A stretch of 64,000 nucleotides of DNA, taken from NCBI GenBank assembly GCA_000004985.1, contig GG738891.1. One strand, given 5' to 3'. The notes below the pieces were generated by a model. That model was not told where the DNA came from. It ran no database searches and worked only from the letters and a program-made list of their open reading frames with translations. How positions within the stretch are numbered: the stretch's first letter is position 1; every line of letters starts with the position of its first letter. Source of the stretch: Naegleria gruberi (taxonomy: Eukaryota). This document shows, one piece after another, positions 1 through 64,000 of the stretch. A program made the position numbers and the translations under genes.

Positions 1-1254
1 ACCACATGTGGTTCAAATTACGAGTGCAGATTAGGAACGTGCTATTTGAAAGTAGATGCAGGACTCGATGAAACATGCTTATATTACAATTCTACTTCAT
101 ATACATTCGGGGTCTGTAGGGAAAAGCTAACATGTTCAGGTGGAAAGTGTATTGGATTGACAATTTCACCACTTGGTGGATATTGTGGTCAAAACTCAAC
201 TGGAAGATATAACTGTGGCAATGGATACTGTTTCCTTGAAAAGTGTGTACCTTATGTGAGTTCTCTAATAGGAGGAAAGTGTGATGTAACTGATTCTGAA
301 GGTTTTTTCACATGTAAGAATGATGGTACCTCACCATATTGTTTCAACAACATATGTAGGACAAGAGGAAAGTTGGGCGAAAGCTGTCAACACAAATCTG
401 ATTCCTGTACCTCTCAATTAATTTGTAGGTCCATTGGAGGAGCTCCAAAAACATGTGAAAATTATGCACAAAAGAATGAAAACTGCTCATCCACTTCTGA
501 TTGTGCTACTGGATTATTGTGCCTGTATTCAAAGTGCACTAATTTGAATGGAAAATCAGTGGGAGAGGCATGTTTCTCCAACTCTGAATGTGATTCTGGT
601 TTGTGTTACAATAGCATTTGCTCACTGAATTACAATACCTCTTCATGCAGTACTGATTCTGATTGTAATATTTATGAAAATTCCAAGTGTTCCTGTGGTT
701 CTGGAAGATCTTCATCAGATTCCACATTTGGAACTTGTGCTGGTTTGAAGAGATGCAATGTTTACCAACTCATTCTTGAAATCTGTCTTTCCAATTATGG
801 AAGAGGAGCCTCTGTAACAACTATTTTTGACAGACACAGCTCCATTCACAAAGATTGTGCCAAAGAATTTTCTCAATATTATTCATGTTTGAGAATTGGA
901 ATTAGTGAAGCAGGTAATGTTCAATCTCTTTCAATTTCTGGTTTAGATGTCAACACTCAAGTTAAAGATCCTGCAGTTGTCAAGATTGCCCAATGTAATG
1001 CCTTTTTAAGTCACCATCTGTCTGTTTGCTCTGGATTTGGTGATTGCATTGCTGATGGTGTTTGTAAATGTTATCCAGGATATACTGGAACTTATTGTCA
1101 AACAATTTACACACCTCAAAAATCATCAATTATTCCACCAACAAATTCAATTGGTGGGGAAAACCGCACTGCCCTACTATCTGAAGGAAAGAAGAATACC
1201 TATTCAAACTTGTTGTGGATTGTCTTAATTTCATTGATTTTTATTCCACATTAA
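1..1254 (+). CDS. Secreted cysteine-rich protein with EGF-like modules and a GPI-anchor-like C-terminal tail; 5' end truncated by the window edge
   Basis: Frame 1 is open from base 1; the ORF-track start at 46 is TTG, not ATG. Cys spacing is regular, a C-terminal EGF-like motif CKCYPGYTGTYCQ is present, and a hydrophobic tail LLWIVLISLIFIPH precedes TAA at 1252-1254. Confidence 0.55.
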   Translation, partial: TTCGSNYECRLGTCYLKVDAGLDETCLYYNSTSYTFGVCREKLTCSGGKCIGLTISPLGGYCGQNSTGRYNCGNGYCFLEKCVPYVSSLIGGKCDVTDSEGFFTCKNDGTSPYCFNNICRTRGKLGESCQHKSDSCTSQLICRSIGGAPKTCENYAQKNENCSSTSDCATGLLCLYSKCTNLNGKSVGEACFSNSECDSGLCYNSICSLNYNTSSCSTDSDCNIYENSKCSCGSGRSSSDSTFGTCAGLKRCNVYQLILEICLSNYGRGASVTTIFDRHSSIHKDCAKEFSQYYSCLRIGISEAGNVQSLSISGLDVNTQVKDPAVVKIAQCNAFLSHHLSVCSGFGDCIADGVCKCYPGYTGTYCQTIYTPQKSSIIPPTNSIGGENRTALLSEGKKNTYSNLLWIVLISLIFIPH

Positions 1255-1390
1255 AAATATTCTACATCATCAAAAATTGTTTTCAGGAGTTCAATAATGT
1301 GATAGGTAATGAGGTCTTCAAAAAGCAACTGTCCAATCCGTAATAGAATATCTAAAGGTTGTATTCTACCTTGATGTCTAATAAATCATT

Positions 1391-2635
1391 TTGACGAGTA
1401 GTCTATTCTTGTCACAAAAATATTTACAACAAGAAATCAAAAAAAAAATGTTGATATTACTGATTAGAATTGCTTTGGTGGCACTAGTCTGTTTGTTATG
1501 TTTAAAATTCGGTATTGCTTCACCTTCATACTTGATCGCTCCATCAGTATTTATTATAGCTCTTGATTTGTTCTATCACGTTAATCAAGAAAGAGACGAA
1601 ACAAGACATGATGAAGATGAAATAGAAAATGAATCAGTTGATGATGATAAACTTATTCAACAAGTTATTACACAAGAAGAATCTCATCAACCTGAAACTA
1701 ATGTTGAAAATAGTTTAGACGCCAGTTTACCAACAGAAACTAGTGACCATCCATTGGAGGACTTTGAAGAGCCACCTGTCAATGTGTCAGATACAAATAA
1801 TGAAGATATAAAAGGTAAAGAAGAAATTGTTTCGTCAATTTCGTTGTTGGATCTGCAAGATGAGCCTTTACAGATTGTTGAGCAAATAACAGTCACACCA
1901 TTAAATCATGATGTTTCTTCTGAAGAAGAATCTAAAGAATTGCCATTCACCATTTCAAAGAAACTAAAAACTTCTATTGAATATTTAGAAGAGGAAGAAC
2001 TTCAAAAGATTGAAGCCAATGCTGAACACTTTGAAAAAGTTGACATTCTTTTGAAAACTGATCTGAATTTCATTGAAAGAGCTGTAAATGTTAATTGTAA
2101 TGTTTTAAAGTTGCTGAAGGAAGATGAACTTTTAACTGTTTTAGAAAGATATGAATACTTGTTTGCGCAACTTGACAACATATACCAGAAGAATGTAGAA
2201 TTTGTAAAGAAAGTGCTGGAAAGAAATCGCCAAGTTTACTTGTACTTAACAGATGTTGATACTATTGCACTATTGTTAGAGGAAGAAATTATTTCTGGAA
2301 GATCTTTGGATGATTTTGTCATAAGCTCCAACTTGCTAAAACGTGTCATTCTCAAGTTGACAAAAGATCCAAAATTTTACATTGATCACAGAAATGAAAT
2401 ATTATCTCTACTGGGTGGTGATCCGTGGTTACATAGATGTTTTTTCCCATTCATTAGTGATGATAAGGAAATTGTCATTGAAGCAGTAAGGGAGGATGGT
2501 TTCAATTTACAATATGCTTCTGATCGATTGAGAGGTGACAGAGATGTTATTATAGTAGCACTAAGGAACAATCGTTTAGCAAGAAATTTCATAAGAAGGG
2601 ATTTCTATGAAAAGTATGGAGAACCTTGCTTTTAA
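1391..2635 (+). CDS. Membrane-anchored acidic protein with C-terminal DUF4116-like repeats
   Basis: ATG at 1391; a second ATG at 1448 after an A10 run may be the true start. Hydrophobic anchor MLILLIRIALVALVCLLCL, an acidic D/E-rich middle, and C-terminal repeats (EIVIEAVREDGFNLQYASDRLRGDRDVIIVALRNN) that match the DUF4116 repeat pattern. Confidence 0.5.
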   Translation: MTSSLFLSQKYLQQEIKKKMLILLIRIALVALVCLLCLKFGIASPSYLIAPSVFIIALDLFYHVNQERDETRHDEDEIENESVDDDKLIQQVITQEESHQPETNVENSLDASLPTETSDHPLEDFEEPPVNVSDTNNEDIKGKEEIVSSISLLDLQDEPLQIVEQITVTPLNHDVSSEEESKELPFTISKKLKTSIEYLEEEELQKIEANAEHFEKVDILLKTDLNFIERAVNVNCNVLKLLKEDELLTVLERYEYLFAQLDNIYQKNVEFVKKVLERNRQVYLYLTDVDTIALLLEEEIISGRSLDDFVISSNLLKRVILKLTKDPKFYIDHRNEILSLLGGDPWLHRCFFPFISDDKEIVIEAVREDGFNLQYASDRLRGDRDVIIVALRNNRLARNFIRRDFYEKYGEPCF

Positions 2636-2714
2636 TTGAAAACAAGAATAAATATAGCTAAATCAAACTCCCTTGAGATCCACTTTACACTAATCATAGA
2701 AATTGTGGAGCAAG

Positions 2715-5700
2715 TTAGTTCAGAAAGTAAGGAAGAGCTAACAAATCTGAAGCATTTGGTCGTTGATTTGCATCCTTTTGTAACATTTGTATCACAATTT
2801 CAATTAAATCATTCGAATATTCTCCATTAATTGATTCTTTCATTTGATTTGTTAGAATATTAACGGCACTTCCTGATTGATTTCCCAAGAGTAAATTACT
2901 TATCGAAGTTGAATAATCTCTTGTCATGATTTGGTAAATTGAAACACCCATTGAAAATATGTCAGTGTTAAATGAATAAGAACTTCCAAGAGCAATTTCA
3001 GGACTCATATCTTTACAATCTGGGTGTTAAATAGACCAATTATGTAAAAACTTACACAGTGGAGTTCCAACATAGGATTGACCTTTCATTTCTTGAAACT
3101 TTTTTGCCAATCCAAAATCTGCAATTACAATTTCAATTTTTTCTTTTGATAATTTCTTAATAAATATATTGGTTGGCTTAATATCTCTATAATTAACAAA
3201 AATATATCAAAAATTAAAGAATAATGTCTAACATACCTATGAATAATAGATAAAACATCATGAACATATTTCAGAGCACTCAAAGATTGTTTCAAAATTT
3301 GTTTCACAATTATTTCACTACAATTCTCTTTCAAAAATCTTGTCAAATCACCACATTCATAATAATCCATATCAATACAAAGTAAATTATCACTAGTAAT
3401 AAAGTAATCATTCACTTTGATAATATTTGGATGATTGATATTACTCAATTGAGATGCTTCTTTCATAATACTATTTAAATCTGTGAATGATTCAAATTTA
3501 ACAATTTTAACAGCTTTGATTTGATTTCCTTTCTTGGAATCGTTGGCTTTGAATACACTTCCAAATGCTCCTTGACCAATTCTTGTTATATTACTATATC
3601 TGGAAAACGTATCTTCGGTATCAGAAGTAACTGAACCCATCGATGATGAAATAATTCTTGATGATTCTGTTGGGAAATCTGATAATTCAATAATTTCAGT
3701 ATCTATTTTTGCAATTTCAACATTCTTATTCTTCTTTCTCTTTAACGATAACATGACTATTACAATAATAATTATTACAATAATTGTAATAATCAATAAA
3801 GTACCAACAATTGGTACTACAATAGAAATAATGAGAACAGTGGATGTGTCAACCGATGACGCCTTCTTAATTTGACAAAATTCTCCTTCAAAACCCTCAT
3901 TACATTTACAAGTATTGGTTTGGACACATTGTCCATTTCCATTACAAACATTTGAATTTGAAGAGAGAGTTCCATTACATTGTATAGGTTGACAATTACT
4001 TCCATAAAACCCTTCCAAACATACACAGGTATTATTCCATGAATTAAATGCTGAATTCTCACCACAAACTGGATAAATTTTTCGAATAAGTTTTCTGTTG
4101 TCAAACAAGAAAATTGAACCATCACTTTCCTCATATTCAACACTTGTTAAGAAGGAAACGAATGAAGTATACGTTCCTTTACCATCTCCATTGAATTTTG
4201 GATTTTCAAGTCTAACACCAGCAATATCCACAAGTAAACCTGTTTCTTTCTCATACATTCTAACAAGAGTACTGTCCAAAATAATGATATCACCATTTCT
4301 TTTTTGTTTCATAGCATAAATTTTTTCAAGCAAAGAGATACCAGCAGGCAGATTATTACCTGAATATCCACTATCTGAAGTTCCTGCAATTGTTCGCAAA
4401 TACAATTCATTTTCAGACATTATCTCAATTTTTTTAACACTAGTCGCAGTAGAGAAATAGATAGAACTTCCTTGAATTATAATATTGGTTATTGTACCAG
4501 GTTTTGTTTGATTAGTAATAGGTCCATCAGGTGAATCATTTCCGAATGTGAATTGGGCAACTCTTGTAATCATTTGAGTTGATATTTCATACTTCGCAAT
4601 GATAAAGAGAGTTGCTATAAATAAATCACCATTTGTTTCATTGACAGCTAGATAGGTATTACTTAATGGGAGAGTTGTATCAAGTCCCTTAACATTAAAA
4701 GTGAGAGTACCACATCCTTTTCCAATAATTCTTTCGAATTTCATTGTCTCTGGATCTATCCTTAATACTCTACACGCCTCCTTAACATAGATTTTCCTAT
4801 CAAAATTTGAAAATATCATAGAAGAAGCAACGTAACCTAAAGAGAGGAAATTAGGTTCATAAATATACGTATAAGGTACCATTATAGTACTTGGGCTCAA
4901 TGGGGTAGTAATACCTGTTTTTTCATCATATTTCTTCAATGATTTCGTATCTATAAAGTAAATTACCTTATTTAGCGGATCTCTTGCAAATGATGAAGCT
5001 ATTTGAATTCCAACACTTGGATTTAATCCAGCAATAGTTGAAATATTACCATTGGAAACTTGTGAAATGTAATTTGTACCTGTGAGCAATATTTTGGTTG
5101 GTTCATAACAATCGACTCTCTGAATTTGTCTGTAAAATACACATTTCACTATGTTTGAAGAATTTGTAAAATACTTACAATGCCGACTCCATTACTGGAA
5201 TATCTTCTCCACTATAACCAACAACTTCGAATGACGCATTGGAAATATTAATGCTATCCAAACCTGCAATTCTATTCAATGAAAAATTCTCAATATTCAA
5301 TTCGAATAATTTTGATGTCATTCCAATATAGAATTTACCTTCATAACAAGAAAAAAAAGTATAACCAGGTAAATCTCGACTGTACAATTGAAAAGATTGA
5401 TTACTATAATGAATAATTTCATAAAATGTTATTTGACCGTAGTATCCAAAGATAGAAGTACTGTTTGGATATCTATAATTGGGAATAACACAAAATCCAT
5501 AACTTGAAAAATATGATTTAAAAGGTATAATCGTTTGTTGATAAATCATGTTTTTGTAATAATGAAAATAACCATTAACATCTAATATATAAATTGATGA
5601 ATTAGCAAGAGAATTTCCAATTACAGAAATGGCTTCTCCATAATCTGATAATTGTGAAAAATTTCCATTTTCCATATTTAAATAGTACAGGCCTAAATTT

Positions 5701-7072
5701 GGACTAAGTTGTGATAAAATCAATAATTCACCGCTCTCAAGACAATGTAGTTCCCTTATTTGTTGTAAATAAATTCTTTGAGGAATATTTGAATAAGTTA
5801 AAAGTCTGTCACTTCCAAATACAGTAGTCATTTTTCCATTGGAAACTTTTCTAATAATATTTAATTTTTCAACAAAATAAAATTCATTCTTGTACATAAA
5901 AGGATAATTAACATTGCCAGTTTCATACATTTTCAAAGGTGAAATATTTTCACCATACGGATGATTAACTATTCCACCAGATAGAGTTGAAACCATTCTA
6001 TTTTGTAAATTAATCATTCTAAGACAATTATTCGACTTGTCAGCAATAATAATTGAATTCTGATACAGTAATAATGAAGATGGTTCATAAAATTTAATAT
6101 TCAATGAAGAATATTCTTCCAAATCACCTGAATATCCACTGCTGAATGAAGAACTTCCAATAAAGAGCTTAGTTTCACTTGATTTTGATAATTTCATTTG
6201 TAGAAAGTTGTTAGTTTGTGAGGAGGTGTAAATTTCTCCTTGTTCTGTAACAAATATTCCAAATCTTGACAAATTTAGTACTATTTCATAAAAAAGACTT
6301 ACAAATTAGATTGAGGTGAATTTTGATCAACTATTCTAAACTTTCCATTTTCATCAACTGATCTCACTCTATCAGCATCAGTAAAATAAACAATTTCATT
6401 CTTTCCATTCGAAACAACGTATAAACTCTTTGGTGAATTCAAAATCAATGAAGTTCCGTCCGCTCCGTCAATTTCCTGTTGAATTCCACTCAAATATCCA
6501 CCACCTGCAATGATTGAAAGTTTCTGTGTGGAAATTTCATACTTTTTAATGAGATTATTTCCAGTATCTGCAATGTAAATATTTCCGTTCTTTGTTACAA
6601 ACACTCCTTGTGGTTTGTTGAATGAATATTGAAGAGAAGAAACTAATTTAGTTGAATTCGAAACCATTCGAATCTTGTCATTTAAAGTATCTGCAATATA
6701 CAAGTCACCATTTAATGGATTTTGAGAAATTGAAGTTGGTGTATTAAATAGAGTTTTTAAATTTGAATAACCATCACCATTAAATCCACTCAACCCAAAT
6801 CCTGCATAAATTTCAACAATTGACATGTCGACTATTCTAAAAATCAAATGCCTTCCAACATCTGACACAAAAATATCATTGTTCAAACCAAGGCATAACC
6901 CTGTTGGTAATTGCATGTATGCATCCCGAATAGCAACTTTATCATAATTATTATTCACACCAGCCAATGTTTGAGTTTGAAAATATTCAACTTTTGACAG
7001 ACCATGGCAGCAGGAAGAAATTAATAAACATGTAAAAAAGATAAGAATCTCCTTGGTTGGCAGAGGTACCAT
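2715..7072 (-). CDS. Receptor-like protein kinase: signal peptide, NHL-repeat beta-propeller region, EGF-like modules, single TM segment, cytoplasmic protein kinase domain (multi-exon)
   Basis: ATG at 7072 gives signal peptide MVPLPTKEILIFFTCLLISSCCHG. Exons 6299-7072 and 5175-6272 carry NHL-like motifs (LYIADTGNNLIKKYE, GDLYIADTLNDKIRMV, IFVSDVGRHLIFRIV). Exon 3125-5149 carries EGF-like CxC modules (CVCLEGFYGSNCQPIQC..CKCNEGFEGEFCQ), TM VLIISIVVPIVGTLLIITIIVIIIIVIV, and the kinase N-lobe (GQGAFGSVFKA, AVKIV). A short GT..AG intron is followed by HRDIKPTNIFI..ADFGLAKK (about 3060-3180), then exon 2715-3008 (YMSPE..DIFSMGV). Small introns occur at about 6273-6298, about 5113-5170 and around 3010-3060 and 3181-3230. 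Confidence 0.75.
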
Positions 7073-7497
7073 GAATGTGTGTTGCGATGTTTTTTTGCGG
7101 TGTTATCTATCCACAACCTCCATTCCGGTCATGACCAATATTTACAAATTCAAAAAAAAATTTGATGGAAATAATATGATTGGTTGGTTTGGTCCGGTAC
7201 TGTGAGAACATGAAATAACTGATCAACTTCCATTACATAGGTTTTTGCTCATTCATTAGTTAAAAATCCACGAGTTCCTCTTTCAACTGTAAATTTCATT
7301 CTCTGTGAGCAACTTGCTTTCTTGTTATTGTTGTTCTTGAACGAAAATTCTCACAAATTTCTCGAGCTTTTTTCGGTGGCAAGCCTTTTCATATTTAAAC
7401 TGTTCTCCATCCCAACACAAGGTTCATCAAAATACATTTTTTTTAAATCTCATTTCCTAACTTGAATCAAGTTGACTGGATTTTACAATAAAAAATA

Positions 7498-9060
7498 ATG
7501 ATACCAAACAATCATCATACCCCAACAACAACAGTGAACAAAGATATCTCCTCCTCCGAGCAAGGACTTTATAGTCTTGGACCTAAAACACGATTAAAAG
7601 GTTTTCATAAATCACACTATTCTCCACAATTGTCAACCAGCAGCAAGCCTTCAATTATTCTTCCATCATCATCATCATCATCAGTGCTTATTAATTATGA
7701 TCCACATGATCGGGGAGAAGGCTCATCATCATCAGCACATAATATTACGAATACGAGTAGTAATACTACTCATTCATTGATTAATAATAATAATAATTTA
7801 ATTTTGGGAGATTGTGATGGAGAGGATCAACAGTGTTCAACATTATCAAATCAATCAACAATGATTTCCTCTTCGTTTGGAACTTCGTTTCTACTCTCTA
7901 ATGATTTGTTGAATAGAGTGGATGGATCAAACCGTTCCATTTACGAAATATCGAATCAATCGAGATATAATCCAAGGAATGTGGAAGATTTTGGGAAGAG
8001 TAAGATCTTGTTTCATAGAGCTTGTAAGGAGGGTTCTTTGAGGAAAGTTATTAGAATGTTGGATGACGATAATGGTTTGATAAATTCCAGATATGAGAAT
8101 GTCACTCCACTCTATGCATGTATTGAGGAGAATAGTTATGAGGTATTCAAAGAATTATTAGATAGAAAGGCAATTATTACAGAAGGATTTCTCGAAAAAG
8201 TCATTGAACGAAATGGAGAATCATGCACAAAGATTAGCTGTTTGTATTTGGCTATTCATTTGGGAAAATACACAATAGTGGAGGATTTAATGAGGAAAGC
8301 CAACTTTATGGATATCAATATTGGGAAAGTGGTCAAGAATAGACAATCTACTAAATTTAAGGAAACTCCATTGTTTTTGGCTGTTCGATTAGGAGATATC
8401 AAAATGATCAAGACACTTTTGAGCGACACTCGATTTTGGCCCCATTTCAATCTTGTACATAGTATGGTTTCAAAAAATTATGGAGACAGTATTTCCAATA
8501 CTATATTTCAAGCACTGTTTAGTATTGAGGGAAGGACATTTTTGGAAAGGGAGAGAAGGTCAAGAGATTGCTTTTTGGAAATTAAGAAAATGTACAACTC
8601 TATTGACCCACCAATTGCTTCGATTCAAGAAATTACCTCTGACATTAAGCCATTTTCTCTTTTGCATTTCAGTAGATGCTCCTATAGTGGAACGTCACTA
8701 AAAACCATCCACAGCCCTCTTTATTTGGCCATTATGAATGAAAATGATTACTTGACAAGAGAACTTGTGAGCTGCGTTCCAAACAAGCACTTTGGTGAAT
8801 TTGTTTCCAAGTCGAATGAAACCGAATCTTGCCTGTATTTGGCAATCTACAAACGAAGTATACATGTAATTATATATTTATTAAGAATTAATGCAGATAC
8901 ATTGGAAGATGTAGACAAGTTGCGAGAGTTTGCCAGTGGAGAAGGTATTCATCTTGACCATTACATCAAAGTAGCAAGATACTTTACTAATCGAATGTAT
9001 AATCTAGCTAAGGGGATTGTAGATCATTACTCTGATTTAGAAATAATTACTCAACAATAA
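7498..9060 (+). CDS. Ankyrin-repeat protein with S/N-rich N-terminal low-complexity region
   Basis: Real ATG at 7498. Ankyrin-like repeats include TPLYACIEENSYEVFKELLDRKA and TPLFLAVRLGDIKMIKTLLSD. A poly-Ser/Asn N-terminus is present. Confidence 0.6.
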   Translation: MIPNNHHTPTTTVNKDISSSEQGLYSLGPKTRLKGFHKSHYSPQLSTSSKPSIILPSSSSSSVLINYDPHDRGEGSSSSAHNITNTSSNTTHSLINNNNNLILGDCDGEDQQCSTLSNQSTMISSSFGTSFLLSNDLLNRVDGSNRSIYEISNQSRYNPRNVEDFGKSKILFHRACKEGSLRKVIRMLDDDNGLINSRYENVTPLYACIEENSYEVFKELLDRKAIITEGFLEKVIERNGESCTKISCLYLAIHLGKYTIVEDLMRKANFMDINIGKVVKNRQSTKFKETPLFLAVRLGDIKMIKTLLSDTRFWPHFNLVHSMVSKNYGDSISNTIFQALFSIEGRTFLERERRSRDCFLEIKKMYNSIDPPIASIQEITSDIKPFSLLHFSRCSYSGTSLKTIHSPLYLAIMNENDYLTRELVSCVPNKHFGEFVSKSNETESCLYLAIYKRSIHVIIYLLRINADTLEDVDKLREFASGEGIHLDHYIKVARYFTNRMYNLAKGIVDHYSDLEIITQQ

Positions 9061-9069
9061 GAAATCACA

Positions 9070-9354
9070 TTATTTATTTAATTTTACCTTATTCACTTCA
9101 ATTTCAAAGTTAAGAGCTCTTCCGCATCCATTACATTCATCTTCAACAATCAATATGTAAGCTTTATTAGCTTTGTCCTCATATAATAGCCAAGCATTCT
9201 GATTATAACACTCGTCACTACAATAAATCATTTCGTCTGGAAAAATCCAATCTTCTCCACATTTGCAACTCAACTCACCACAATCATCACAAGTGATTCT
9301 GAAAGAAGTTGCAACTGAACAAATTTTATCACAACCAGAACATTTAGGTTTCAT
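9070..9354 (-). CDS. Small Cys-rich (zinc-ribbon-like) hypothetical protein
   Basis: A 94-aa ORF with real ATG and several CxxC pairs (CSGCDK, CDDCGELSCKCG, CNGCGR). No family recognised. Confidence 0.3.
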   Translation of the reverse strand: MKPKCSGCDKICSVATSFRITCDDCGELSCKCGEDWIFPDEMIYCSDECYNQNAWLLYEDKANKAYILIVEDECNGCGRALNFEIEVNKVKLNK

Positions 9355-9486
9355 TTTCTTATTTTTTTAGAATAAAGTTGGTGAGAATGATGAAAAGTTT
9401 GAATTGTGCTTGACAAATTAAGCACTTAAAGTGCTATAAGACCCTTTGTAAAATTAAATAAGCAATAACTGAAAATGATAAATAGT

Positions 9487-10620
9487 TTATAATAAATCAA
9501 GAATTTCATCTAAACCCTTAACAACTCTATCGTAATCATCTTCAAAGCCAACAGCCAATCTAATGAGAGTATTTCCATCCTTTTCTGTAGGCCATGGATC
9601 AGTTCTTGATAATTTACTTCCAAATGAAGTCTTGTGTTCAATAATTTTGACACGAGTCAAGACATCTAGAATTTGTGATTTGGTTCCCTTAACTTTGAAT
9701 GTGAAAACACTTGGCACTAAAACTTCATCATCAACTTTAGAGAAATACTTGGCAACTAAAGCATGAGTTGGATGAGTGGAAATAATAGGATGATTAATTT
9801 GCAATACCTTTGGATGTTTGCTCAAGTGTTCTGTGATTATTTTCTTAGTCAACTTGGAAGAGCTTTGAATTCTTGTATCGATATCTGACAAGTGTTGATG
9901 AACTAATTCACAATGGAGAGGAGAAACGTGATTTCCATTTACAATCATCCATTCTGAAATATTCTTCATTGAATTCTTTGATCTAGCCAAAACATATCCT
10001 CCAATACAAGTTCCAGCACTGTAATACTTTGTCATTGATGAAACAACATAATCAACTTGTTTCACACTAAAAGGATTGAAAATAGTTTCTGTCAACCAAG
10101 TATTATCCACAATTGTTGTCAATGACTTGGAAAGAGAACCCAATTTCTGAAGAATTGTAAAGTCAAATATTTTACCATTTGGATTAGAACATGCCTCAAT
10201 AAACAAGACATTCACTTGCTTTAGTAACTTTTCTTGAAATAAGGCAACAATCTTTTGTGGATAGGCCACGTCAACACTCACCAAATTAACATTTGTATAA
10301 TTCTTAGCTAACCAATTGAATAACCTAGGAGAATCACAATATAATTCATTGGAATAAATTAAATTGATTGGACCAAATTTGTTTTGCATCATAATACCAT
10401 GAAGTGTGGCACTAATCGACTGCATACCTGAGGCTGCAAGTTGGCAAGCCTTTGCATGAGGATCATGTCTTTTCATCAATAATTCTTGAAGTTGAATATT
10501 ATCGGGTGAGGATGATCGATTGTAGAAGAATTTCCCTTCCGATACTTCTCCGAGTACTAAATGTTCATCTTCAAATCGTTGATTCATGGCAACAGGTGTT
10601 GTGAGAGGTCTGCTTTGCAT
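9487..10620 (-). CDS. PLP-dependent Cys/Met-metabolism enzyme (cystathionine gamma-synthase/beta-lyase/gamma-lyase family), divergent
   Basis: Real ATG at 10620. Lys-containing motif SSMTKYYSAGTCIGG at the position of the PLP-lysine motif S.TKY..GH.D...G. The C-terminus LIRLAVGFEDDYDRVVKGLDEIL is typical of this family. Confidence 0.7.
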   Translation of the reverse strand: MQSRPLTTPVAMNQRFEDEHLVLGEVSEGKFFYNRSSSPDNIQLQELLMKRHDPHAKACQLAASGMQSISATLHGIMMQNKFGPINLIYSNELYCDSPRLFNWLAKNYTNVNLVSVDVAYPQKIVALFQEKLLKQVNVLFIEACSNPNGKIFDFTILQKLGSLSKSLTTIVDNTWLTETIFNPFSVKQVDYVVSSMTKYYSAGTCIGGYVLARSKNSMKNISEWMIVNGNHVSPLHCELVHQHLSDIDTRIQSSSKLTKKIITEHLSKHPKVLQINHPIISTHPTHALVAKYFSKVDDEVLVPSVFTFKVKGTKSQILDVLTRVKIIEHKTSFGSKLSRTDPWPTEKDGNTLIRLAVGFEDDYDRVVKGLDEILDLL

Positions 10621-10770
10621 TTTGTTTTGGTTATTATTTGGTGATGTGAGTGCAGCTAAATTATTTTTAAATGTTTACAATATTTCTCAAGTTTGAAATT
10701 GAAAGGATAAATGAGAAGAATAAAGGTTGAATATGAAGGATCATGATTGAGGATAATAAATAATTTAATT

Positions 10771-12041
10771 TTACATCATTGAAACGTCTCCATCAGCATC
10801 AGTTTGTAAGGTTTTGGAAATGTAGGATGCTAGGGAAAGTAACTGTAAAAATTCATCAGCTCCATCAATTAAACACTTATCACATTCGGATATTTTCAAT
10901 AGAATCTTACTTCTTTGAATATCATCCATTTTAACACAACAAGCTTCGCTCAATAAATATCGTCCAAGTTGGGTAATTATTTGATAGGCAGCAAAACCTT
11001 GCTTGATAATCTTATTCACACCACTACGTATCACACCTAGGTCAGTTTGTTGGGAAAGGGTTAAAATTTCTTCTATGATTTCATCTGGAACTAGACCAGA
11101 AATTTCAGCTATATGATTTTGTGAAATAGCATTACCAAACATTCTAGAGGCACTTTGTAATGTTGTGATGGCCTTTCTCAAATCTCCTTCAGAGTGACCT
11201 ACAATAGTATCCAAAACTTTTTCATCTTTAAGTGTTATTCCCTCCTGATTAGCAATATATTGTAATCTTTCTTTAAGTAATGAATACTCGAGTGGTTTAA
11301 ATCTGAATTTAGCACATCTTGATGTGATTGGATCAATAATACGACTCACATAGTTACAAATTAAACAGAATCTGGTGACATTAGAATAGGTTTCCATAGT
11401 TCTACGCAATGCAGATTGAGCATCTACAGTCATTGAGTCAGCTTCATCAAGAATAATAATTTTAAAAGGAGGACATGGATACTTTCCCTTTCCTGTTGGA
11501 TTTTCACTCACAGCTGTTTGAGCAAATGTTTTAACTTTAGTTCTAATAACATTGATACCTCTTTCATCACTCGCATTCAATTCCAATACTCTAGTTTTAT
11601 ATAATTCTGGTCCAAATAATTGTTTAGCAATAGCAGTTGCTGTACTTGTTTTACCATTACCAGGAGGTCCCTAAAATTTCATCCATTGTTAAATTTTGTT
11701 GATGATGAACATCTCCTGATACACTATTTACTTACATAGAAAAGCAAGTGAGGAAGATTGCCCACCTCCAAACTCTTCTTCAGAGCACTAACAACCTCTT
11801 CTTGGTGCACAACATCATCCACAGTCTTTGGACGGCTGAATTAATTTAAATTCCAATTTTTGTCGGAATCAATGATCATCACCACAATAAATATTTATCA
11901 TCAAAAACCAACAACACAATATTCACCAACAACACAATCATCATTATCATTTTAGAATCACAATAAGCACTCTCATCACACTAAAAAAAACACTGCTACA
12001 TACTACTTTTCAGTCCATGGTTGTTGTGATTTTTGATTCAT
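10771..12041 (-). CDS. RFC4: Replication factor C small subunit, RFC4 orthologue (multi-exon)
   Basis: Main exon 10771-11670: [84 protein letters not shown]. Intron about 11671-11735. Exon about 11736-11838: [34 protein letters not shown]. Intron about 11839-12006. First exon 12007-12041: [11 protein letters not shown]. Near collinear with human RFC4 ([32 protein letters not shown]). Confidence 0.85.
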
Positions 12042-12053
12042 TTTTTTTAAATT

Positions 12054-12066
12054 TTTGGCGGCAAAA
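12054..12066. promoter_or_regulatory. Candidate E2F-type site TTTGGCGGCAAAA in the RFC4/LRR bidirectional promoter
   Basis: A GC-rich TTTSGCGS-like palindromic motif sits in an AT-rich spacer, 13-25 nt upstream of the RFC4 ATG (12041) and about 40 nt upstream of the LRR gene ATG (12104). Confidence 0.3.
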
Positions 12067-12103
12067 CAATTAAACGGAAATTGCTTTTTATCACCCGCAA
12101 AAA

Positions 12104-13903
12104 ATGAAAAGACATTCAAATGGCAATTCTGTTGGTTCTTCTACAACAGCAGAAGCCGAGGATAGCAGCATCATGATGCTTCGGGTTGATAATGATAATG
12201 ATGGAGAATCAATCAACAACACTGATGATCACTCTCATGGAGGACCAAAGTTGAAAAAGGTCAAATTGAATCGTGATGATTCTTTTGCAAATTTGAGTGT
12301 AAATATTATTGGTCGTATTATGGAGTATTATTCGTATTTTATGGAACATACATTTATTTTGAGAGATGCCAATAGTAGATTACTGTTAGATATTTATGCA
12401 ATCAAAAAATTGAACGATCAAAGACATGTCTTTCTTCTATTTCCAAGTATTGAATTGGAAATTTATGAATTTAGTTTTAATTTTGATTATTCATTTCCTA
12501 TGGATGTCAAACATCTAAAATTAATTGACAGAAGGCCATTATCACAGATAGAACACAAACCACAGGCTGCACTTTATCCAATTCACAAAATGCAACACTT
12601 GGAGACATTAGAAATATTTAGTAATATTCTACATGAAGGATTTATTCCTACCCTATCAACAGCCAAACATTTAAAATCCCTTTCACTTAAAAGTGTGTGT
12701 GAAATAACTTTGGATGGTCTCAGAACCATCTTGAAATCATGCCCTTCTCTACAGTGTCTTAGATTGGGAAACAAGGGTTTCGAGCTTGTAGATGACCATT
12801 TTTGCGAGGATATTATTGAACATCCAAATTTAAAGGAGTTACACTTGCCTTACCATAATATTTCAAGCAAGGGACTGGAGGATTTGATCAGTAATAGCAA
12901 AATTCACATACTTAACTTATCTGAAAATCAAGAAATTGAGGAAGCCGACATGTCCTGTCTTTCAAAGAGTGACAAGTTGACAGATTTGAATCTTTCTTAC
13001 AACAAACTAGGAGGAAAACAGATTAAGCAAATAGCCAAACATGGCAAGAGTGTAAAATATTTAAATTTATCAACTTTGAAAACAGAAATCAATCCTAAAT
13101 ATATTGGAAAATTATTACAGATGAATTTAGTTAATCTTTCGATTAGACATTTAAAACCAGTAATAATAGACTCGGCGATATTTGATATCAAGAGTAATTT
13201 ATCCAAGTTGGACATTTCTTTAACATGCGGAGACGAAAATACATCAGGAGATGATATTGCTATCAAAATTTCACAGAATTTCAGCAACTTGAATTTTTTA
13301 TCCATGAGAAGATGTTATCTGTCAGATAAATCAGCAATGGAGCTTGTTAAGATGCCATCTCTAAAACACCTAAATCTAAGCTTTAACAAGATTACAGATG
13401 ATACTATCAGACAATTCGTTAATCTAAACTCCTCTATTGAGACTTTCTATATCAATAATAACAGTCAATTAACAGCTAGTGGCTATAAATTGTTGGCTTA
13501 CCATCCTAATTTGAGCTGTCTCAGAATATCTGGAAAAATTGGAAATGACAGTATTATTCACTTACTGACTAATTCACATCAACTCAAGTTTTTACAAATT
13601 GAAGACTACAAAAGACTTTCCAATTTACCTTTCGAATTTTTGGAAAAGTGTCCTACTTTGGAACAATTATATATTTCAGGATGTTATGTATCAGATGAAG
13701 CTGCAGCCAATATTGCCATGAGCAGTGTTTATGATTTAGCAATAATTAATCCAAAACGAGGATATATTTCAAATTCTCTTCTCAAAATTCTTGCACAATC
13801 CAAAACTCTTCAAACAATTAGGTTAGCCTACGATAACGTACATGAATTGACAGAGGGCGTGAAAGATCTCAAATGTGGTGGAAAACAAGTTGTTTGGCAA
13901 TAA
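12104..13903 (+). CDS. Leucine-rich-repeat (RNI-like/F-box-LRR-like) protein
   Basis: Real ATG at 12104. Repeated L..L.L..N.I LRR units (LNLSYNKLGGKQIKQIAKHGKSVKYLNLS, LKHLNLSFNKITDDTIRQF). Stop TAA at 13901-13903. Confidence 0.65.
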   Translation: MKRHSNGNSVGSSTTAEAEDSSIMMLRVDNDNDGESINNTDDHSHGGPKLKKVKLNRDDSFANLSVNIIGRIMEYYSYFMEHTFILRDANSRLLLDIYAIKKLNDQRHVFLLFPSIELEIYEFSFNFDYSFPMDVKHLKLIDRRPLSQIEHKPQAALYPIHKMQHLETLEIFSNILHEGFIPTLSTAKHLKSLSLKSVCEITLDGLRTILKSCPSLQCLRLGNKGFELVDDHFCEDIIEHPNLKELHLPYHNISSKGLEDLISNSKIHILNLSENQEIEEADMSCLSKSDKLTDLNLSYNKLGGKQIKQIAKHGKSVKYLNLSTLKTEINPKYIGKLLQMNLVNLSIRHLKPVIIDSAIFDIKSNLSKLDISLTCGDENTSGDDIAIKISQNFSNLNFLSMRRCYLSDKSAMELVKMPSLKHLNLSFNKITDDTIRQFVNLNSSIETFYINNNSQLTASGYKLLAYHPNLSCLRISGKIGNDSIIHLLTNSHQLKFLQIEDYKRLSNLPFEFLEKCPTLEQLYISGCYVSDEAAANIAMSSVYDLAIINPKRGYISNSLLKILAQSKTLQTIRLAYDNVHELTEGVKDLKCGGKQVVWQ

Positions 13904-13909
13904 ATATAT

Positions 13910-16627
13910 TTATTTCTTCTTTTCTGACTTTTCCTCAGAACCAGGAACAAGCTTGTAGGTATGGAGCTTGTCAAAAACGAGAGCAACTCTCTTTTTCAAC
14001 CTTGTTGTATCTGTTATCATTTCAATTTCTTGTTGAAGAGTTTTATCCTTAGGGTTCTTGGTTAAAACAGTGCTCAGCAATTGACCTAATCCGAAATCAA
14101 CTAACTCTTCCCAACCTGGTGATTCATCGTGCACATCAGAAACCCAGTGATTTTGTAAAACTTCCATTTCTTTGTCTTCCAAAGAAAGATTCAACTTCAT
14201 TAATAAATGCATTAATAAAGTTGCACAAGAAAGGTTTTGAGAAAGTTCTTTCAGATTGGTTTGAGTCTTTTCAATCTTCTTTGTTAGAGTCAGAATGTCA
14301 TCATAAGTCTTTTCAAACAAAATGTCCAAGCTATTGATTGAGGTTGGATTCTTATCCTTGTATCTGACCATTAAACGCCTTTGTATTGTTCTGAATTGAG
14401 CTGCCAGTTTGTCCAATTGCTCGTAATAAATTTGCAAACCAAGACGGTTCTTAAAGTGTTCGTCTATAATATCAAAGTATGGGTAGAATGGAAGATTTTC
14501 TGTACTTTCAATCTTAATTGGAGATTTATCATCTGACTGCAGGGCAACATTACAGGCCTTCAATCTTCTTGTTGTTTCTTTGGCGAGTAAATACATAGTT
14601 TCAAAATTGGCAGATTGAATTCTATATCTTCCTGCATTCTTTGATACTAAGAGAGTTGCATCTTTTCCATTAGCATATTGGAATGTTAAGATGTTTTCAC
14701 TCACTAAATTTTCAGTTTCAGTATCTCCCTGTGGTATCAAATCTTCAAACAATGTAGCAATTGGTATTGGGGATTTGTTAGTTTCTAAAGTGATTTTGTG
14801 AGTTGTAACTTTCTTAGCAGGAACAATATCTCCACACAATCCGAAAGGAAGCAAAAAGCTGCAGTTAGATACACGAGGCTGACCTGTTAAAGGATCATGG
14901 TAAATTGCACTAACAGAAGCCTCAAGAGTCTTTGGAGTGCATTCATTACCACCAAATACAGTTATTGGGAGAACATATGGTGTTCTTTGAGACCCAGCAT
15001 CTTGAAAGAGTAAGTTGCCTAATAATTTGAAAATACTTACTAAGGACACTAATGTAAGTGGTTGGTGCTATCACATAAAATGGTTTTTCCACACTCATAT
15101 TAATTGTAATATTTTCTAATTGGCATTCATCACCTGTAAAACCTATGTACAACTTGATGGTCACTCTCTTATTTTCAGTTCCAGTACTGAATGACTCAGG
15201 GTCAACACTAGTTGGTATTTGAGCTCTTATTACTAAACTTTCATTTGCTTCATCCTTTTGATTTCTCTTTGTTTTTCTTATGATTTGTTGAAGACGCTTG
15301 GTTTCTTCTTCCAAACGCTCATAATCAATATCTTTGTTTTCAAGAGTTGGAACAGAGTTCGAAATGGCTCCAGTACCAAGATAATTTAAAGCAAGGTTTC
15401 CTTCTTCATCCAAAGAAACAACCATACCCTTGATTCCATTAAAATTAGCAACTCTAATACTCACAGGGGAAGAATTGCACCCAGCTGCCCAAGCAAGCTT
15501 AGGATCAGAATAGATCATTATTGTCTTGTTGTGAGTTCCCAAAATCAAATTTTGTCTTTCAGCTTTGGATATAATTTAGATTTAATACCTATATGGTCAG
15601 TACTTACTAGGATCTGAGCTTGGTTTGTAGAGATCTACTGCACTAGGGAAATAGTCAAATCTCATTTGTGTCATTAATTCTCCATTTTCCTTGATACTGA
15701 ATAATGTTCGTTCTCCTATAACTAGAATTTCAGATTGACCTGCTGATAAATATTGACTATATCTTCCAACAAGAATGTCATAGACTTCTTCTCCAACATT
15801 TACAGTCCAATTTGCTTTTACCTTTTTTCCGTTTGTATTTTCTTTTTGATTCGATCCGGATGAGGCTGCCAACATTTGATATCTTTCAACATTAGACCAA
15901 TAATAAAACAGCCCTACTTACTTGTAAGCTTCAACTTCCATCGATGAATTAAATGTAACAAAACTGTCCATAGATTTGCTGTATGTTAATGGTCCAGGAA
16001 CTAAACTTGTTGACAAGAATCTTTGGAAAGTAAAGTGGTCTTGCTCAAAGAATGATAATTGGCCATCAAAAGATTGAATACAAATATAATCCTTTCCGAA
16101 AGCACCTCCAAAAGGGCCATAACAAAAGTTGTAAGATAATCTTTGAAGAGCATGTTCATAATACAAATGAAGTGTATAACCTTCCATAGAATTTGGATCT
16201 TGATCATTGCTTGAAACAAAAGACTCGGAGGCTTGTTTTACAATAGTATACACTGCAAACTTTTTAGGCATCAAAACACCAAGAGCATTATCCCTTGAAT
16301 TACTAGAATAAAATTCAAAGCTCAATCCTTGCCTCAACAACTCACAAAAACTTACGGAATAAATTTACCAATTTCAACTTGCAAAATTGGTGCTTCTAAT
16401 TGTTTTTCCAACAATAAATCAGTTGGATAAAAAGTGTTTTTCTGAGGTTTATAAATTCTGAGCATTCCAGATAAACTTCCTACAACAATTTTATCCAAAT
16501 AATTATCTTGACTAGAATTTGGGGGTCTCTCATTGTCTACATTTCCTATACAAAGAGAACCCTTATCAAATTCTTCATTCACTCCGCATTTAGTCGACCA
16601 CCATTCTCGAAGTTTAAAAAGGGACAT
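13910..16627 (-). CDS. BBS9: BBSome subunit BBS9/PTHB1 orthologue (5 exons)
   Basis: Exon1 16352-16627 MSLFKLREWWSTKCGVNEEFDKGSLCIGNVDN (human MSLFKARDWWSTILGDKEEFDQGCLCLANVDN). Exon2 15918-16340 (..YYEHALQRLSYNFCYGPFGGAFGKDYICIQSFDGQLSFFEQ..). Exon3 15597-15875. Exon4 about 15010-15548. Exon5 13913-about 15000 (..HKITLETNKSPI..). Collinear with human PTHB1 throughout. Stop at 13910-13912. Confidence 0.85.
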
Positions 16628-16821
16628 TTTTTTGTACTTGTATTGAGATTGTATATTTGAAAAAATTGGCGGGAAATTTTGTCTTTATGCCTCAAACCAA
16701 CCTTTTGAAAAGCTTGAAATTTTCATCATCCACAAAATTAATTACAATTCAATCATGTATTCATCATTGCAATTCTTCAATTATATGATAATGATAATTT
16801 ATTGTACAATAGTCACAAAAT

Positions 16822-19800
16822 TTAGTGGGTTTCCTCAGTTTGAGCAGTGGCAGCGCCAGGTTGTGTGGTTGGTTGTTGTGGTTCGACATATTCTTCGAAT
16901 TGGTGAGGTTCGAATGTCTTGACATAGGTAGTACGGATGAGTGGGTAAGGTAAAATTTCTTCAAAGAAACTGATATCCAAATGTTTGGATGTCTTGACAG
17001 TTCTATCAAGGAAAATGCAACAAGTATCGTATTGCTTTTCATAACCCTTAGTACCATTCATGTGGAGAAGAATCATGGCAGCAAACTCGGCGAATCTCTT
17101 GTAATCCTTTTCAAGTTCAGCAATCTTATTGGACTTGACACTGTGAACAGCTTGAATCAATCTGTGGAATGCAGTAATTGACAAGTGGGTATTGTTATAC
17201 CAACCTTCAAGATTGACATCATAGACGCTGTCCTTTTCTTTCCAAGTGGTATTGAGAATAGTGAGAGCAGCAAAGGCCAATGGTAAGACTTCCCAAACTT
17301 GAGATCTATCAACGAGTGGAGACAACTTCAATCTGAGAGGGTGATCAACATCAGAGAAACCACAATCAGTAGCCAAAGCGTCAATTGGAAGGAACTTGCC
17401 ATCACCATAATAATTTCTGGAATATTGTTCGTAAGCACTGTCAATGACATCATAAATAGCTGGGGCATTTCTTCTAACTGAAGATTGAAGAGCAGATTGT
17501 AAACATTGTCTGAATTCCAAAATACCACCAAGTTGAATGAGGAGTGGCATGAGTGTTTCGAGAGGAACAAGAGTTTGTCTGACCTTCTTATCCAAAACAA
17601 ACTTTTCATCATAGAGTTTGCTTTCAATATCCTTGAGGGCATTGTTGGCTTGGGACAAAACTTCTCTGATCTTTTCACTTCTTACATAAATTTCATCCAA
17701 CAAGGATTGATTCAAAGCTCTGAAACCATACGGACCAGTCAAGGTGATGAATGCCTTCAATTCATTGTAATCCAAGTAATTTTCAACATTGTAACTTTGA
17801 ATTGGAGTATTGGCAGTTGAGATGAAGGTTTGTCTGTTTGGATGGAAGAGAGTCTTATACTTTTGTGGATCTGAAACCAAATCAGTGAACCATTGTGAGT
17901 AGATTGAAATCAAGTTGGCTGGTTCTGTTGTTTGAACAACACCGAATGGTGAATCAACATAATTCAAATGCACAAAGTTATCCAAGAATGAGTTCAGAAC
18001 CAATTCTTCAGTATTGATATTGACACATTGTTCAATAATCTTTAAGGATGACATGAAAGAGTGTAATTCACTCAACAATTCTGATGGAGAAATGAACTTT
18101 GGAGTAAGAGCGTCATTCTTCATTTCCTTAGCTGTCAAATCAATAGTAGTGGCAATTCTCTTGATATACTCGGCAATGTATTCTTCGAGAACAGTTCTTA
18201 AGTATTCAACAGGGTAGAAAACATTGTCATACACAACGATTTCGTCGTATCTAGATAATGAGTACAACAATTGAGTGACATTTCTTTCCAAATCACGCAT
18301 ATCATTGATAGAATTATTTTCAAAGTGACTTTCGACACCTGGAACTGCTGGTTCTTCGATATATTGCTTGTTCTTACCATATCTACGGAGGATAGTTTGG
18401 GCAGCAACATCACCACCGATTTGATGAGTTAACATTCTGTAACCATGAGAACTGTTCAACAAATCAAGACCCTTTCTAATTCTGTCGACTAATTGTCCGA
18501 GCATTTGTTCAGCAAATTGAACTGATTGTTGACCAATTCTGTTTCTGAGGGATGGATTAAGTTGAGGGTGAATATTATCAGCATATGTGTTAAGAATTCT
18601 GATAAAAGCAGTCGAATACAAAGGTTGACTCTTTGAACCAATAAGACCTTCAGAGAAAATCTTATCAACATCAGCTCTGTAGAAGTACAATTGCTTGAGG
18701 GATCCCTTTTCGACCAATTCATCATATAAACCATCGACGTGCTTTGAGAATACAACAATCTTGGTCATGGTATTAAACAAGAGTGTCATTTCAGGCAATG
18801 TTTGTTTGAATTGATAACCGGACAGGAATGATTCAACTCTCTTCCAATTCAAACGCATGGCTTCAAAATCTTCACTATTTTGAATATCTGACATGATTGA
18901 TTCCATAATACCAGTAACTTTGGCAAGTTCAAGCTTGGCTTTATGTTCTTCGATCAATTGCCTGGCCTTATTATAATACAATCCACGAATAATCTTGAGA
19001 GAGTATTTTCTAATAACATCTCTGTGTTGCACACAAACGTACATCATTTCATCCATGAGGTAGATCATTTCACTAATCAAAGTTTCCTTAACTTCCTTGA
19101 ACTTCTTTTGAGCAGACTTTGGAACGTATCCATTGTGATGGAAATACCACATGATTTCATTTCTGGCCATTGAAATAGCAGCCAAAACCAAGTTGAATTT
19201 TGGTCCAAGCAAACCAGGTTGATCCTTCATCATGTTGAGCAAGGACTTTAATTGCAATCTGAGATAATTTCTCAATTCCTTGTGATAGTCATGACATTTT
19301 TCAGCAGCAATTTCTGCAAGTTCCTTCAATGATTTCTTTTCCTTTTTCAAATCTCCAAACTTTTTAATCATGACATATTCTTTGAAAGGATCGTGAATGT
19401 TGTAAACTTCATCACCGTAGAGTGGAATGACCAAGTTATTGGCCAAAACTCTTTGTAAGAGAATTTCATAACAACGAAGAGGAGCATCCTTGTCCTTCTT
19501 CTTGCTGACTACAACTGGTGTCATTCTTATTTGTTTTTCTGGGGCACGAGCAAGTGCATCAGGACAACAAGCATAAATAATAGCAACCCATTCTACGATA
19601 TCTTGATAACAATTCAAATACAAGTATGTTTCATCAACAGCAGGGAATGGAATTCTATCTGGTTCAGACAACATTTCCAAAGGTCTTTTAACATTCAAAC
19701 CACCAAAAGTACCTCTTTCAAATGCTGGAATGAGAGCAATGAGTGCTTTACCAATTTGATCTTGAATTGTGAACCATTTTTCTTGGAAACGAGGAATTGG

Positions 19801-20620
19801 ATCAGCAAAATCTTTAAACAATTGCCAAACTCGTTGAATGTTTGGTTCTGCTTGACCGTTCAATTTCAAATAACTCAAGTTTAACAAACAAACAATAAGT
19901 TCCTTGTCCTTAATTCTATTCAGCAACAAGATCAATTTCACATATCCAACCAACATTTGCAAATAATCATAACATGTTAAAAAGTTGACATCTTGTAAAA
20001 AATCAATATTGGCATTTGTAGACATTTCTAATATTGTTTGTTGAGCATGTTCTGTCCATTGTAACAATTCTTTAAATGTTAAATAAATTGGATGTACTTG
20101 ATTAAACAGTGTTGTCATGTTATTCAATGCCCAATCAAAGCCTTGAACCTTTTCCAATTCATCAATGGCAATATGTGGAGCATCTTTTAATAATTTAGCG
20201 AACATTTTCTTCATATCCACAGGAAGTGTGGACTTCATAATATCAGGTTTTAAATCATTATCACCAAGTTCATTCTTTATCGTATATAAACGTTGGAGGA
20301 GAGCCTCAGAATGTTGTTTTAAAACAAAAAGCTAAAATAGTTTTGTTTCGAATATATTTTGCATCAAGTAGTAGTGCAGGATAGCGTTTGATAAATAAAA
20401 ATTGAAGAGAGGAGGGATCATAGTTAGTATAAATTATTATGAATCAGAGAGTGATAAATCCATTCAATCCACACAGTGAAAAATAATTTTCATCATCATC
20501 ATTAGAATAATTAAAACGATTGTCGTTTAATACGAAATAAATTGTTGATCAACAATAGAATAATAATGTTAAAGAGGAGATGATGTGTTTGCTCTGCTTA
20601 CCTTCTCTGCTACCTTTGCC
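16822..20620 (-). CDS. NCKAP1: Nck-associated protein 1 (Nap1/Hem/NCKAP1), SCAR/WAVE complex subunit (2 exons)
   Basis: Exon1 20600-20620 MAKVAEK with donor GTAAGC. Intron 20341-20599 ends TTTTAG. Exon2 16822-20340 begins LFVLKQHSEALLQRLYTIKNELGD, matching human [30 protein letters not shown]. Internal matches include [30 protein letters not shown] (human [30 protein letters not shown]). About 1179 aa. Confidence 0.8.
20440..20505 (-). ncRNA. Candidate intronic box C/D snoRNA inside Nap1 intron 1 (speculative)
   Basis: The minus-strand intron contains AUGAUGAUGAUGA (box C UGAUGA) about 55 nt upstream of CUGA (box D). The intron (259 nt) is 3-5x longer than other introns in the window. No terminal stem or rRNA guide was verified. 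Confidence 0.2.
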
Positions 20621-20816
20621 ATGGTGTGATTTACAGTGGTGTGTTGGAAATTTTTTTAGATAGAGAAGAAGGATTGACAAGTGATTGAATTGATTGGTCT
20701 GTTTCTGCTACGCGAAGATAAGCAAAACAGAGCACAGTAAAAACATGGCAAAAACTACAGTGAAGAGATCTAGACCTCAATTACTTATTAGCATGGTTGT
20801 TAAGGAATACACATTG

Positions 20817-20822
20817 AAAAAA
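20817..20822 (-). terminator. Pol III oligo-T terminator of the 5S rRNA gene
   Basis: AAAAAA on the plus strand (TTTTTT on the minus strand) lies immediately 3' of the 5S terminal helix. Confidence 0.6.
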
Positions 20823-20940
20823 GACTACAGCACCACAGGTTCCCAAGTTGTCTCCAACCTCAGTACTGATGTGGCTCGACGATGCTTAACTTCTCAAATC
20901 GGACGGGATGAGGTGCATGAATCGTGATATGGCCGTAGCC
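20823..20940 (-). rRNA. 5S ribosomal RNA gene
   Basis: The reverse complement reads GGCUACGGCCAUAUCACGAUUCAUGCACCUCAUCCCGUCCGAUUUGAGAAGUUAAGCAUCGUCGAGCCACAUCAGUACUGAGGUUGGAGACAACUUGGGAACCUGUGGUGCUGUAGUC. It is collinear with eukaryotic 5S rRNA (loop C AGUAC motif, GGGA..CC, terminal helix GGCUAC/GUAGUC). Length is 118 nt, followed by T6 on the transcribed strand. Confidence 0.92.
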
Positions 20941-21096
20941 AACAATTTGTTTGAATTTATAATTATTAAGGGCAAATTCACCAGTCAATATTGATAGAGA
21001 ATTATAAATAATACCACTCTAATTTTCAAAAACAAGAATGAACCTGTAATATTGCTATTATTTTGTAATAAGCTTATTTTTTAATAGATTTAAAAA

Positions 21097-21494
21097 ATGG
21101 ATCAAAGTGATGAGTAAGTAATTGATGAAAAATATTCTTGTTTAACTGATCATTTGGAATCAAATTATACACCAATTAATATTCTAATTATAATAATATT
21201 AAATATTGATTTATTTTGTATAGTTATTGTAATTTAGTAAATGCTATTCAATTATTGGAAAGACAAAAGGCTCAAGTGGAAAAGGATGTAAAGGAATTAC
21301 AGGAGAGACTCGCTCAGGAAAAGAAGGGAATGACCCTCTCCGAGCAATTACTAGTCTCGGAACAAGTTGTACAACAAGTTCCTAAAATTGATTTTGCTCT
21401 CTATCTTCAATTTTGCAAGGAACACAATGTGCACTTGGCAAAAGATGTTCAACAAGCTCTCGAAGCCTACATAAAGGAGGCCAAGAAGAAATAA
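21097..21494 (+). CDS. Small coiled-coil protein (2 exons), function unknown
   Basis: ATG at 21097 (MDQ..). A donor lies near 21106-21119 (GTGATG or GTAAGT) and an acceptor TTTAG at about 21236. The second exon reads NAIQLLERQKAQVEKDVKELQERLAQEKK..KDVQQALEAYIKEAKKK with TAA at 21492-21494. The ORF-track start at 21216 is TTG. Confidence 0.35.
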
Positions 21495-21646
21495 TTATTT
21501 ATGATGTAAAACTGAGGAGAAAACAAATGATTACGAGGAGTGAGACAGTTCTTATTCATCAATTACTTAGTACGAAAGTGGAGCTGAATAAACACTCAAG
21601 CTCACATAATTTACAAAATTCACATATAGGTTTATTATTGAATTTA

Positions 21647-22324
21647 TTATTGGATAAGATTAAACTGTTTGAAAAGTTCAATGTATTCACCACCCAAATG
21701 ATTTGCCATATCAACAGCATTGGATTTGGATTCAGACTCAACTGAATTAGAATAGGCATCACAAACAATTCTATCATTCACACCATTTCCACATCCATAT
21801 TCCAAAAGTAATTTAACAGCTTCCAAATCCTCATTTTCTAAAGCTGCACAGATTGGTGATGTTGAAACGTTGGTAACATCTCTAGGCATATCACTTGAAT
21901 CATAATAGGTGCATGTGTAGCTTCTATTAATTTTAGGATCAGCACCTCTTTCCAAGAGAATTTTCATTGCTGTGTGATCCTTCTTTGTAACAGCTCCATA
22001 CAGACAAGTGGAAGAATCATTGCCATATCTTACAGTGGATGTATCATTCCTGGTGGCGTTAGGATTTACCTTAATTTCATCAAGCAAATATTTCATCACG
22101 TTATGATGACCTTTATCGAGTGCTCTACATAAGGCATCACCAGTGAAGCTATACTTATAGTAGGTATAGTATTTTTGTGTGGTAGGGTTATGATGCTCCT
22201 CACAGAGTTGTTTAGCTTTCACCGAGTCCAATTTTGAGAGAAGGGCTTTAAGGTTCTTCAGACAGGTAGTTTCATCGTCTGTCTTGTTGATGGTTTCATG
22301 TACGTTCTCAACAGTTACTTTCAT
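21647..22324 (-). CDS. Ankyrin-repeat protein
   Basis: Real ATG at 22324 (aaaaaaacaATGAAAGTAACT); the track start at 22411 is TTG. Ankyrin repeats (HNVMKYLLDEIKVNPNATRND, DHTAMKILLERGADPKINRS, EDLEAVKLLLEYGCGNGVND). Confidence 0.55.
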   Translation of the reverse strand: MKVTVENVHETINKTDDETTCLKNLKALLSKLDSVKAKQLCEEHHNPTTQKYYTYYKYSFTGDALCRALDKGHHNVMKYLLDEIKVNPNATRNDTSTVRYGNDSSTCLYGAVTKKDHTAMKILLERGADPKINRSYTCTYYDSSDMPRDVTNVSTSPICAALENEDLEAVKLLLEYGCGNGVNDRIVCDAYSNSVESESKSNAVDMANHLGGEYIELFKQFNLIQ

Positions 22325-22425
22325 TGTTTTTTTTAAGTTTTCTTCTACTAACCGTGGATGAGTAGATGAACTTGTTGCATCTCTCACTGAAATGGAATTA
22401 TTGAGGACCAATTTTATAAAGTTTC

Positions 22426-23776
22426 TTAAGGTTGTTTATTAATACCCAATCGCTCTTCATTAGCTGGTAGAGATAGCATGCCAGCAGAAGGTGAAAGAGC
22501 AAACTTGTAAAATTTATACCCATACGAATTGTGTACCCAAAATGATTCGAAATGCTCATCCACATTAATGGATTGAACATTCTTATATTCTGAAATTCCT
22601 CTCATTGCATGCACACCAAGCGCATCTTGTTTATGAGTAGAAACTAATGGATACAGGTAGCTCAAAACATAATCCTTTTCTGAATAATAGTGATATACAT
22701 TTGATTTAGCCAGACCTTCAGTAAGAATATCTCTAGACTCTTCTTCTGAGATGGCAGGAGCACACAAATGTACTTCATCAGGTCTGTATTCATATGGCAG
22801 TAACTTTAGAGCCTCTACAAGCCAAGTTATTATCAAAAATAGAGATGCAACATACCTATCAAATGTTTGGCACCAAGTGAATGGGCTACTATTCTCAATT
22901 TACCATGTTTCATTCTGAGTAAGTGTAGTTCCTTACTGAGCACTAGTGCAAACTCTTTTGCATTCTGGTTAGCTTTCATGAATTCATAGTAGACCAAAGC
23001 TAGAGTTAATGAGACATCTGTCAATAAAATACCTGGCAAAGTATACAGAGATGCAGCTGAGAAAAGCAGCCTACTCTTTCTCAATGCATTAATCACGTTA
23101 ACTCCAGCGTAGGCCAATGTGGTGAATGGAATTGGAACGAATGAGAGTGGGTTGAATGTTTTCTTTTCAGATTCTTGCAATGATTGAAAATCTATTTGGT
23201 GGGGCAAGCGGCCGCTCTCCCATTGCCAAGCCATTGCGTGTGAACCCCAATTGTGTGACTATAAATTGAGATATTCCAAATAAATATAATAATATAAATG
23301 GAAAGTATGTTATTTTAGGTAATATAAATTATTAGAAATGTACTATAAAAACATACTTCTCTCAATGATAAAACCTCATGTGAATTTTTCCAAGATTGGA
23401 AATGAGAAACATCATTAGAAAGTGAAAAATCTCCATCAGCACTTTTAAATTGCTTAATTAAATGTGATGTCGAAGTGTGAGATCCTAAAAATCCTTTCAC
23501 ATAGACTGTCATTTCATAATCCGTATCATTTCTATCCAACAATGTAGGATTTTCCACAGAAAGTGGAAGTAACAAGGCTGTTGGTTGTTTGAATTCCTTA
23601 TCTTTAGTTTCCAATTTTCTCACCCATTCGGAAATTTGTTTTTCCAAAGAATTTTCCACTTGGTTCCAATTAAAAAAACTTCTTTGTTGACATCCATTCA
23701 TCAATAACTTGGCATGATTCCGATGTTGCCTCATTTTCAGAAGGGTTGAAAAACTCACTCTACCAAGTTGATGCAT
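22426..23776 (-). CDS. DUF726/TMCO4-like alpha/beta-hydrolase-fold protein (3 exons)
   Basis: Exon1 about 23331-23776 (real ATG MHQLGRV..; donor GTATGT after ..SLRE). Exon2 about 22862-23253 contains RIVAHSLGAKHLI (GxSxG-type motif as in DUF726 GHSLGARV). A GTATGT..TGTAG intron follows. Exon3 22429-about 22838 (EALKLLPYEYRPDEVHLCAPAISEEE..). Confidence 0.6.
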
Positions 23777-23824
23777 TTTTTTTAATTTTTAATTTAGTTT
23801 TTGATTGACTTTACAAAAATATTT

Positions 23825-24794
23825 TTACAGATTTTCTTCATTAATTAAATGATCCTTGAGTTGCTTATCAGATGGCAACTTTTTGTTCTTAGTAGTAGTG
23901 AATATGTAAATACCTCCACCAATAATAATGGCAATGATGAGAACGAGAGCTAATCCGAAAACAACTCCGACAACAATAAGCATGGTATTATCAGATGGTA
24001 TTTCTCTAAAGGTTGGAAGACTGAGTTCTGGATTATTAGAATCACACAAATCCAAAATTTGAGATGGACAATCAATAAATTTCAAATCCTTATCCAAACA
24101 GAATTTAACTTCCAACAAGACAGTTCCATTGAAACAATTAATACCTGGTCTTCCATATCCTGATGCCTTGAATGCATCTTTCACATAATCCATCTTGTAA
24201 GTTTTACTCTTTGAAGCATAAATAGCATTATTTTCCAAATTATCATAAATACTCTTCATTCTCTTTCTTAATGAAAGTGTTTGATAGAAATAATCATAAA
24301 CTGGACGAGAACTGAATTGAGGGAGTTGATAAGCGCATGTTCCATGTTTAGTATATTCATATCTCCAAAATAAGAATGTTTCATTCTTGTAATCTTTAAT
24401 TCATTAATTTCTTTCTATTTGATTTAATAATTCACTTACCATGCCAATAAACTTGCAATTCACTCTTCAATTCATCAATGAGAGAATAATCGAATTTAGG
24501 TGCCTGACATTCAGCTGGTCCAAATGTATCAACCAAATTTCTATTCACATAAATTTCACAACAATTTGAAAATTACTTACGTTGGCCACAAACCATGAAT
24601 TCTAAAATTGTTTCACAATTATTTCATTATACACCTCAATAATCGTATTCATAGAGTTTCCATTTGAAAACTTACGTAAAATCATTAACATATTCAGGAA
24701 TGTAGCATGGTTGAATTTTTTGACAAATACTTCCAGGCCATGAAAGTGCAAAAACCTTGAAAATTTTTAAAGCAGTCCAGAGAAAGCAGTTCAT
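23825..24794 (-). CDS. RNase T2-family ribonuclease with C-terminal transmembrane anchor (5 exons including micro-exons)
   Basis: ATG at 24794: MNCFLWTALKIFKVFALSWPGSICQ..VNDFT. Intron. Micro-exon IHGLWP (CAS I, about 24580-24600). Intron. Exon ..DELKSELQVYWH (about 24437-24545). Intron. Exon YKNETFLFWRYEYTKHGTCA (CAS II, FW..E..KHGTC) continuing to 23825 with TM MLIVVGVVFGLALVLIIAIIIGGGIYIF and a short basic tail. Confidence 0.75.
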
Positions 24795-25210
24795 TTAAGT
24801 TGTGTGAAATATTCTAAAAACCTACAAATATATCAAAGGTTTCATTGGCATTAACTTGAATGGAGCGATGTTCGGGAATGGCCATTTCTTTCATTTGCAG
24901 AGTTACGGAACATTCAACATGGTAACCATTACTATTCCATTGTTGTGTGAAGAAAAGCAGAGAACAAAAAACGACAACCACTATAAATGATGATGGAAGA
25001 TGTCTGATGATTGTTGCAGAGCTGTTTGGTTGCATTTTTTTTGTGTTGGAATGGTTCATAATGGTACCTTCCCTTTGCGGATTTGTTTACCAGTTTGTGA
25101 AAGGTTGTTTGTTGAGTGCGAAGAGGAAGGTTATTGTAACATGACTCATTTGTACAATGGAATGGTGATGGATATTTATTTACACATAATTAGGATACAA
25201 TGAATGATTA

Positions 25211-26152
25211 TTATTTAGTCTTCTTATTGGCAGGTTGATTTGGTGGAGAAGCTTCTGGATTTGCTGGTCTTTTGAATGCTTGATTTGGTGAAGGTCTTTG
25301 GAAAACTGGTGGTGTCTGATTCTGAGAAGGATTAGAAGGTCTCTGGAAAACTGGTGTTTGATTTGTGGCAGATGTTGTAGTTTCTGGTTGGGGTGATTCT
25401 GGAATGGCAGATCCATCTAAATCTAGATCATCATCAATATTCAAACTTGATTCATTTTCTTCCTTGACATGAGTTGATCCAACTGTTTGACTATAATCAG
25501 CTGATGCAATAGATTCTAAATGTTGTTGAGTTGTATTAATAACAGGAAGAGAAGAGGAAGGAGATTGAGTTCCAAATGATTGTGAAAAATAAGGATTAGT
25601 TGGCTTTGGTTGATTTGTAGCTTGTCCAGGTTTCTTTAAAGTTGGCTTAGTGATTTGTTTGAGATGATCTCTATCATAAATTGTTAAACCTAGTGCATTA
25701 CCAAAATTTCTCAAAGCTCTCTTTAAACCATCACTAACTGCTGTCTTTTTTGCTTGTTCTATTGCAGCACCTCTTTGTTTTTGATTATCACTAGTACCAT
25801 ATCCGATATCTTCATGGAAAGATCCATCTTTCAAACTGACACGAATGATTGCAGAAACTCCACAATTAAATTTTCCTTGTTGTGTTTGTTCAACAAAATC
25901 GTTGGAAATTTCCATGATACTAGATGACCATCCATTAAATCCGAATGTTAAATTGGCCAATTCAATAGCTTTCCATGTTTCAATGTAGTGTACATTTTGA
26001 CCATTTGGTCCAGGACGTTTGGAAATTGCATCCGAATCTAACTTTTTTAATAATTCTCTCTGGAGAAAATCTCTTTCATTTATATCATAGTGAGTATTAC
26101 CAAACACACCAGTGTTGACTGTGGATTTTTCCTTCTTATCAGATTCCGACAT
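25211..26152 (-). CDS. RAD52: DNA repair and recombination protein Rad52
   Basis: Real ATG at 26152. GQNVHYIETWKAIELANLTFGFNGWSSSIMEISNDFVEQTQQGKFNCGVSAIIRVSLKDGSFHEDIGYG..AVSDGLKRALRNFGNALG is collinear with the human RAD52 N-terminal DNA-binding domain. Low-complexity P/Q-rich C-terminus. Confidence 0.9.
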   Translation of the reverse strand: MSESDKKEKSTVNTGVFGNTHYDINERDFLQRELLKKLDSDAISKRPGPNGQNVHYIETWKAIELANLTFGFNGWSSSIMEISNDFVEQTQQGKFNCGVSAIIRVSLKDGSFHEDIGYGTSDNQKQRGAAIEQAKKTAVSDGLKRALRNFGNALGLTIYDRDHLKQITKPTLKKPGQATNQPKPTNPYFSQSFGTQSPSSSLPVINTTQQHLESIASADYSQTVGSTHVKEENESSLNIDDDLDLDGSAIPESPQPETTTSATNQTPVFQRPSNPSQNQTPPVFQRPSPNQAFKRPANPEASPPNQPANKKTK

Positions 26153-26354
26153 TGATGTTTTTTTAGTGGTGAGAGGAAAAGGCTTTGTTTTGTTTTTTTT
26201 TGATCCTAAAATTTTCTTCTTTTTTATGGATTCTTGTGCCAGCTCGAACTCGTTTTATTCCAGATAGAAGAAGAAAAAATTATTATATCCTATAATTATT
26301 ATTGATTTTTAATAACAACTGAGGTATTTTGTGGAATATCATATTTGAGATGGT

Positions 26355-27572
26355 TTATTTTGATTTTCTAGCATTCAATTTTTCTACAGCTGTTGAGAAA
26401 ACCTCATCCTTCTTCTTGTCATATTCTTCAAGAGTTGAGTCAATGGATTCAATTTCCTCACTTGTTAAATTACAATCTCTAGCTTTAAGCATTGCTGTAT
26501 AATTAGTTGCACAATGCTTAAACAGAGCATCTCTGATACTATTATTCTTTGTTGAATCAAAAACTGGTAAATCATCCACAACTTCCATCAATTTGTTTAA
26601 ATATCTACACATTACACTCCAATTTTGACCATTTTTCACTTCTGTTGTCTTTTCTGTCACACTCTTTTTGAATGAAGTCAACGTTGGTTTAACCCTCTTG
26701 AAGGCATAGTCGTCACGGTTAGTTCCATATTTTGCTCTTGGGAATGCTTTTTCAACATTTCTTCTTAATTGTTCCAAATCTTGAATAGCTCCATCCACAT
26801 CAGCATCAGGACATATAGTTAGAATATCTTGTTGAAGAGTATCATATTTTGAAGGGAATTTCTCTGGAAGTGTAGTAATTAATTGAATAAGCTCATCCTT
26901 TTCCAAAGATTTGAGCTTTTTACTCAAATCAACTTTAGGCTTTTTTGTGGCTGATGAAGGCTTGCTTGGTGTTTTCCTCTTCTTTGGTGTTTTTTCTTCT
27001 GCAGTCTCCGTCACTATCACAGATGAGCTAGTATTCGTAACAGTAAGTGGTTGTTGTTGCATTGGTTGTTGGTTAGAAGATGACAAATTATTGTTTTGTG
27101 CTTGCATGGAAGCTGTATTATTATTATTGGTATTATTATAGTTTGGTAATTGTATTGTTTGTGGAGTGAGTTGCTGATGTTGTGGAGTAGTAGTATTATT
27201 ATTCATGATATTATTATTGGGAAGAGATTTCTGAAGTCCTGCAAGATGTTGTTGCTGTTGTTGAAGCATTATATATTGATATTGATTCAATAACGCTTGC
27301 ACATTATTATTATTATTATTATTTGATAACAGGCTATTCAATAAATGTTGCTGAGCAGCACCAGCAGCAGAAGGATTGACCATGCCAAACAAATTACTTA
27401 AGGCTGCCGATGACGGAGTGGAGGGTGATTGTACATTAGAAGGGAGTGTTGCATTAGAAGAAGACGAAGGGTTCTTTTGATTGGAATTTCCGTTACTATT
27501 ATTCGTTGTTGTTGCTTGTTGAATGTAAGTTGGTGGTGAGGCGTTAACGAAAACAAAATTGTTGTTGGACAT
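26355..27572 (-). CDS. N/Q-rich low-complexity nuclear-type protein with basic NLS-like stretch and conserved-looking C-terminal helical domain
   Basis: Real ATG at 27572. Poly-N/poly-Q N-terminal half ((AAT)n/(CAA)n microsatellite-like coding). KKRKTPSKPSSATKKPK. Structured C-terminal domain (..LIQLITTLPEKFPS..). Family not recognised. Confidence 0.5.
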   Translation of the reverse strand: MSNNNFVFVNASPPTYIQQATTTNNSNGNSNQKNPSSSSNATLPSNVQSPSTPSSAALSNLFGMVNPSAAGAAQQHLLNSLLSNNNNNNNVQALLNQYQYIMLQQQQQHLAGLQKSLPNNNIMNNNTTTPQHQQLTPQTIQLPNYNNTNNNNTASMQAQNNNLSSSNQQPMQQQPLTVTNTSSSVIVTETAEEKTPKKRKTPSKPSSATKKPKVDLSKKLKSLEKDELIQLITTLPEKFPSKYDTLQQDILTICPDADVDGAIQDLEQLRRNVEKAFPRAKYGTNRDDYAFKRVKPTLTSFKKSVTEKTTEVKNGQNWSVMCRYLNKLMEVVDDLPVFDSTKNNSIRDALFKHCATNYTAMLKARDCNLTSEEIESIDSTLEEYDKKKDEVFSTAVEKLNARKSK

Positions 27573-27635
27573 TTTTTAATTACTTTGTTGGTGGTGAGTG
27601 GAAGATTGAAATGATATCATTTTCAAAGGGAATGT

Positions 27636-28306
27636 TTATTGTTGAATAACAACTACTGAAGAAGGATAGGAAGGTTGCTGTTGTGGAGTTGGTTTTGGCT
27701 TGGTTATCACTTGATAGTACATGAAGCCACTTATTGAACTAACTATTGCCAAGATGGCAATAAAGACTGACAAAATCAAGGCGAGAGTTGTGTGAGCATA
27801 GTTCAAACCAGGAGTAATTGCCCTGAACATGGTTAATCTAGAAGTATTATTAATAACAGAGTATCCATATTCTAATTGAAAATCAAATTATAAAATTAAT
27901 ATTACTACTTAATAATTGTCAATCATAGGAACCACCTACCTGTTAAAGCAATGAAGAAGAAACAAATACTAAGGAATGGTAATCCTATCATACATCCACA
28001 TACATTATACTGTAACAAGGCCTTTCTATTGCTATCATCCACAGTCTGATGAACTACACCAACAATTCCTGTAACTCCATAAGATAGTGTCAGGAAATTT
28101 AATCCAAACATTAGAACATCAGACATTCCATAACCAACCATTAAGTTTGAAAACCAAATAACACCCACGGTGAAATGGTAGAAAAACAAGAATAGTGAAA
28201 ATGCTGAAATAATTATGCTCGTCACCAGGTGGAATATCTTCTTGTGTTTATCTGTTATTTTGTCATTGATTGATGAGAGAGTGGCGAGAGGGTTCGTACT
28301 GCTCAT
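27636..28306 (-). CDS. Small four-pass membrane protein (2 exons)
   Basis: Exon1 from ATG 28306 (MSSTNPLATL..) with three hydrophobic segments. Donor GTAGGT at about 27922, acceptor AATTAG at about 27860. Exon2 reads in frame into the 27636-27830 ORF (fourth TM LALILSVFIAILAIVSSISGFMYY, P/Q-rich tail). Confidence 0.5.
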
Positions 28307-28578
28307 TGTTTTTCTTGTTGGTTGTTGTTTACAGTAAGTTGAGGCGCTTTGTGAATTGCTTGCACAAGTGATAATAGTATATGTGGCAATTCTTTCTTTT
28401 TATGACCAATTTTAGATTGATGCATTACTGTTACACAATTTTACCTTATAAATTTATTAAGGGAGCTTGTGCTGTGAGAGTGTGCTTGATTGTTTTCATT
28501 CACACAACACAAAAAACAAGAATCTTCATTCTTCTGAGCACAAAATCCCAAAAACTGTCACAACAAAAAACAACGAGA

Positions 28579-29452
28579 ATGCAAGCAGACGAACCTGTAC
28601 AACCAACAAATGTAGTTGTTGAAATACCAACAAATAACACGCCTCCATTTGTAATCACACCAACACCAACACCTTTTTACATTACCAATGAGCCTATGGT
28701 TGCTTCTGCTTCATTTTCCACACCAACAATTCCAACTAGCTTTCCAACACCAACACCTTATTACATTAACAATGCTTCTGCTTCATATGTCACTCCAACT
28801 GTAGCAACAACAACAGTTATCGTGGTTGAGCAAAAACCACCATCATCTCACTCACAATGGAAAATAGCTCACACTGTTCTCACCTCCATTCACCTAGTGT
28901 GGGTTATTGTTCAGGTTTTCTATCACTTTATTATGATGATTTCATTCTTCACAAGTGGAATTGCTGGATATGCTATCGCTGATTTGATCTTATTGTTGAT
29001 AAGCTTGTTTTATCTTGTTGTGGGAATAATTGGACTTGTTGTCATGTGGTTGCCATCAACAGCAATATCACCACTGGCTGCATTAAGATTATTGAAATTT
29101 AGCACCATGGCCAACGTGATGGGAACTCATTACATGACGTTCCTGTATTTGCTAATGTGGGTTACTGGTAAGTATTGAGCCTTGTTTTATTTTGACTATA
29201 ATGGAAAAACCAGAGTTTGCACATTCCCCAATTCTATTCTATGTCTTTACGGATATAATCTTTTCCAAAATTGATCCAAGAAGCGAATTGGGGTTACTTC
29301 ACCCTGGTATTTCAATAATTCCATTTGCTATCCATCTAGTGATAGCTGTTCTTATTAGTGTCACCTCAATCAATTTTTATCAAGTAATGGAACCAATTTA
29401 TAATGAAATGATTATCGTTAAGGGGAAACATGAGAAGAATATTCAACAATAA
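28579..29452 (+). CDS. Paralogous four-pass membrane protein (2 exons), divergently transcribed from the preceding gene
   Basis: Probable ATG at 28579 (MQADEPVQ..); the track ORF begins upstream at 28381. Pro/Thr-rich N-terminus. HTVLTSIHLVWVIVQVFYHF.. parallels HKKIFHLVTSIIISAFSLFLFFYHF.. of the neighbouring gene. Donor GTAAGT at 29169, acceptor at about 29213, then exon 29192-29452. Confidence 0.5.
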
Positions 29453-29923
29453 ACTTAATTTTCAATAAACATGAAATTAATTGAATGGAAATTTAATAGA
29501 ATGTTTTATTTAAATTCAACAGTGGTGTAACAAATGATCATTGAAGCAGCATACGGCCTCTATTTATTAGAGAATGCTTGTACTCAAATAATTACCAGTG
29601 GTTCTTGTTGGTGATTCCCCCTCACAACAACATTCCTTATTGTTTTCTTGACTAATTCAGAGCTATAACGGATTGATTAATGGTATCTATGGGAGAACGA
29701 CAATATAACAATGAGGAAAATGTTGAAATAATAATTACTGTTATTTATAATAAATTATTAGTGGGGAGTAAGGTTTTTCAACGACTATTCAGTCATTACA
29801 TTATGAACCTTATTTTGTTTTGTTTTTCTTCAATTATTGTATTAATATTAACAATTGAATATCTCGCAGGGTATGTACATGTTAAATAGCTCTTTCGAGA
29901 TTAAATTTGTAAAAGGAATTTGT

Positions 29924-30376
29924 TTAAGGAACATCTCTCCTTCTGTGTGGATGATGCTGTGCAGAAGGAGGCCTTAGCAGGGAATCAAGAGAGGAATATG
30001 ATGGATTAGAACGTGTCTCTTTTAACGACTGTAGAGAACCCCTGAAGTATCTGGAATCAATTTCATTCGGTTTAAATCGTGATGGAGCAACATCCACCAC
30101 AATGCTTGGTATTGAAGTGCTCTTGACCATTGATGGTCTTCTCATCACCTTGCTACTCTTGGAAAATAAGCTTGATGATGATGAATTGAGGGATACTATT
30201 GATGTTCGTTTTCTAGAGCCAGCTTCATAGGTTTTAGCTCTATCACCAAACACTATCTGGTTTTGATTTTCAACATGATCTTGTTTCTCGTTCTCAATAA
30301 TGTGAAGACAAGTGCTTCCACAAAGGCCCATCTTGATGTTTTTTTGATTGTTGTTGAGGAAATGTTGTGCACACAT
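29924..30376 (-). CDS. Small Ser-rich hypothetical protein; alternative start at 30329 would give an N-terminal MGLCGS acylation motif
   Basis: Real ATGs at 30376 (MCAQHF..) and 30329 (MGLCGSTC..). No homology recognised. Confidence 0.35.
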   Translation of the reverse strand: MCAQHFLNNNQKNIKMGLCGSTCLHIIENEKQDHVENQNQIVFGDRAKTYEAGSRKRTSIVSLNSSSSSLFSKSSKVMRRPSMVKSTSIPSIVVDVAPSRFKPNEIDSRYFRGSLQSLKETRSNPSYSSLDSLLRPPSAQHHPHRRRDVP

Positions 30377-31094
30377 CCTGATGTAGTTAAAACATTAGAT
30401 CATCTAAGAGAGGGACTTCCTCACCCCATCGTATTTTGCTTGCGCCAAATGAAGACTAAATAAGGACGAATTCAACTTACCACATCCAAAAGCGTGTCAA
30501 GTCTTGGAATGGTTAGAAAATTACATGAAATGGCAACCACAGCGTAGCACATCTAATCCTGTTTAAGACCATTGCCCCTATTGATGTATCCTTAAATTGT
30601 TACCGTTAACACTTGCCTTAATGAATCATATTCTGTAATCAACCAGTAAATGAAAATCAATGTATCAACATTAAAAGAAATCTAAAAATCTCAAGTGAAA
30701 GGAATTTCTCTCCTTCCAGATTCCAATTCCTTTGTTTTCCAAATTACATCACAACAATGCCAATAACGTTTATTCACCGTAATCCTAAGAATCATTATCA
30801 AATATCGGCAAAACAAACGAATAAAGAAAATCTACAACCTTAAGAATCCAAATTTTCGAGGTTTGTTTTAACTGTACCTTATTACTTAATTATTGAAAGT
30901 TCATTCGTTGATAACAAACACTTTCACTGGCGCTACTCACTACACCTTTGTTAATTGAATAACATGCTATATATAATCAATAGAACAACTTTTGATTTTA
31001 GTTGAAAACTGATTCTATGAAATCCTTGTCTTCCTTAATTTCACTATTTTTTTTGTTAAAATTTGTACTGGTTGAAATATTGTTGTAACAAGAT

Positions 31095-31106
31095 TGGCGC
31101 CAAAAA
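31095..31106. promoter_or_regulatory. Candidate E2F-type palindromic site TTGGCGCCAAAA upstream of the LMBR1-like gene
   Basis: A TTGGCGCCAA palindrome lies about 70 nt upstream of ATG 31177. Confidence 0.25.
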
Positions 31107-31176
31107 ATCAAGATATTATCACCTCAAAAGTGTTCGTTAGAGATCCTCTCTCAATTTCCTTTCAATTTTAAAAAAA

Positions 31177-33444
31177 ATGAACGAACTGGTTGGGGCAACC
31201 GCTGCGTTACTCTATCCGATAACCCCAACAACAACGTCATCGGCCGGCAATGTTGCCCTGGATGATGATCATTATAATTTATTTTCGGAGAGTGTTAATT
31301 TTGTATTGATGAATATTTCAAATAATTCAACAAATGGAACAGTAACAGAAACACAACCAATCGATTTATTCTTTTCTTTGAGTTTGGGATTAACAGTTGT
31401 TTGTGGATTGTTGTTTTCTTATCTTATTTTGAGACATTATACAAAGCATTCACCATTATCTTGGTTTTTATACATCCCTCTCGTACTTACATTCTCTCTC
31501 CTTTTCACATCAGTTTGCATGGTCTGTATTGATTTGGCTGCTGCTAGGTCTGTTGATATGTCATCGGCTAAAACCGATGCCAATAGAGCACTAGAAATTG
31601 CTTGGCGTGTTATTTATTGGACCTGTTTCGTTTTGGCTCAGGTTTTACTCCCACTTTTCAAGGGATACCAATTTACAGGTGAATTTAAGGGCATCTTTAA
31701 ACTCTTGAAATCAATTGTTATGAATTTATTGACCATTTCTGTAATGTTAGGCATTGGTGTTGCTGGTTTAGCAGGATTTTTGATTTATATTGCGGTAGTG
31801 GATGATATCAAAAATGTGACATTTAACATGCTTCTTGGTTTGGCTCTTTCATTGTCCAACCTTGTAGGTCTGTCTCTATTGATTACTTTACTCGGATATG
31901 GTATTGTTGTGTTACCAAGAACATTGTGGGAAATCTCTAACGATCAAAGACAACTCAGAATGTATGAATTCAAAACTGTTGGACTCTTGGAAAACCTCAA
32001 CGATACTGAAGATGAAGTAATTGAACTCATTTCAGTTTGTAAGAAACTCCACAGTACTGTTCCTGAAAATCACAAGGAAAGAAAGAACGTACTCAGAATG
32101 ATGAAAACTGTTGATAAGGTCATTGAAGATCACCCTCAACTCCAAAATGCTAGACTCAGAGATAGATTTGAACCTGGATTACTTCCTGCAGTAGAAACGC
32201 TTACAAGATGGCAACTCGTAAACATTCACAAAAATCTTGTAAATGCTATTCTTGAATTTAGTATTAACCAATATCAATGGAAGCATTTGCAAATTCAAGC
32301 TTTCATACTTCAAGATATTGTCGATTCAAAGAGCAATGGTTCTAGAAAGATTGATTCCCCTTTCCGTAGATGGAGATTTTCATTTGTTCAAAAGATGCTC
32401 CAATTTCCTGAATGGTTATTCAGAAAGTTTATTAGACCTTGGTTCTTGAAGCTTGTTGCTGTTGTATACGTTCTCTTCTCCTTGATTCTCTTGTGGTGTC
32501 AATTTACTCCATTATTTAAGAATGTTACAACTGTTAAGCTTTCAGTTTTAGAAATGTTAATTTCATCAATTGGAGATCGTTTTGTTGTTCAATTTGTTGC
32601 TTTAGGTATTATTTCTGTTATTTTAGCAACAGTATTGGTAGCTTTATTTAATGTTAGAGTGATGGAATATTTCAGATTGATTCCAGGTCACACAGATTCT
32701 TACAGTTTGTTCTACACTGCTCAATTGCTGTGTAGAGTTATTCCTAGTATGATGTTTAACTTCTTGCAATTGATTGGTGTCAGTAAGAATGATGGTGTTG
32801 CCTACTTTAATATTTATGGTGAATTGAGAATGGATGGTTTACTTAAGTTTGGTGTTATTGGTGGTTTTATTGTCGATTACCTTCCATTAGGTATTTTCCT
32901 TGTTGTCTTTGTTGCAGCATTCAGAATTTTAGAAAGACTTGGAACATTGATCAACATTGAAAGATTCAAGTATTCAGGTACTGAAAAAGTTACAGATGAA
33001 AGAGTTTTAGAAGGCAGAGAAATCTTGGCTCGTGTCAGAGAAAGAAAGCTTAAACATATTGAAAAAGCTAAAGAAGAAAATAGAGATGGAAGCTTTAGTA
33101 TTACAAAACTCTTTGACAAGTTGGATGAACATGATGTTGGATCTGGATCTTCAAAGAAGAAGTCATCCAAACGTAAACAAAATGAAGACGATGATGACTC
33201 AGATACCATCAAATTTAGTGACAAGTTTTTGGAAGATATTGATCAATTTGCTGAAAAACCATCAGAAAGACACTACCAAAGTGGTAGTAAGAAGGAAAAG
33301 AGTAAGCCAAGAGGTTTCTCTAGAATGGATGACGAAGAAGTCAGTATGGATGATGATATACCACTTAATAGTTATCGTCCTCATGATGATCTTATCAATA
33401 AGATCAGATCCAACAGAAGTAAGAAGTTTGAATCAGTTTTGTAA
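31177..33444 (+). CDS. LMBR1-like multi-pass membrane protein
   Basis: Single 755-aa ORF with real ATG. N-terminal TM block, central cytoplasmic loop and C-terminal TM block. KGYQFTGEFKGIFKLLKSIVMNLLTISVMLGIGVAGLAGFLIY parallels human LMBR1L ESEGFAGSRKGVLGRVYETVVMLMLLTLLVLGMVWVASAIV. Charged C-terminal tail. Confidence 0.6.
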   Translation: MNELVGATAALLYPITPTTTSSAGNVALDDDHYNLFSESVNFVLMNISNNSTNGTVTETQPIDLFFSLSLGLTVVCGLLFSYLILRHYTKHSPLSWFLYIPLVLTFSLLFTSVCMVCIDLAAARSVDMSSAKTDANRALEIAWRVIYWTCFVLAQVLLPLFKGYQFTGEFKGIFKLLKSIVMNLLTISVMLGIGVAGLAGFLIYIAVVDDIKNVTFNMLLGLALSLSNLVGLSLLITLLGYGIVVLPRTLWEISNDQRQLRMYEFKTVGLLENLNDTEDEVIELISVCKKLHSTVPENHKERKNVLRMMKTVDKVIEDHPQLQNARLRDRFEPGLLPAVETLTRWQLVNIHKNLVNAILEFSINQYQWKHLQIQAFILQDIVDSKSNGSRKIDSPFRRWRFSFVQKMLQFPEWLFRKFIRPWFLKLVAVVYVLFSLILLWCQFTPLFKNVTTVKLSVLEMLISSIGDRFVVQFVALGIISVILATVLVALFNVRVMEYFRLIPGHTDSYSLFYTAQLLCRVIPSMMFNFLQLIGVSKNDGVAYFNIYGELRMDGLLKFGVIGGFIVDYLPLGIFLVVFVAAFRILERLGTLINIERFKYSGTEKVTDERVLEGREILARVRERKLKHIEKAKEENRDGSFSITKLFDKLDEHDVGSGSSKKKSSKRKQNEDDDDSDTIKFSDKFLEDIDQFAEKPSERHYQSGSKKEKSKPRGFSRMDDEEVSMDDDIPLNSYRPHDDLINKIRSNRSKKFESVL

Positions 33445-33469
33445 ATAATAATAAATAATTTATTCAATT

Positions 33470-36400
33470 TTAAACATGAATAATACAGTCTGCTTCATTT
33501 TGAACTGCTGAATTGTGAGATATCAAAATCACTTGTTGATTTTTAAACATACGTGACAGAATTCTAGAAACTAATTTCTGTTTCTCTTCATCCAAATTGG
33601 CATCACACTCATCTAAAATGTAGAACATTGATTTCTTAAAGGTAGCAATTGAAAACAAGAATGCCAAGCTAACCATTGTCTTCTCACCTCCACTAATTAG
33701 AGAAAGTTGAGAGGTATCTCCTTCCTTGTTTGAATTCTTTGATTTTACAATAATTTCGACACCTTCTGAAACTTTTTCACCGACTTTCTTCAAGGATGCA
33801 ATCTTATTTGGAAGCATGAGCTCTGTAAATTTTTGAAATAATTGTTGTACTTTTTCAAAGGCTACTTCATTATACTTTTCCACAACTTTTTGGCCACACG
33901 ATATTCCATCCATTAATACTTGACAACTTTTAGAAATCCACATTACTCTACTTTTACTATTCTCTAGAATAGTTTGCTTTTTCTCCAAATCAATTACATC
34001 AACCATCATGGCTTTCGATTTTTTAGCCAAAGTTTTGGCTTTCTTTTCTAGGCTTTCAACAATTACTTCTAAATCCTCAATTGATTTGTCAATAAATTTG
34101 GAATTTTCATTTTCATCAACCATAAGGTTGCTTTCACCCATCTGATTGACTACTTTCTGTTGTTTTTTGATTGACTTTTCTAGATTTTGAATTTTTTCAT
34201 GCAACACTTGCATGGAACTATTGATAGTAGCGAGGTTATCGGTCAGTATCTTGTTCTCTAATTCCATAAATACAAGTATTCATTGTAAATAACTTACTTT
34301 TTTCTTGCTCTGTCTTTTTAGCCTTGAGCGATAAATAATATTCTTTCTTCCTGACAAGCTCTATTTTCATACCATCCAAGTGTTTAATTTTGGACTTTGC
34401 CACATTTTCCTTCTCGATTATCTTGTCGTTCATTTGCTTGATCAGTTCTTCTGGGAATGAGTTATCAACATTTCTAGATAAATCCAACTCTATTTCATTT
34501 CTTTTACTCTCCATATCTCTTAATTCAATACGAAGCCTTTCAAAAGACTCTTGTTGTTCAAGTCCACTTCTGCAAGATAACAAGGTTTGCTTCAATATCA
34601 ACAATTTTGATTCGCTTTGTTCTAAGCTATTCAGCAATAGATCATGAGCAATCCTTGAGTCGTGTAATTCCTCTGTCATTGCTATGTTATTTTCATTCAA
34701 GGAAGACAATATCTCTTGTTCTTGTATTGTATAATTGAAACTTAATTCCATTTCCTGTAATATAGACTCCTTTGTTCTCATTGTTACCTCTACTTGTTTT
34801 AAAGTTCTCAATTTATGGTCTACATTTGCTCTTTTTTTAAGTGCACTATTTTCATAAATATTAGAAAGGTCACCACCAATAACTCTTCCAGGAAGATGCT
34901 TGACACCATTTAAAGTGCTTTTAATTTTAGATAATCTCAATAATTTTCTATACTTACACTGAAGATATACCGAGATCAACCAGTTGTTTTGACATATCCT
35001 CTGAAAGTGAAATCACAAAGTCACCAATGCATCTATCAATGGAAGGTTCTATTTTTTCATCGAAATTGAGAATATCTTTTGGAATGACGAAATTTAAGCC
35101 TCTCTTATCTCTAATCTGTCTTTGATATGCAATTCTTTTCTTTTGTTGAGAGGAATCCAATCTATCCAAGGGCCAGATAGTAATGGACCTCTTTCTTTGT
35201 GAGGCTGTTTGAAGAAGTTTTTCAGATTGGCTTGTTGTTTCTACAATGTGAGTTGAAAAATTCTTTCCCATAATAACAGAAAGTGGTAAAACATATTGTT
35301 GTGAATTACTTTCTAATGATATCATATTAACCAGAACTGTCTTTAAATCTTGTGAAATTTCTAAACTATTCAAGTATCGTTCGTCTCTTTCAACTTCCTC
35401 CTTCATTTTGCTAAATTGATTTTTCAAAACTAAATATTCATGTTTAAAGAGTGATAAACTCTCAGCTTCTACTATTGTAGTCCTTGCCATTTTTTCAGAT
35501 TTTTGACTGATGATCAATTCATTCTTCCTGATATTGTCTTGTAATGTTTGGATATTTGATTTGATACTTGATATTCTTTCTTTTACATTCATAATAAATT
35601 TCGATTCCACTTCAATTTGTTGTTGTATTTCATTGATATCCTTCACCTGGTGTATTGTTTGTGATTTTTCACTACATTGATAAGAATTATAATAATTATA
35701 AATACTTACTTATTCAGTAGACCGTTAATAGTTGCTATTTTGCTGTTAATAACTCTCAGTTCATCTCCTAAGTTTTCTCTCTCTAACTCTTGACGCTTTT
35801 TCCTTTCTTCGACTTTTGATTTTTCATTCAATAATGACCTATAATTATTATTCAATTGATCTACTTCCTCTTTAATAAATTCTAAATTTTCTGACAGTTC
35901 CGATATTTGTTTTTGCATTGGAACAATATCTACCGTCTTGGTGGTTGTCATTTCGGATTTCAACTTTTCCAATTCTAAACAAGCAATCTCACTCTCCACT
36001 TGTTGTTTCCTCTTCTCATAGTCTGTTTTTTTAAAAGTTAATTCCTCCATCATATACAAGTCTTTTGCTAGATGGTCCTCCAACTCGCTTCTCCTCTTCA
36101 ATGAAAGGGCAAGCCTTGCTTCTGTAATATCGTGTTCACATTTTTTTCTTTCACTTACAACAGCAAGCTTGTTTTTATCTTCTTCTATCAACCTCTCTAG
36201 TTTTACAATTTGCTCATTCATATGTTCCTCTGTTTGCTTCCATGATTGGATTTCATTCAAAGTCTTCTCGGCCTGTTGTTCAAAACTCAATCCTCCACTT
36301 CCATCTGTGATCATTTCTGCAATCTCCTTAGAGTTTTTAAACATTAGACTGACCACATGATTCTGGAAAATAACAAAGTTTGAAGAGTGTCTCAATCCAT

Positions 36401-36828
36401 GCTGGAAGAGGAAATTCTGTACAGCTCTTATTGTTACATGTTTTCCATCAAGTGTATACTTTCGTATTCCCTTTTCTTTGAAGAGAGTGACTGAAAGTTC
36501 ATGTTTTAAAGGAAAGCCTTCGTCATCACCCTGCATTGTGTTCTTTTCATCATCTCTTGAGAATAATAATTGAACACATGCATACGATTCCCTTTCACTT
36601 CCTCTCGTTGTAATTAAATCCTCCAACTTTGATACTCTCAATAATTTAATATCCAAGCCTAGAGCAAAACAAATTGCATCAACTTTACAAGTGTCAAAAC
36701 AAACATTTCAAGCAGAACATACCAACATTACTCTTTCCCTTTCCATTTGGTCCCACAATACAATTTATTCCATTGATGAAGGCTATTTCCTTTGGGGAAG
36801 AATTACTATAAGATTTGAATCCACTCAT
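33470..36828 (-). CDS. SMC-family chromosome ATPase (canonical cohesin/condensin-type head, hinge and signature motif; 5 exons, about 1080 aa)
   Basis: Exon1 from ATG 36828: MSGFKSYSNSSPKEIAFINGINCIVGPNGKGKSNV (Walker A). Donor G|GTATGT. Exon2 35712-about 36659 (LDIKLLRVSKLEDLITTRG.., coiled coil). GTAAGT intron. Exon3 about 34967-35646 (coiled coil then hinge ITIWPLDRL..DLGISSV). Intron. Exon4 about 34262-34916 (VTLNGVKHLPGRVIGGDLS hinge end, coiled coil). GTAAGT intron. Exon5 33470-about 34240 with LSLISGGEKTMVSLAFLFSI and FYILDECDANLD (signature, Walker B, D-loop). Confidence 0.75.
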
Positions 36829-36887
36829 AAAGACATGTTGTAGATACATTTTTTTACAATTTGAAAAAAGCCTTAAATTGACTCAAT

Positions 36888-39131
36888 TTATTGGTGAAGT
36901 GAACATTCCTTCTCGAGCATATCAAGTTTGTCATTAATGAATTTTCTAAACTCTGGATTGCTTGGAATTTGAGAAGTGTCACCTATAAAACTTGAACTGA
37001 GAATACTTTCATTCACTCTGTATGATTCTCCCTTTTCAGTTTCTCCGTGAGAGAGAAAGGCATCAATATTATTTGAAACTTTTTCTTCAATAATTGTGGT
37101 AGTATCTTCTTCTCCACAGCTACTAATTTTACTTTGCTCCAAATCTATTTCTATTAATTGACTAGATTCTTCAGGATAACCTGATTGATTATAATCTTTC
37201 CTGTCAAATAGGATTCTATAGTGGGATTCTATATCCTGTGTTTCATTCTTGTCAATAGGTTCGTAATGTTCATCCTCATTTTCGTCTGTATCTAGAGATG
37301 CAATCTTCTTCAAACCCATTTCAATCTCTTCTATTCTCTTCTTCATAACACTCTTAAAGTTAGATTCTGAATCCTCACCAAAATCAAATTTGGTAAATGA
37401 GTTTGAGTTATCATTGACCACTGAAATATTTAAATCCTTCTCTGGTCTATCAGATTTGTTGTTTTGAGATGATTTTGGAGTAAATTTCAGAATTCGTAAT
37501 TCTTCCTCTTCTATTTCTCCCCAAACTCTCTTGTATTCCTCTTGTTCAAGTAGAATATTCTTTAGACTTATATTTACAGACCTAACATTTTCGTGTGAAT
37601 CTCTGACACCTTCAGCTCTAGGTTTTCGAGGAGCGGAACTTGGCCTCTTTGGAGTTGATGAAAAAGACATTTCGTCATGTTTTGGTAAAGAACTAGTTGG
37701 TCCTCTTCCAGAAAGTGCAGATGCTGGTCTTTGATTTCTGTTTTGTGATAGAGAAGTATTCTGTTCTGCACCAGAATACTCACTTCTCCTTGAGACAACC
37801 TTTGATTTTACGTGACCATATCGTTCTCTATTCTTCTTTGCTATTTCTTCCAGAGATGATTCTTTTGGAGTTTCAAAGGATTGAGGTCTGTTATTGCATC
37901 TACTATAACTCAAAGGACTTCTGGTATTACTTCTCCTAGATGACGAAGGCGTAGTTGGTCTTGTTACTCTATTAGAAATTATTGAATCATTTTCTTTTGA
38001 TTTAACTGACTTAGGTGGTAGGTCTGAAATTGATGAAACCACAGATCGAAAGACAACACTTTTTTGAAGTTGATCATCTAGATCTTGTATTTGCTCTAAA
38101 ATAATTTTCTCTTCTTTTTCAAACGGATCAAGTGGTTTTGGGACCTTTCTCTGATTGTATGGTACAGTTTTTTTTGGAGTTTCCACTACTGCTGATTGCA
38201 CAACTCTACTCCTTGGTGCAGAAGATGGCCTTTGAAGTTTGGTTGGTGATGTTAATTTCTCTGGAGTTTTACTGACATCTGGAGCATGTTGGGAATGTTT
38301 CCTTGATGAGTTGTTCAAAATTGAGTTTTGAGATGAATGTGATTGAAATTTTTCTGGTGATCTAATCAAGTTTGGTTGGAATTGAGGTTGTTGTGTGGTT
38401 GGTCTTGCTGAAGAGGGTCTTTTTAATTTCTGAGGAGGGCTTTGTTGAGAGACTGCCAAATACTTTTCTTCCATAGTATTTGGAGAATTCTTTAGTTTTT
38501 CTTGTCTAGCCTCCACTCTCTTTCTCCTTTCAATTTCATATTGTTTCGAGTGAGGAGATAAAGGTTGGCTCACGGTATTTGGATTTAATTTAGTTGGAGA
38601 AGTAGGAGAAGTATAATTATTTGCTAAACACACTTGCTGAGATTGATCTTTAGTGACACAAGATGAAGAATTAAAGGAGCGATCAATCATGGCCTTAATA
38701 TTCATGCTTTTCAATTCTTCCATTCTTTTCAAAAGATAGGAGGCATGAATGTCCTCCGATAATTGTTTGTGTTGTTCATGAGCATAATTAGTGGCTGCTT
38801 TCCTCACCTCCGAACAAATTGTTGGATTTGTATAATGTTGTTGCTCTGGAGAGGAAGACTGACCACCAACACTCCAACTTCCACTTGAATTATTGATTCC
38901 TCTAACACCACCTGGTGAAAAACATCTACTCCTCGATGAAGAAGAACGAACAGGACTTTCTTCGTCATATTCTTGATAATTTCCATCATCATTAAAATGA
39001 AAAAGTGAATTCTGTAATTCTCGTAGTTCTTCCTTCTTTTTTCTTCTCCTAGATCTGGACTTTTCTAGTAGTGATTTTACATAGGCTTCCTCCTTAGGGC
39101 GTAAAGATGAGGGAGAGGAATTACCTTGCAT
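36888..39131 (-). CDS. Ser/Pro/Arg-rich low-complexity hypothetical protein
   Basis: 747-aa ORF with real ATG at 39131. Basic N-terminus (RSRRRKKKEE), long S/P/T-rich disordered body, acidic C-terminal part. Confidence 0.45.
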   Translation of the reverse strand: MQGNSSPSSLRPKEEAYVKSLLEKSRSRRRKKKEELRELQNSLFHFNDDGNYQEYDEESPVRSSSSRSRCFSPGGVRGINNSSGSWSVGGQSSSPEQQHYTNPTICSEVRKAATNYAHEQHKQLSEDIHASYLLKRMEELKSMNIKAMIDRSFNSSSCVTKDQSQQVCLANNYTSPTSPTKLNPNTVSQPLSPHSKQYEIERRKRVEARQEKLKNSPNTMEEKYLAVSQQSPPQKLKRPSSARPTTQQPQFQPNLIRSPEKFQSHSSQNSILNNSSRKHSQHAPDVSKTPEKLTSPTKLQRPSSAPRSRVVQSAVVETPKKTVPYNQRKVPKPLDPFEKEEKIILEQIQDLDDQLQKSVVFRSVVSSISDLPPKSVKSKENDSIISNRVTRPTTPSSSRRSNTRSPLSYSRCNNRPQSFETPKESSLEEIAKKNRERYGHVKSKVVSRRSEYSGAEQNTSLSQNRNQRPASALSGRGPTSSLPKHDEMSFSSTPKRPSSAPRKPRAEGVRDSHENVRSVNISLKNILLEQEEYKRVWGEIEEEELRILKFTPKSSQNNKSDRPEKDLNISVVNDNSNSFTKFDFGEDSESNFKSVMKKRIEEIEMGLKKIASLDTDENEDEHYEPIDKNETQDIESHYRILFDRKDYNQSGYPEESSQLIEIDLEQSKISSCGEEDTTTIIEEKVSNNIDAFLSHGETEKGESYRVNESILSSSFIGDTSQIPSNPEFRKFINDKLDMLEKECSLHQ

Positions 39132-39534
39132 TTTTTAAATGATAAGTCTCAAATAAATTTTAAGGGAAATCATCTGCCATCAAACACTTTTCAAATACAA
39201 ATTTTTGGAGGGAAATAACAGTAATGAATGATTGAAAGGATAATGGCTAAACTTTAATTAACTCGAAACATCTAGCAACCACAAACTTTGAAAATAATAT
39301 CAAGGTACAACAAAAGATAGCTCTAATTTAAAGTAAAACTCTGGAATGATATTTATTATTGCCGAAGGTCAAAATTGGGTTTAAAAAATGCTGAAAATGA
39401 GAAACTCTCATGATTCTTTCTTTGTTGGTGGATTTCTGGAAATCAGATTGTACTTTCAATAAATTTGAAGTGTACGTTATTCCACATTCATTAATCCTAG
39501 TTGTTGGTCTCCAAAAGAAAATCAACTAAATTGA

Positions 39535-39723
39535 TTAAAACTTGTTCTTCTTGGCCATCATGGCTTGTTTATGAACCAAACACTTGTCTAAAATTAATCC
39601 AATATTATCTGAATGACAAACTGGTCTGAACTTGTTTCTTGTTGTTTGATGAATTTTCATGGTATTATTGTGGACCATAAGGCTAGCAAAATGAGAAGTA
39701 GATTCACGGGCTTGTGTCAACAT
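39535..39723 (-). CDS. Small ORF of uncertain reality (62 aa)
   Basis: Real ATG. Coding-like codon usage. Lies in an otherwise long (1.2 kb) intergenic interval. No family recognised. Confidence 0.2.
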   Translation of the reverse strand: MLTQARESTSHFASLMVHNNTMKIHQTTRNKFRPVCHSDNIGLILDKCLVHKQAMMAKKNKF

Positions 39724-40392
39724 TTTTAATTGGTTTTTGCGGTTTTAATTTGATCAAAGAGCAATAGTGCTTTTTTTTTCATTCCGTCTTTTACCGTTGA
39801 GGTAAGGGTATTAATAGATTCCAGCCTCATTGTGTTTTACAATGATTTAATCATCCAATGAAAAAACATCGCCCCTCTATTTTTAAAAACTCGGCCTTTT
39901 TGCTTTAGGTTTAAAAATTATCGTTGCCTTTTCGATAGTGACGCAGAACGGATGGTTTGCTTCCTTAATTCCAAGAGCCAAATGATAAACTTCACGGATT
40001 TAACGCTTCATTCTATTGGACCAATAGATGTTAAGAAAAATTTTCTATCAGCGCAACTTGTTCACCATTAAATGTTGGTTGTATCAAAACTGAGGATCCA
40101 ATACACAGAGATCTCACCTTAAAGCATTGTAATCTAATGGGTAATCTACAATTATTTAGTATTTGTGTAATGGAAAGATTGAACTGTTGATCAACTTCTG
40201 AATTTTGGAAAGAACAGTTGACAAAGTAAACAGGCAAACCAATATTTCACATATAGCACTGAACAACAAATACTGATGTAATCTTTATCAAATTCATCCA
40301 CATAATTACGCCTAAACGTGTTGAAGAAAGAGTTTTCAATAATTATTCGTCCAATAATTAATTTAATAATTTAAAATTGACAAATAGAAAAA

Positions 40393-41691
40393 ATGAGAAA
40401 GGCTCTTATCATTTCCTTGCTCATTGCTTGTTTATTATCTTGTGTGCTCTTGATGAGCAATAATCAAGTCAAGGCAGAAGAGAATGATGATTTTTGGAAT
40501 GCCATTCCGACAACAACAGTTGCTTCTAATCAATTAAATGATGATACGTTATCAACCAGTACTTCCGATGACGAAGAAATGGTTCCATCATCAACAACAA
40601 CACCATCAACAACCAATAATGACAATATTAAATCAACAACAAATCAAAAGGAAGAGGATGAGGAATTTGATTTTAATGAAGATGACTTTACTTCAATTCA
40701 ATCCAAATTAATTCAAGAACAAAAGGAACCATCGGAAGAACAATCAAATGAAAAGCAAGAAGAAACACAACAAGAACCAGTTCGTTTGTTTGGACTTGTT
40801 AAACAAGAACATTATTACTATGAAATGGGATTTGTTGCTTTCATTTTGGCTTCTGGTATTATTTACGTTATCGGAAGATCTGCAGGTGAAAAGGTTTTCA
40901 TGGAATGGGCTGAAAAGAATTTAGTTAACAAGATTATGAACAAGCACTTTACTAAAGTCAACTTTATGCGTGATAGTGCTAATCAATATATTGTTTATGC
41001 AACTGGTAATGAAGCCATTAAACACATGACTTTGAAGGTCACTACACCAAATAAGCAAGATTTGTTGATGGGATTACTTTTAAAGCCAATTATGGGATTG
41101 TTAAATGGAACTTCTATGCTTTCTCAACCTGAAATTTCATTGGAAATGACTTTACCAAGAAGATTTATTGTTCTATTTGGTATGTGTGAACCAAAGAATT
41201 ATAAGAATTTCTTAAAGCAACATGAACCTCTTCAACTTTACACCAAGCATGCCCAATGTGATGTTAATGGAAAGCAATTTGCTGTTTTTACAGATACTCC
41301 AACTTTGATTACAAAGCTCATGTCTCAATCCTTTGTTTCCTATATTGAATCTGATCTCTTGGTCAGTGACATGCTCAAGCCAAGAATTGCTGGAACTAAT
41401 CTTGTTAATTGCATTACTCTCAGAACCAAGATTCAATTCAACAAGACATTATCAGAAGGTGATAAACATAATTCAAAGAATAAGGCCAAACACGAAAACT
41501 GGTTGGATGAATTGATCAATTTTATTTCATTCGATTTTAATTTGACTCAACAAGAAAATGACAGAAATATTAAAAACAGAATGGAAGTTAAGGAAAATAT
41601 TGAAAAGGAAGAAAAGAAACAAAAGTTAAAGGAAGAATCAAAGGAAAATAGACTGAAGAAACTCAAAGGTGGAAATAAGAAAACCAAATAA
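40393..41691 (+). CDS. CCDC47/calumin-like (DUF1682) ER membrane protein
   Basis: Signal peptide MRKALIISLLIACLLSCVLL, acidic luminal region, single TM YYYEMGFVAFILASGIIYVIG (human [21 protein letters not shown]). Cytosolic domain has DLLMGLLLKPIM and FIVLFGMCEPKNYKNFLK aligning with human CCDC47. Lys/Glu-rich coiled-coil C-terminus. Confidence 0.65.
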   Translation: MRKALIISLLIACLLSCVLLMSNNQVKAEENDDFWNAIPTTTVASNQLNDDTLSTSTSDDEEMVPSSTTTPSTTNNDNIKSTTNQKEEDEEFDFNEDDFTSIQSKLIQEQKEPSEEQSNEKQEETQQEPVRLFGLVKQEHYYYEMGFVAFILASGIIYVIGRSAGEKVFMEWAEKNLVNKIMNKHFTKVNFMRDSANQYIVYATGNEAIKHMTLKVTTPNKQDLLMGLLLKPIMGLLNGTSMLSQPEISLEMTLPRRFIVLFGMCEPKNYKNFLKQHEPLQLYTKHAQCDVNGKQFAVFTDTPTLITKLMSQSFVSYIESDLLVSDMLKPRIAGTNLVNCITLRTKIQFNKTLSEGDKHNSKNKAKHENWLDELINFISFDFNLTQQENDRNIKNRMEVKENIEKEEKKQKLKEESKENRLKKLKGGNKKTK

Positions 41692-42469
41692 ATAATTATT
41701 CAAGAATCTCTGAAAGCAAATCACATTGAACACCTCCATTAAATTAATTAGTATAAGTGGAGAGGTAGATGATGGAAGTTCATCTTAGCTCGTTCATCTC
41801 TCCTTGACAGAGAATCCAAACTCAATCATCCTGTTGTTTCTCCATTAAATTCTTATTAATTTTGATTGTTGCAAGTATTTTGGTGCTTACAATCATGTGG
41901 ATTTGCCCAAACAGTCTAAGCTTTAAGAGGGCAAAAAAGTGGTAATGTTTCCTCAGCAGCAATTCCAACAAGTATTGAAGTCTGTTACTTGGTAGAAGAT
42001 ACCTTACAATAGGCCAAAGGCGCAACATATCCGAAAGTCTTTCTTAAAGCTTCATTTCCGAAAAGATATAATAAGTGTAATCAATGAGCTGAATACGCAA
42101 ACGAAACCATTTTTTTCTTAGGTTGAATTAACACCCACATTTGCTAGGACATAATGAAGTGGTGCGATGGTTTCAATTCAATCGGAATATTTTCATTATC
42201 ACCACTATGACTCAAAATGTTCATTTTCTGGAAAGTTTTACTTTATTGATAACTTTCCATTAAGTGGACGAAATTTCATAATGGGAATCTCAAAATTTCC
42301 CTTCCCTTACTTGGTAAAATTTCAAGCGTTGATGTCAATTGAAAAACCGAAATATCCTCAATCAATATAGCTCGGAACCAACAGTTAGTAATTTCGGATC
42401 ATGAACTGCACTTTAGATGCAAAAAGAAAGATTATTGAAAAGTTTACATTCATTAAATTTCACTTTTAA

Positions 42470-42889
42470 TTATTGACGAAAAGCTACAAGCACAACATTG
42501 ATAATAATTCCAGCTAGGAAGAAGTAACAACCACTAATCAATCCATAAAATAAAGGTCTTGGCATATTTGGATTAATTGCAGTATTCACAGTTGTCATTG
42601 CCAAGAATCCAAATCCAACCAAAGCACCAAACAGAAAACCATCAGCAATTGAATTGATGTTGAATGCTTCAACCATCATACTACTCGTAATGGTGGTCAC
42701 AACTGTACAAATCAAAGGTCCAATTATAAAGATTGGTGCTAGTTTATTCTCTGGTTGATATCTTCTTCCCAATGCTTCTGCATAGACCCTCCCAAAGAGT
42801 GCAGTAAACCACAAACCACCCAAAAAGGAAGCACACAAAGTAGCAACGAGAATTGCAATCCAATTCAATGCTAATAATGAAGGAAACAT
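42470..42889 (-). CDS. Small multi-pass membrane protein, DUF1761-like
   Basis: Real ATG at 42889. MFPSLLALNWIAILVATLCASFLGGLWFTALFGRVYAEALG matches the DUF1761 N-terminal pattern (nW.a.lvaa...f.lGglWy...lFg..w....g). Four hydrophobic segments. Confidence 0.45.
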   Translation of the reverse strand: MFPSLLALNWIAILVATLCASFLGGLWFTALFGRVYAEALGRRYQPENKLAPIFIIGPLICTVVTTITSSMMVEAFNINSIADGFLFGALVGFGFLAMTTVNTAINPNMPRPLFYGLISGCYFFLAGIIINVVLVAFRQ

Positions 42890-43515
42890 TTGATTCTTTT
42901 TTTCTGTATTGAAATTGAATGGATCCGGCTGCTATTTTTGACATTTATTTTGATTGATGGTTCATAAAATTATGTGAATGTTCGAGCAGGTAGAGGAATT
43001 GTAAATGGGCTGAACGATGTTAATTTTCTAATTTTAATACTTGATTACAATATCTATGACACAATAAATATTTCCAAAAGCGTTCTTTGTAAAAATAACC
43101 AAAAAATCTTTCTCATTTGTGCAATTATTCCACCACTCTAATAAATTCCACAAGTGCTCAAATTCAACATCCACCTCCTCTTTATCTCAGTACAGAACCG
43201 TTCCTTAATATCTCACCAATTAAATAGTCTATTTCATATATGGGCCACTTACCATCAGGATCACACTTATCTTTTATCAGCAAGAGAACTTGGCTTCTCA
43301 AAAAAAATGAAACAACACCAGCCTTCCTCCTCACAACAACACCGGCAGTCATACAACAATAATAATACTGGCGGTAGTAGCAGTGTTATTATTGGTGGAG
43401 AGAAGGCCACACAAAATAATAGAGCAAGTGGTAATAGTACATCTGTTGAAAGTATTGCATCTGCTGGTGGTCTAATAATAATACAGTGGTAGTGGGTCAA
43501 GTATCATCATCTACT

Positions 43516-46500
43516 ATGTCGGGAAGAATGGAAAATAATAATCAAGGTGGATTTAATAGACGTTCTGTTCCAGACTTTTTTAAAAACAATAGTGAGCCAA
43601 TAAAGAAGAATAATCAGCAAGGTTTCACGAATAATGGTAGTGGTTCGAATCGAAATAATCACAGAAATACATCAGACAATGTAAATCCAAATAATAACAT
43701 GAAACCATCATCATCTAATAGTAATAATACTTCCACGAATAATTATCAACAGAAAACACATTATAAGAATAATAATTATAAAGGAAATGTTCACCAAAAT
43801 TCAGAACAAAACGATAATTACCAAAGGAAACAATACAAACATTATAACAAGCAACAAGTCAATCATCAAAACCAAACGGAGAATAGACATTCTAGTAATA
43901 TAAAACAAACACTTGATACTCACTCTAATGAACCATTTGGAGGTGGTTCCGACCAACAACTTGAACCCACATACAATAGACAAAATAAGTATACTAGACA
44001 ACCCTACAAGAAGCAGGTCTATGCTAAGCAACCTATTTCAACATCAGAGTCTGTTTCTATGGTAAATAGTAGTACATTTGGTTCTCAATCATCTACAAGC
44101 ACTATCACGTCCAATACCAGTGATCTCTCTCACTATAGTACACACCCAGAATTAAACAAGAAGATTAGATCAGAACTATCAAACAAGCAACAAGAATCAA
44201 AAGCTAAACAGTCAGGTGTTGGTGGAACTCTTTCCTACACATCTCAACTGTTCTATCCTTCCTATATGTATACTTCTAATGCGAGTAACAGTAATAATAA
44301 TTCATATATGCCTACAGTTCTAGAAGGTTGTCACTATTATGTACCACCTACTTTTTATCAGGTACCAACCTCACCAGTCGAAACCCAGAAGAAAGAAGTG
44401 ACAAAGACTCTTCCTTCACCATCAAAGAGGAAAAAGAGAGAAATTGAAAATGATTCCTCCAGTGAAGATGAAGATGATGAATCAATTTCATCAGTTGGTA
44501 GTCAAATTCAATTGAGTTTTGAAGATGATGATTATATTGTGGGATTTGCCTCATTTAATGGATCTTTCTTTTTTTGTTGGCAAAAAGCAACCAAGGAGTC
44601 AGAATCTCAAGCAAAAATAAGAGATATTCTCACATTGAGTTCCAAGTATAGTGGATCTAAACCAGAAACACTATTTTCTAAATGTATCAAGAATAAGTCT
44701 ATTTATGCAGCCCTTAAAAAGTTTATCAAGAAGTTGATCAAACAAAATCAACCTTTTAATCCATATTTGATTAATTCGCATTCATCTCTATTGATGAAAT
44801 TGTTTTTGACCTCGTCAAATACTTGGTTAGAATTTGCTTCCAACTTACCTGCTATTTCTAACAAATTTGCCAAGCTTAAGGCCAGAGAAGTTAAATTACT
44901 TCTTTCTGAATATTCTACAGAATGGAATTATTTTAGTGATATTGATTTGACAAAGGAAGAAAATATAACATCGCTTATTACTGGAGATGAGAACGAACTT
45001 GTAAAGAAATTTATGAAAAGAGTTGAAAGGGAGGACTTTTCTAAATTTAAAAGAAGATCTCATCTTCTTACATGTTCTTGGGTTTGTAAATGTCCGAATG
45101 GTAATGAAGATGTATTTAAAGAATTGCTTAAAACAATTAGAACAGTACAGCCAACACTATCATCAAGTCAAGAAAAGTTGAATCAAATATTCGAAAGAGA
45201 AAAGAACGATACAAAACCTCAGAAAATGACAATATGTGAATTAGTAGCAAAGGTAGATGATTTTGATGCAGATCTGACTAATTTCAAACTTAAAAAGCCA
45301 GAAACATCCATCTTTTCAGAGAGAAGGGTTGTTGATTCTGACTTTTCAGAAACCTTCATCAAAGAACTTTCTATTATTGTTTCTCTAAATATTTTCCAAG
45401 AGTTGAAATACAAGTATGATTTCTCTCACAAGAAACAAAAAGGTGCTGCAAATGATTTCAAGAAGCTTTACTCAATAGTTGATGTTGAGACTCAAAAGAA
45501 GAAGACAGCTTTCAATGCTAAAATCCAATCTGCATACAAAGATGAGTCATCCCAGATTTCTACATTAGAGTTAGAGGAGCACGAGAAGCTCATTCATCAA
45601 CTCATTCAATTTGTTACCTACGACAAAGAATATCGATGCTTCCAGAGGTATTATGACTTGTTAAAGACAGAAGAGGATGACATCAATAGAATGTTCGGAT
45701 GGTTCCAATTTCCGTATCAACTGAAGGCAGTGCAATGGCTAAAGAGACTAAATGCCAATATTAACTGGGTGGATATATATTTGAATAGAATTCATGCTTC
45801 ACCACATTTTGAGGAAGATATTTTAAAGATGATTGATGAGGAATGTGACAGATCTTGTAATTGGGCTAATGAGTCTAGATATTCCTTCTTAGATTATTCA
45901 GACAAAACTTTTACAATTGATAAGAAAGGTACTAAGGATTGTGATGATGCATTTACTATCCTTGATCACAATACAAATTCAATCAAAATTGCTGTCCATA
46001 TTACAGATGTTGCCTCAACAATTCTCAGAAATATTGATTTTTCCAAGAATGTACCACCTGTAGAAGAAAAGAAAGATGCAAACAAACGCTATACTGGAAA
46101 CAAATCAAAATTCAATGATCATCCAATATTCCAAAGTGCACTTTTCTCAGAAGCAGCAAGAAGAATTATGTCAATCTATATTCCAGGTGTTGAGGAAACC
46201 TATGCTCCTTGTTTCCCAAGACATTTATCTGAAGAGCTTCTCTCTTTAATTGATAAGAGACCAAAAGAAGTAATTTCTCACATCTTTATTATTTATAATA
46301 ATGGAAAGGTTGAATGTAAAGGTGTTGTGAAAGGGCTCATCCAAGTGAATCATTCATACTTTTTCGAAGAAGCTGATGAAAAAATTGATTCACCATATGC
46401 TGATCCATTCTGGAAACATTTATATGATTGTTGCTGTGCTATTCATGAAGAGAGACTTGCGCACGGAGCTAAGAAATTTACTCCTGGTGTTGTTCCACTT

Positions 46501-47478
46501 GGTGGTGTTGATTTATCACTTGATTATCAAGATGATTCTCCAAATCCAGAAATTCATGTTAATACTCATAGACAAAATCCATCCAAGTCTTCAAAAATAA
46601 TTACAGAGTTCAGTATTTTACTCAATTCTACTATGGCTAAATATTTTTATGATAACAAAATATGTGGTCTCTACAAGGAGTTTTACCAAACCTACAATAG
46701 GCTTTTACCAGAGTCTATTAAAGATATGGATATTGAGGAATTTGTTGAAGTAGCTTCAATTCTTGACCCAGAAGGAAATGAAACAAATTACCTAGCTCAA
46801 GGTAAAACTCAACAAAATGAGAACTATACTGCTCTACAAAACTTTGAGAAAGAATTGAAAAATCAAGGAAGCAGAAAGACAACTAATATTGGTAAGATTA
46901 CAACAAAACCAACCAAATTCTACCAAAATATTATTGGCGTTGAATTATATATGCAACTTTCCTCTCCTCTTAGAAGATGGCTTGATTTAGTATTACAAGT
47001 ACAACTTGTTCATCATCTTAATACAATTGAAGCTGGCATTCCATGGAAAGGTCTTGAGAGTAGTTTATTCAGTGAAGAGATTTTGCATTATTGGAGTGAA
47101 AAGGTTTCAGACAAGATCGAAACAGTCAAAGATATGGAAAAACAAGTCATGTACCATTACTTTTTATTATATTTGAAAAAGAACATGGATGCATTGAAAG
47201 GTCCATATTTATTAGATTGTGTTTCAGAAATTAACTTTAGAAAGGGTAAAAGAACGAATCACCCAAAACACAAACATAATATTGATTATGACAATCTTGT
47301 AAACAAATCAAAACCAGTCATAACTCAGCTATTGAGATTAAGATTAGTCAATTATAATTACTTTGCAATTGAAGCTTATGTCACCAGTAACATGGTTGAC
47401 ATGGACGAAATTACCTTAGTCAAGGTTGTAGATATTGATTGTTACACTCACACAATTTCTGCTGAATTAGTGCAGTAA
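43516..47478 (+). CDS. RNB-domain 3'-5' exoribonuclease (RNase II/R-Dis3 superfamily) with long N/S/Q-rich N-terminal extension
   Basis: The first real ATG of the frame is at 43516; the track start at 43486 is GTG. RNB motif I FTIDKKGTKDCDDAFTILDHNTNSIKIAVHITDVAS (D-x5-D-x-DD then VHIxDV). Motif IV-like YMQLSSPLRRWLDLVLQVQLVHHL (FTSPIRRYxDxxxHR). About 330 aa of low complexity precede. Confidence 0.75.
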   Translation: MSGRMENNNQGGFNRRSVPDFFKNNSEPIKKNNQQGFTNNGSGSNRNNHRNTSDNVNPNNNMKPSSSNSNNTSTNNYQQKTHYKNNNYKGNVHQNSEQNDNYQRKQYKHYNKQQVNHQNQTENRHSSNIKQTLDTHSNEPFGGGSDQQLEPTYNRQNKYTRQPYKKQVYAKQPISTSESVSMVNSSTFGSQSSTSTITSNTSDLSHYSTHPELNKKIRSELSNKQQESKAKQSGVGGTLSYTSQLFYPSYMYTSNASNSNNNSYMPTVLEGCHYYVPPTFYQVPTSPVETQKKEVTKTLPSPSKRKKREIENDSSSEDEDDESISSVGSQIQLSFEDDDYIVGFASFNGSFFFCWQKATKESESQAKIRDILTLSSKYSGSKPETLFSKCIKNKSIYAALKKFIKKLIKQNQPFNPYLINSHSSLLMKLFLTSSNTWLEFASNLPAISNKFAKLKAREVKLLLSEYSTEWNYFSDIDLTKEENITSLITGDENELVKKFMKRVEREDFSKFKRRSHLLTCSWVCKCPNGNEDVFKELLKTIRTVQPTLSSSQEKLNQIFEREKNDTKPQKMTICELVAKVDDFDADLTNFKLKKPETSIFSERRVVDSDFSETFIKELSIIVSLNIFQELKYKYDFSHKKQKGAANDFKKLYSIVDVETQKKKTAFNAKIQSAYKDESSQISTLELEEHEKLIHQLIQFVTYDKEYRCFQRYYDLLKTEEDDINRMFGWFQFPYQLKAVQWLKRLNANINWVDIYLNRIHASPHFEEDILKMIDEECDRSCNWANESRYSFLDYSDKTFTIDKKGTKDCDDAFTILDHNTNSIKIAVHITDVASTILRNIDFSKNVPPVEEKKDANKRYTGNKSKFNDHPIFQSALFSEAARRIMSIYIPGVEETYAPCFPRHLSEELLSLIDKRPKEVISHIFIIYNNGKVECKGVVKGLIQVNHSYFFEEADEKIDSPYADPFWKHLYDCCCAIHEERLAHGAKKFTPGVVPLGGVDLSLDYQDDSPNPEIHVNTHRQNPSKSSKIITEFSILLNSTMAKYFYDNKICGLYKEFYQTYNRLLPESIKDMDIEEFVEVASILDPEGNETNYLAQGKTQQNENYTALQNFEKELKNQGSRKTTNIGKITTKPTKFYQNIIGVELYMQLSSPLRRWLDLVLQVQLVHHLNTIEAGIPWKGLESSLFSEEILHYWSEKVSDKIETVKDMEKQVMYHYFLLYLKKNMDALKGPYLLDCVSEINFRKGKRTNHPKHKHNIDYDNLVNKSKPVITQLLRLRLVNYNYFAIEAYVTSNMVDMDEITLVKVVDIDCYTHTISAELVQ

Positions 47479-47680
47479 AATGTGCTCCTTCGTGAGGCTG
47501 CTATGAATGGCACTGCCTGGTAAAAGGTAGTCAGCATTTCTCCATGAAATAAAGATTGCTTGTTCATTGTGAACAGGCTCGAATAATTAAAACTTAAATT
47601 GATAACTTGGCATTTGTTGTTAAAGAAATGAAGATTCTCCAAGATAAATTGTCTTGACTTGCTACCAAATTGGTTGCCAA

Positions 47681-49139
47681 TTATTTCTCCCAAAATTGTC
47701 TCAACATTTCTTCAACGTTTGAATAACCATTATTTCTTTCATACTTGGTGTTAAGTGATAGGATAAGTTCCAAAATTGCTTGACTAACTTCTTGCTTTTG
47801 ATGTGCTACCACGTGAACGAGTCTGGAGTATGTTAAAACAGCCAAATCAACAAAAGGAAGTGTCAACAAAGGAACAGTAGAAAAGTAGGGATTGGTTGCT
47901 GCCTGACTGGCAATATCCAAACTTAGAATCCAGGCTTCCTCAATATTATCTGGATCTGCCAAAAGGATCACAGCAAGCTTAAATCCTTTTTCTATAAAGA
48001 GATGAATCAAAAATGCTATGTTTCTATGTGATTCGGATTCTGCAGAGAAATCAAAATTGTTTTGAATTACTGTGTCGATATAGGATGAGCACAAGTCAAT
48101 TACCTTATAAGTTTGTGGAAGTTTTTCACGCTCAGTTGGAAGTTCGAATGTTGATTTCACATCCAAAAACTGTTTGGTTAATAAGGGGAAAAAATCTACA
48201 AGTCCTTGTGGGCCATTGTTTTCATAGCAAAGTGTGAAGTGCATTCCTAATTTGAGTAGTTCTAGCCATTTTTGTGTATTTTTCACAGCAATGCTTGAAT
48301 TTTCAGTGCAATCACTAACGAAGTATTTAACTAAATCCAAATACATACTTGCTTCCTTGTACCTCTTTCTAGCAAGATTATGTGATGCAAAATTAAGCAT
48401 GGACATACCAGCATAAATGTTTGTGTGATTATCGAAATGAGAAGCTACCAACAGCCTTGCATGCTGAAAACATAAATCAGAATATTGTTTTGAGCCTATT
48501 CTTTGCTCAGCCCACGCGACAATAGAAAATAAAAATGCAGAAACAGAATCGTCTAGTTCATCCAATGCATCAATCAAATTTTGCAATTCGTTTTTTGGCA
48601 CACTCTCAAAAATACTGAATGTTGTAAACACAAAAGTTCAGTAAAACAACTTACGTTGAATTATAAAACTTTAACGTATTTCTAACATCCAGATTTAACC
48701 CTTTCTTGGTTGAATTAACTGAATGATTAATTATAAAACATTGTTCATAGCATGGAGTTTTCTTTTTTTGCTTCTTTTGTACAGCTAGCGGTTTGAGATT
48801 TTTATATTCACATTGTTTCCCACTCTTTAAACAAGATGAACACGATGGAAGCAATTTATCGCATCGTTTGTGATGAAATCTACACAATGTGCAGGCATAC
48901 TCGCTCTTACTCTCCATGTTGTATGGATGATAGGGAACAACTTTTGTGGTACTATCTTGTGATGATTGTGGAGAAGAACTCTTCAGTTCTTTTGAAATAA
49001 TATCGACACTTATTTTCCTAGTTGGTAGTGGTCTACCTGAAGCTGATGATGACCCACCCGAGGCTTCCTTCAAACTTGAGCCATTACTACTCGAAGAAGA
49101 TTGTGATGGTGGGCTCCTATTGGCGGGTGAATTTGTCAT
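47681..49139 (-). CDS. Zn(II)2Cys6 binuclear-cluster (GAL4-type) transcription factor (2 exons)
   Basis: Exon1 from ATG 49139 has the Ser-rich N-terminus then CTLCRFHHKRCDKLLPSCSSCLKSGKQC (C-x2-C-x6-C-x6-C-x2-C-x6-C). Donor GTAAGT at 48652, acceptor CATTCAG at about 48618. Exon2 47681-about 48617 is a helical regulatory domain. Confidence 0.75.
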
Positions 49140-49387
49140 TTTTTTAATCTAATTTTTGTGCTGACTACGGCGACTCACTTTACAAGAGTCGTGAACAACA
49201 CGTTTAATTAAGGAAAATTAATGACAATCTAAGATTGAATAGCCATAAAATTTAAAGTCATCTTCTTGTTTATAATAATTATTTTCTCTCAATATTTGTT
49301 GCCTTAATGAAAAGAGATTGACTAGACCCACATCAAGGATGGTCAACAAACAATATAGGCGGAGATATTAATTACATTAAAAAAAAT

Positions 49388-50821
49388 ATGCCATCATCAA
49401 AGCAAGATTTTCAATTCCTGGAAAAGATTGGAAGTGGAAGTTATGGAGAAGTATTCAAAGTGAGAAGGATCAATGATGGAAAATATTATGTGATTAAACA
49501 AATTTCTATTGAGGATTTATCTCCAAAGGAACAAATGGATGCACTGAATGAAATTGCAATATTAAGTAGGGCGGAACATAATTATGTAATTTCTTATTAT
49601 GATTCGTTTCTTTGCCCTGAAAGTCACAAGTTAAATATAGTGATGGAGTATGCTTCGAATGGATCTTTATTTGAGTTTTTAAAAAAGCAACACGGAAAAT
49701 TACTGCAAGAGAATATGATTTGGAAATTGTTTATTCAAATTACTTCAGCCTTAAATTATTTACATAATCTGAAAATTCTTCACAGAGATATTAAGAGTCT
49801 GAACATTTTTATTGATGGAAATGGAAATGCAAAGATTGGAGATTTTGGCGTCTCAAGATTGTTAACCAATTCTAAAGAATTTGCAAGTACAATTCTTGGA
49901 AGTTTTTATTATTTAAGTCCAGAAATTTGTGAAGGTCTACCGTATGATGAAAGATCTGATATTTGGTCTTTAGGTTGTGTTCTATATGAGATGTGTTGTT
50001 TGAAACATCCATTTGATTCATCCAATCAAGGAGCATTAGTTTTAAAGATTTTGACAGGAAAATATGCGCCAATTAGCTCCATATATTCTGCTGAACTGGC
50101 ACAAATGGTGAAAAATTGCTTGAATACTAAGGTTAAATCAAGACCAACTACCATGCAAATTTTAAACAACAGTCTTGTTGTAAAAAAAGCAAAAGAGTTA
50201 GACATTCAAATAGATGCTCTCAGAACACCATCCTCTCCACTCACTCCTACCACAGTCAACATTGAGCTTGGTTCTCCTCAACAAAAAAACAAGAATAGAG
50301 CACCACAAGCTATTAGACCAAGCTCAAAGTACAGTAACCGTAATGTAGTCAGAACAAACACGCCTTCTTCTATACCTGTCAAAAAGGTAGTTGTTTCAAA
50401 CGAATTGAAGTTTGAAATTGTAAATAGAGAGCTTAACAATTCAATTCAAGAGGTCAGACAACTACCAAAAATACCAATGGAATCAAAAGCACCTACAAAT
50501 AAGAAAGATCCAAACTTGACTGTTTATAGTAAGAAGAAGTCTCAACCTCTAATTGAACCGCCACCTTCTAGGGTTGTAGAAAATAATTTAGAAAGTCCAA
50601 AAAGAGCTCAACCTGCTGAAATTGAAATGCTTAAGGCCAAGTGTTTAGGAAAAATATCTGATTCCACTCTCACTGAGCTTATCACGTTCTTTAAAGATGC
50701 CATTGAAAAGGACACTCCTCAAGAAGATTATCAGGATTTCGTTTCTAAGCGTATTGGAAACAATGCTGACATTATCCAAAATATTTATAAGATTATTTAC
50801 CTAGAAAGTCTTGCTGATTAA
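49388..50821 (+). CDS. NEK-family (NIMA-related) Ser/Thr protein kinase
   Basis: Real ATG. IGSGSYGEVFKV, VIKQI, HRDIKSLNIF, DFGVSRL, SPE, SDIWSLGCVLYEM. Overall NEK-like kinase domain followed by a basic and S/T-rich tail. Confidence 0.85.
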   Translation: MPSSKQDFQFLEKIGSGSYGEVFKVRRINDGKYYVIKQISIEDLSPKEQMDALNEIAILSRAEHNYVISYYDSFLCPESHKLNIVMEYASNGSLFEFLKKQHGKLLQENMIWKLFIQITSALNYLHNLKILHRDIKSLNIFIDGNGNAKIGDFGVSRLLTNSKEFASTILGSFYYLSPEICEGLPYDERSDIWSLGCVLYEMCCLKHPFDSSNQGALVLKILTGKYAPISSIYSAELAQMVKNCLNTKVKSRPTTMQILNNSLVVKKAKELDIQIDALRTPSSPLTPTTVNIELGSPQQKNKNRAPQAIRPSSKYSNRNVVRTNTPSSIPVKKVVVSNELKFEIVNRELNNSIQEVRQLPKIPMESKAPTNKKDPNLTVYSKKKSQPLIEPPPSRVVENNLESPKRAQPAEIEMLKAKCLGKISDSTLTELITFFKDAIEKDTPQEDYQDFVSKRIGNNADIIQNIYKIIYLESLAD

Positions 50822-50846
50822 TAAATATTTTGGCTACTGTTGTAAT

Positions 50847-53243
50847 TTATCGAAGCCAACCCTTGCAGTTCTTACTACCACAAAGACATTTAACTCTTTT
50901 CTCTACAATATACTCATAATCAAATGTAAGTTCCTCTCCTTCTTTGATGTCTCGTTTGCAAAAGAATGCAATGTCACCATATCTTGGATCTCTGATCTCA
51001 TTGCACACTAATAATTGCTTTAAATTACCATCACAAGAATGGTTTAAAAATCTAGTGACGTTACCTATGAAGGTTGAATCAATTGTGTATTCACATTGAA
51101 CACCTCCATGAGCAAGATCAAATAAATAACTTAGGCCTTTTCTATCATATCTTTCACCTCTCTTCTCAGCAATAGCATCTGTAATAAGCTCTCCAAAGTA
51201 GACCTCTACGAATTGTCCTTTTGAGAGCTTTTGATTAGCTCTTAAACCCCAACCTCTATTCTTAGTTTTAAAAACACATAATTTAACATTACTTCCTTTT
51301 TGCACAACCCTGTTGGGACAAGTTTCAGAGCACCCACAATCTCTATTGCACTCTAAAATTACATATTTTGTATCAATATCTCTTAACTTTCCACTGTTGT
51401 CGTAGTAAACTTCATCACCTCTTCTAACAGGATTGAATTGACTTGGATCAAATATGTCTGTTCTGAATTCTTGTTGAAGTCTGAGACATTTACAACCCTT
51501 TCCACACTTATTTTTACAATCACATGCTTCAGAGTTTTTAAGAGCTGCCATTACTTCTCTTTGGTCTTCTGTGATTCCTTCACCGTACGTGTTACTTGTT
51601 GCATAAGCAAATGGCTCAAATTCAGAAAAATCAACTGCATTTACAACAGGTACGGCTGTCCTAGATTTACCAAGAGAAATATCATCAAAGTAGTAGAAAT
51701 GAGGAGATCCTTTCTTTTTTCCTAACAGCTCTGGTAAGGTTTCACCATTAATAGTCTTACTAACCATAGATCTTATATAATTAAAGTGCCTACGAATAAA
51801 TCTCTTCTTATGGTTGATCAAGTCATCAATTTTGTTGCAGGGATCACTAGGGTCCCTGTTTAAATCATCGTCGTCGTCTTCGCCCTCACTGTCACTTACA
51901 GTTATTTTACCCTTATTTGAAAGGAATGACTTGGAGTAAGGATATGCTGATACAGTCTTAGAAATGGCCTTGTCAATCAGCTTGTCAACGTTTTCTAGTG
52001 CTTGGTTCAAAATATTTAAATCCATGGTTTCTTCAACATGGAAATTGTTGAACTCTTTCCAATTTAAAGACTTTTCCAAATCACATGCATGTCTCTTTTT
52101 TGACTTGATATACTTTTTAATAACCTCTGGATCTCTTCCAAATGAAAGACACACAACGGTCAACCAGTGGACAGGCAGTCTGTCAAATACTTCATTTTTG
52201 GACAGCTCATCCAAAACATCCTTTTCTCGTTGAATGAGGTGTGTAGACTTTACAAGGGAACTAAATATTATCCATCTAGTATCCGTTATCACACCGATCA
52301 TTTGCGATTTAAAATTATCATAAACAATTTGAGAAACATTTTCAACTTCAATTATGCCTTGTAAAAATGAATTCAGATAAGACATGATTTGGTCGTGAAG
52401 GGCATGCTTTTGATAGTCGTCCACAACCTCCAAAGCAATTTCACAAGGAGAAGTCATAGAGTCAACTTGAATTGTTCTTTCATCATTTTCCCAATGTGTA
52501 ATTGACATGTTTTTCTCTGTAGGTATTCTATACTTCATTCTGAAACCAAAATCACACCTGCTCTCTGTTATAAGAACAGGATTATTTGTGAAATACCCAA
52601 TGACTGCAAAGTATTTTTGACCATCATTTCTAGGAGTACAACTTCCAAGATAGATTCCTTTAAATTCCTCAATGTAAACCTCACACAAATATTCAGTAGG
52701 ATTAAATTTGTGAATTTGTTCCTTTAGTTGAAGTTTAAATCCAGAGTCACCTTCCCACTCAAACATTTCATGAATCATTTCTTTTTTAATTTCAAAGACC
52801 TCTGAGCTTGCATCTGCACAAATGTCATAAACAGATGGAGGAATACTATTGTCCACTATAATAATATTCATAAAACTAATCATTTCCAAATACTTTTCCT
52901 TGATTTTCATTTGTAAAGGAGGAGAAATCTTGTTGTTATTACATCGGAACCCATGTCTTGTTAGCCACTCAATCGCACCAGACTTGGTAGAAAAGTTTCT
53001 ACCGCTCATGTGTTCGATCTGACTCCACAGTACGTCAATAGAAATAGCATCACCCTCCAACACTTGTAGAATAAATTTTAAAAAAGATAAAAAGTCTGGG
53101 GAATATTGAATTTTCTGTAATGCTCCACAAACATTTATATCAAATGTTGTTCGGATTGTTTTTTGCTTTTTTGTTTTAGAACCTGTTACCACAACATCAG
53201 AATCATCATCCGAACCTGATGATTGTTTGTTCCGTTTAGACAT
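50847..53243 (-). CDS. SET-domain histone-lysine N-methyltransferase, SUV39/G9a/Clr4-like (pre-SET, SET, post-SET)
   Basis: Real ATG at 53243. Pre-SET Cys cluster (CDCKNKCGKGCKCL..CNRDCGCSETCPNRVVQKG). SET (RGWGLRANQKLSKGQFVEVYFGELI..NVTRFLNHSCDGNL..GEELTFDY). Post-SET CLCGSKNCKGWLR. About 500-aa N-terminal region of unknown function. Confidence 0.85.
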   Translation of the reverse strand: MSKRNKQSSGSDDDSDVVVTGSKTKKQKTIRTTFDINVCGALQKIQYSPDFLSFLKFILQVLEGDAISIDVLWSQIEHMSGRNFSTKSGAIEWLTRHGFRCNNNKISPPLQMKIKEKYLEMISFMNIIIVDNSIPPSVYDICADASSEVFEIKKEMIHEMFEWEGDSGFKLQLKEQIHKFNPTEYLCEVYIEEFKGIYLGSCTPRNDGQKYFAVIGYFTNNPVLITESRCDFGFRMKYRIPTEKNMSITHWENDERTIQVDSMTSPCEIALEVVDDYQKHALHDQIMSYLNSFLQGIIEVENVSQIVYDNFKSQMIGVITDTRWIIFSSLVKSTHLIQREKDVLDELSKNEVFDRLPVHWLTVVCLSFGRDPEVIKKYIKSKKRHACDLEKSLNWKEFNNFHVEETMDLNILNQALENVDKLIDKAISKTVSAYPYSKSFLSNKGKITVSDSEGEDDDDDLNRDPSDPCNKIDDLINHKKRFIRRHFNYIRSMVSKTINGETLPELLGKKKGSPHFYYFDDISLGKSRTAVPVVNAVDFSEFEPFAYATSNTYGEGITEDQREVMAALKNSEACDCKNKCGKGCKCLRLQQEFRTDIFDPSQFNPVRRGDEVYYDNSGKLRDIDTKYVILECNRDCGCSETCPNRVVQKGSNVKLCVFKTKNRGWGLRANQKLSKGQFVEVYFGELITDAIAEKRGERYDRKGLSYLFDLAHGGVQCEYTIDSTFIGNVTRFLNHSCDGNLKQLLVCNEIRDPRYGDIAFFCKRDIKEGEELTFDYEYIVEKRVKCLCGSKNCKGWLR

Positions 53244-53277
53244 TTTTTTATCGTTAAAAATTTTAAAATTAAAAAAT

Positions 53278-53288
53278 TTGGCGGGAAT
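53278..53288. promoter_or_regulatory. Candidate E2F-type site TTTGGCGGGAA (minus strand TTCCCGCCAAA) upstream of the SET methyltransferase gene
   Basis: It matches the E2F core GGCGGGAA/TTCCCGCC and lies 35-45 nt upstream of the SET gene ATG (53243) in a very AT-rich spacer. Confidence 0.3.
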
Positions 53289-53589
53289 ATCATGATCCTT
53301 AACAGTGAAACCATAAAAGAATTGTCGTATGCTGAATATTGAGAAATTGAAAAAATCACCATCATGTTGAAAAAATAAACTCCTCCAGTATCTTCATGAG
53401 AATACATTTCAACTTATTGAAGATCGTTGAGTGGAGATTCTGAACTGTATCTTGTTGGAAATGTATTTTGTTTTAAACTATTTCTCCAAATAAAATTTTC
53501 ACACCAATTAAGGATTGAAAAACACTTACCATTACAGTTTCCATATTAAACTCTATAAAGGGCGAGCTTTTCGACTCTACCTTAAAAAA

Positions 53590-55127
53590 ATGTCTAGAGT
53601 TTTCTCTTGCTACTCGTTACTGTTGTTTCTAGTGATTTGTACCTTGTGGATGGCTCAGATGAGTACTTCCCTTGTTCCTGTTAAGCAACCGTATATTATA
53701 TGGCCAGATTCCAAGACAGGAAATGGTAAGTGTTGTGATTTGATGAATGGAAAATCCTAAGATCCAATGTGCAGCTGTTGTTTACTTTAAGAATTCAGGA
53801 CCTTTCCAAACTGAAGTTTTGTGGGTTGGTGCTGCAGCATGGAATGATCAATATCAAGTAAGAAATAAGGTTGCTCAATTGGTAAGAGCTGGAATTGTGC
53901 CATTCATGTATGTTATTTAACAAATTGCATCATTAATGATATGATTTTTAAAGTAATTCTTATCAATTCGGAGACAATGGACTTAGAGGAAATTATGATT
54001 ATGCTGTAAAGTTTGATACAGAAGTTGCCAAAGTAAGTTTATAACAGAGTCAATTGTTTTTAAAGTGAGGAAAGGCGATTGGAAATTCATTTGCTATTAT
54101 TAATTTGGAAACTGAATGGGATGTTGATGAAGTTTTAGGAATTTTCCAATCAAATGCTGGTAAACAATGCTTGTTGGACAGAATTCAAGCTTTCAGAACC
54201 TATGCTCCAAATGCTGTTATTGTGAGCTCACCTGGTCTTTGGAAGCCAGCTTCATCTTATTCATTCTTTGCACCAATTGATAAGAAACTGAATCAAAGAG
54301 CAATGTTGAATCATATTGTCAACTCTTATGATAGTAATTGTGCAAGAACTCCATATGGTGGATTCTGGCAATATGGAGCCAAGTCAGCTAGCTCTGCTAT
54401 TGAGTTAATGCTTTCCAATGTAAACTCTAATTTTCAAAAAATTCAAGATGCTTGGGGTGATGAAGATTATGAATGGATTATGAGTGATGTAGCAGTTACT
54501 TCTTGTGGATGGGGAGATCAAAACCAAGCCCAAATTCTTCATGAAATTACCAATGTAAGTATTAAGAAAATGCCATACTTGTTATTTAATATCCATTCAA
54601 TAATTAAGAACATTGATTGTTTGTATGCTTCAGGCTTCCGTGGATACGTTTTGAGAAATTCTGGTCCAGATGTTAACGAAAGAGCTATGGGTATTCAAAA
54701 TGAAGGAATGTTCAAATTCACCAGTAATCAATACTCACCAGTTGTTCTTGGAAATGGTTTGAATAAGATGGTTTCATTCTTGAGAGGATCAAGTAAACCA
54801 GTTTGTTCTGGTGCTTCTAGCCCATCAAGTGGTGGAGGTAGTTCTGGAGGTTCTTCACCATCATCTTCCGATTTCACTATTAGAGGAGATCCAGGTATTA
54901 ATGAATGGTGGGTTGAATTATATGTTAATCCAGCTTCAAGTGTTAGATCCATAACTTTCAAATGCAATGGTCTAACAACCACATTGGACAAATCATCTTG
55001 GTCAGCAACTCAATTCTCTAAAGGACTTTCTTCAAGATGTCCAATTGGAACAAAAGCTGAAGTCACAGTTAATGGTCAAAAATACTCTATGGTTTATGGA
55101 ATTGCTCAACCTGCAAAGAAAATGTAA
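53590..55127 (+). CDS. Secreted protein with signal peptide, several short 5' introns, a Gly/Ser linker and a C-terminal beta-rich (carbohydrate-binding-like) domain; function unknown
   Basis: ATG at 53590 gives MSRVFSCYSLLLFLVICTLWMAQMS with a GTAAGT donor at 53733. Several GTAAG..AG micro-introns lie between 53733 and 54060; exact junctions are unresolved. Large 3' exon 54105-55127 (SGASSPSSGGGSSGGSSPSSS linker, ..WWVELYVNPASSVRSITFKCNG..). Confidence 0.4.
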
Positions 55128-55199
55128 TTTCTCGAACGAAACCTTATTAAACTTGTATGTTTAAAATTATTATTATCGTAATTTTCTTACTTTAAAAAA

Positions 55200-55622
55200 A
55201 TGTCATCAAGAAAGCAAAGTGCCAAACCAAAAGCCAAATTCAACAAGCCAGAATATTGTTTGAATTTTAGTGCATCGGAAATGATAACAATAACATCAGA
55301 AGATGGTTTTCAATTTTATATCGATAAGAGATGTGCTTCCTTTTGCAAAAGATTTAGAGAAGGTAAATAATCGTTATAATTTAATGGAGATAGGAAATAC
55401 AAAAATATTATTACTAATACAATAACAATAATCAAAACAGAAATTGATGAAGGAAAAACTGTAATTTGTGTAGACTATCCATCAAATATTGTTGAACAGG
55501 TTATTGAATACTTGTACTATAAACAAAGATATGATAATGAAGCTGAGAATAGACCTGAATTTCCAATTGATTTATACAACGCTCTCGATTTGATGACTGC
55601 AAGTTATGCTTTGGGGTGTTAA
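55200..55622 (+). CDS. ELOC: Elongin C (SKP1-like BTB-fold adaptor), 2 exons; absent from the ORF track
   Basis: Exon1 55200-55362 MSSRKQSAKPKAKFNKPEYCLNFSASEMITITSEDGFQFYIDKRCASFCKRFRE with donor G|GTAAAT. Intron 55363-55440 (..AAAACAG). Exon2 55441-55622 EIDEGKTVICVDYPSNIVEQVIEYLYYKQRYDNEAENRPEFPIDLYNALDLMTASYALGC*. Matches the human Elongin C C-terminus [23 protein letters not shown]. Confidence 0.85.
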
Positions 55623-55626
55623 TTTC

Positions 55627-57795
55627 TTATTTCAAGAAGTTTTTATTGATTTCTGTAGCTATTTTAACCATTTCAATCTTTGAGTTATGTCTTCTATCGA
55701 CAGGAAGTGATTTCTGTTGAACGAATCTAATAGCTATATTTGTAAATAATTTTGGAGCATTTGGAAGAACTTGTTTTCTCCAAAAATCTTCCATATCTGA
55801 AATGCTAATACTCTCATTACCAAATGTCTCAAATACAATTGCAATTTCCTTAAATACCAATTCATTATATTTAGATGTGAAATTCTTTTCATTCATCTTA
55901 AGTTGTACGCTATCATTTCCACTGATTGGTGAATATCCTACACAAGCACATCTTCTAATATTTGAATACTTGTTGTAAAAGGCGTGTTCAATACAAGGTG
56001 GAGCTATCATGTGTTTTCTTTCATTTTCCAATGCAATATGGAACATGTGGCTCAATCTTCCACAATACCAAAGCATTTTGTTCTCGTCCATGTAGCCAAT
56101 ATCTCCTGTTTTGTGGTAAAGAATTCCATTTATCATCTCCTTACTTGTCTTCATTGCATTGTCGTCAAGCTCATATCTTGGACTAATGGCAGATCCACCA
56201 ACCCAAATTTCACCAATATTGGATGTTGAAACATATTCTTGATTTCTAATCAAAATTGTAATGTTTGGACATTCCTTGCCAACACAATATCCCTTTGTAA
56301 TACTGTATATTTCGCTATCTGATGTGTAAATATTATCCAACTCATATGTATTAGTCAAACAAATGGGTAACCCCTCAGTAGCTCCATAAGTTGGGAAAAT
56401 TGCTGGCTCACTTGATTCTTTTGAGGCCCATTTTCTTAATTTTTGATGAAGTGAATAAGGAGCTACAGAACCGCCACATAACAATACCTCCAGCGGTGGA
56501 GAGATAGTATTCTCTTCTTTGATTGACCCAGCAGCTTCATTCATTTTCTTGCAATAATCAATTACTTCCATCCATACAATAGGAGAGCAAAATCCCATTC
56601 TTGGATAAAATACATTCAAGGCGTTGATGTAGTGCTTGGAGTTAACACTAGCTGGGCTTGCCAAATTAAAAGGTGGAACAATTGCTGTCAATCCCATACA
56701 GTTTACACATAAAGTCATTACTGTGTTGTGATTGATTACTCTGTCTTGTCTTCCTTTTATGAGATATGGCCTCATTAATTCGTTAAAGCTATATATTTGA
56801 TTCTTTAACATTCCGTGAGTAATGTGAACAAGCTTTGGAATACCTGTAGTTCCAGTTGTATTGACAATAACTACAGTTTCGTCATCATCAAATTGGTAGA
56901 GATTTTCATCATTTTCCTCTGGTTCAATTTGTAGCTTTTCAACATTAACAATTTTTGTAATTTTCTTCCATTCTGGACGATTCTTGCTCAGTAAATTGAA
57001 AGCTCTATCAGAAGGTGTAAATAGCAAAACCTTTTTAGCAATATTGAGGAATTGTCTCTTTTTGAACAAGCTTGCGGCTTGAATCACTAAATAAATAAGT
57101 GGTGAAACAATTACAGCGTCAATATTCAATTTAGGAATCCACTCAAGGAAACTATCAATTCCACATTCATTAGGGTTCAATACAAGAATTTCTTGACCAG
57201 TTTGAATCAATGAAAATACCAATGGAACAAGTTGAATATCGTTTGGATCAACTAGAATAATGACTCTATTTTTGTTCTTATCCTTCAATTCATTTCCAAT
57301 AACTCTATTATAAAATCTAATTGATTTTCTAACTTGATGAAAGGTCATTGAATTGTTTGTATCATTAATTTTGTAAAGATAATCAGCTGGATATAAATTG
57401 ATTTTTCCAAGAGCAAAAAATATCAAAAAAGGTGTAAATAATAATGCCTTTTGATAACCTTCCAAATAATAAAACAGTAAAATGAAAATAGTCCACCCAG
57501 TCAAATAATAAATAAATTTGTTAAATTTAACATTAGTTGGATAATGAAGAGCAGGTACTTCTGGATCTTTTTCCGCAACTTGTTCAAATAATTTTCCTAA
57601 AACATTATTAGGTTTGATTTTTTGTTTAGATCGATCTCTTGGTGGAGGAAGAGGTGGTTGTTGAGCAATATTTTCTTGATCACTATCAATTGAAATTGTT
57701 GATTGTTCATAGCTTGCATCTTCTTCATCGGAAAATTCAATTAAAGCTTCTTTTGTTTTACCAGAGGAAGCAATGCCTTCTCTTGAAATTGGCAT
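55627..57795 (-). CDS. AMP-dependent synthetase/ligase (acyl-CoA synthetase-like adenylate-forming enzyme) with N-terminal membrane segment
   Basis: Real ATG at 57795. AMP-binding motif NTTGTTGIPKLVHITH (TSGTTGxPKGV), YGATEG, GEIWVGGSAISPRYELD, and a late conserved Lys region. Hydrophobic N-terminal segment FIYYLTGWTIFILLFYYL. Stop at 55627-55629. Confidence 0.8.
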   Translation of the reverse strand: MPISREGIASSGKTKEALIEFSDEEDASYEQSTISIDSDQENIAQQPPLPPPRDRSKQKIKPNNVLGKLFEQVAEKDPEVPALHYPTNVKFNKFIYYLTGWTIFILLFYYLEGYQKALLFTPFLIFFALGKINLYPADYLYKINDTNNSMTFHQVRKSIRFYNRVIGNELKDKNKNRVIILVDPNDIQLVPLVFSLIQTGQEILVLNPNECGIDSFLEWIPKLNIDAVIVSPLIYLVIQAASLFKKRQFLNIAKKVLLFTPSDRAFNLLSKNRPEWKKITKIVNVEKLQIEPEENDENLYQFDDDETVVIVNTTGTTGIPKLVHITHGMLKNQIYSFNELMRPYLIKGRQDRVINHNTVMTLCVNCMGLTAIVPPFNLASPASVNSKHYINALNVFYPRMGFCSPIVWMEVIDYCKKMNEAAGSIKEENTISPPLEVLLCGGSVAPYSLHQKLRKWASKESSEPAIFPTYGATEGLPICLTNTYELDNIYTSDSEIYSITKGYCVGKECPNITILIRNQEYVSTSNIGEIWVGGSAISPRYELDDNAMKTSKEMINGILYHKTGDIGYMDENKMLWYCGRLSHMFHIALENERKHMIAPPCIEHAFYNKYSNIRRCACVGYSPISGNDSVQLKMNEKNFTSKYNELVFKEIAIVFETFGNESISISDMEDFWRKQVLPNAPKLFTNIAIRFVQQKSLPVDRRHNSKIEMVKIATEINKNFLK

Positions 57796-57964
57796 TTTTA
57801 TTTTTAAATTATTTAAATAAAAGATAATCCGAATTATTTAAGAAGAACTAATTGTTGACCACATGAGGCATTTCTACTTTTTATTTGGGTTTTTGATCTT
57901 TCTTTTATGGCTTATAGGGTTAAGTTCAAGTATACAACAGTTCCTCAATTATGGATCAAAGAAA

Positions 57965-59680
57965 TTATTGATCGTTTTGACCGTGTTCAACCAAAACTTT
58001 GACAGCTTCCTTAATCTTTTGATTGAGAGCATCAGTAGATTCAATCAATGTCAAAATATCAGAAACTTCCATATCCAAGAGCATACCAGTAATCTTTGGT
58101 GCATTCTTTGGTTCTCTCAAGTGAACGAGTGGGAAAAGTCTTTCACCCAACAATTGCTTTTGATCTTGTTCGCTAAGCTTAGCCAAGTATTCAGCAGTCA
58201 ATTGATCGGATGGAGCTTGTGTAGTTTGAGCTTCTTGAGTGTTTGGAGTAGTTTGTTGTGGTTGTTCTCTTGGTTGATTACGAGCATTGTTGTTGTATTT
58301 AATACGACCAGCATTCTTGGCAGTATTAGCATTACCACCACGAGCACCTCTTTGTGATGAACCACCACGAGACATACCACCACGGTTTTGGTTGGATTGA
58401 CGACCACCAGCAACTGGTTGCCAACGTGGCTTAATTTGACTTCCTGGAGGTGGGAAAGCACCTTGAGCAGGAATGAAGAATTGTGGCATCATTTGTGGGA
58501 TCATTTGTGGTTGTTTTCTAGCATTGTATTGAGCCTCGAGTTGTGAACGACGGAGTTCCTTTGGTTGAGCAAAGTTAACGTAAAGTGGTTTAGATCCAAT
58601 CATGTGACCAGACATTTCAGTCAAAGCCTTGTTGGCAGCTTCTGGAGTCTTGAAACAGACGAAACCAAATCCTCTACTTTGCTTGTTATCAGACATAACT
58701 TTAGCAGATGTAATATCACCAAACTTAGAGAATTCTTGTCTCAATCTTTCATCATCAACAGAATCATCCAAATTTTTAACATAGAGATTCAAACCCTTAT
58801 ATTTGTTAACCTTTTCTTGCTTCAATTTTTGGAAATATTCCTTCAATTTAGCTCTTCTTTCGTTCTTCTTTTGTGCTCTTCCAACAAACAACTTCTTATT
58901 TTTGAAATCCTTTTCATTCATCTCATCAATAGCGATAAGTGCTGAAGCGTGATCAGCAAAGTTAATAAAACCGAATTCCTTTGAAGCGCCGTTTTCTCCT
59001 CTCATAACGACAGCATTTTGAATTTCTCCAAACTTTGAGAAAACTTCTGAGAGTTCCTTTTCATCAACAGATGCATCAAGGTTCTTAACATAAATATTGG
59101 TGAATGAATCTTCATTGCTCAAAATCTTCAAACGTTCGGTCTTCTTTACAAATGGTCCAACGAAAACTTGTTTACCGTTTAACAACATTCCGTTAATTTT
59201 AGCAATAGCCTTTTCAGCAGCTTCTTGTGTTTCAAAGTGAACAAAACCATAGCCAGCTGATTCGACGTTATCGCCACCATTATCACCCTTCTTTGTTGCT
59301 TGACAAACCTTACAGGACAAAATGTTACCAAAGGCAGAGAATGTATCATAAAGAGCCTTGTTATCAATTGATTTATCCAAGTTCTTGATGAAGATATTTC
59401 CAATACCACTTTTACGAATTGATGGATCTCTTTGTGACCACATAATACGGATTGGAATACCCTTTACACTAGCATAATTCAAGGTATCGAGAGCTCTCTC
59501 GGCATCTTGTGGATTTTGGAAATTTACATAAGCATATCCAAGAGATTTACGAGTCATAGCATCTCTGCAGATACGGATGGAAATAATTGGACCAACTTCA
59601 TGGAAAAGGTCAAACAAGAGAGCTTCAGAAATTTCTTCGTGCAAGTCTCCGACGTAAAGAGAAGCAGAACTATAGTTCAT
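57965..59680 (-). CDS. PAB1: Cytoplasmic poly(A)-binding protein (4 RRMs and C-terminal MLLE/PABC domain)
   Basis: Real ATG at 59680. SLYVGDLHEEISEALLFDLF, RNP1 motifs KSLGYAYVNF, KGYGFVHF, KEFGFINF and SRGFGFVCF. C-terminal LTAEYLAKLSEQDQKQLLGERLFPLVH (MLLE). Confidence 0.95.
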   Translation of the reverse strand: MNYSSASLYVGDLHEEISEALLFDLFHEVGPIISIRICRDAMTRKSLGYAYVNFQNPQDAERALDTLNYASVKGIPIRIMWSQRDPSIRKSGIGNIFIKNLDKSIDNKALYDTFSAFGNILSCKVCQATKKGDNGGDNVESAGYGFVHFETQEAAEKAIAKINGMLLNGKQVFVGPFVKKTERLKILSNEDSFTNIYVKNLDASVDEKELSEVFSKFGEIQNAVVMRGENGASKEFGFINFADHASALIAIDEMNEKDFKNKKLFVGRAQKKNERRAKLKEYFQKLKQEKVNKYKGLNLYVKNLDDSVDDERLRQEFSKFGDITSAKVMSDNKQSRGFGFVCFKTPEAANKALTEMSGHMIGSKPLYVNFAQPKELRRSQLEAQYNARKQPQMIPQMMPQFFIPAQGAFPPPGSQIKPRWQPVAGGRQSNQNRGGMSRGGSSQRGARGGNANTAKNAGRIKYNNNARNQPREQPQQTTPNTQEAQTTQAPSDQLTAEYLAKLSEQDQKQLLGERLFPLVHLREPKNAPKITGMLLDMEVSDILTLIESTDALNQKIKEAVKVLVEHGQNDQ

Positions 59681-60133
59681 TGTGTAAATTTATAAGAGGT
59701 TTTAGAGGAAGAAACCGAAGCTGTTTGCGACGAGGTATTTTTTCGAAAGAAAAATCGCAATTATTTAGAGTCAACCTAGTCCTTGCCATTCTTACAACGT
59801 TGGCCGCTCTAAAAAATGCCAACCACGTAAAATTTTTTAAGAACAAAAATTATTGGGCTTGATGGAAACGTGTTATGTGACAAGGCAATAAAGGCAAGTG
59901 GCAAACACATCAAAATTTACCTTCAAGTCTTTGGTTGAAGTAAGACAAAGGTGTTGTGAGAGTTTAGGTAGCAAAGAATAATTTGCAGAAAAACTGAAGG
60001 TCCTCATTAGTAACATTGGACGTAGACAGTATACTACTAGATCGATAGGCCATCTAACAGGAATCCAAATGGAGAACTGATTTTTATTCTTCTCCTCTTC
60101 CGATGAGAAAAGTAGTAACATTGAACAAAAAAG

Positions 60134-61261
60134 ATGGGCAATTCCTCATCATCAAAGTCGTCAATATCAACCTCTCTATTTAATGAAGCGGATGAAGAGG
60201 AATACGAGGAAGAACATGAGGAAGTAAAAGAAAGACCAAGAAGATGGTTGTTGGATTCTAGTTTTGAAGAAGATAATGCCATCACAGAAAGTGAAATTAA
60301 ATCGGGTGGAGGAGAGGAAACTTTCCATGCTTTGTTACAGAACGAGGAAATAATATCACGAATCTTGATGATGTATTGTATAGATTTGTTGGATAATCTA
60401 CTGACCTTGAGATTAGTGAATCGATCTTTTATGAAAATTGTTGATCAATTTAATTTTATTTCATTTCATGTATTTGAAAATGCGTCAATCGAATATGTTG
60501 TTGATGATGAAGATGTAAAACAACAACAATTAACATGTAAGCGAATGAGACTTGTTAGGAAAATTCTTGAAAATATAACTAGCAATAAGAGGCAAGATCT
60601 ACCATGCTTTTTATCAAACATCAGTAATAAGAGAGATTTATTATTTACATTTAATTTAAAGGAACGAGAGAATATTACAAAAATTTCAAATCCTTTTTTA
60701 CAAATTTCAAAATACTTGAGTACTGGAAAGATGGATCAATATTTTCTAATTCCTTCTATTGAAATTTATTTGGAAATTAATCAATCATCTGTTCCTGTTC
60801 ACTTTAACATGCTTTTAATATCAGAGGAAACATCAAGTTTTGAAGAATATTTATTTAGATATTCCATTTCAATATCAGAGGAAGATGAATGGGAGACTAA
60901 GGTTTTTCCAATGCATAAGAGACAATTCTTTTCGAGTCCAAAGAATAATGCTCATCAAGTTCAACCAATAATTAATCGATCCAATAATAGTATTAATAAT
61001 ACGCAGAAAATCAAAAACAGAGGAAAATACAAGATTGTATTTTCATTTTCCAATAATTTTCAATTACACATTTCAACAATAGATATTCAACATAATTACT
61101 CCAAAAGCATAGATATAGTTCCTCTATTATCGGAGGATTATCAGAACAAACAATTGGCAACAATTCAAAATTTGATTAGAGATGTGAAAATTTCATGTTC
61201 CTCATCTGATTTGAACATTTGCAAGAGGGTTTCTTTCAAAACAAGTTTTGGCATTTCCTGA
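60134..61261 (+). CDS. F-box-like protein with N-terminal MGNSSS (N-myristoylation-type) motif
   Basis: Real ATG. MGNSSSSKSS. Acidic stretch. F-box-like EEIISRILMMYCIDLLDNLLTLRLVNRSFMKIVDQ. Remainder unrecognised. Confidence 0.5.
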   Translation: MGNSSSSKSSISTSLFNEADEEEYEEEHEEVKERPRRWLLDSSFEEDNAITESEIKSGGGEETFHALLQNEEIISRILMMYCIDLLDNLLTLRLVNRSFMKIVDQFNFISFHVFENASIEYVVDDEDVKQQQLTCKRMRLVRKILENITSNKRQDLPCFLSNISNKRDLLFTFNLKERENITKISNPFLQISKYLSTGKMDQYFLIPSIEIYLEINQSSVPVHFNMLLISEETSSFEEYLFRYSISISEEDEWETKVFPMHKRQFFSSPKNNAHQVQPIINRSNNSINNTQKIKNRGKYKIVFSFSNNFQLHISTIDIQHNYSKSIDIVPLLSEDYQNKQLATIQNLIRDVKISCSSSDLNICKRVSFKTSFGIS

Positions 61262-61483
61262 GGAATATCAGATTATTACAGGTTAACTTGTCCTATTTTC
61301 AATAAAAGCTTTCAAAGTTGTTTGTTCTTATGATAATTTATTAACAGGGTAAATTAAACTCACAGAATATCATTTTAAATTTAGCGCCATTTTTGCTTCC
61401 CGCCATTAAAAAATGAAAAATACTCTCGTTACAAGATTTAATAGCTTAACGAACAATGACTTGCCGCTCAGATTTGCTGGTGG

Positions 61484-63831
61484 ATGATGGGAACAATTTC
61501 CCTCCCAAGTTGTTTGGCGCCTCTCACCACTATGAAACAATCATTTAATAAAAAACAAATGAACAACACCACGACCACAAACCTGCTGACGACAAGCAAC
61601 ACTCCTGCTACAGCAAATAGAAGTGAAGGAGTACAACAAATGAATACTTGTGGCCGAAGCAATACATCATCAACAATGCCAAGCAATATTCAACATGAAT
61701 ATACTATTGCTTCATCTCAAGTGCCAAATAATTATTCACGGGAATATACTTTTCTGAAAAACAATTCTAGGAGCAACTCTTCTGCACAGGAAATTAGTTC
61801 TTCTATTCAAGGACCATTCTCTGAAACAATGTCAATTAAAACTGAGAAGATAGCAGCTGGGATATCAGAAAGAGCAAATGTTTCTCCATTTTCTGAAAGT
61901 AAGCCAATAATTGCTTCTTCATGTATTGAAACATTTACAAATCCATACCATACTCCTTTACTGGGTACGCAATCAATGATCGAGCCTTGTGTACCAATAA
62001 GAAAGCTTCCAAACCTTACCATAAATGTAAACAATAATAGTAGCACTGCTGTCCTTGCATCAGCTGGTTCACATTCTGCTAAACCAAATCAAACTTCACC
62101 TCCTCCACCTTCCAATTTTCCAACAATTCCATTACTTCCAGCCAATTTCACAACAACTACCACTTTAAGTAGTGGTACTTGCACATCAGTGCTTGGCAAC
62201 TGTGGACCAATTCCATTTTCCTTTTCAAAGCCAACTAGTTCATTTGCAGAATTAGGAGAAATCATTTCTCAAGGTAACTTTGGAATACCTAATTCCTCAA
62301 CCTATTGTAATGATACCATTAGTTGCAATTCTACTACTAGCTCTACTTTTGAAGAACCTAAGAAAGTCAAGAATAGAAAAGAAAAATCACTCACCATGAT
62401 TTGCAGCAAGTTTATCCAATACTATGAAGAAAAGGCTAATAGCCCAACAACTAGCGCTCAATCAAAGGGTGACATTAAGATTGAAGAAGCTGTTAACACA
62501 CTAGGTATTGAAAAGAGAAGAATTTATGATATTTTAAATGTCCTCGAAAGTATTTCTATTGTAACAAAAGTTGGTGTTTCATGCTATAAATTCAATGGAA
62601 CAAAGTGCCTCAACGCTACTCTTGAACAAATGAAAAACAGTGCTTTCGTAGATCCACTCCTTTTTGAAGGTATTCAATCACTCCCAAAAAATCCACAAAA
62701 CGAACCAATTATTAAGAGTTTATCAAAGTTTAAACAATCATCTATGACTCATACTTCAAGATCGAACACATTGACATCATTGAGCAGGCTCTTGATTATG
62801 TGTTTCTTGGCAACTGAAGTTAAAGAAATTACACAAGATCAACTTTTGGCCATTGTGCTAAAAGATTCTACCGAAAAGAGTAAGTTGTCAAAGAAATTTT
62901 ATTCTAATTATGATAATTAATAGCGAGAACAAGAAGATTAAATGATATTGTAAACATTTTATCTGCCATTCACTTACTTGAAAAGAAAACTGAAAAGAGT
63001 GTTAATGTTTTCAAGTGGCTTGGTGGATCTTACGCAAATGAAAACAAACCAGTCAGTTCTATCATATCTCCTTCTAAAATGCCTCTGAAAAAGAGAAAGA
63101 GAGTTAAGGCTGGATCACAAGGATCAGATAACGAAACATCTCCATTAACCATTGAAGGTGGTCCTTCTTTTTCTATTGTTGATATACCACAACCTGAAAA
63201 TTCAAAGAACGAAATTTCTGAAATTAGTCCAGTGCCAATCTCTACAGTTTCTCCATCATTTTTCCAAAGCAGTACAACCACTTGTAAAACTCCAACATCT
63301 AGTGGTAGCAACAGCAGTGGTGGTCTTCATTTTCAATTCAGATCGCCACCAAGTAAGAAGAATAAGACCATTCCACTTTCTTCATTCACAACTGTTTTGG
63401 GAGGCGCACCAAAGATTTCTCCAAAGAACTTGAATGAAATCTTCAAGTCAAGCGAGCAACCAATTACGAATAATTCAAATATTCCTGTCCAAAGCCCAAC
63501 CATTCCAAATGCTGGTATTACCACAACATTTGGTAAATTGGGCTCTGGAAGCATTTTTTCACAAACTTCTGGTCAAGTTTCACCTCGAGTAATGCCTTCA
63601 GCTATTAAGGCAACCATTTTCAACGAAAATAATAAGGAAAATGTCTGTAAGCCAACAGTTTCTCAAACTACAAAGAAACCATTATCACCTAACGACAATG
63701 CACAACAAGGTAAAATCACTTTCAAGATTCGTGGTACCAATGAAACAACTTTAGCTCCAAGACAACCACTTGGTCTTAAAACAGACAATGGCGTTAATAA
63801 TCAACAAAATATTAAATCTCCAAGACCTTAA
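61484..63831 (+). CDS. Atypical E2F (E2F7/8- or DEL-like) transcription factor with two tandem E2F winged-helix DNA-binding domains (at least 2 exons)
   Basis: DBD1 in exon1: KSLTMICSKFIQYY..IEEAVNTLGIEKRRIYDILNVLESISIVTKV..YKFNG. DBD2 is split by an intron (donor GTAAGT at 62889, acceptor AATTAATAG at about 62932): SLSRLLIMCFL..EITQDQLLAIVLKDSTEK / TRTRRLNDIVNILSAIHLLEKKTEKSVNVFKWLGG. Compare human E2F8 KIRRLYDIANVLSSLDLIKKV..KPAFKWTG. Basic KKRKRVK follows. Ser/Thr/Pro-rich C-terminus to TAA 63829-63831. Confidence 0.75.
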
Positions 63832-63847
63832 ATTTTCTAAAATAGTT

Positions 63848-64000
63848 TTATTTATTCAACAGCTTCATTAATCGTTCAGAATCTACTACAGATGCATCTT
63901 TTTCAAGTTTCTTTTTACAAGTAAGGTAGGCACGTTCAGCTTGTGCAACAATATTGTTCAGCTCTATGGCTCCAGAAAGATCAATGCATGCCTTCAAAAT
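63848..64000 (-). CDS. 3' end of an unidentified gene continuing beyond the window
   Basis: The minus-strand frame is open from the window end to TAA (plus 63848-63850). It encodes ..ILKACIDLSGAIELNNIVAQAERAYLTCKKKLEKDASVVDSERLMKLLNK*. Confidence 0.3.
   Translation of the reverse strand: MLKACIDLSGAIELNNIVAQAERAYLTCKKKLEKDASVVDSERLMKLLNK

Follow-up and report, generated by a model that had tools for sequence, protein, structure and literature searches.

Receptor kinases probably evolved on several occasions, giving animal RTKs and RSTKs, plant RLKs and Entamoeba TMKs. Similar in domain content to the protein described here are PknD of M. tuberculosis and bacterial PknD-like proteins such as P0079, in which a Hanks-type Ser/Thr kinase at the N terminus and an NHL beta-propeller outside the cytoplasm, a single C-terminal domain of six blades, are linked by one transmembrane (TM) helix, with neither EGF modules nor a signal peptide. 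We know of no ligand for an NHL-kinase, PknD included. Teneurins also combine extracellular EGF repeats with an NHL beta-propeller, but they have type II orientation, a YD-repeat shell, a toxin-like (Tox-GHH-like) C-terminus and no kinase. Tandem beta-propellers serve as the extracellular or periplasmic ligand-binding part of single-pass signalling proteins in Bacteroides BT4663/BT4673 and in LRP5/6, where the output is a histidine kinase (BT4663) or no enzyme at all (LRP6). Plant RLKs, for example the wall-associated kinases with their EGF ectodomains, combine lineage-specific expansion and a conserved RD kinase with fast-diverging ectodomains, and are accompanied by kinase-less receptor-like proteins with matching ectodomains. 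Among protists, the EhTMKs of Entamoeba histolytica (PMC2880585) form a protist-specific, multigene set of receptor kinases of type I topology, with one TM helix and ectodomains that are Cys-rich/EGF-like.

The gene described here lies in a window of 64,000 nucleotides from Naegleria gruberi (assembly GCA_000004985.1, contig GG738891.1). In our assessment it probably encodes a lineage-specific Naegleria type I receptor Ser/Thr kinase, with an NHL-EGF sensor outside the cell, a kinase inside and activation driven by ligand. On the minus strand (7072..2715), from the ATG at 7072 to the stop codon at 2717-2715, five exons separated by four GT..AG introns (Table 1) give a spliced coding sequence of 4176 nt that is in frame and encodes 1391 aa. 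An initial annotation, made from the DNA letters alone, had proposed a five-exon NHL-EGF-TM-kinase gene at 2715-7072; its coordinates are exact, and Pfam Pkinase, NHL, TEN_NHL and EGF_2 all score above their cutoffs on the model. The locus is confirmed as one real gene, NAEGRDRAFT_71566 (UniProt D2VRF4, annotated "predicted protein"), which we have re-modelled to 1391 aa. The public model is defective and differs from ours in three places: it has no signal peptide, half of the TM helix is missing, and it reads through intron 4 to end GTPLCKFLHNWSI without the last exon.

Table 1. Features of the re-modelled gene (positions are those of the window)
Feature	Position (nt)	Strand	Description	Evidence
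Exon 1	6303..7072	-	aa 1-256 + 2 nt; signal peptide, canonical NHL blades 1-4	ORF, Pfam, blade HMM, AlphaFold
Signal peptide (predicted)	7001-7072	-	aa 1-24, exon 1	
Canonical NHL blades 1-4	6332-6907	-	aa 56-247, exon 1	
Intron 1	6265..6302	-	38 nt, GTAAGT...AAG, phase 2	
Exon 2	5179..6264	-	aa 257-619; NHL-like blades 5-7, divergent middle blades	blade HMM, AlphaFold, orthologue alignment
Intron 2	5130..5178	-	49 nt, GTAAGT...ACAG, phase 2	
Exon 3	3237..5129	-	aa 619-1250, one continuous ORF; blades, EGF, TM, juxtamembrane, kinase N-lobe to HRD His	ORF, Pfam, AlphaFold, family alignment
Third propeller (putative)	4067-5008	-	aa ~660-973, exon 3	
EGF modules	3875-4066	-	aa 974-1037, exon 3	
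TM helix (predicted)	3743-3838	-	aa 1050-1081, exon 3	
Juxtamembrane segment (SDFP motif, Ser-rich stretch)	3599-3742	-	aa 1082-1129, exon 3	
Intron 3	3187..3236	-	50 nt, GTATGT...ATAG, phase 2, inside HRD Arg codon	
Exon 4	3056..3186	-	aa 1250-1294; catalytic loop, DFG, activation loop	
Intron 4	3011..3055	-	45 nt, GTAAGT...AAAG, phase 1, inside GTPL/YMSPE	
Exon 5	2715..3010	-	aa 1294-1391 + stop; kinase C-lobe, ending ...LALPYFLN	
Protein kinase domain	2724..3598	-	aa 1130-1389, split by introns 3 and 4	Pfam Pkinase, motifs, PDB relatives

Intron 1, which has a TACTAA branch-like motif 10 nt ahead of its AG, is the sole GT..AG pair that bridges both open frames. It agrees with the public model and with paralogues, and the junction that it creates (QSNL joined to FGIF) is colinear with QSNLYGI of P0002 and P0394; an alternative acceptor, TTACAG ending at 6245, was dropped because a stop is met after 11 codons. 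The position of intron 2, after ENSAL and with a GTAAGT donor, is also used in a related metagenome contig (L001), which keeps the position of intron 4 as well. Intron 3 is absent from that contig, where IIHRDIKPTN is read continuously, and its removal here restores the same motif. The kinase domain is split by two short introns, as the initial annotation had it. The end of exon 5 matches the C-termini of P0002, P0394, P0402 and others (...PYFK/PYFRN). Full-length relatives, all of them predicted proteins, are found in N. gruberi, N. lovaniensis (P0396) and N. fowleri (P0402), each as a single HSP spanning all four exon junctions; P0394 is colinear over its full length at 45% identity.

Could the locus instead be a gene-model artefact in which a secreted NHL gene and a kinase gene have been misfused, or a decaying and non-functional copy? 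The three deviations of the public model would suit such an explanation, as would several N. gruberi 'kinase-only' models (P0121-P0123). However, P0121-P0123 look like truncated models themselves, since all of them begin exactly at the juxtamembrane 'IISSS', directly after the SDFP motif. In addition, propeller blades, EGF, TM helix and the first part of the kinase are all encoded by the single 1.9-kb ORF of exon 3, each of the five exons is open, every catalytic residue is intact, and the architecture is colinear in three species. We therefore regard an artefact or pseudogene as highly improbable. Because the uninterrupted exon 3 (5129..3237) holds blades, EGF modules, TM helix, juxtamembrane segment and kinase N-lobe, the fusion of ectodomain to kinase is independent of any splice call.

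Sequence rules predict the topology of a type I single-pass receptor kinase, in agreement with the signal peptide and one TM helix first proposed. The N-terminus is signal-peptide-like, with a hydrophobic core at aa 9-22 (ILIFFTCLLISSCC) and a predicted cleavage site between CHG and LS that has small residues at -3/-1 (C-H-G). A single predicted TM helix of 32 residues (aa 1050-1081) is followed by KRKKNK, a putative stop-transfer signal in keeping with a positive-inside flank. The spacing of signal peptide, TM helix and kinase is repeated in about 40 relatives. The juxtamembrane segment that follows is family-specific and contains an (S/T)DFP motif, a Ser-rich stretch and DPFSRY.

In the ectodomain, the Pfam NHL profile reaches 57.2 bits (cutoff 20; E 1.1e-15) and TEN_NHL 29 bits (cutoff 27.1). 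A blade HMM gave four strong matches (aa 56-91, 112-138, 154-192 and 214-244) and about 10 further weak ones, with those in exon 2 at aa 259-275, 327-353 and 385-409, and none within aa 410-634. NHL repeats had been expected across about 650 aa in two exons. The repeats are present, but those detectable from sequence are limited to the first ~250-400 aa, and the blade region as a whole takes up about 925 aa (aa ~50-975) over three exons, the canonical repeats being the first four or five of about 17-18 blades. What lies beyond them is divergent propeller, which only AlphaFold models and orthologue alignments reveal; in the orthologues, the exon 2 columns show the classic NHL linker 'AG..G(Y/F)SGE..A..S'. 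Two AlphaFold models give an all-beta ectodomain of 17-18 four-stranded units, and in the first of them pLDDT is 77-97 over aa 50-190 and 70-91 over aa 660-990. In the mid-ectodomain (aa ~410-660), pLDDT is below 50 in this first model and 51-79 in the second, and Foldseek finds generic propellers only (TM 0.35-0.44). From the strand counts, the ectodomain would most simply be built of three propellers with six blades each, of which the first is canonical NHL and the second and third are divergent; the first alone has the features of an NHL-repeat beta-propeller, and we infer six-blade closure for the others. The Cys-rich EGF-like modules were correctly foreseen as to the second, a complete EGF-like domain with 6 Cys (aa 1003-1037; Pfam EGF_2 at aa 1010-1037, 24.4 bits with the cutoff at 22.1), but the first is partial, with 4 Cys only (aa 974-998). 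Elsewhere in the window, the neighbouring ORF at 46-1254 likewise has an EGF_2 match (E 3.3e-5), as had been noted for it, and a tRNA scan of the window found no tRNA.

Foldseek matches the ectodomain to the NHL domains of SOQ1 (7djj, TMt 0.62) and NHLRC2 (6g7w, TMt 0.63), and also to multi-propeller receptors, namely BT4663, teneurins and LRP2/4/6. BT4663 and LRP are top matches, and their likeness is at the level of fold only (TM 0.16-0.33, 9-11% identity). Membership of the teneurins (matches 9ifo, 6fb3, 7bam and 9g2f) was rejected because the NHL and EGF parts alone match and the predicted orientation is type I; a Pfam scan of the 1391-aa model found no YD/Rhs or toxin domain. These arrays bear on the alternative that the protein serves primarily in adhesion or phagocytosis, with an ectodomain that binds surfaces, prey bacteria or cells, much as those of teneurins or LRPs hold their partners, and a kinase coupled to the actin machinery, a role in phagocytosis that has been proposed for Entamoeba transmembrane kinases, and not in sensing a soluble ligand. 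In its favour, Foldseek sets the ectodomain beside teneurin(-like) and LRP-type propeller-EGF arrays, the best Pfam EGF/NHL models are teneurin ones, and kinase-less NHL-EGF-TM proteins such as P0004 exist in Naegleria. The references of PMC4053784 include Entamoeba PATMK as a TMK of phagocytosis. However, the teneurin and LRP matches have low TM-scores (0.12-0.22), and adhesion is compatible with a ligand-driven receptor and does not exclude it, particulate and soluble ligands fitting alike. As the primary role of the protein, we consider it rather unlikely.

The case for a receptor Ser/Thr kinase also draws on its cytoplasmic part. Pfam Pkinase matches aa 1130-1389 at 182 bits (cutoff 31.7; E 1.6e-53) and covers profile positions 1-263 of 263. 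Judged by its motifs (G-loop IGQGAFGSV at 1136-1144, K1160, E1176, HRDIKPTN at 1249-1256, DFG at 1273-1275 and GTPLYMSPE at 1290-1298), the domain is predicted to be a catalytically complete RD-type kinase, and of Ser/Thr type because the catalytic loop has the 'KPTN' form. The activation-loop Ser is S1287, which we take to be the position of PAK1 T423 and MST1 T183. In an alignment, the catalytic motifs, the SY(A/V)GTP activation-loop Ser, SDFP and DPFSRY are kept across at least 15 family members. The nearest solved kinases are NEK1, ULK3, MST3/4 (STK24/25) and CDPKs at E ~1e-28, with NEK1 as the top PDB match (E 3.4e-28) and ULK3, STK25 and STK24 no more than 2 bits behind. The GTPxYMSPE motif is NEK-like, but the overall architecture is unlike that of NEKs, which are usually cytoplasmic, with C-terminal coiled coils.

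A grouping with TKL or receptor kinases, raised in the initial annotation, does not hold when judged by the best solved relatives: the best 60 are NEK, ULK, STE20-like and CAMK/CDPK kinases together with one EGFR entry that has no individually passing stretch. Assignment to the TK or TKL receptor kinases (TGF-beta receptors, RLK/Pelle) was rejected on these grounds and on the HRDIKPTN loop; TK catalytic loops are of the HRDLAARN/HRDLRAAN type. The Naegleria kinase thus differs from plant RLKs, which belong to the RLK/Pelle (TKL) clade and whose ectodomains are of other types. The kinase domains of Entamoeba transmembrane kinases are TKL-like. In a homologue search with the cytoplasmic part, an E. 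histolytica kinase appeared only at E 1.5e-18 and 29% identity, and no specific sequence relationship was seen. This search and one with the middle ectodomain gave short proteins only and passed over the known long paralogues, and they carry no weight on absence from organisms other than Naegleria. EhTMK ectodomains differ as well, being made of CXXC/Cys-rich repeats where the Naegleria protein has propellers.

At least 13 N. gruberi genes have the TM-juxtamembrane-kinase module in common, so that a paralogue family, which the initial annotation had suggested looking for, is present in the genome, and further members occur in N. fowleri and N. lovaniensis. Family members show NHL/EGF/Pkinase Pfam architectures. 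Their ectodomains are mostly NHL(+EGF), a few being RCC1 or GPS-containing, and the NHL+EGF arrays reach 2800 aa. When the exon 3 translation was used for an exhaustive profile-free search, about 40 proteins of matching layout came up, and all the named ones are from Naegleria. Identity among members is 48-73% in the kinase versus 20-57% in ectodomain segments, a pattern like that of plant RLKs, and kinase-less paralogues such as P0004 recall plant receptor-like proteins. A conserved TM-juxtamembrane-kinase module joined to fast-diverging ectodomains is what one would expect of a repertoire of sensors with different specificities. Many copies of the EhTMKs, whose kinase is likewise cytoplasmic, are truncated or mis-annotated. 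The same is true here: the public models of several paralogues are wrong, with the signal peptide, some of the TM helix or the final kinase exon missing, and this gene and several paralogues would consequently escape automated surveys for receptors. The suggestion of a lineage-specific receptor class is supported by the continuity of exon 3, the colinear relatives in three species and the roughly 40 proteins of the same layout. In the literature searched, neither the gene and its paralogues nor Naegleria NHL repeats are mentioned, and the family, previously undescribed, is so far confined to Naegleria, with the brain-eating N. fowleri among its hosts.

The resemblance to PknD, pointed out at the start, extends to the domain types but not to their arrangement: the order here is signal peptide, about 18 blades, EGF, TM and kinase, which inverts the topology, and the kinase is 30% identical to that of P0079. 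Might a bacterial PknD-type sensor kinase nevertheless have been acquired horizontally, with NHL and kinase inherited as a unit? Outside Naegleria, the ectodomain is best matched by NHL proteins of bacteria (22-30% identity; Acidobacteria and others), and bacterial proteins with Pkinase and NHL domains do exist, P0079 being one. However, P0079 runs kinase-TM-NHL, opposite in order and topology to SP-NHL-EGF-TM-kinase, and its kinase stands well outside the 48-73% identity of the Naegleria clade. The kinase has its closest solved relatives among eukaryotic kinases (NEK, ULK, STE20, CDPK), the gene has four spliceosomal introns and a GC content that matches the host window, and EGF modules are a eukaryotic feature. 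Membership of the PknD type was rejected on domain order and kinase identity, and transfer of a whole PknD-like gene was rejected on topology, kinase identity and introns; we give descent from such a unit next to no credence. Since the topology is inverted and kinase identity is 30%, the likeness to PknD is a convergent domain combination and not shared ancestry of architecture, although the NHL propeller by itself may be of bacterial origin.

For the lineage-specific receptor kinase that we favour, a mechanism can be sketched. A cleaved signal peptide would bring the first ~1025 aa to the cell surface, where the partial and complete EGF modules may serve as a stalk after the propellers, and the long TM helix with its K/R stop-transfer would leave the last ~310 aa on the cytoplasmic side. 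By binding a ligand or a surface, the propellers could cluster or re-orient receptors, upon which the kinases would trans-phosphorylate S1287 and the Ser-rich juxtamembrane stretch (Ser cluster at aa 1113-1122) and so switch on downstream signalling. Activation by oligomerisation is argued here by analogy with other single-pass receptor kinases. More tentatively, the family may amount to a modular receptor-kinase system of Naegleria's own, in which a private Ser/Thr-kinase clade and a fixed TM-juxtamembrane (SDFP/Ser-rich) module are combined with propeller ectodomains that can be exchanged for one another (NHL, NHL+EGF, RCC1, GPS-containing). The NHL-EGF-TM proteins that have no kinase would be possible co-receptors, the NHL part may have come from bacterial NHL proteins, and the system may serve to detect bacteria as prey or, in the case of N. 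fowleri, the surfaces of the host. This broader scheme is possible, but we would not yet call it likely.

On the best reading, the combination of domain types shared with PknD is of independent origin here. With a different kinase clade and multi-propeller NHL ectodomains, this case from the Heterolobosea would provide an independent data point on how eukaryotes connect the cell surface to kinase signalling. The lethal pathogen N. fowleri has the family too, and with it a set of predicted surface-exposed, lineage-specific proteins that carry a druggable kinase.

On the evidence of its sequence, the minus-strand locus 7072-2715 is a real single gene, and its product fits best the description of a Ser/Thr receptor kinase, specific to the Naegleria lineage, with a multi-propeller NHL-EGF ectodomain. 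The locus holds three long and two short ORFs in differing frames, which splicing joins into an in-frame coding sequence of 4176 nt, or 1391 aa. The AAG at 6265 is the sole acceptor of intron 1 that keeps the frame; a nearby TTACAG was rejected, as a stop codon follows it. The strongest argument for placing ectodomain and kinase in one gene is exon 3 (5129..3237), a single ORF that runs from propeller blades through the two EGF modules and the TM helix into the juxtamembrane segment and on to the HRD His of the kinase N-lobe, and so joins the two halves with no splice call required. The splice model is in turn supported by colinearity in three species, as N. gruberi D2VSK9 (45% identity), N. 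lovaniensis C9374_010785 (32%) and N. fowleri FDP41_002843 (30%) each align in a single HSP over all four junctions. Further support comes from a metagenome contig (ENA ERZ929261, k127_198699, 1-2719, GC 32%), probably from another Naegleria-like amoeba, which codes for a relative that shares 46% identity with aa 469-1315 of the receptor. Its introns sit at the positions of receptor introns 2 and 4, and it lacks intron 3, with IIHRDIKPTN read continuously there.

Receptor introns and other features of the window
Feature	Position	Strand	Description
Intron 1 of receptor gene	6302-6265	-	GT..AG, 38 nt
Intron 2 of receptor gene	5178-5130	-	GT..AG, 49 nt
Intron 3 of receptor gene	3236-3187	-	GT..AG, 50 nt
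Intron 4 of receptor gene	3055-3011	-	GT..AG, 45 nt
Cys-rich ORF	46-1254	+	clipped by window edge
DUF4116 protein	1391-2635	+	single long ORF
Ankyrin-repeat protein	7498-9060	+	single long ORF
Nckap1/Nap1 of SCAR/WAVE complex	16822-20238	-	single long ORF, 1138 aa, E 0
747-aa ORF	36888-39131	-	no Pfam match at E <= 1e-4
RNB exoribonuclease	43486-47478	+	single long ORF
Second Ser/Thr kinase	49388-50821	+	477-aa ORF, Pkinase E 3e-66
SET/Pre-SET methyltransferase	50847-53243	-	single long ORF

The window is AT-rich (30-38% GC) and its genes are typically eukaryotic, including Nckap1, SET/Pre-SET, RNB, ankyrin and LRR proteins. The second kinase gene is unrelated and only 30% identical to the receptor kinase domain. 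At the window start, where an EGF-like, Cys-rich secreted protein had been proposed, the Cys-rich ORF bears out the cysteines, has a hydrophobic C-terminal tail and matches EGF_2 once (E 3.3e-5); over 37 aa, its EGF module shares 46% identity with that of the receptor.

The best match of an ectodomain search was a deposited 'predicted protein [Naegleria gruberi]' (XP_002673404.1, NAEGRDRAFT_71566, UniProt D2VRF4), identical to our model over all overlapping stretches. This 1204-aa model departs from ours at three places. Translation begins at internal Met83, which leaves out the signal peptide; 16 TM-helix residues are spliced away as a false intron; and intron 4 is read through to a stop at GTPLCKFLHNWSI, with loss of the kinase C-lobe encoded by the last exon. 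The paralogue D2VYK1 goes on GTPLFMSPEIALGSSYSFNTDIF..., exactly like exon 5 of our model. The deposited D2VYK1 and D2VSK9 models likewise lack the TM helix.

Pfam found all three domain types expected by the initial annotation: NHL repeats (57 bits vs a cutoff of 20), together with a match to the teneurin-type NHL model, EGF_2 (24.4 bits vs 22.1) and a protein kinase domain that is complete and spans aa 1130-1389 (E 1.6e-53). The N-terminus has a hydrophobic core of 14 residues followed by C-H-G|L, and a 32-residue hydrophobic helix (aa 1050-1081) precedes KRKKNK, which by the positive-inside rule predicts a type I topology. ORFs, splicing, Pfam, the signal-peptide-like N-terminus and the TM helix thus confirm the coordinates of that annotation and support its receptor-kinase reading.

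We read the ectodomain as putatively three NHL-descended propellers, of which the first is canonical and the second and third have diverged. Scanned with a blade HMM derived from canonical NHL repeats, the protein shows strong units at aa 56-244, weak units at 259-409 and 635-971, and no unit at 410-634. The AlphaFold model of aa 1-1131 (mean pLDDT 61.7) is all beta, with 17-18 units of four strands each; it is confident at aa 50-250 and 660-990 and poor at 410-660. When aa 341-741 were modeled again with family sequences (pLDDT 66.6, pTM 0.67), the result was likewise all beta, with ~7 four-stranded sheets, and its only Foldseek matches were generic propellers. In orthologues, the columns aligned to the HMM-silent middle stretch have classic NHL linkers, AG..G(Y/F)SGE..A..S...P. 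For the whole-ectodomain model, Foldseek returned the NHL domains of SOQ1 (7djj) and NHLRC2 (6g7w), with TMt ~0.62, and multi-propeller receptors: the BT4663/BT4673 sensors, teneurin and a teneurin-like protein, and the LRP2/4/6 propeller-EGF arrays.

The kinase has a full catalytic motif set (IGQGAFGSV, K1160, E1176, HRDIKPTN, DFG and GTPLYMSPE) and is an RD kinase with a catalytic loop of Ser/Thr type. Among solved structures it is closest, at E values near 1e-28, to NEK1, ULK3, STK25/24, MST4 and CDPKs; no TKL kinase is among the best 60, so that the grouping with TKL/receptor kinases raised earlier was not found, and the one tyrosine-kinase entry there is an EGFR chain, none of whose stretches passes alone. 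Identity to a bacterial NHL-kinase (P0079) is 30%. Judged from these comparisons, the kinase belongs to a clade of its own among the eukaryotic Ser/Thr kinases and is neither a PknD relative nor a TKL or RTK. The initial annotation had likened the protein to PknD. The domain types are indeed shared, but the PknD order of kinase-TM-NHL is inverted in the Naegleria receptor and the kinases are unrelated at the family level; the receptor therefore falls outside the PknD group and the domain combination is convergent. Plant RLK/RLP and Entamoeba TMK systems are alike in logic but differ in kinase clade and ectodomain type.

Exon 3 was run against 1.84 billion representatives in an exhaustive HMMER scan; 82 matches fell below 1e-30, and many of them cover blades, EGF, TM helix and kinase as one continuous match. 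All named clusters were Naegleria, in agreement with the lineage-specific receptor class first suggested, and paralogues are plentiful: 12 are named in N. gruberi (D2VSK9, D2VYK1, D2VPM5 (2807 aa), D2VMZ5, D2VGC0, D2VCE7, D2VNU7, D2VUG2, D2VK55, D2VI53, D2V423 and D2V8B1), alongside FDP41_002843, FDP41_013523 and FDP41_011216 in N. fowleri and at least 5 genes in N. lovaniensis. By Pfam, members typically have NHL/TEN_NHL together with a C-terminal Pkinase and, in most cases, EGF_TEN/EGF_2. Variants, D2V8B1 and FDP41_011216 among them, keep the same TM-juxtamembrane-kinase module: one has RCC1 repeats replacing NHL and another is named 'GPS domain-containing' by its source. An N. fowleri NHL-EGF-TM protein (P0004) has a short cytoplasmic tail and no kinase. 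In ~40 of 51 kinase-bearing sequences, a TM helix lies 85-140 residues upstream of the C-terminal kinase, and where the model is full-length, a hydrophobic segment is often present at the N-terminus too. Family-wide, the kinase is preceded by the TM helix with its K/R flank, and by (S/T)DFP, a stretch rich in Ser and DPFSRY. Three N. gruberi 'kinase-only' models (D2VDH4, D2VEV7 and D2V4R8; 53-79% identical to the receptor kinase) begin exactly at juxtamembrane 'IISSS', after the SDFP motif; they are therefore probably truncated annotations and may be shortened models of further receptor genes. Identity to the receptor is 48-73% for family kinase domains and 20-57% for ectodomain segments, as would be expected for a repertoire of receptors whose signalling module is conserved and whose sensors diversify.

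The active site is intact, and the activation-loop Ser S1287, which we take to be the position of PAK1 T423 / MST1 T183, is conserved along with the juxtamembrane segment. In the proposed mechanism, a ligand or surface would cluster the ectodomains, leading to trans-phosphorylation of the activation loop and the Ser-rich juxtamembrane stretch. Candidate inputs include components of bacterial prey, glycans (as the BT4663 analogy suggests) and cell-cell contact (as the teneurin analogy does); a role in adhesion or phagocytosis, as for Entamoeba TMKs, would be a compatible variant. The gene and its paralogues are uncharacterised predicted proteins in public databases, and the literature searched mentions neither them nor Naegleria NHL repeats or receptor kinases. 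The practical value of the gene lies in re-annotation and in the surface and kinase biology of N. fowleri.

Follow-up and report, generated by a model that had tools for sequence, protein, structure and literature searches.

The DNA analysed here, a 64,000-nucleotide stretch of the Naegleria gruberi genome (hereafter the window), carries on its minus strand one 5S rRNA gene. The preferred reading, to which we assign a probability of roughly 0.85, is that this gene is a standard Pol III 5S unit and a member of the dispersed N. gruberi family, and that its position beside the Nckap1 gene is accidental. This reading draws on the identity of the RNA, its structure, its terminator, the motifs upstream of it, the non-conserved position of the gene, and the family to which it belongs.

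Searching the whole 64-kb window with Rfam cmscan yielded a match to the 5S model RF00001 at 20940..20822 on the minus strand (100.3 bits, E 1e-20), which lies well above the gathering score of 38 and spans model positions 1-120 untruncated. The gene ends in ...GCUGUAGUC, directly followed, without a gap, by TTTTTT at 20822-20817, and since its 3' end runs straight into this T6 run, the earlier coordinates 20817-20940 describe gene and terminator exactly. The initial annotation had claimed a real minus-strand 5S gene closed by a T6 terminator and had proposed an RF00001 search and a fold into the three-helix junction as checks; the full-length match, the only one above the gathering score in 64 kb, the T6 run and the fold described below bear this out. 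Runs of at least four T follow all copies for which the terminator was read, that is T6 in the window, and T7, T4, and T4-A-T4 after the copies at loci L006, L008, and L003 of Willaertia, respectively.

Both the minimum free energy and the centroid structure of the window 5S adopt the canonical Y shape, in which helix I closes the arms II-III and IV-V, and the same three-way junction was obtained as RNAalifold consensus of the 5S alignment. The z-score of the single-sequence minimum free energy (-1.77) is not significant on its own and, therefore, it is the covariance model and covariation that carry the structural claim. The latter was evaluated in five 5S sequences, i.e., the window copy, the orthologous copy of a close strain (L006), an unlinked copy of the N. 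gruberi group (L008), the Willaertia magna copy (L003), and a distant metagenomic 5S (L009) that served as outgroup for covariation only. Standard pairs fill 95.9% of the pair cells in this set, and both sides have changed in 14 of the 39 pairs, a degree of pairing reached by none of 500 shuffles; in controls with the partners slid by 1-3 columns, pairing falls to 33-42%. The window sequence itself contains one non-canonical pair, U21-C57. Scanning metagenomes with the invariant 33-nt core of the 5S returned two contigs only, L008 (N. gruberi group) and L009, while the same core gave no match in bacterial or archaeal genome contigs. L009 is a GC-rich contig of eukaryotic origin, with a 5S at 244-362 on the minus strand (98.8 bits) that has the 33-nt loop-C/helix-III core in common and is diverged in the remainder. 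The features of the locus are compiled below.

Coordinates of the 5S rRNA gene, its candidate promoter elements, and the neighbouring features within the window
Feature	Coordinates	Strand	Basis or remark
5S rRNA gene	20822..20940	-	119 nt by Rfam; mature 3' end ambiguous inside the T-run, ~118-120 nt
T6 run, Pol III-type terminator abutting helix I	20817..20822	-	Sequence
Candidate internal control region (ICR), as in type-1 Pol III promoters	20844..20891	-	Inferred; box positions by analogy with Xenopus
Candidate box A, ~+50..+64	20877-20891	-	Xenopus analogy
Candidate intermediate element, ~+67..+72	20869-20874	-	Xenopus analogy
Candidate box C, ~+80..+97	20844-20861	-	Xenopus analogy
TATA-like element AATTATAAAT at -24..-15 (TATAAA at -21..-16)	20955..20964	-	Sequence
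AATTTG motif at -38..-33, nine nt 5' of the TATA-like element	20973..20978	-	Sequence
Mirror copy of AATTATAAAT, 88-97 bp before the ATG of the putative plus-strand gene	21000..21009	+	Inverted repeat
Spacer between Pol III terminator and Nckap1 ATG, 194 bp	20623..20816	-	Geometry
Nckap1 exon 1, ATG 20622, MAKVAEK, then GTAAGC donor	20602..20622	-	N-terminus homology
Nckap1 intron 1, 270 nt, GT...AG (AG at 20333-20332)	20332..20601	-	Sequence and homology
Nckap1 exon 2, begins LFVLKQHSEALLQRLYTIK...	16822..20331	-	PF09735; exon start confirmed by homology
Putative divergent gene, exons 21097-21113 and 21224-21494, 95-aa coiled-coil-like product	21097..21494	+	In-frame splice model
77-aa ORF, TTG start, antisense to the 5S gene	20694..20927	+	Mechanical ORF list

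Within the window the 5S gene stands alone. A permissive Rfam scan found no second 5S-like match in the 64 kb, relaxed blastn with the gene found no 5S fragments elsewhere in it, ARAGORN found no tRNA, and Rfam found no 18S or 28S; the gene is, thus, the sole RNA gene in 64 kb and the only Rfam match above a gathering score. A mir-544 match at 13330-13407 on the plus strand (30 bits against a gathering score of 66.5, E 0.1) was treated as chance. The assertion that the window has one such gene only, without linkage to rDNA, is, therefore, sustained at gathering as well as permissive thresholds, as neither another 5S nor any other rRNA is present. Likewise, the 77-aa ORF on the opposite strand was rightly called spurious, since it overlaps the rRNA gene and a collection of about 15 billion proteins contains no exact match to it. 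Annotation of the 119-nt 5S keeps this antisense ORF from being taken for a gene, the public N. gruberi gene set being protein-centred, and beyond annotation the window 5S gene matters little.

Five intron-free ORFs of the window correspond exactly to proteins of Naegleria gruberi NEG-M (XP_002673343, XP_002673345, XP_002673415, XP_002673418, and XP_002673419) encoded on a contig of 339,217 bp, which disposes of the hint at a fungal lineage that had been read into the dispersed 5S gene. For this organism, and in the same assembly, Feng et al. (2012, PLoS One 7:e36878, PMC3369914) have reported 279 putative 5S genes that are not located with the rDNA and that possess an ICR, an upstream TATA box, and T-run terminators. 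Parsing of Table S1 of that study (PMC3369914) gave 279 copies on 117 scaffolds with a median same-scaffold spacing of 33.9 kb; one pair only lies less than 1 kb apart, and 174 of the 279 are without a listed neighbour inside 20 kb. The same table includes many low-similarity or partial copies, and Table 1 of the study scores the N. gruberi 5S as 'tandem arrangement: Y' (PMC3369914). Because the coordinates in Table S1 are spread, the family is better described as dispersed with loose clusters, contrary to that tandem score. A lone 5S copy in 64 kb is what is to be expected with about 279 dispersed copies at a median spacing of about 34 kb. With a genome size that we take to be about 41 Mb, 0.44 copies are expected per 64 kb.

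The ribosomal DNA of Naegleria accounts for the remainder of this picture, in that the 18S, 5.8S, and 28S genes are present on an extrachromosomal circle of 3,000-5,000 copies, which carries only those genes (PMC5805870). Since the rDNA is extrachromosomal, chromosomal 5S genes cannot be rDNA-linked, and since the circle holds 18S, 5.8S, and 28S, the 5S rRNA must come from scattered chromosomal genes. Naegleria, thus, keeps the former three on thousands of circles and has a few hundred 5S genes scattered over its chromosomes, and with so many copies each of the latter is individually dispensable. A dispersed family combined with extrachromosomal rDNA makes a lone 5S among protein genes the published norm for N. 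gruberi. The term 'solitary' that was applied to the gene is consequently appropriate at the scale of the 64-kb window but not genome-wide, where it is one of 279 putative copies (PMC3369914). The published family and the window copy agree in organism, assembly, length (about 117-119 nt), chromosomal location apart from the rDNA, and TATA and T-run features, to which the published ICR and the candidate ICR of the window copy can be added, with no essential difference; dispersed 5S genes of this kind have been known at the family level since 2012, and this copy is an ordinary one.

The segment from +50 to +97, which corresponds to the candidate ICR, is identical across the three N. gruberi-type copies (window, L006, and L008). 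In an ungapped alignment with the Xenopus 5S, boxes A and C are similar. Upstream of the gene, the TATA-like element is in agreement with the TATA box described for the family (PMC3369914), and its position at -21..-16 is nearer to +1 than the usual position around -30. The unlinked copy L008 has AATTATAGAA one nucleotide further upstream than the TATA-like element of the window, and an AATTTG-N9-AATTATA arrangement precedes both copies. The gene flanking L008 matches an N. gruberi protein encoded on a different, 401-kb scaffold, and the two loci are, therefore, unlinked. Similarity between them ends about 40 bp upstream of the 5S and stops at the terminator. The Willaertia 5S is preceded by a related motif, AAATTCG, and then by a TATA-like TATTTAAA at -32..-25. 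Recurrence at these two to three loci suggests that the AATTTG motif and the TATA-like element form an upstream promoter element.

According to the published survey, TFIIIB and TFIIIC are found in N. gruberi, whereas TFIIIA was not found by BLAST or PSI-BLAST (PMC3369914). As TFIIIA diverges quickly, its absence from N. gruberi is not established, and as it was not found, canonical type-1 recruitment is not established for this organism either. For the window copy, Pol III would be recruited via the ICR (A box, intermediate element, and C box) and the upstream TATA-like element, the latter of which would position TFIIIB/TBP. Transcription would start at G 20940 and terminate in the T6 run at 20822-20817, and the product, about 120 nt long, would then, we infer, be trimmed at its 3' end and, together with ribosomal protein uL18 (L5), be built into the large subunit. 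The location 194 bp upstream of the Nckap1 ATG would reflect the chance placement of a copy in a compact genome.

The neighbouring gene, which had been named 'Nap1', is not the nucleosome assembly protein, as the same-strand ORF at 16822..20238 matches Pfam PF09735 (1054.9 bits) and, thus, encodes Nck-associated protein 1 of the SCAR/WAVE complex (Nckap1). Its first two exons match the N-termini of the homologues, which read MAKVAEKLFILKQHS... in Willaertia and MSKIAEKLYVLRQHS... in N. fowleri; the MAKVAEK of exon 1 is identical to the Willaertia N-terminus, and N. fowleri has MSKIAEK. Overall, the protein is 83% identical to that of N. fowleri and 71% identical to that of Willaertia magna. 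An N. gruberi entry from NCBI or UniRef was not among the Nckap1 homologues, the sole 100% match coming from ENA and Logan metagenome assemblies, and the published N. gruberi protein set may lack or mis-model Nckap1. The initial annotation placed the 5S gene about 200 bp upstream of the start of this gene on the same strand, which is accurate, given that 194 bp separate the end of the T run from ATG 20622. The 5' UTR of Nckap1 and some, if not all, of its core promoter have to fit into this spacer, and on reading it no canonical TATAAA was seen in the 194 bp. The upstream region of Nckap1 contains a Pol III unit. Downstream, Nckap1 is immediately followed by PTHB1 (BBS9; 13910-16627, minus strand), whose stop and the end of a convergent LRR gene (12104-13903, plus strand) are only 7 bp apart.

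At the other side of the 5S, a plus-strand gene may begin at ATG 21097, 157 bp from the 5S +1. Its in-frame splice model has an intron at 21114-21223 (GTAAGT...AG) and a GC content that is coding-like (36-44%, versus 16-25% in the flanks). The predicted 95-aa protein has no Pfam match and no homologue and is absent from the protein collection, for which reasons the gene is regarded as putative only. If it is real, the 5S lies in a divergent intergenic region of 474 bp; without it, the intergenic region around the 5S extends over about 1 kb, from an ankyrin-repeat gene (21647..22411, minus strand) to Nckap1. Ten nucleotides at 21000-21009, facing this putative gene, are 100% complementary to 20955-20964 and form an inverted repeat with the TATA-like element; this mirror copy may be due to chance in AT-rich DNA of about 20% GC.

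Conservation of the 5S position was evaluated by scanning with Rfam the Nckap1 loci of relatives, namely two of N. fowleri (L001 and L002), two of Willaertia (L003 and L004), one of a third Naegleria species (L005), and that of the near-identical strain (L006), in which the Nckap1 protein is 100% identical. The 5S occupies the same place in L006, and among the loci examined the arrangement of 5S and Nckap1 is common only to the window and this strain. No 5S was detected within 10 kb of Nckap1 in N. fowleri, nor in the 3.3 kb upstream of Nckap1 in the third Naegleria species. In Willaertia magna, a 5S is found on the opposite strand, just past the PTHB1 stop and, hence, downstream of the Nckap1-PTHB1 block; the two contigs at this locus represent alleles or homeologues, and both carry the 5S after PTHB1. 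The L003 copy (16820-16938) resembles that of the window in having an identical 33-nt core, with covariation in helices I, II, IV, and V, and in being a single, intergenic gene that faces a divergent protein gene; it differs in being located at the other end of the two-gene block and in the position of its TATA-like element, around -30. Nckap1 and PTHB1 are adjacent in the window, N. fowleri, and Willaertia, and the upstream neighbours differ. In Willaertia, a tRNA-Gly(GCC) gene precedes the start of Nckap1 by about 270 bp (L003 9663-9733 and L004 9666-9736, both on the minus strand), and it is at the borders of the conserved block that Pol III genes are located; the presence of a different Pol III gene at the orthologous Nckap1 promoter may be a coincidence. 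As the 5S is found at different block edges in different lineages, there is no sign of selection holding it beside the Nckap1 promoter, and the special relation to that promoter that the earlier reading entertained finds no comparative support, with the 5S absent from N. fowleri and L005 and located elsewhere in Willaertia. Where hundreds of Pol III genes share a compact genome, chance is expected to bring such genes close to a Pol II start.

These comparisons also bear on the proposal that the 5S unit, bound by TFIIIC and TFIIIB, insulates or modulates the promoters of Nckap1 and the putative divergent gene, or shares TBP-binding elements with them, which we consider very unlikely. It is a matter of geometry only that the terminator lies 194 bp from the one ATG and the +1 lies 157 bp from the other, and the mirror-image AATTATAAAT elements and the Willaertia tRNA-Gly upstream of Nckap1 can be added on the same side. 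Moreover, at each of the three independent heterolobosean 5S loci examined, a divergently oriented protein gene starts on the 5' side of the 5S, with its ATG 157 bp from the 5S +1 in the window (20941-21097), 166 bp in L008 (658-823), and 218 bp in L003 (16939-17157). Against this proposal, the arrangement is absent in N. fowleri and the Naegleria species of L005, a shared orientation in n = 3 loci would arise by chance about 1 time in 8, the divergent gene of the window lacks homology support, and proximity is expected in a gene-dense genome. Yeast tRNA genes near Pol II promoters are known for tDNA position effects and barrier activity, and they share with the window the placement of a Pol III unit at most a few hundred bp away from a Pol II start, a likeness that is an analogy only. 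The effect of Pol III on neighbouring Pol II promoters in a compact genome is a fair question, for which this locus gives no support.

The same three loci allow a broader conjecture that appears quite doubtful, according to which Naegleria 5S genes would tend to be placed head-to-head with Pol II genes, at some 160-220 bp from the ATG, and, in a lineage in which TFIIIA has not been found, Pol III recruitment would depend on the family upstream promoter AATTTG-N9-AATTATA rather than on the ICR. It draws on three loci for the orientation, in one of which the partner gene is putative, and on two or three loci for the motif. If it were true, about 279 5S units would be built into divergent Pol II promoters, with which they could share TBP sites, and 5S units would mark the edges of conserved synteny blocks.

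The preferred reading, that of an ordinary member of a dispersed family, also has to be weighed against a 5S-derived mobile element (a SINE or retro-copy) in place of a gene. A dispersed family with positions that differ between species does point to some process of duplication or transposition, yet target-site duplications do not abut the gene, there is no A-rich or other 3' tail past the T run, and the 5S is complete with nothing appended. In addition, the flanks are not repeated elsewhere in the 64-kb window, and the similarity to the unlinked copy, confined to about 40 bp upstream and ending at the terminator, is against it as well. Since neither target-site duplications nor repeated flanks were found, a SINE-like origin is argued against, and we hold it to be extremely improbable.

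The main rival is a silent or decaying copy, that is a pseudogene in the making, which would still be full-length and would be tolerated since some 280 copies make each of them dispensable. Relative to L006, the window 5S has 3 substitutions in 119 positions (2.5%), and the terminators differ in length by one T, while the non-coding flanks differ by 5/157 and 3/200 substitutions plus indels, against 0.28% in the Nckap1 coding sequence; the substitution rate of the 5S between these close strains, thus, equals that of non-coding flanks, and these counts, small as they are, do not point to stronger constraint on this copy than on its surroundings. Polarisation of the changes with L008 and Willaertia identified U21C22 of the window (GA in all others) as derived, which breaks the G21-C57 pair closing helix II, while A6 of L006 was derived independently and breaks C6-G113. 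Decay is visible in the family, for example in the partial copies of Table S1 (PMC3369914) and in Willaertia, where the L004 copy (16778-16892) departs from that of L003 beyond roughly position 100, no longer has the 3' strand of helix I, and scores 83.8 bits versus 107.3 bits for L003; to judge from its sequence, it looks like a decaying copy.

Several observations speak against silence of the window copy. It is full-length with a score of 100.3 bits and only one non-canonical pair, its remaining features are intact, including the segment +50..+97 that it has in common with the other copies, the terminator, and the upstream motifs, and three substitutions are too few to tell neutral from constrained evolution. 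A silent copy is, therefore, considered unlikely, and the window 5S is probably an active member of a redundant family, weakly constrained and individually dispensable. The locus shows this dispensability in miniature, through flank-like divergence and independent pair-breaking changes in two strains.

Among known systems, Schizosaccharomyces pombe and Neurospora crassa provide parallels, as their 5S genes are single units among Pol II genes, with an ICR and an upstream TATA-like element and without a link to the rDNA. The copy number of N. gruberi is about 10 times that of S. pombe. A difference from both fungi is that TFIIIA has not been identified in N. gruberi (PMC3369914). The 5S genes of N. 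gruberi are likewise dispersed, in an unrelated lineage (Heterolobosea, Discoba) and with the TATA-like element nearer to +1.

Follow-up and report, generated by a model that had tools for sequence, protein, structure and literature searches.

A probable atypical E2F gene of the E2F7/E2F8/DEL class in Naegleria gruberi, published as NgruDEL, with an intron inside its second DNA-binding domain

Atypical E2Fs are recognised by two tandem E2F_TDP domains in one polypeptide that is closer to E2F7/8 than to E2F4/DP (Cao et al., 2010, PMC3224931). In human E2F8/E2F7 (PDB 4YO2; Morgunova et al., 2015, PMC4686757) an E2F-like winged helix (DBD1) is followed by two short helices and a DP-like winged helix (DBD2), and the two-DBD architecture is also that of plant DEL1/E2Fe, DEL2/E2Fd and DEL3/E2Ff. 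All three E2F sub-families were already present in the last eukaryotic common ancestor, according to Medina et al. (2016, eLife 5:e09492, PMC4862756). Here we analysed a 64,000-nucleotide stretch of contig GG738891.1 of N. gruberi (the window), in which the locus at 61484-63831 is, with a probability of about 0.88, a single gene encoding an E2F7/E2F8/DEL-class atypical E2F, already published as NgruDEL.

Two open reading frames lie on the plus strand exactly as given in the ORF list, ORF1 at 61484..62920 (478 aa) and ORF2 at 63079..63831 (250 aa). The in-frame TAA terminating ORF1 (62918-62920) is located inside a spliceosomal intron of 44 nt and phase 1 (62880..62923, plus strand; GTAAGT...TAATAG, GTAAGTTGTCAAAGAAATTTTATTCTAATTATGATAATTAATAG), and excision of this intron fuses the frames into a 767-aa product with ...LKDSTEK and TRTRRLNDIVNILSAIHLLEKKTEKSVNVFKWLGG... 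on the two sides of the junction. An intron occupies the identical site, also in phase 1, in Naegleria fowleri (53 nt, L001 5472-5524) and Naegleria lovaniensis (50 nt, L002 5382-5431). All three introns are of the form GTAAGT..AG and have diverged in sequence and length (44, 50 and 53 nt) between conserved exon flanks, the annotated orthologue proteins of N. fowleri and N. lovaniensis have the same junction (...DSTEK/TRTRRLNDIVNIL), and the exons are joined in the eukaryotic annotations of all three species. The conserved intron, the orthologue junctions and an exact match to the published N. gruberi model support a one-gene reading, and the sequence comparison confirms 61484..62920 and 63079..63831 as two exons of one gene with the splice junction at 62879/62924. 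An earlier sequence-only reading had correctly listed both ORFs and a GTAAGT..AG intron cutting DBD2, which proves to lie just before the recognition helix, but its junction (62889/62932) was about 10 nt off.

Taken by itself, the mechanical ORF call would give exactly two genes, a single-DBD E2F stopping at TAA 62918-62920 and an unrelated S/P-rich protein from 63079, and prokaryote-style callers on other Naegleria assemblies have yielded truncated proteins (P0001, P0008). We consider the chance of such a split negligible, since ORF1 would break off midway through a winged helix, leaving a half with no match to the Pfam profile PF02319, the recognition-helix half (62924-63024) falls outside ORF2 and in a frame different from that of ORF1, and both the three-species conservation of intron position and phase and the joined annotations speak against it. 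Proteins P0004, P0007 and P0008 from other Naegleria assemblies are read-through translations of the same intron, and a search for contigs encoding ORF1 returned no gene product equal to it. The practical value of the locus is as an annotation check: under a prokaryote-style ORF track the gene falls into two pieces and DBD2 is halved.

The mechanical ORF opens at 61484, 75 nt 5' of an ATG at 61559 that corresponds to Met-26 of the ORF, and in-frame ATGs 5' of 61559 are found at 61484, 61487 and 61532. In two other Naegleria species the sequence aligning to 61497-61558 is non-coding and upstream of the gene, which makes 61559 (or 61532) the probable start codon instead of 61484; the product is ~742 aa from 61559, compared with 767 aa from the first ATG. 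From this likely start, exon 1 (61559..62879, plus strand) encodes an S/T/N-rich N-terminal region, DBD1, a linker and the N-terminal half of DBD2, while exon 2 (62924..63831, plus strand) encodes the C-terminal half of DBD2 (to 63024) and an S/P/T-rich tail that ends at the stop TAA 63829-63831.

The spliced protein is identical to NgruDEL, found in source data 2 of Figure 2 in Medina et al. (2016), at every one of the 742 residues between Met-26 (nt 61559) and the stop, the junction DSTEK/TRTRRL included. The gene was thus known before, together with its intron and its assignment to the DEL/E2F7-8 class. The same source file contains NgruE2F and NgruDP, and file 6 contains NgruRB (Medina et al., 2016, PMC4862756). 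This confirms a full E2F/DP/DEL/RB toolkit in N. gruberi, a heterolobosean amoeba, which fits the tracing of the sub-families to the last eukaryotic common ancestor; it adds no new biology, since the 2016 study had already reported both the conclusion and the sequence itself. The gene had been put forward as a useful cell-cycle marker, a value limited by its presence as NgruDEL in a pan-eukaryote E2F survey since that year.

The profile PF02319 (E2F_TDP) matches the spliced protein in two stretches (101.4 bits, E 2.2e-29) and ORF1 alone in one (68.7 bits). DBD1, an E2F-like winged helix (aa 297-372, 62372..62599, plus strand) that aligns to E2F8 DBD1, is matched over aa 299-372 (profile positions 1-65 of 65) and contains an N-terminal arm, NRKEKSL (62372-62392, plus strand), and the recognition motif KRRIYD (62513-62530, plus strand). 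Of DBD2, exon 1 encodes the N-terminal half (aa 427-465 and the first base of codon 466; 62762..62879, plus strand), and exon 2 encodes the TRRLND (62929-62946, plus strand) and FKWLGG (63010-63027, plus strand) motifs. The unspliced N-terminal half of DBD2 has no match to PF02319 and the C-terminal half scores 27.7 bits (profile 37-65); the spliced DBD2 alone reaches 41.5 bits (cut-off 25.7) over profile positions 2-65 of 65. Two full PF02319 domains are thus found only in the spliced product, and DBD2 is complete only after splicing. The sequence-only reading had anticipated two matches as opposed to a single one, and these appear once the intron is removed; the motif it gave for the end of DBD2 (RRL.DI.N.L..I.L..K......F.W.G) is present at nt 62932-63024. 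Besides E2F_TDP, only sub-threshold winged-helix look-alikes were found in Pfam at E<=1, with no dimerisation, coiled-coil/marked-box or DP domain; a short pocket-binding motif could escape a sequence search of this kind.

Both features by which Cao et al. delimit the class, two PF02319 domains and a greater similarity to E2F7/8 than to E2F4 or DP, are found in the spliced protein. In a phmmer sequence search of the PDB, E2F8 (4yo2_A) scored 71.9 bits (E 5.3e-19) with both DBDs aligned, E2F4 scored 27.5 bits (E 2e-5), and no DP chain was retrieved at E<=1. DBD1 has on average 38% identity to atypical DBD1s vs 33% to typical E2Fs, and DBD2 has 33% to atypical DBD2s vs 21% to DPs. In a neighbour-joining tree of individual domains (Poisson distances), Naegleria DBD1 falls within the atypical-DBD1 clade (75% bootstrap), apart from the typical E2Fs (89%), and DBD2 falls within a group of DBD2s and DPs in which monophyly of the atypical DBD2s including Naegleria is weak (23% bootstrap). 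When the 205-aa DBD module served as query, a word-indexed homologue search returned two Naegleria fragments only; a profile of seven atypical E2Fs including the Naegleria protein retrieved plant E2FE/DEL1 with 99% coverage, and grasses dominate its top matches owing to the two rice sequences that it contained. The E2F7/8/DEL class suggested from the sequence is supported by E2F8 as best PDB sequence match and only significant fold match, by the position of DBD1 in the atypical clade and of DBD2 with the DBD2s and DPs, and by the lack of a dimerisation domain.

A typical E2F (E2F1-6; one E2F_TDP with a coiled-coil/marked-box region) was rejected as the identity of the gene on account of its two E2F_TDP domains, the lack of a coiled-coil/marked-box match and the position of DBD1 outside the typical clade, and a DP (one E2F_TDP with a DP dimerisation domain) on account of the missing DP domain match and the separate NgruDP gene. 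DBD1 being still 33% identical to typical E2Fs, and DBD2 being without the Tyr of RRxYD, one might consider a typical E2F activator that depends on DP, or else a DP protein, whose second winged helix has degenerated. This is very unlikely, as DBD2 matches the full profile well above the cut-off, neither a coiled-coil/marked-box nor a DP dimerisation domain is found at E<=1, canonical E2F and DP are encoded by genes of their own in N. gruberi, and E2F8 is nearest in both fold and sequence over both domains. NgruE2F and NgruDP share the PF02319 fold and an RRxYD-type recognition helix with the protein and differ in having a single DBD each; in the tree they fall in the typical-E2F clade (89% bootstrap) and the DP clade (75%), respectively.

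The fold was assessed on the N. lovaniensis orthologue (C9374_009929, P0003) through its AlphaFold model. This model is confident only at residues 290-497, where it has two winged helices and two linker helices; outside this module pLDDT is mostly <50, apart from one predicted C-terminal helix. In a fold search against the PDB, E2F8 4yo2_A was its only significant match (E 1.4e-6), with a TM of 0.68 (target-normalised) over 205 aligned columns that span both domains. The two DBDs are accordingly modelled, in this predicted structure, as packed into an intramolecular E2F-DP-like pseudo-heterodimer.

With E2F8/E2F7 the Naegleria protein shares an E2F-like winged helix followed in tandem by a DP-like one, two short helices behind DBD1, RRIYD in DBD1 and the absence of a recognisable DP-binding or pocket-binding region. 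The minor-groove arm of E2F8, S112-R113-K114...S117 (PMC4686757), corresponds to N-R-K-E-K-S in Naegleria in the pattern (S/N)RK(E)KS. Identity to E2F8 is nevertheless only ~30%, the flanking tails are unrelated, and the spacing from DBD1 to DBD2 is ~54 residues (aa 372 to 427) vs the 82-residue linker reported for E2F8. Plant DELs, the top profile matches at 99% coverage, are 25-33% identical to the protein; their conserved C-terminal block DWESLA..FRPQY... is missing in Naegleria, whose tails are much longer, and Naegleria DBD2 has a shorter wing, without the SRKP insert seen in plant DEL DBD2s. The orthologues from N. fowleri (FDP41_006453, P0002) and N. lovaniensis share the domain order, the intron site, the C-terminal motif islands and conserved upstream blocks with N. 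gruberi, while their N-terminal regions are largely unalignable with it (best BLASTP local alignments: 48% identity over 65% of the query for P0002 and 60% over 46% for P0003).

An RRxYD recognition motif is a conserved hallmark of E2F/DP domains, though no formal criterion of the class. In DBD2 this motif reads RRLND in all Naegleria orthologues examined, in contrast to RRLYD in E2F8 and to RR(L/V)YD across E2F8, plant DELs and DPs; it retains the Arg-Arg pair and the Asp but has Asn in place of Tyr. Since the corresponding residue of E2F8, Tyr316, contacts the DNA backbone (PMC4686757), DNA binding by the Naegleria DBD2 may be weaker or different.

As predicted, the only folded part of the protein is the ~200-residue module of DBD1 (E2F-like), two linker helices and DBD2 (DP-like). 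If the protein works as E2F8 does, both domains would pack together to mimic an E2F-DP heterodimer within one chain, and would occupy a single TTTSSCGC-type E2F site with no need for a DP partner. From such DP-free binding, and from the lack of a marked-box/dimerisation region and of any recognisable pocket-protein-binding or transactivation region, it would most likely follow that NgruDEL acts as a competitor of the canonical NgruE2F/NgruDP activator and lowers transcription of E2F targets, a repressor role that we carry over by analogy from animals and plants. With NgruE2F, NgruDP and NgruRB all listed, canonical partners to antagonise exist. In the literature searched, no functional work on Naegleria E2Fs was found.

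On both sides of the DBD module extend long S/T/N/P-rich regions that are predicted to be disordered. Within the tail, a basic stretch with a minimal CDK-consensus SPSK (SPSKMPLKKRKR, 63067..63102, plus strand) is conserved in four Naegleria orthologues and resembles, by its composition, a nuclear-localisation signal. A 16-residue motif (GGLHFQFRSPPSKKNK, 63319..63366, plus strand) and a KEN motif within E-x-NKEN (63634..63642, plus strand) are invariant in the same number of orthologues; by analogy with animal E2F7/8 (PMC6792010), KEN is a candidate APC/C-Cdh1 degron. Invariant motifs specific to Naegleria, such as GGLHFQFRSPPSKKNK, together with RRLND fixed in every Naegleria orthologue seen, could also mean that a true DEL has taken on another job through the Tyr-to-Asn change of DBD2 and its own tails, with altered specificity or as an activator or chromatin recruiter, not as a simple competitive repressor; for animal E2F7, stimulatory targets are reported alongside repressive ones (PMC4856960). 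Such a shift appears improbable, given that the base-contacting Arg-Arg, the motif Asp and the minor-groove arm of DBD1 are all kept, that the predicted arrangement of the two domains is E2F8-like, and that no sequence resembling a known activation domain was found in Pfam.

Upstream of the gene, a distal E2F-like site (TTCCCGCC, 61397..61404, plus strand) is part of a conserved block at 61397-61449 (TTCCCGCC ... CTCGTTACAA ... ATTTAAATA) that aligns to N. lovaniensis L002 3770-3817 (TTCCCGCC) and to N. fowleri L001 3797-3843 (CTCCCGCC). The canonical E2F motif is TTTCCCGCCAAA. A proximal E2F-like site (TTGGCGCC, 61514..61521, plus strand) lies 38 nt 5' of ATG 61559 and within the mechanical ORF; it aligns to TTTGGCGC, 5' of the annotated starts in N. 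fowleri and N. lovaniensis, and is probably in the promoter or 5'UTR. At the two sister loci the strict 8-mer TTSSCGCS occurs at the distal site of N. lovaniensis only, the remaining conserved sites matching just the 7-mer TTSSCGC or being one base off TTCCCGCC.

Feedback loops of this kind of gene are known from animals, where E2F1 acts on E2F7/8, and from plants, where E2Fb/c act on DEL1. The two upstream E2F-like sites, in blocks conserved across three Naegleria species, prompt a tentative proposal that we regard as rather doubtful: that the Naegleria DEL gene is itself under E2F control, forming an E2F-DEL negative-feedback loop. If it were true, the loop would reach Discoba as well and with it probably the last eukaryotic common ancestor, and APC/C-Cdh1 turnover would join the ancestral circuit through the conserved C-terminal KEN motif.

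Across the window TTSSCGCS has 7 matches vs 0.89 expected, and four other genes (encoding PTHB1/BBS9, a Pre-SET/SET protein, an LMBR1-like protein and an LRR protein) have it flanked by A/T runs 37-74 nt 5' of the ATG. An E2F-like site placed 37-41 nt from the ATG, matching the 38 nt at TTGGCGCC, is found in three genes of the window besides NgruDEL. No classical S-phase gene is among the window genes with near-start E2F-like sites (LRR, BBS9, LMBR1-like, SET), and for this reason we claim no regulon. The window has no tRNA genes, and its only Rfam match is a 5S rRNA gene. For Naegleria cell-cycle transcription, the conserved E2F-like promoter sites, the Tyr-to-Asn change of DBD2 and the conserved KEN are cheap leads.

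The gene for the atypical E2F of the E2F7/8/DEL class (DEL, ~61559-63831, +) has two exons. Both ORFs named in the sequence-only reading, 61484..62920 (+, 478 aa; ORF1) and 63079..63831 (+, 250 aa; ORF2), are present in the ORF listing of the window, which has a G+C content of 33.6%. Exon 1 ends in ...GAT TCT ACC GAA AAG A (last base 62879) and is followed by a 44-nt phase 1 intron on the plus strand (62880-62923, GTAAGTTGTC...TAATTAATAG), after which the coding sequence resumes with CG AGA ACA AGA AGA TTA AAT GAT ATT. Removal of the intron yields an open coding sequence of 2304 nt (767 aa) that reads ...LKDSTEK|TRTRRLNDIVNILSAIHLLEKKTEKSVNVFKWLGG... across the junction. The junction originally proposed (62889/62932) misses both splice sites by about 10 nt, and there is no GT at 62890.

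This gene is already in the literature. Medina et al. (2016, eLife 5:e09492, PMC4862756) found members of all three E2F sub-families (E2F1-6, DP and E2F7/8) in the major groups of eukaryotes, Excavata among them, and list a sequence NgruDEL (Figure 2 source data 2). String comparison shows that NgruDEL and the spliced model agree at every position between Met-26 (nt 61559) and the stop, junction included (742/742 residues). Thus the gene had already been modeled with the same intron, published and placed in the DEL/E2F7-8 sub-family. The sequence-only reading was correct in both observation and interpretation, small coordinate corrections aside. The same source files also list NgruE2F, NgruDP and NgruRB, so that the canonical pathway which DEL would modulate is present in N. 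gruberi.

The closest proteins all come from Naegleria: an ENA ORF call (P0001, 97% identical), FDP41_006453 of N. fowleri (P0002, 840 aa) and C9374_009929 of N. lovaniensis (P0003, 818 aa), the latter two being annotated with the same splice junction, DS(T/A)EKTRTRRLNDIVNIL. Their loci each contain a single annotation-compatible intron at the identical phase 1 position after GAAAAGA, which starts with GTAAGT and ends with AG (N. fowleri, L001 5472-5524, 53 nt; N. lovaniensis, L002 5382-5431, 50 nt); exon flanks are kept and intron interiors have diverged. Three metagenomic ORF calls (P0004, P0007 and P0008) are visible read-throughs of the intron. Since intron and junction are kept in the orthologs, we reject the view of ORF1 and ORF2 as two unrelated ORFs, which is an artifact of intron-blind calling.

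As had been claimed, the spliced protein contains two E2F_TDP stretches (PF02319, 101.4 bits, E 2.2e-29), and ORF1 alone only one (68.7 bits, aa 299-372). The spliced second DNA-binding domain (DBD2) on its own scores 41.5 bits, above the cut-off of 25.7, and covers positions 2-65 of the 65-position profile; its unspliced N-terminal half has no PF02319 match, and its exon 2 half reaches 27.7 bits (profile 37-65), which places the intron directly ahead of the DBD2 recognition helix. No other Pfam family passed its own threshold in a search to E<=1, and neither coiled-coil/marked-box nor DP dimerization domains were found in that search.

Assignment to the atypical class is supported by further comparisons. 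In a search of the whole PDB by sequence, the DBD module matched human E2F8 over both domains (4yo2_A, E 5.3e-19) and E2F4 at only 2e-5 (1cf7_A), with no DP chain among the matches. Cao et al. (2010, PMC3224931) used as criterion two E2F-TDP domains and a sequence nearer E2F7 than either E2F4 or DP1. DEL agrees with this, as it has two domains and matches E2F8 ahead of E2F4, and no DP. Individual domains were cut from the eLife file sequences, database matches and PDB alignments and then aligned. The Naegleria first domain (DBD1) shows a mean identity of 38% to atypical DBD1s versus 33% to typical E2Fs, and DBD2 of 33% to atypical DBD2s versus 21% to DPs. In a neighbor-joining tree (82 columns, 500 bootstraps) DBD1 groups with the atypical DBD1s (75%), apart from the typical E2Fs, which make up a clade of their own (89%), and DBD2 lies inside a DBD2+DP clade (64%) in which monophyly of the atypical DBD2s is weak (23%). 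A profile of seven atypical E2Fs, DEL among them, retrieved 3342 proteins at E<=1e-10, with plant E2FE/DEL1 as best matches (99% coverage).

A structure model of the N. lovaniensis ortholog (24-sequence alignment) stood in for the N. gruberi protein. It is confident at residues 290-497 only (pLDDT about 80-95), where two winged helices are joined by a linker with two helices; nearly all of the remainder lies below 50, except for one predicted C-terminal helix. Two short helices adjoining DBD1 are likewise present in the linker of E2F8 (PMC4686757), and 4yo2_A (E2F8) was the single significant Foldseek match in the PDB (E 1.4e-6, probability 1.00, target-normalized TM 0.68, 205 columns, both domains). 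Domain architecture and orthology of DEL are established, and an E2F8-like arrangement of the two domains is predicted. By analogy with E2F8 (PMC4686757), DBD1 would take the part of E2F and DBD2 that of DP in an intramolecular pseudo-heterodimer sitting on one TTTSSCGC-type site, and an N-R-K-E-K-S arm before DBD1 would correspond to S112-R113-K114...S117, which in E2F8 reads the narrow A/T minor groove. On the same grounds DEL, in which no dimerization, transactivation or pocket-binding region is recognizable, would be expected to bind at E2F sites and counteract NgruE2F/NgruDP. Every Naegleria ortholog seen has RRLND in DBD2 (TRRLND, 62929-62946), with Asn in place of the RRxYD Tyr of E2F8, plant DELs and DPs. 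As this residue (Tyr316) makes a DNA backbone contact in E2F8 (PMC4686757), the DP-like side of DEL may bind with a different affinity or geometry. Our literature search found no experimental work on Naegleria E2Fs.

The S/P/T-rich C-terminal tail is poorly conserved apart from islands common to four Naegleria orthologs: SPSKMP(L/I)KKRKR (63067-63102), which resembles a nuclear-localization signal, the invariant GGLHFQFRSPPSKKNK (63319-63366), a KEN motif in E-x-NKEN (63634-63642) and (I/F)T(F/I/V)KIR (63715-63732; ITFKIR in N. gruberi). Because animal E2F7/8 are APC/C-Cdh1 substrates (PMC6792010), the KEN motif is a candidate degron.

Upstream, the alignment of three Naegleria species revealed two common blocks. 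Block 1 (61397-61449) begins with TTCCCGCC, which is also found in N. lovaniensis and reads CTCCCGCC in N. fowleri, and further on contains CTCGTTACAA and ATTTAAATA. Block 2 (61497-61558) includes a TTTGGCGC(C) site and in N. gruberi lies within the mechanical ORF, whose first 75 nt are 61484-61558. Since it is non-coding in N. fowleri and N. lovaniensis, upstream of their annotated start codons, translation probably starts at 61559, the ATG used in the published model, or perhaps at 61532, rather than at 61484.

TTSSCGCS, an element that resembles the E2F consensus and has A/T runs on its flanks, is present seven times in the window versus 0.89 expected (0/100 shuffles reach seven), mostly 37-74 nt ahead of a start codon. 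It precedes genes for an LRR protein (12057-12064, ATG 12104, 40 nt), PTHB1/BBS9 (16668-16675, TTTCCCGCCAATTTTTT, ATG 16627, minus strand, 41 nt), an LMBR1-like protein (31094/31096, spanning 31094-31103, ATG 31177, 74 nt), a Pre-SET/SET protein (53280-53287, ATG 53243, minus strand, 37 nt) and DEL (61514-61521 and 61397-61404, 38 and 155 nt from ATG 61559). All occurrences lie outside gene models; that at 61514 alone is inside a mechanical ORF, which we argue to be promoter or 5'UTR there, and the recurring spacing of ~40 nt also speaks for ATG 61559. In N. gruberi, TTSSCGCS may act as a proximal promoter element at a fixed position. As no classical S-phase gene is among the genes next to these sites in the window, an E2F regulon and DEL autoregulation are a lead and not a result.

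Directly upstream of DEL is a 375-aa ORF (60134-61261, +) with no Pfam match; N. fowleri and N. lovaniensis have at this position a gene of 502 and 506 aa, likewise matching none. PTHB1/BBS9, a BBSome subunit (13910-16627, -; first exon starting MSLFKLREWWST at 16627), is multi-exon and a further case of intron-blind fragmentation, with at least five pieces in the ORF track. Pfam also identified Nckap1 (Nck-associated protein 1; 16822-20238, -, 1055 bits), the LMBR1-like membrane protein (31177-33444, +), the Pre-SET/SET methyltransferase (50847-53243, -), an AMP-binding enzyme (55627-57795, -) and a poly(A)-binding protein (57965-59680, -; 4 RRM + MLLE). N. fowleri also has a PABP-like gene (RRM + MLLE; L001 8800-10530) in the vicinity of DEL, on the opposite side and in opposite orientation. 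A full-length 5S rRNA gene (20822-20940, -; Rfam RF00001, 100.3 bits) lies amid the protein-coding genes.
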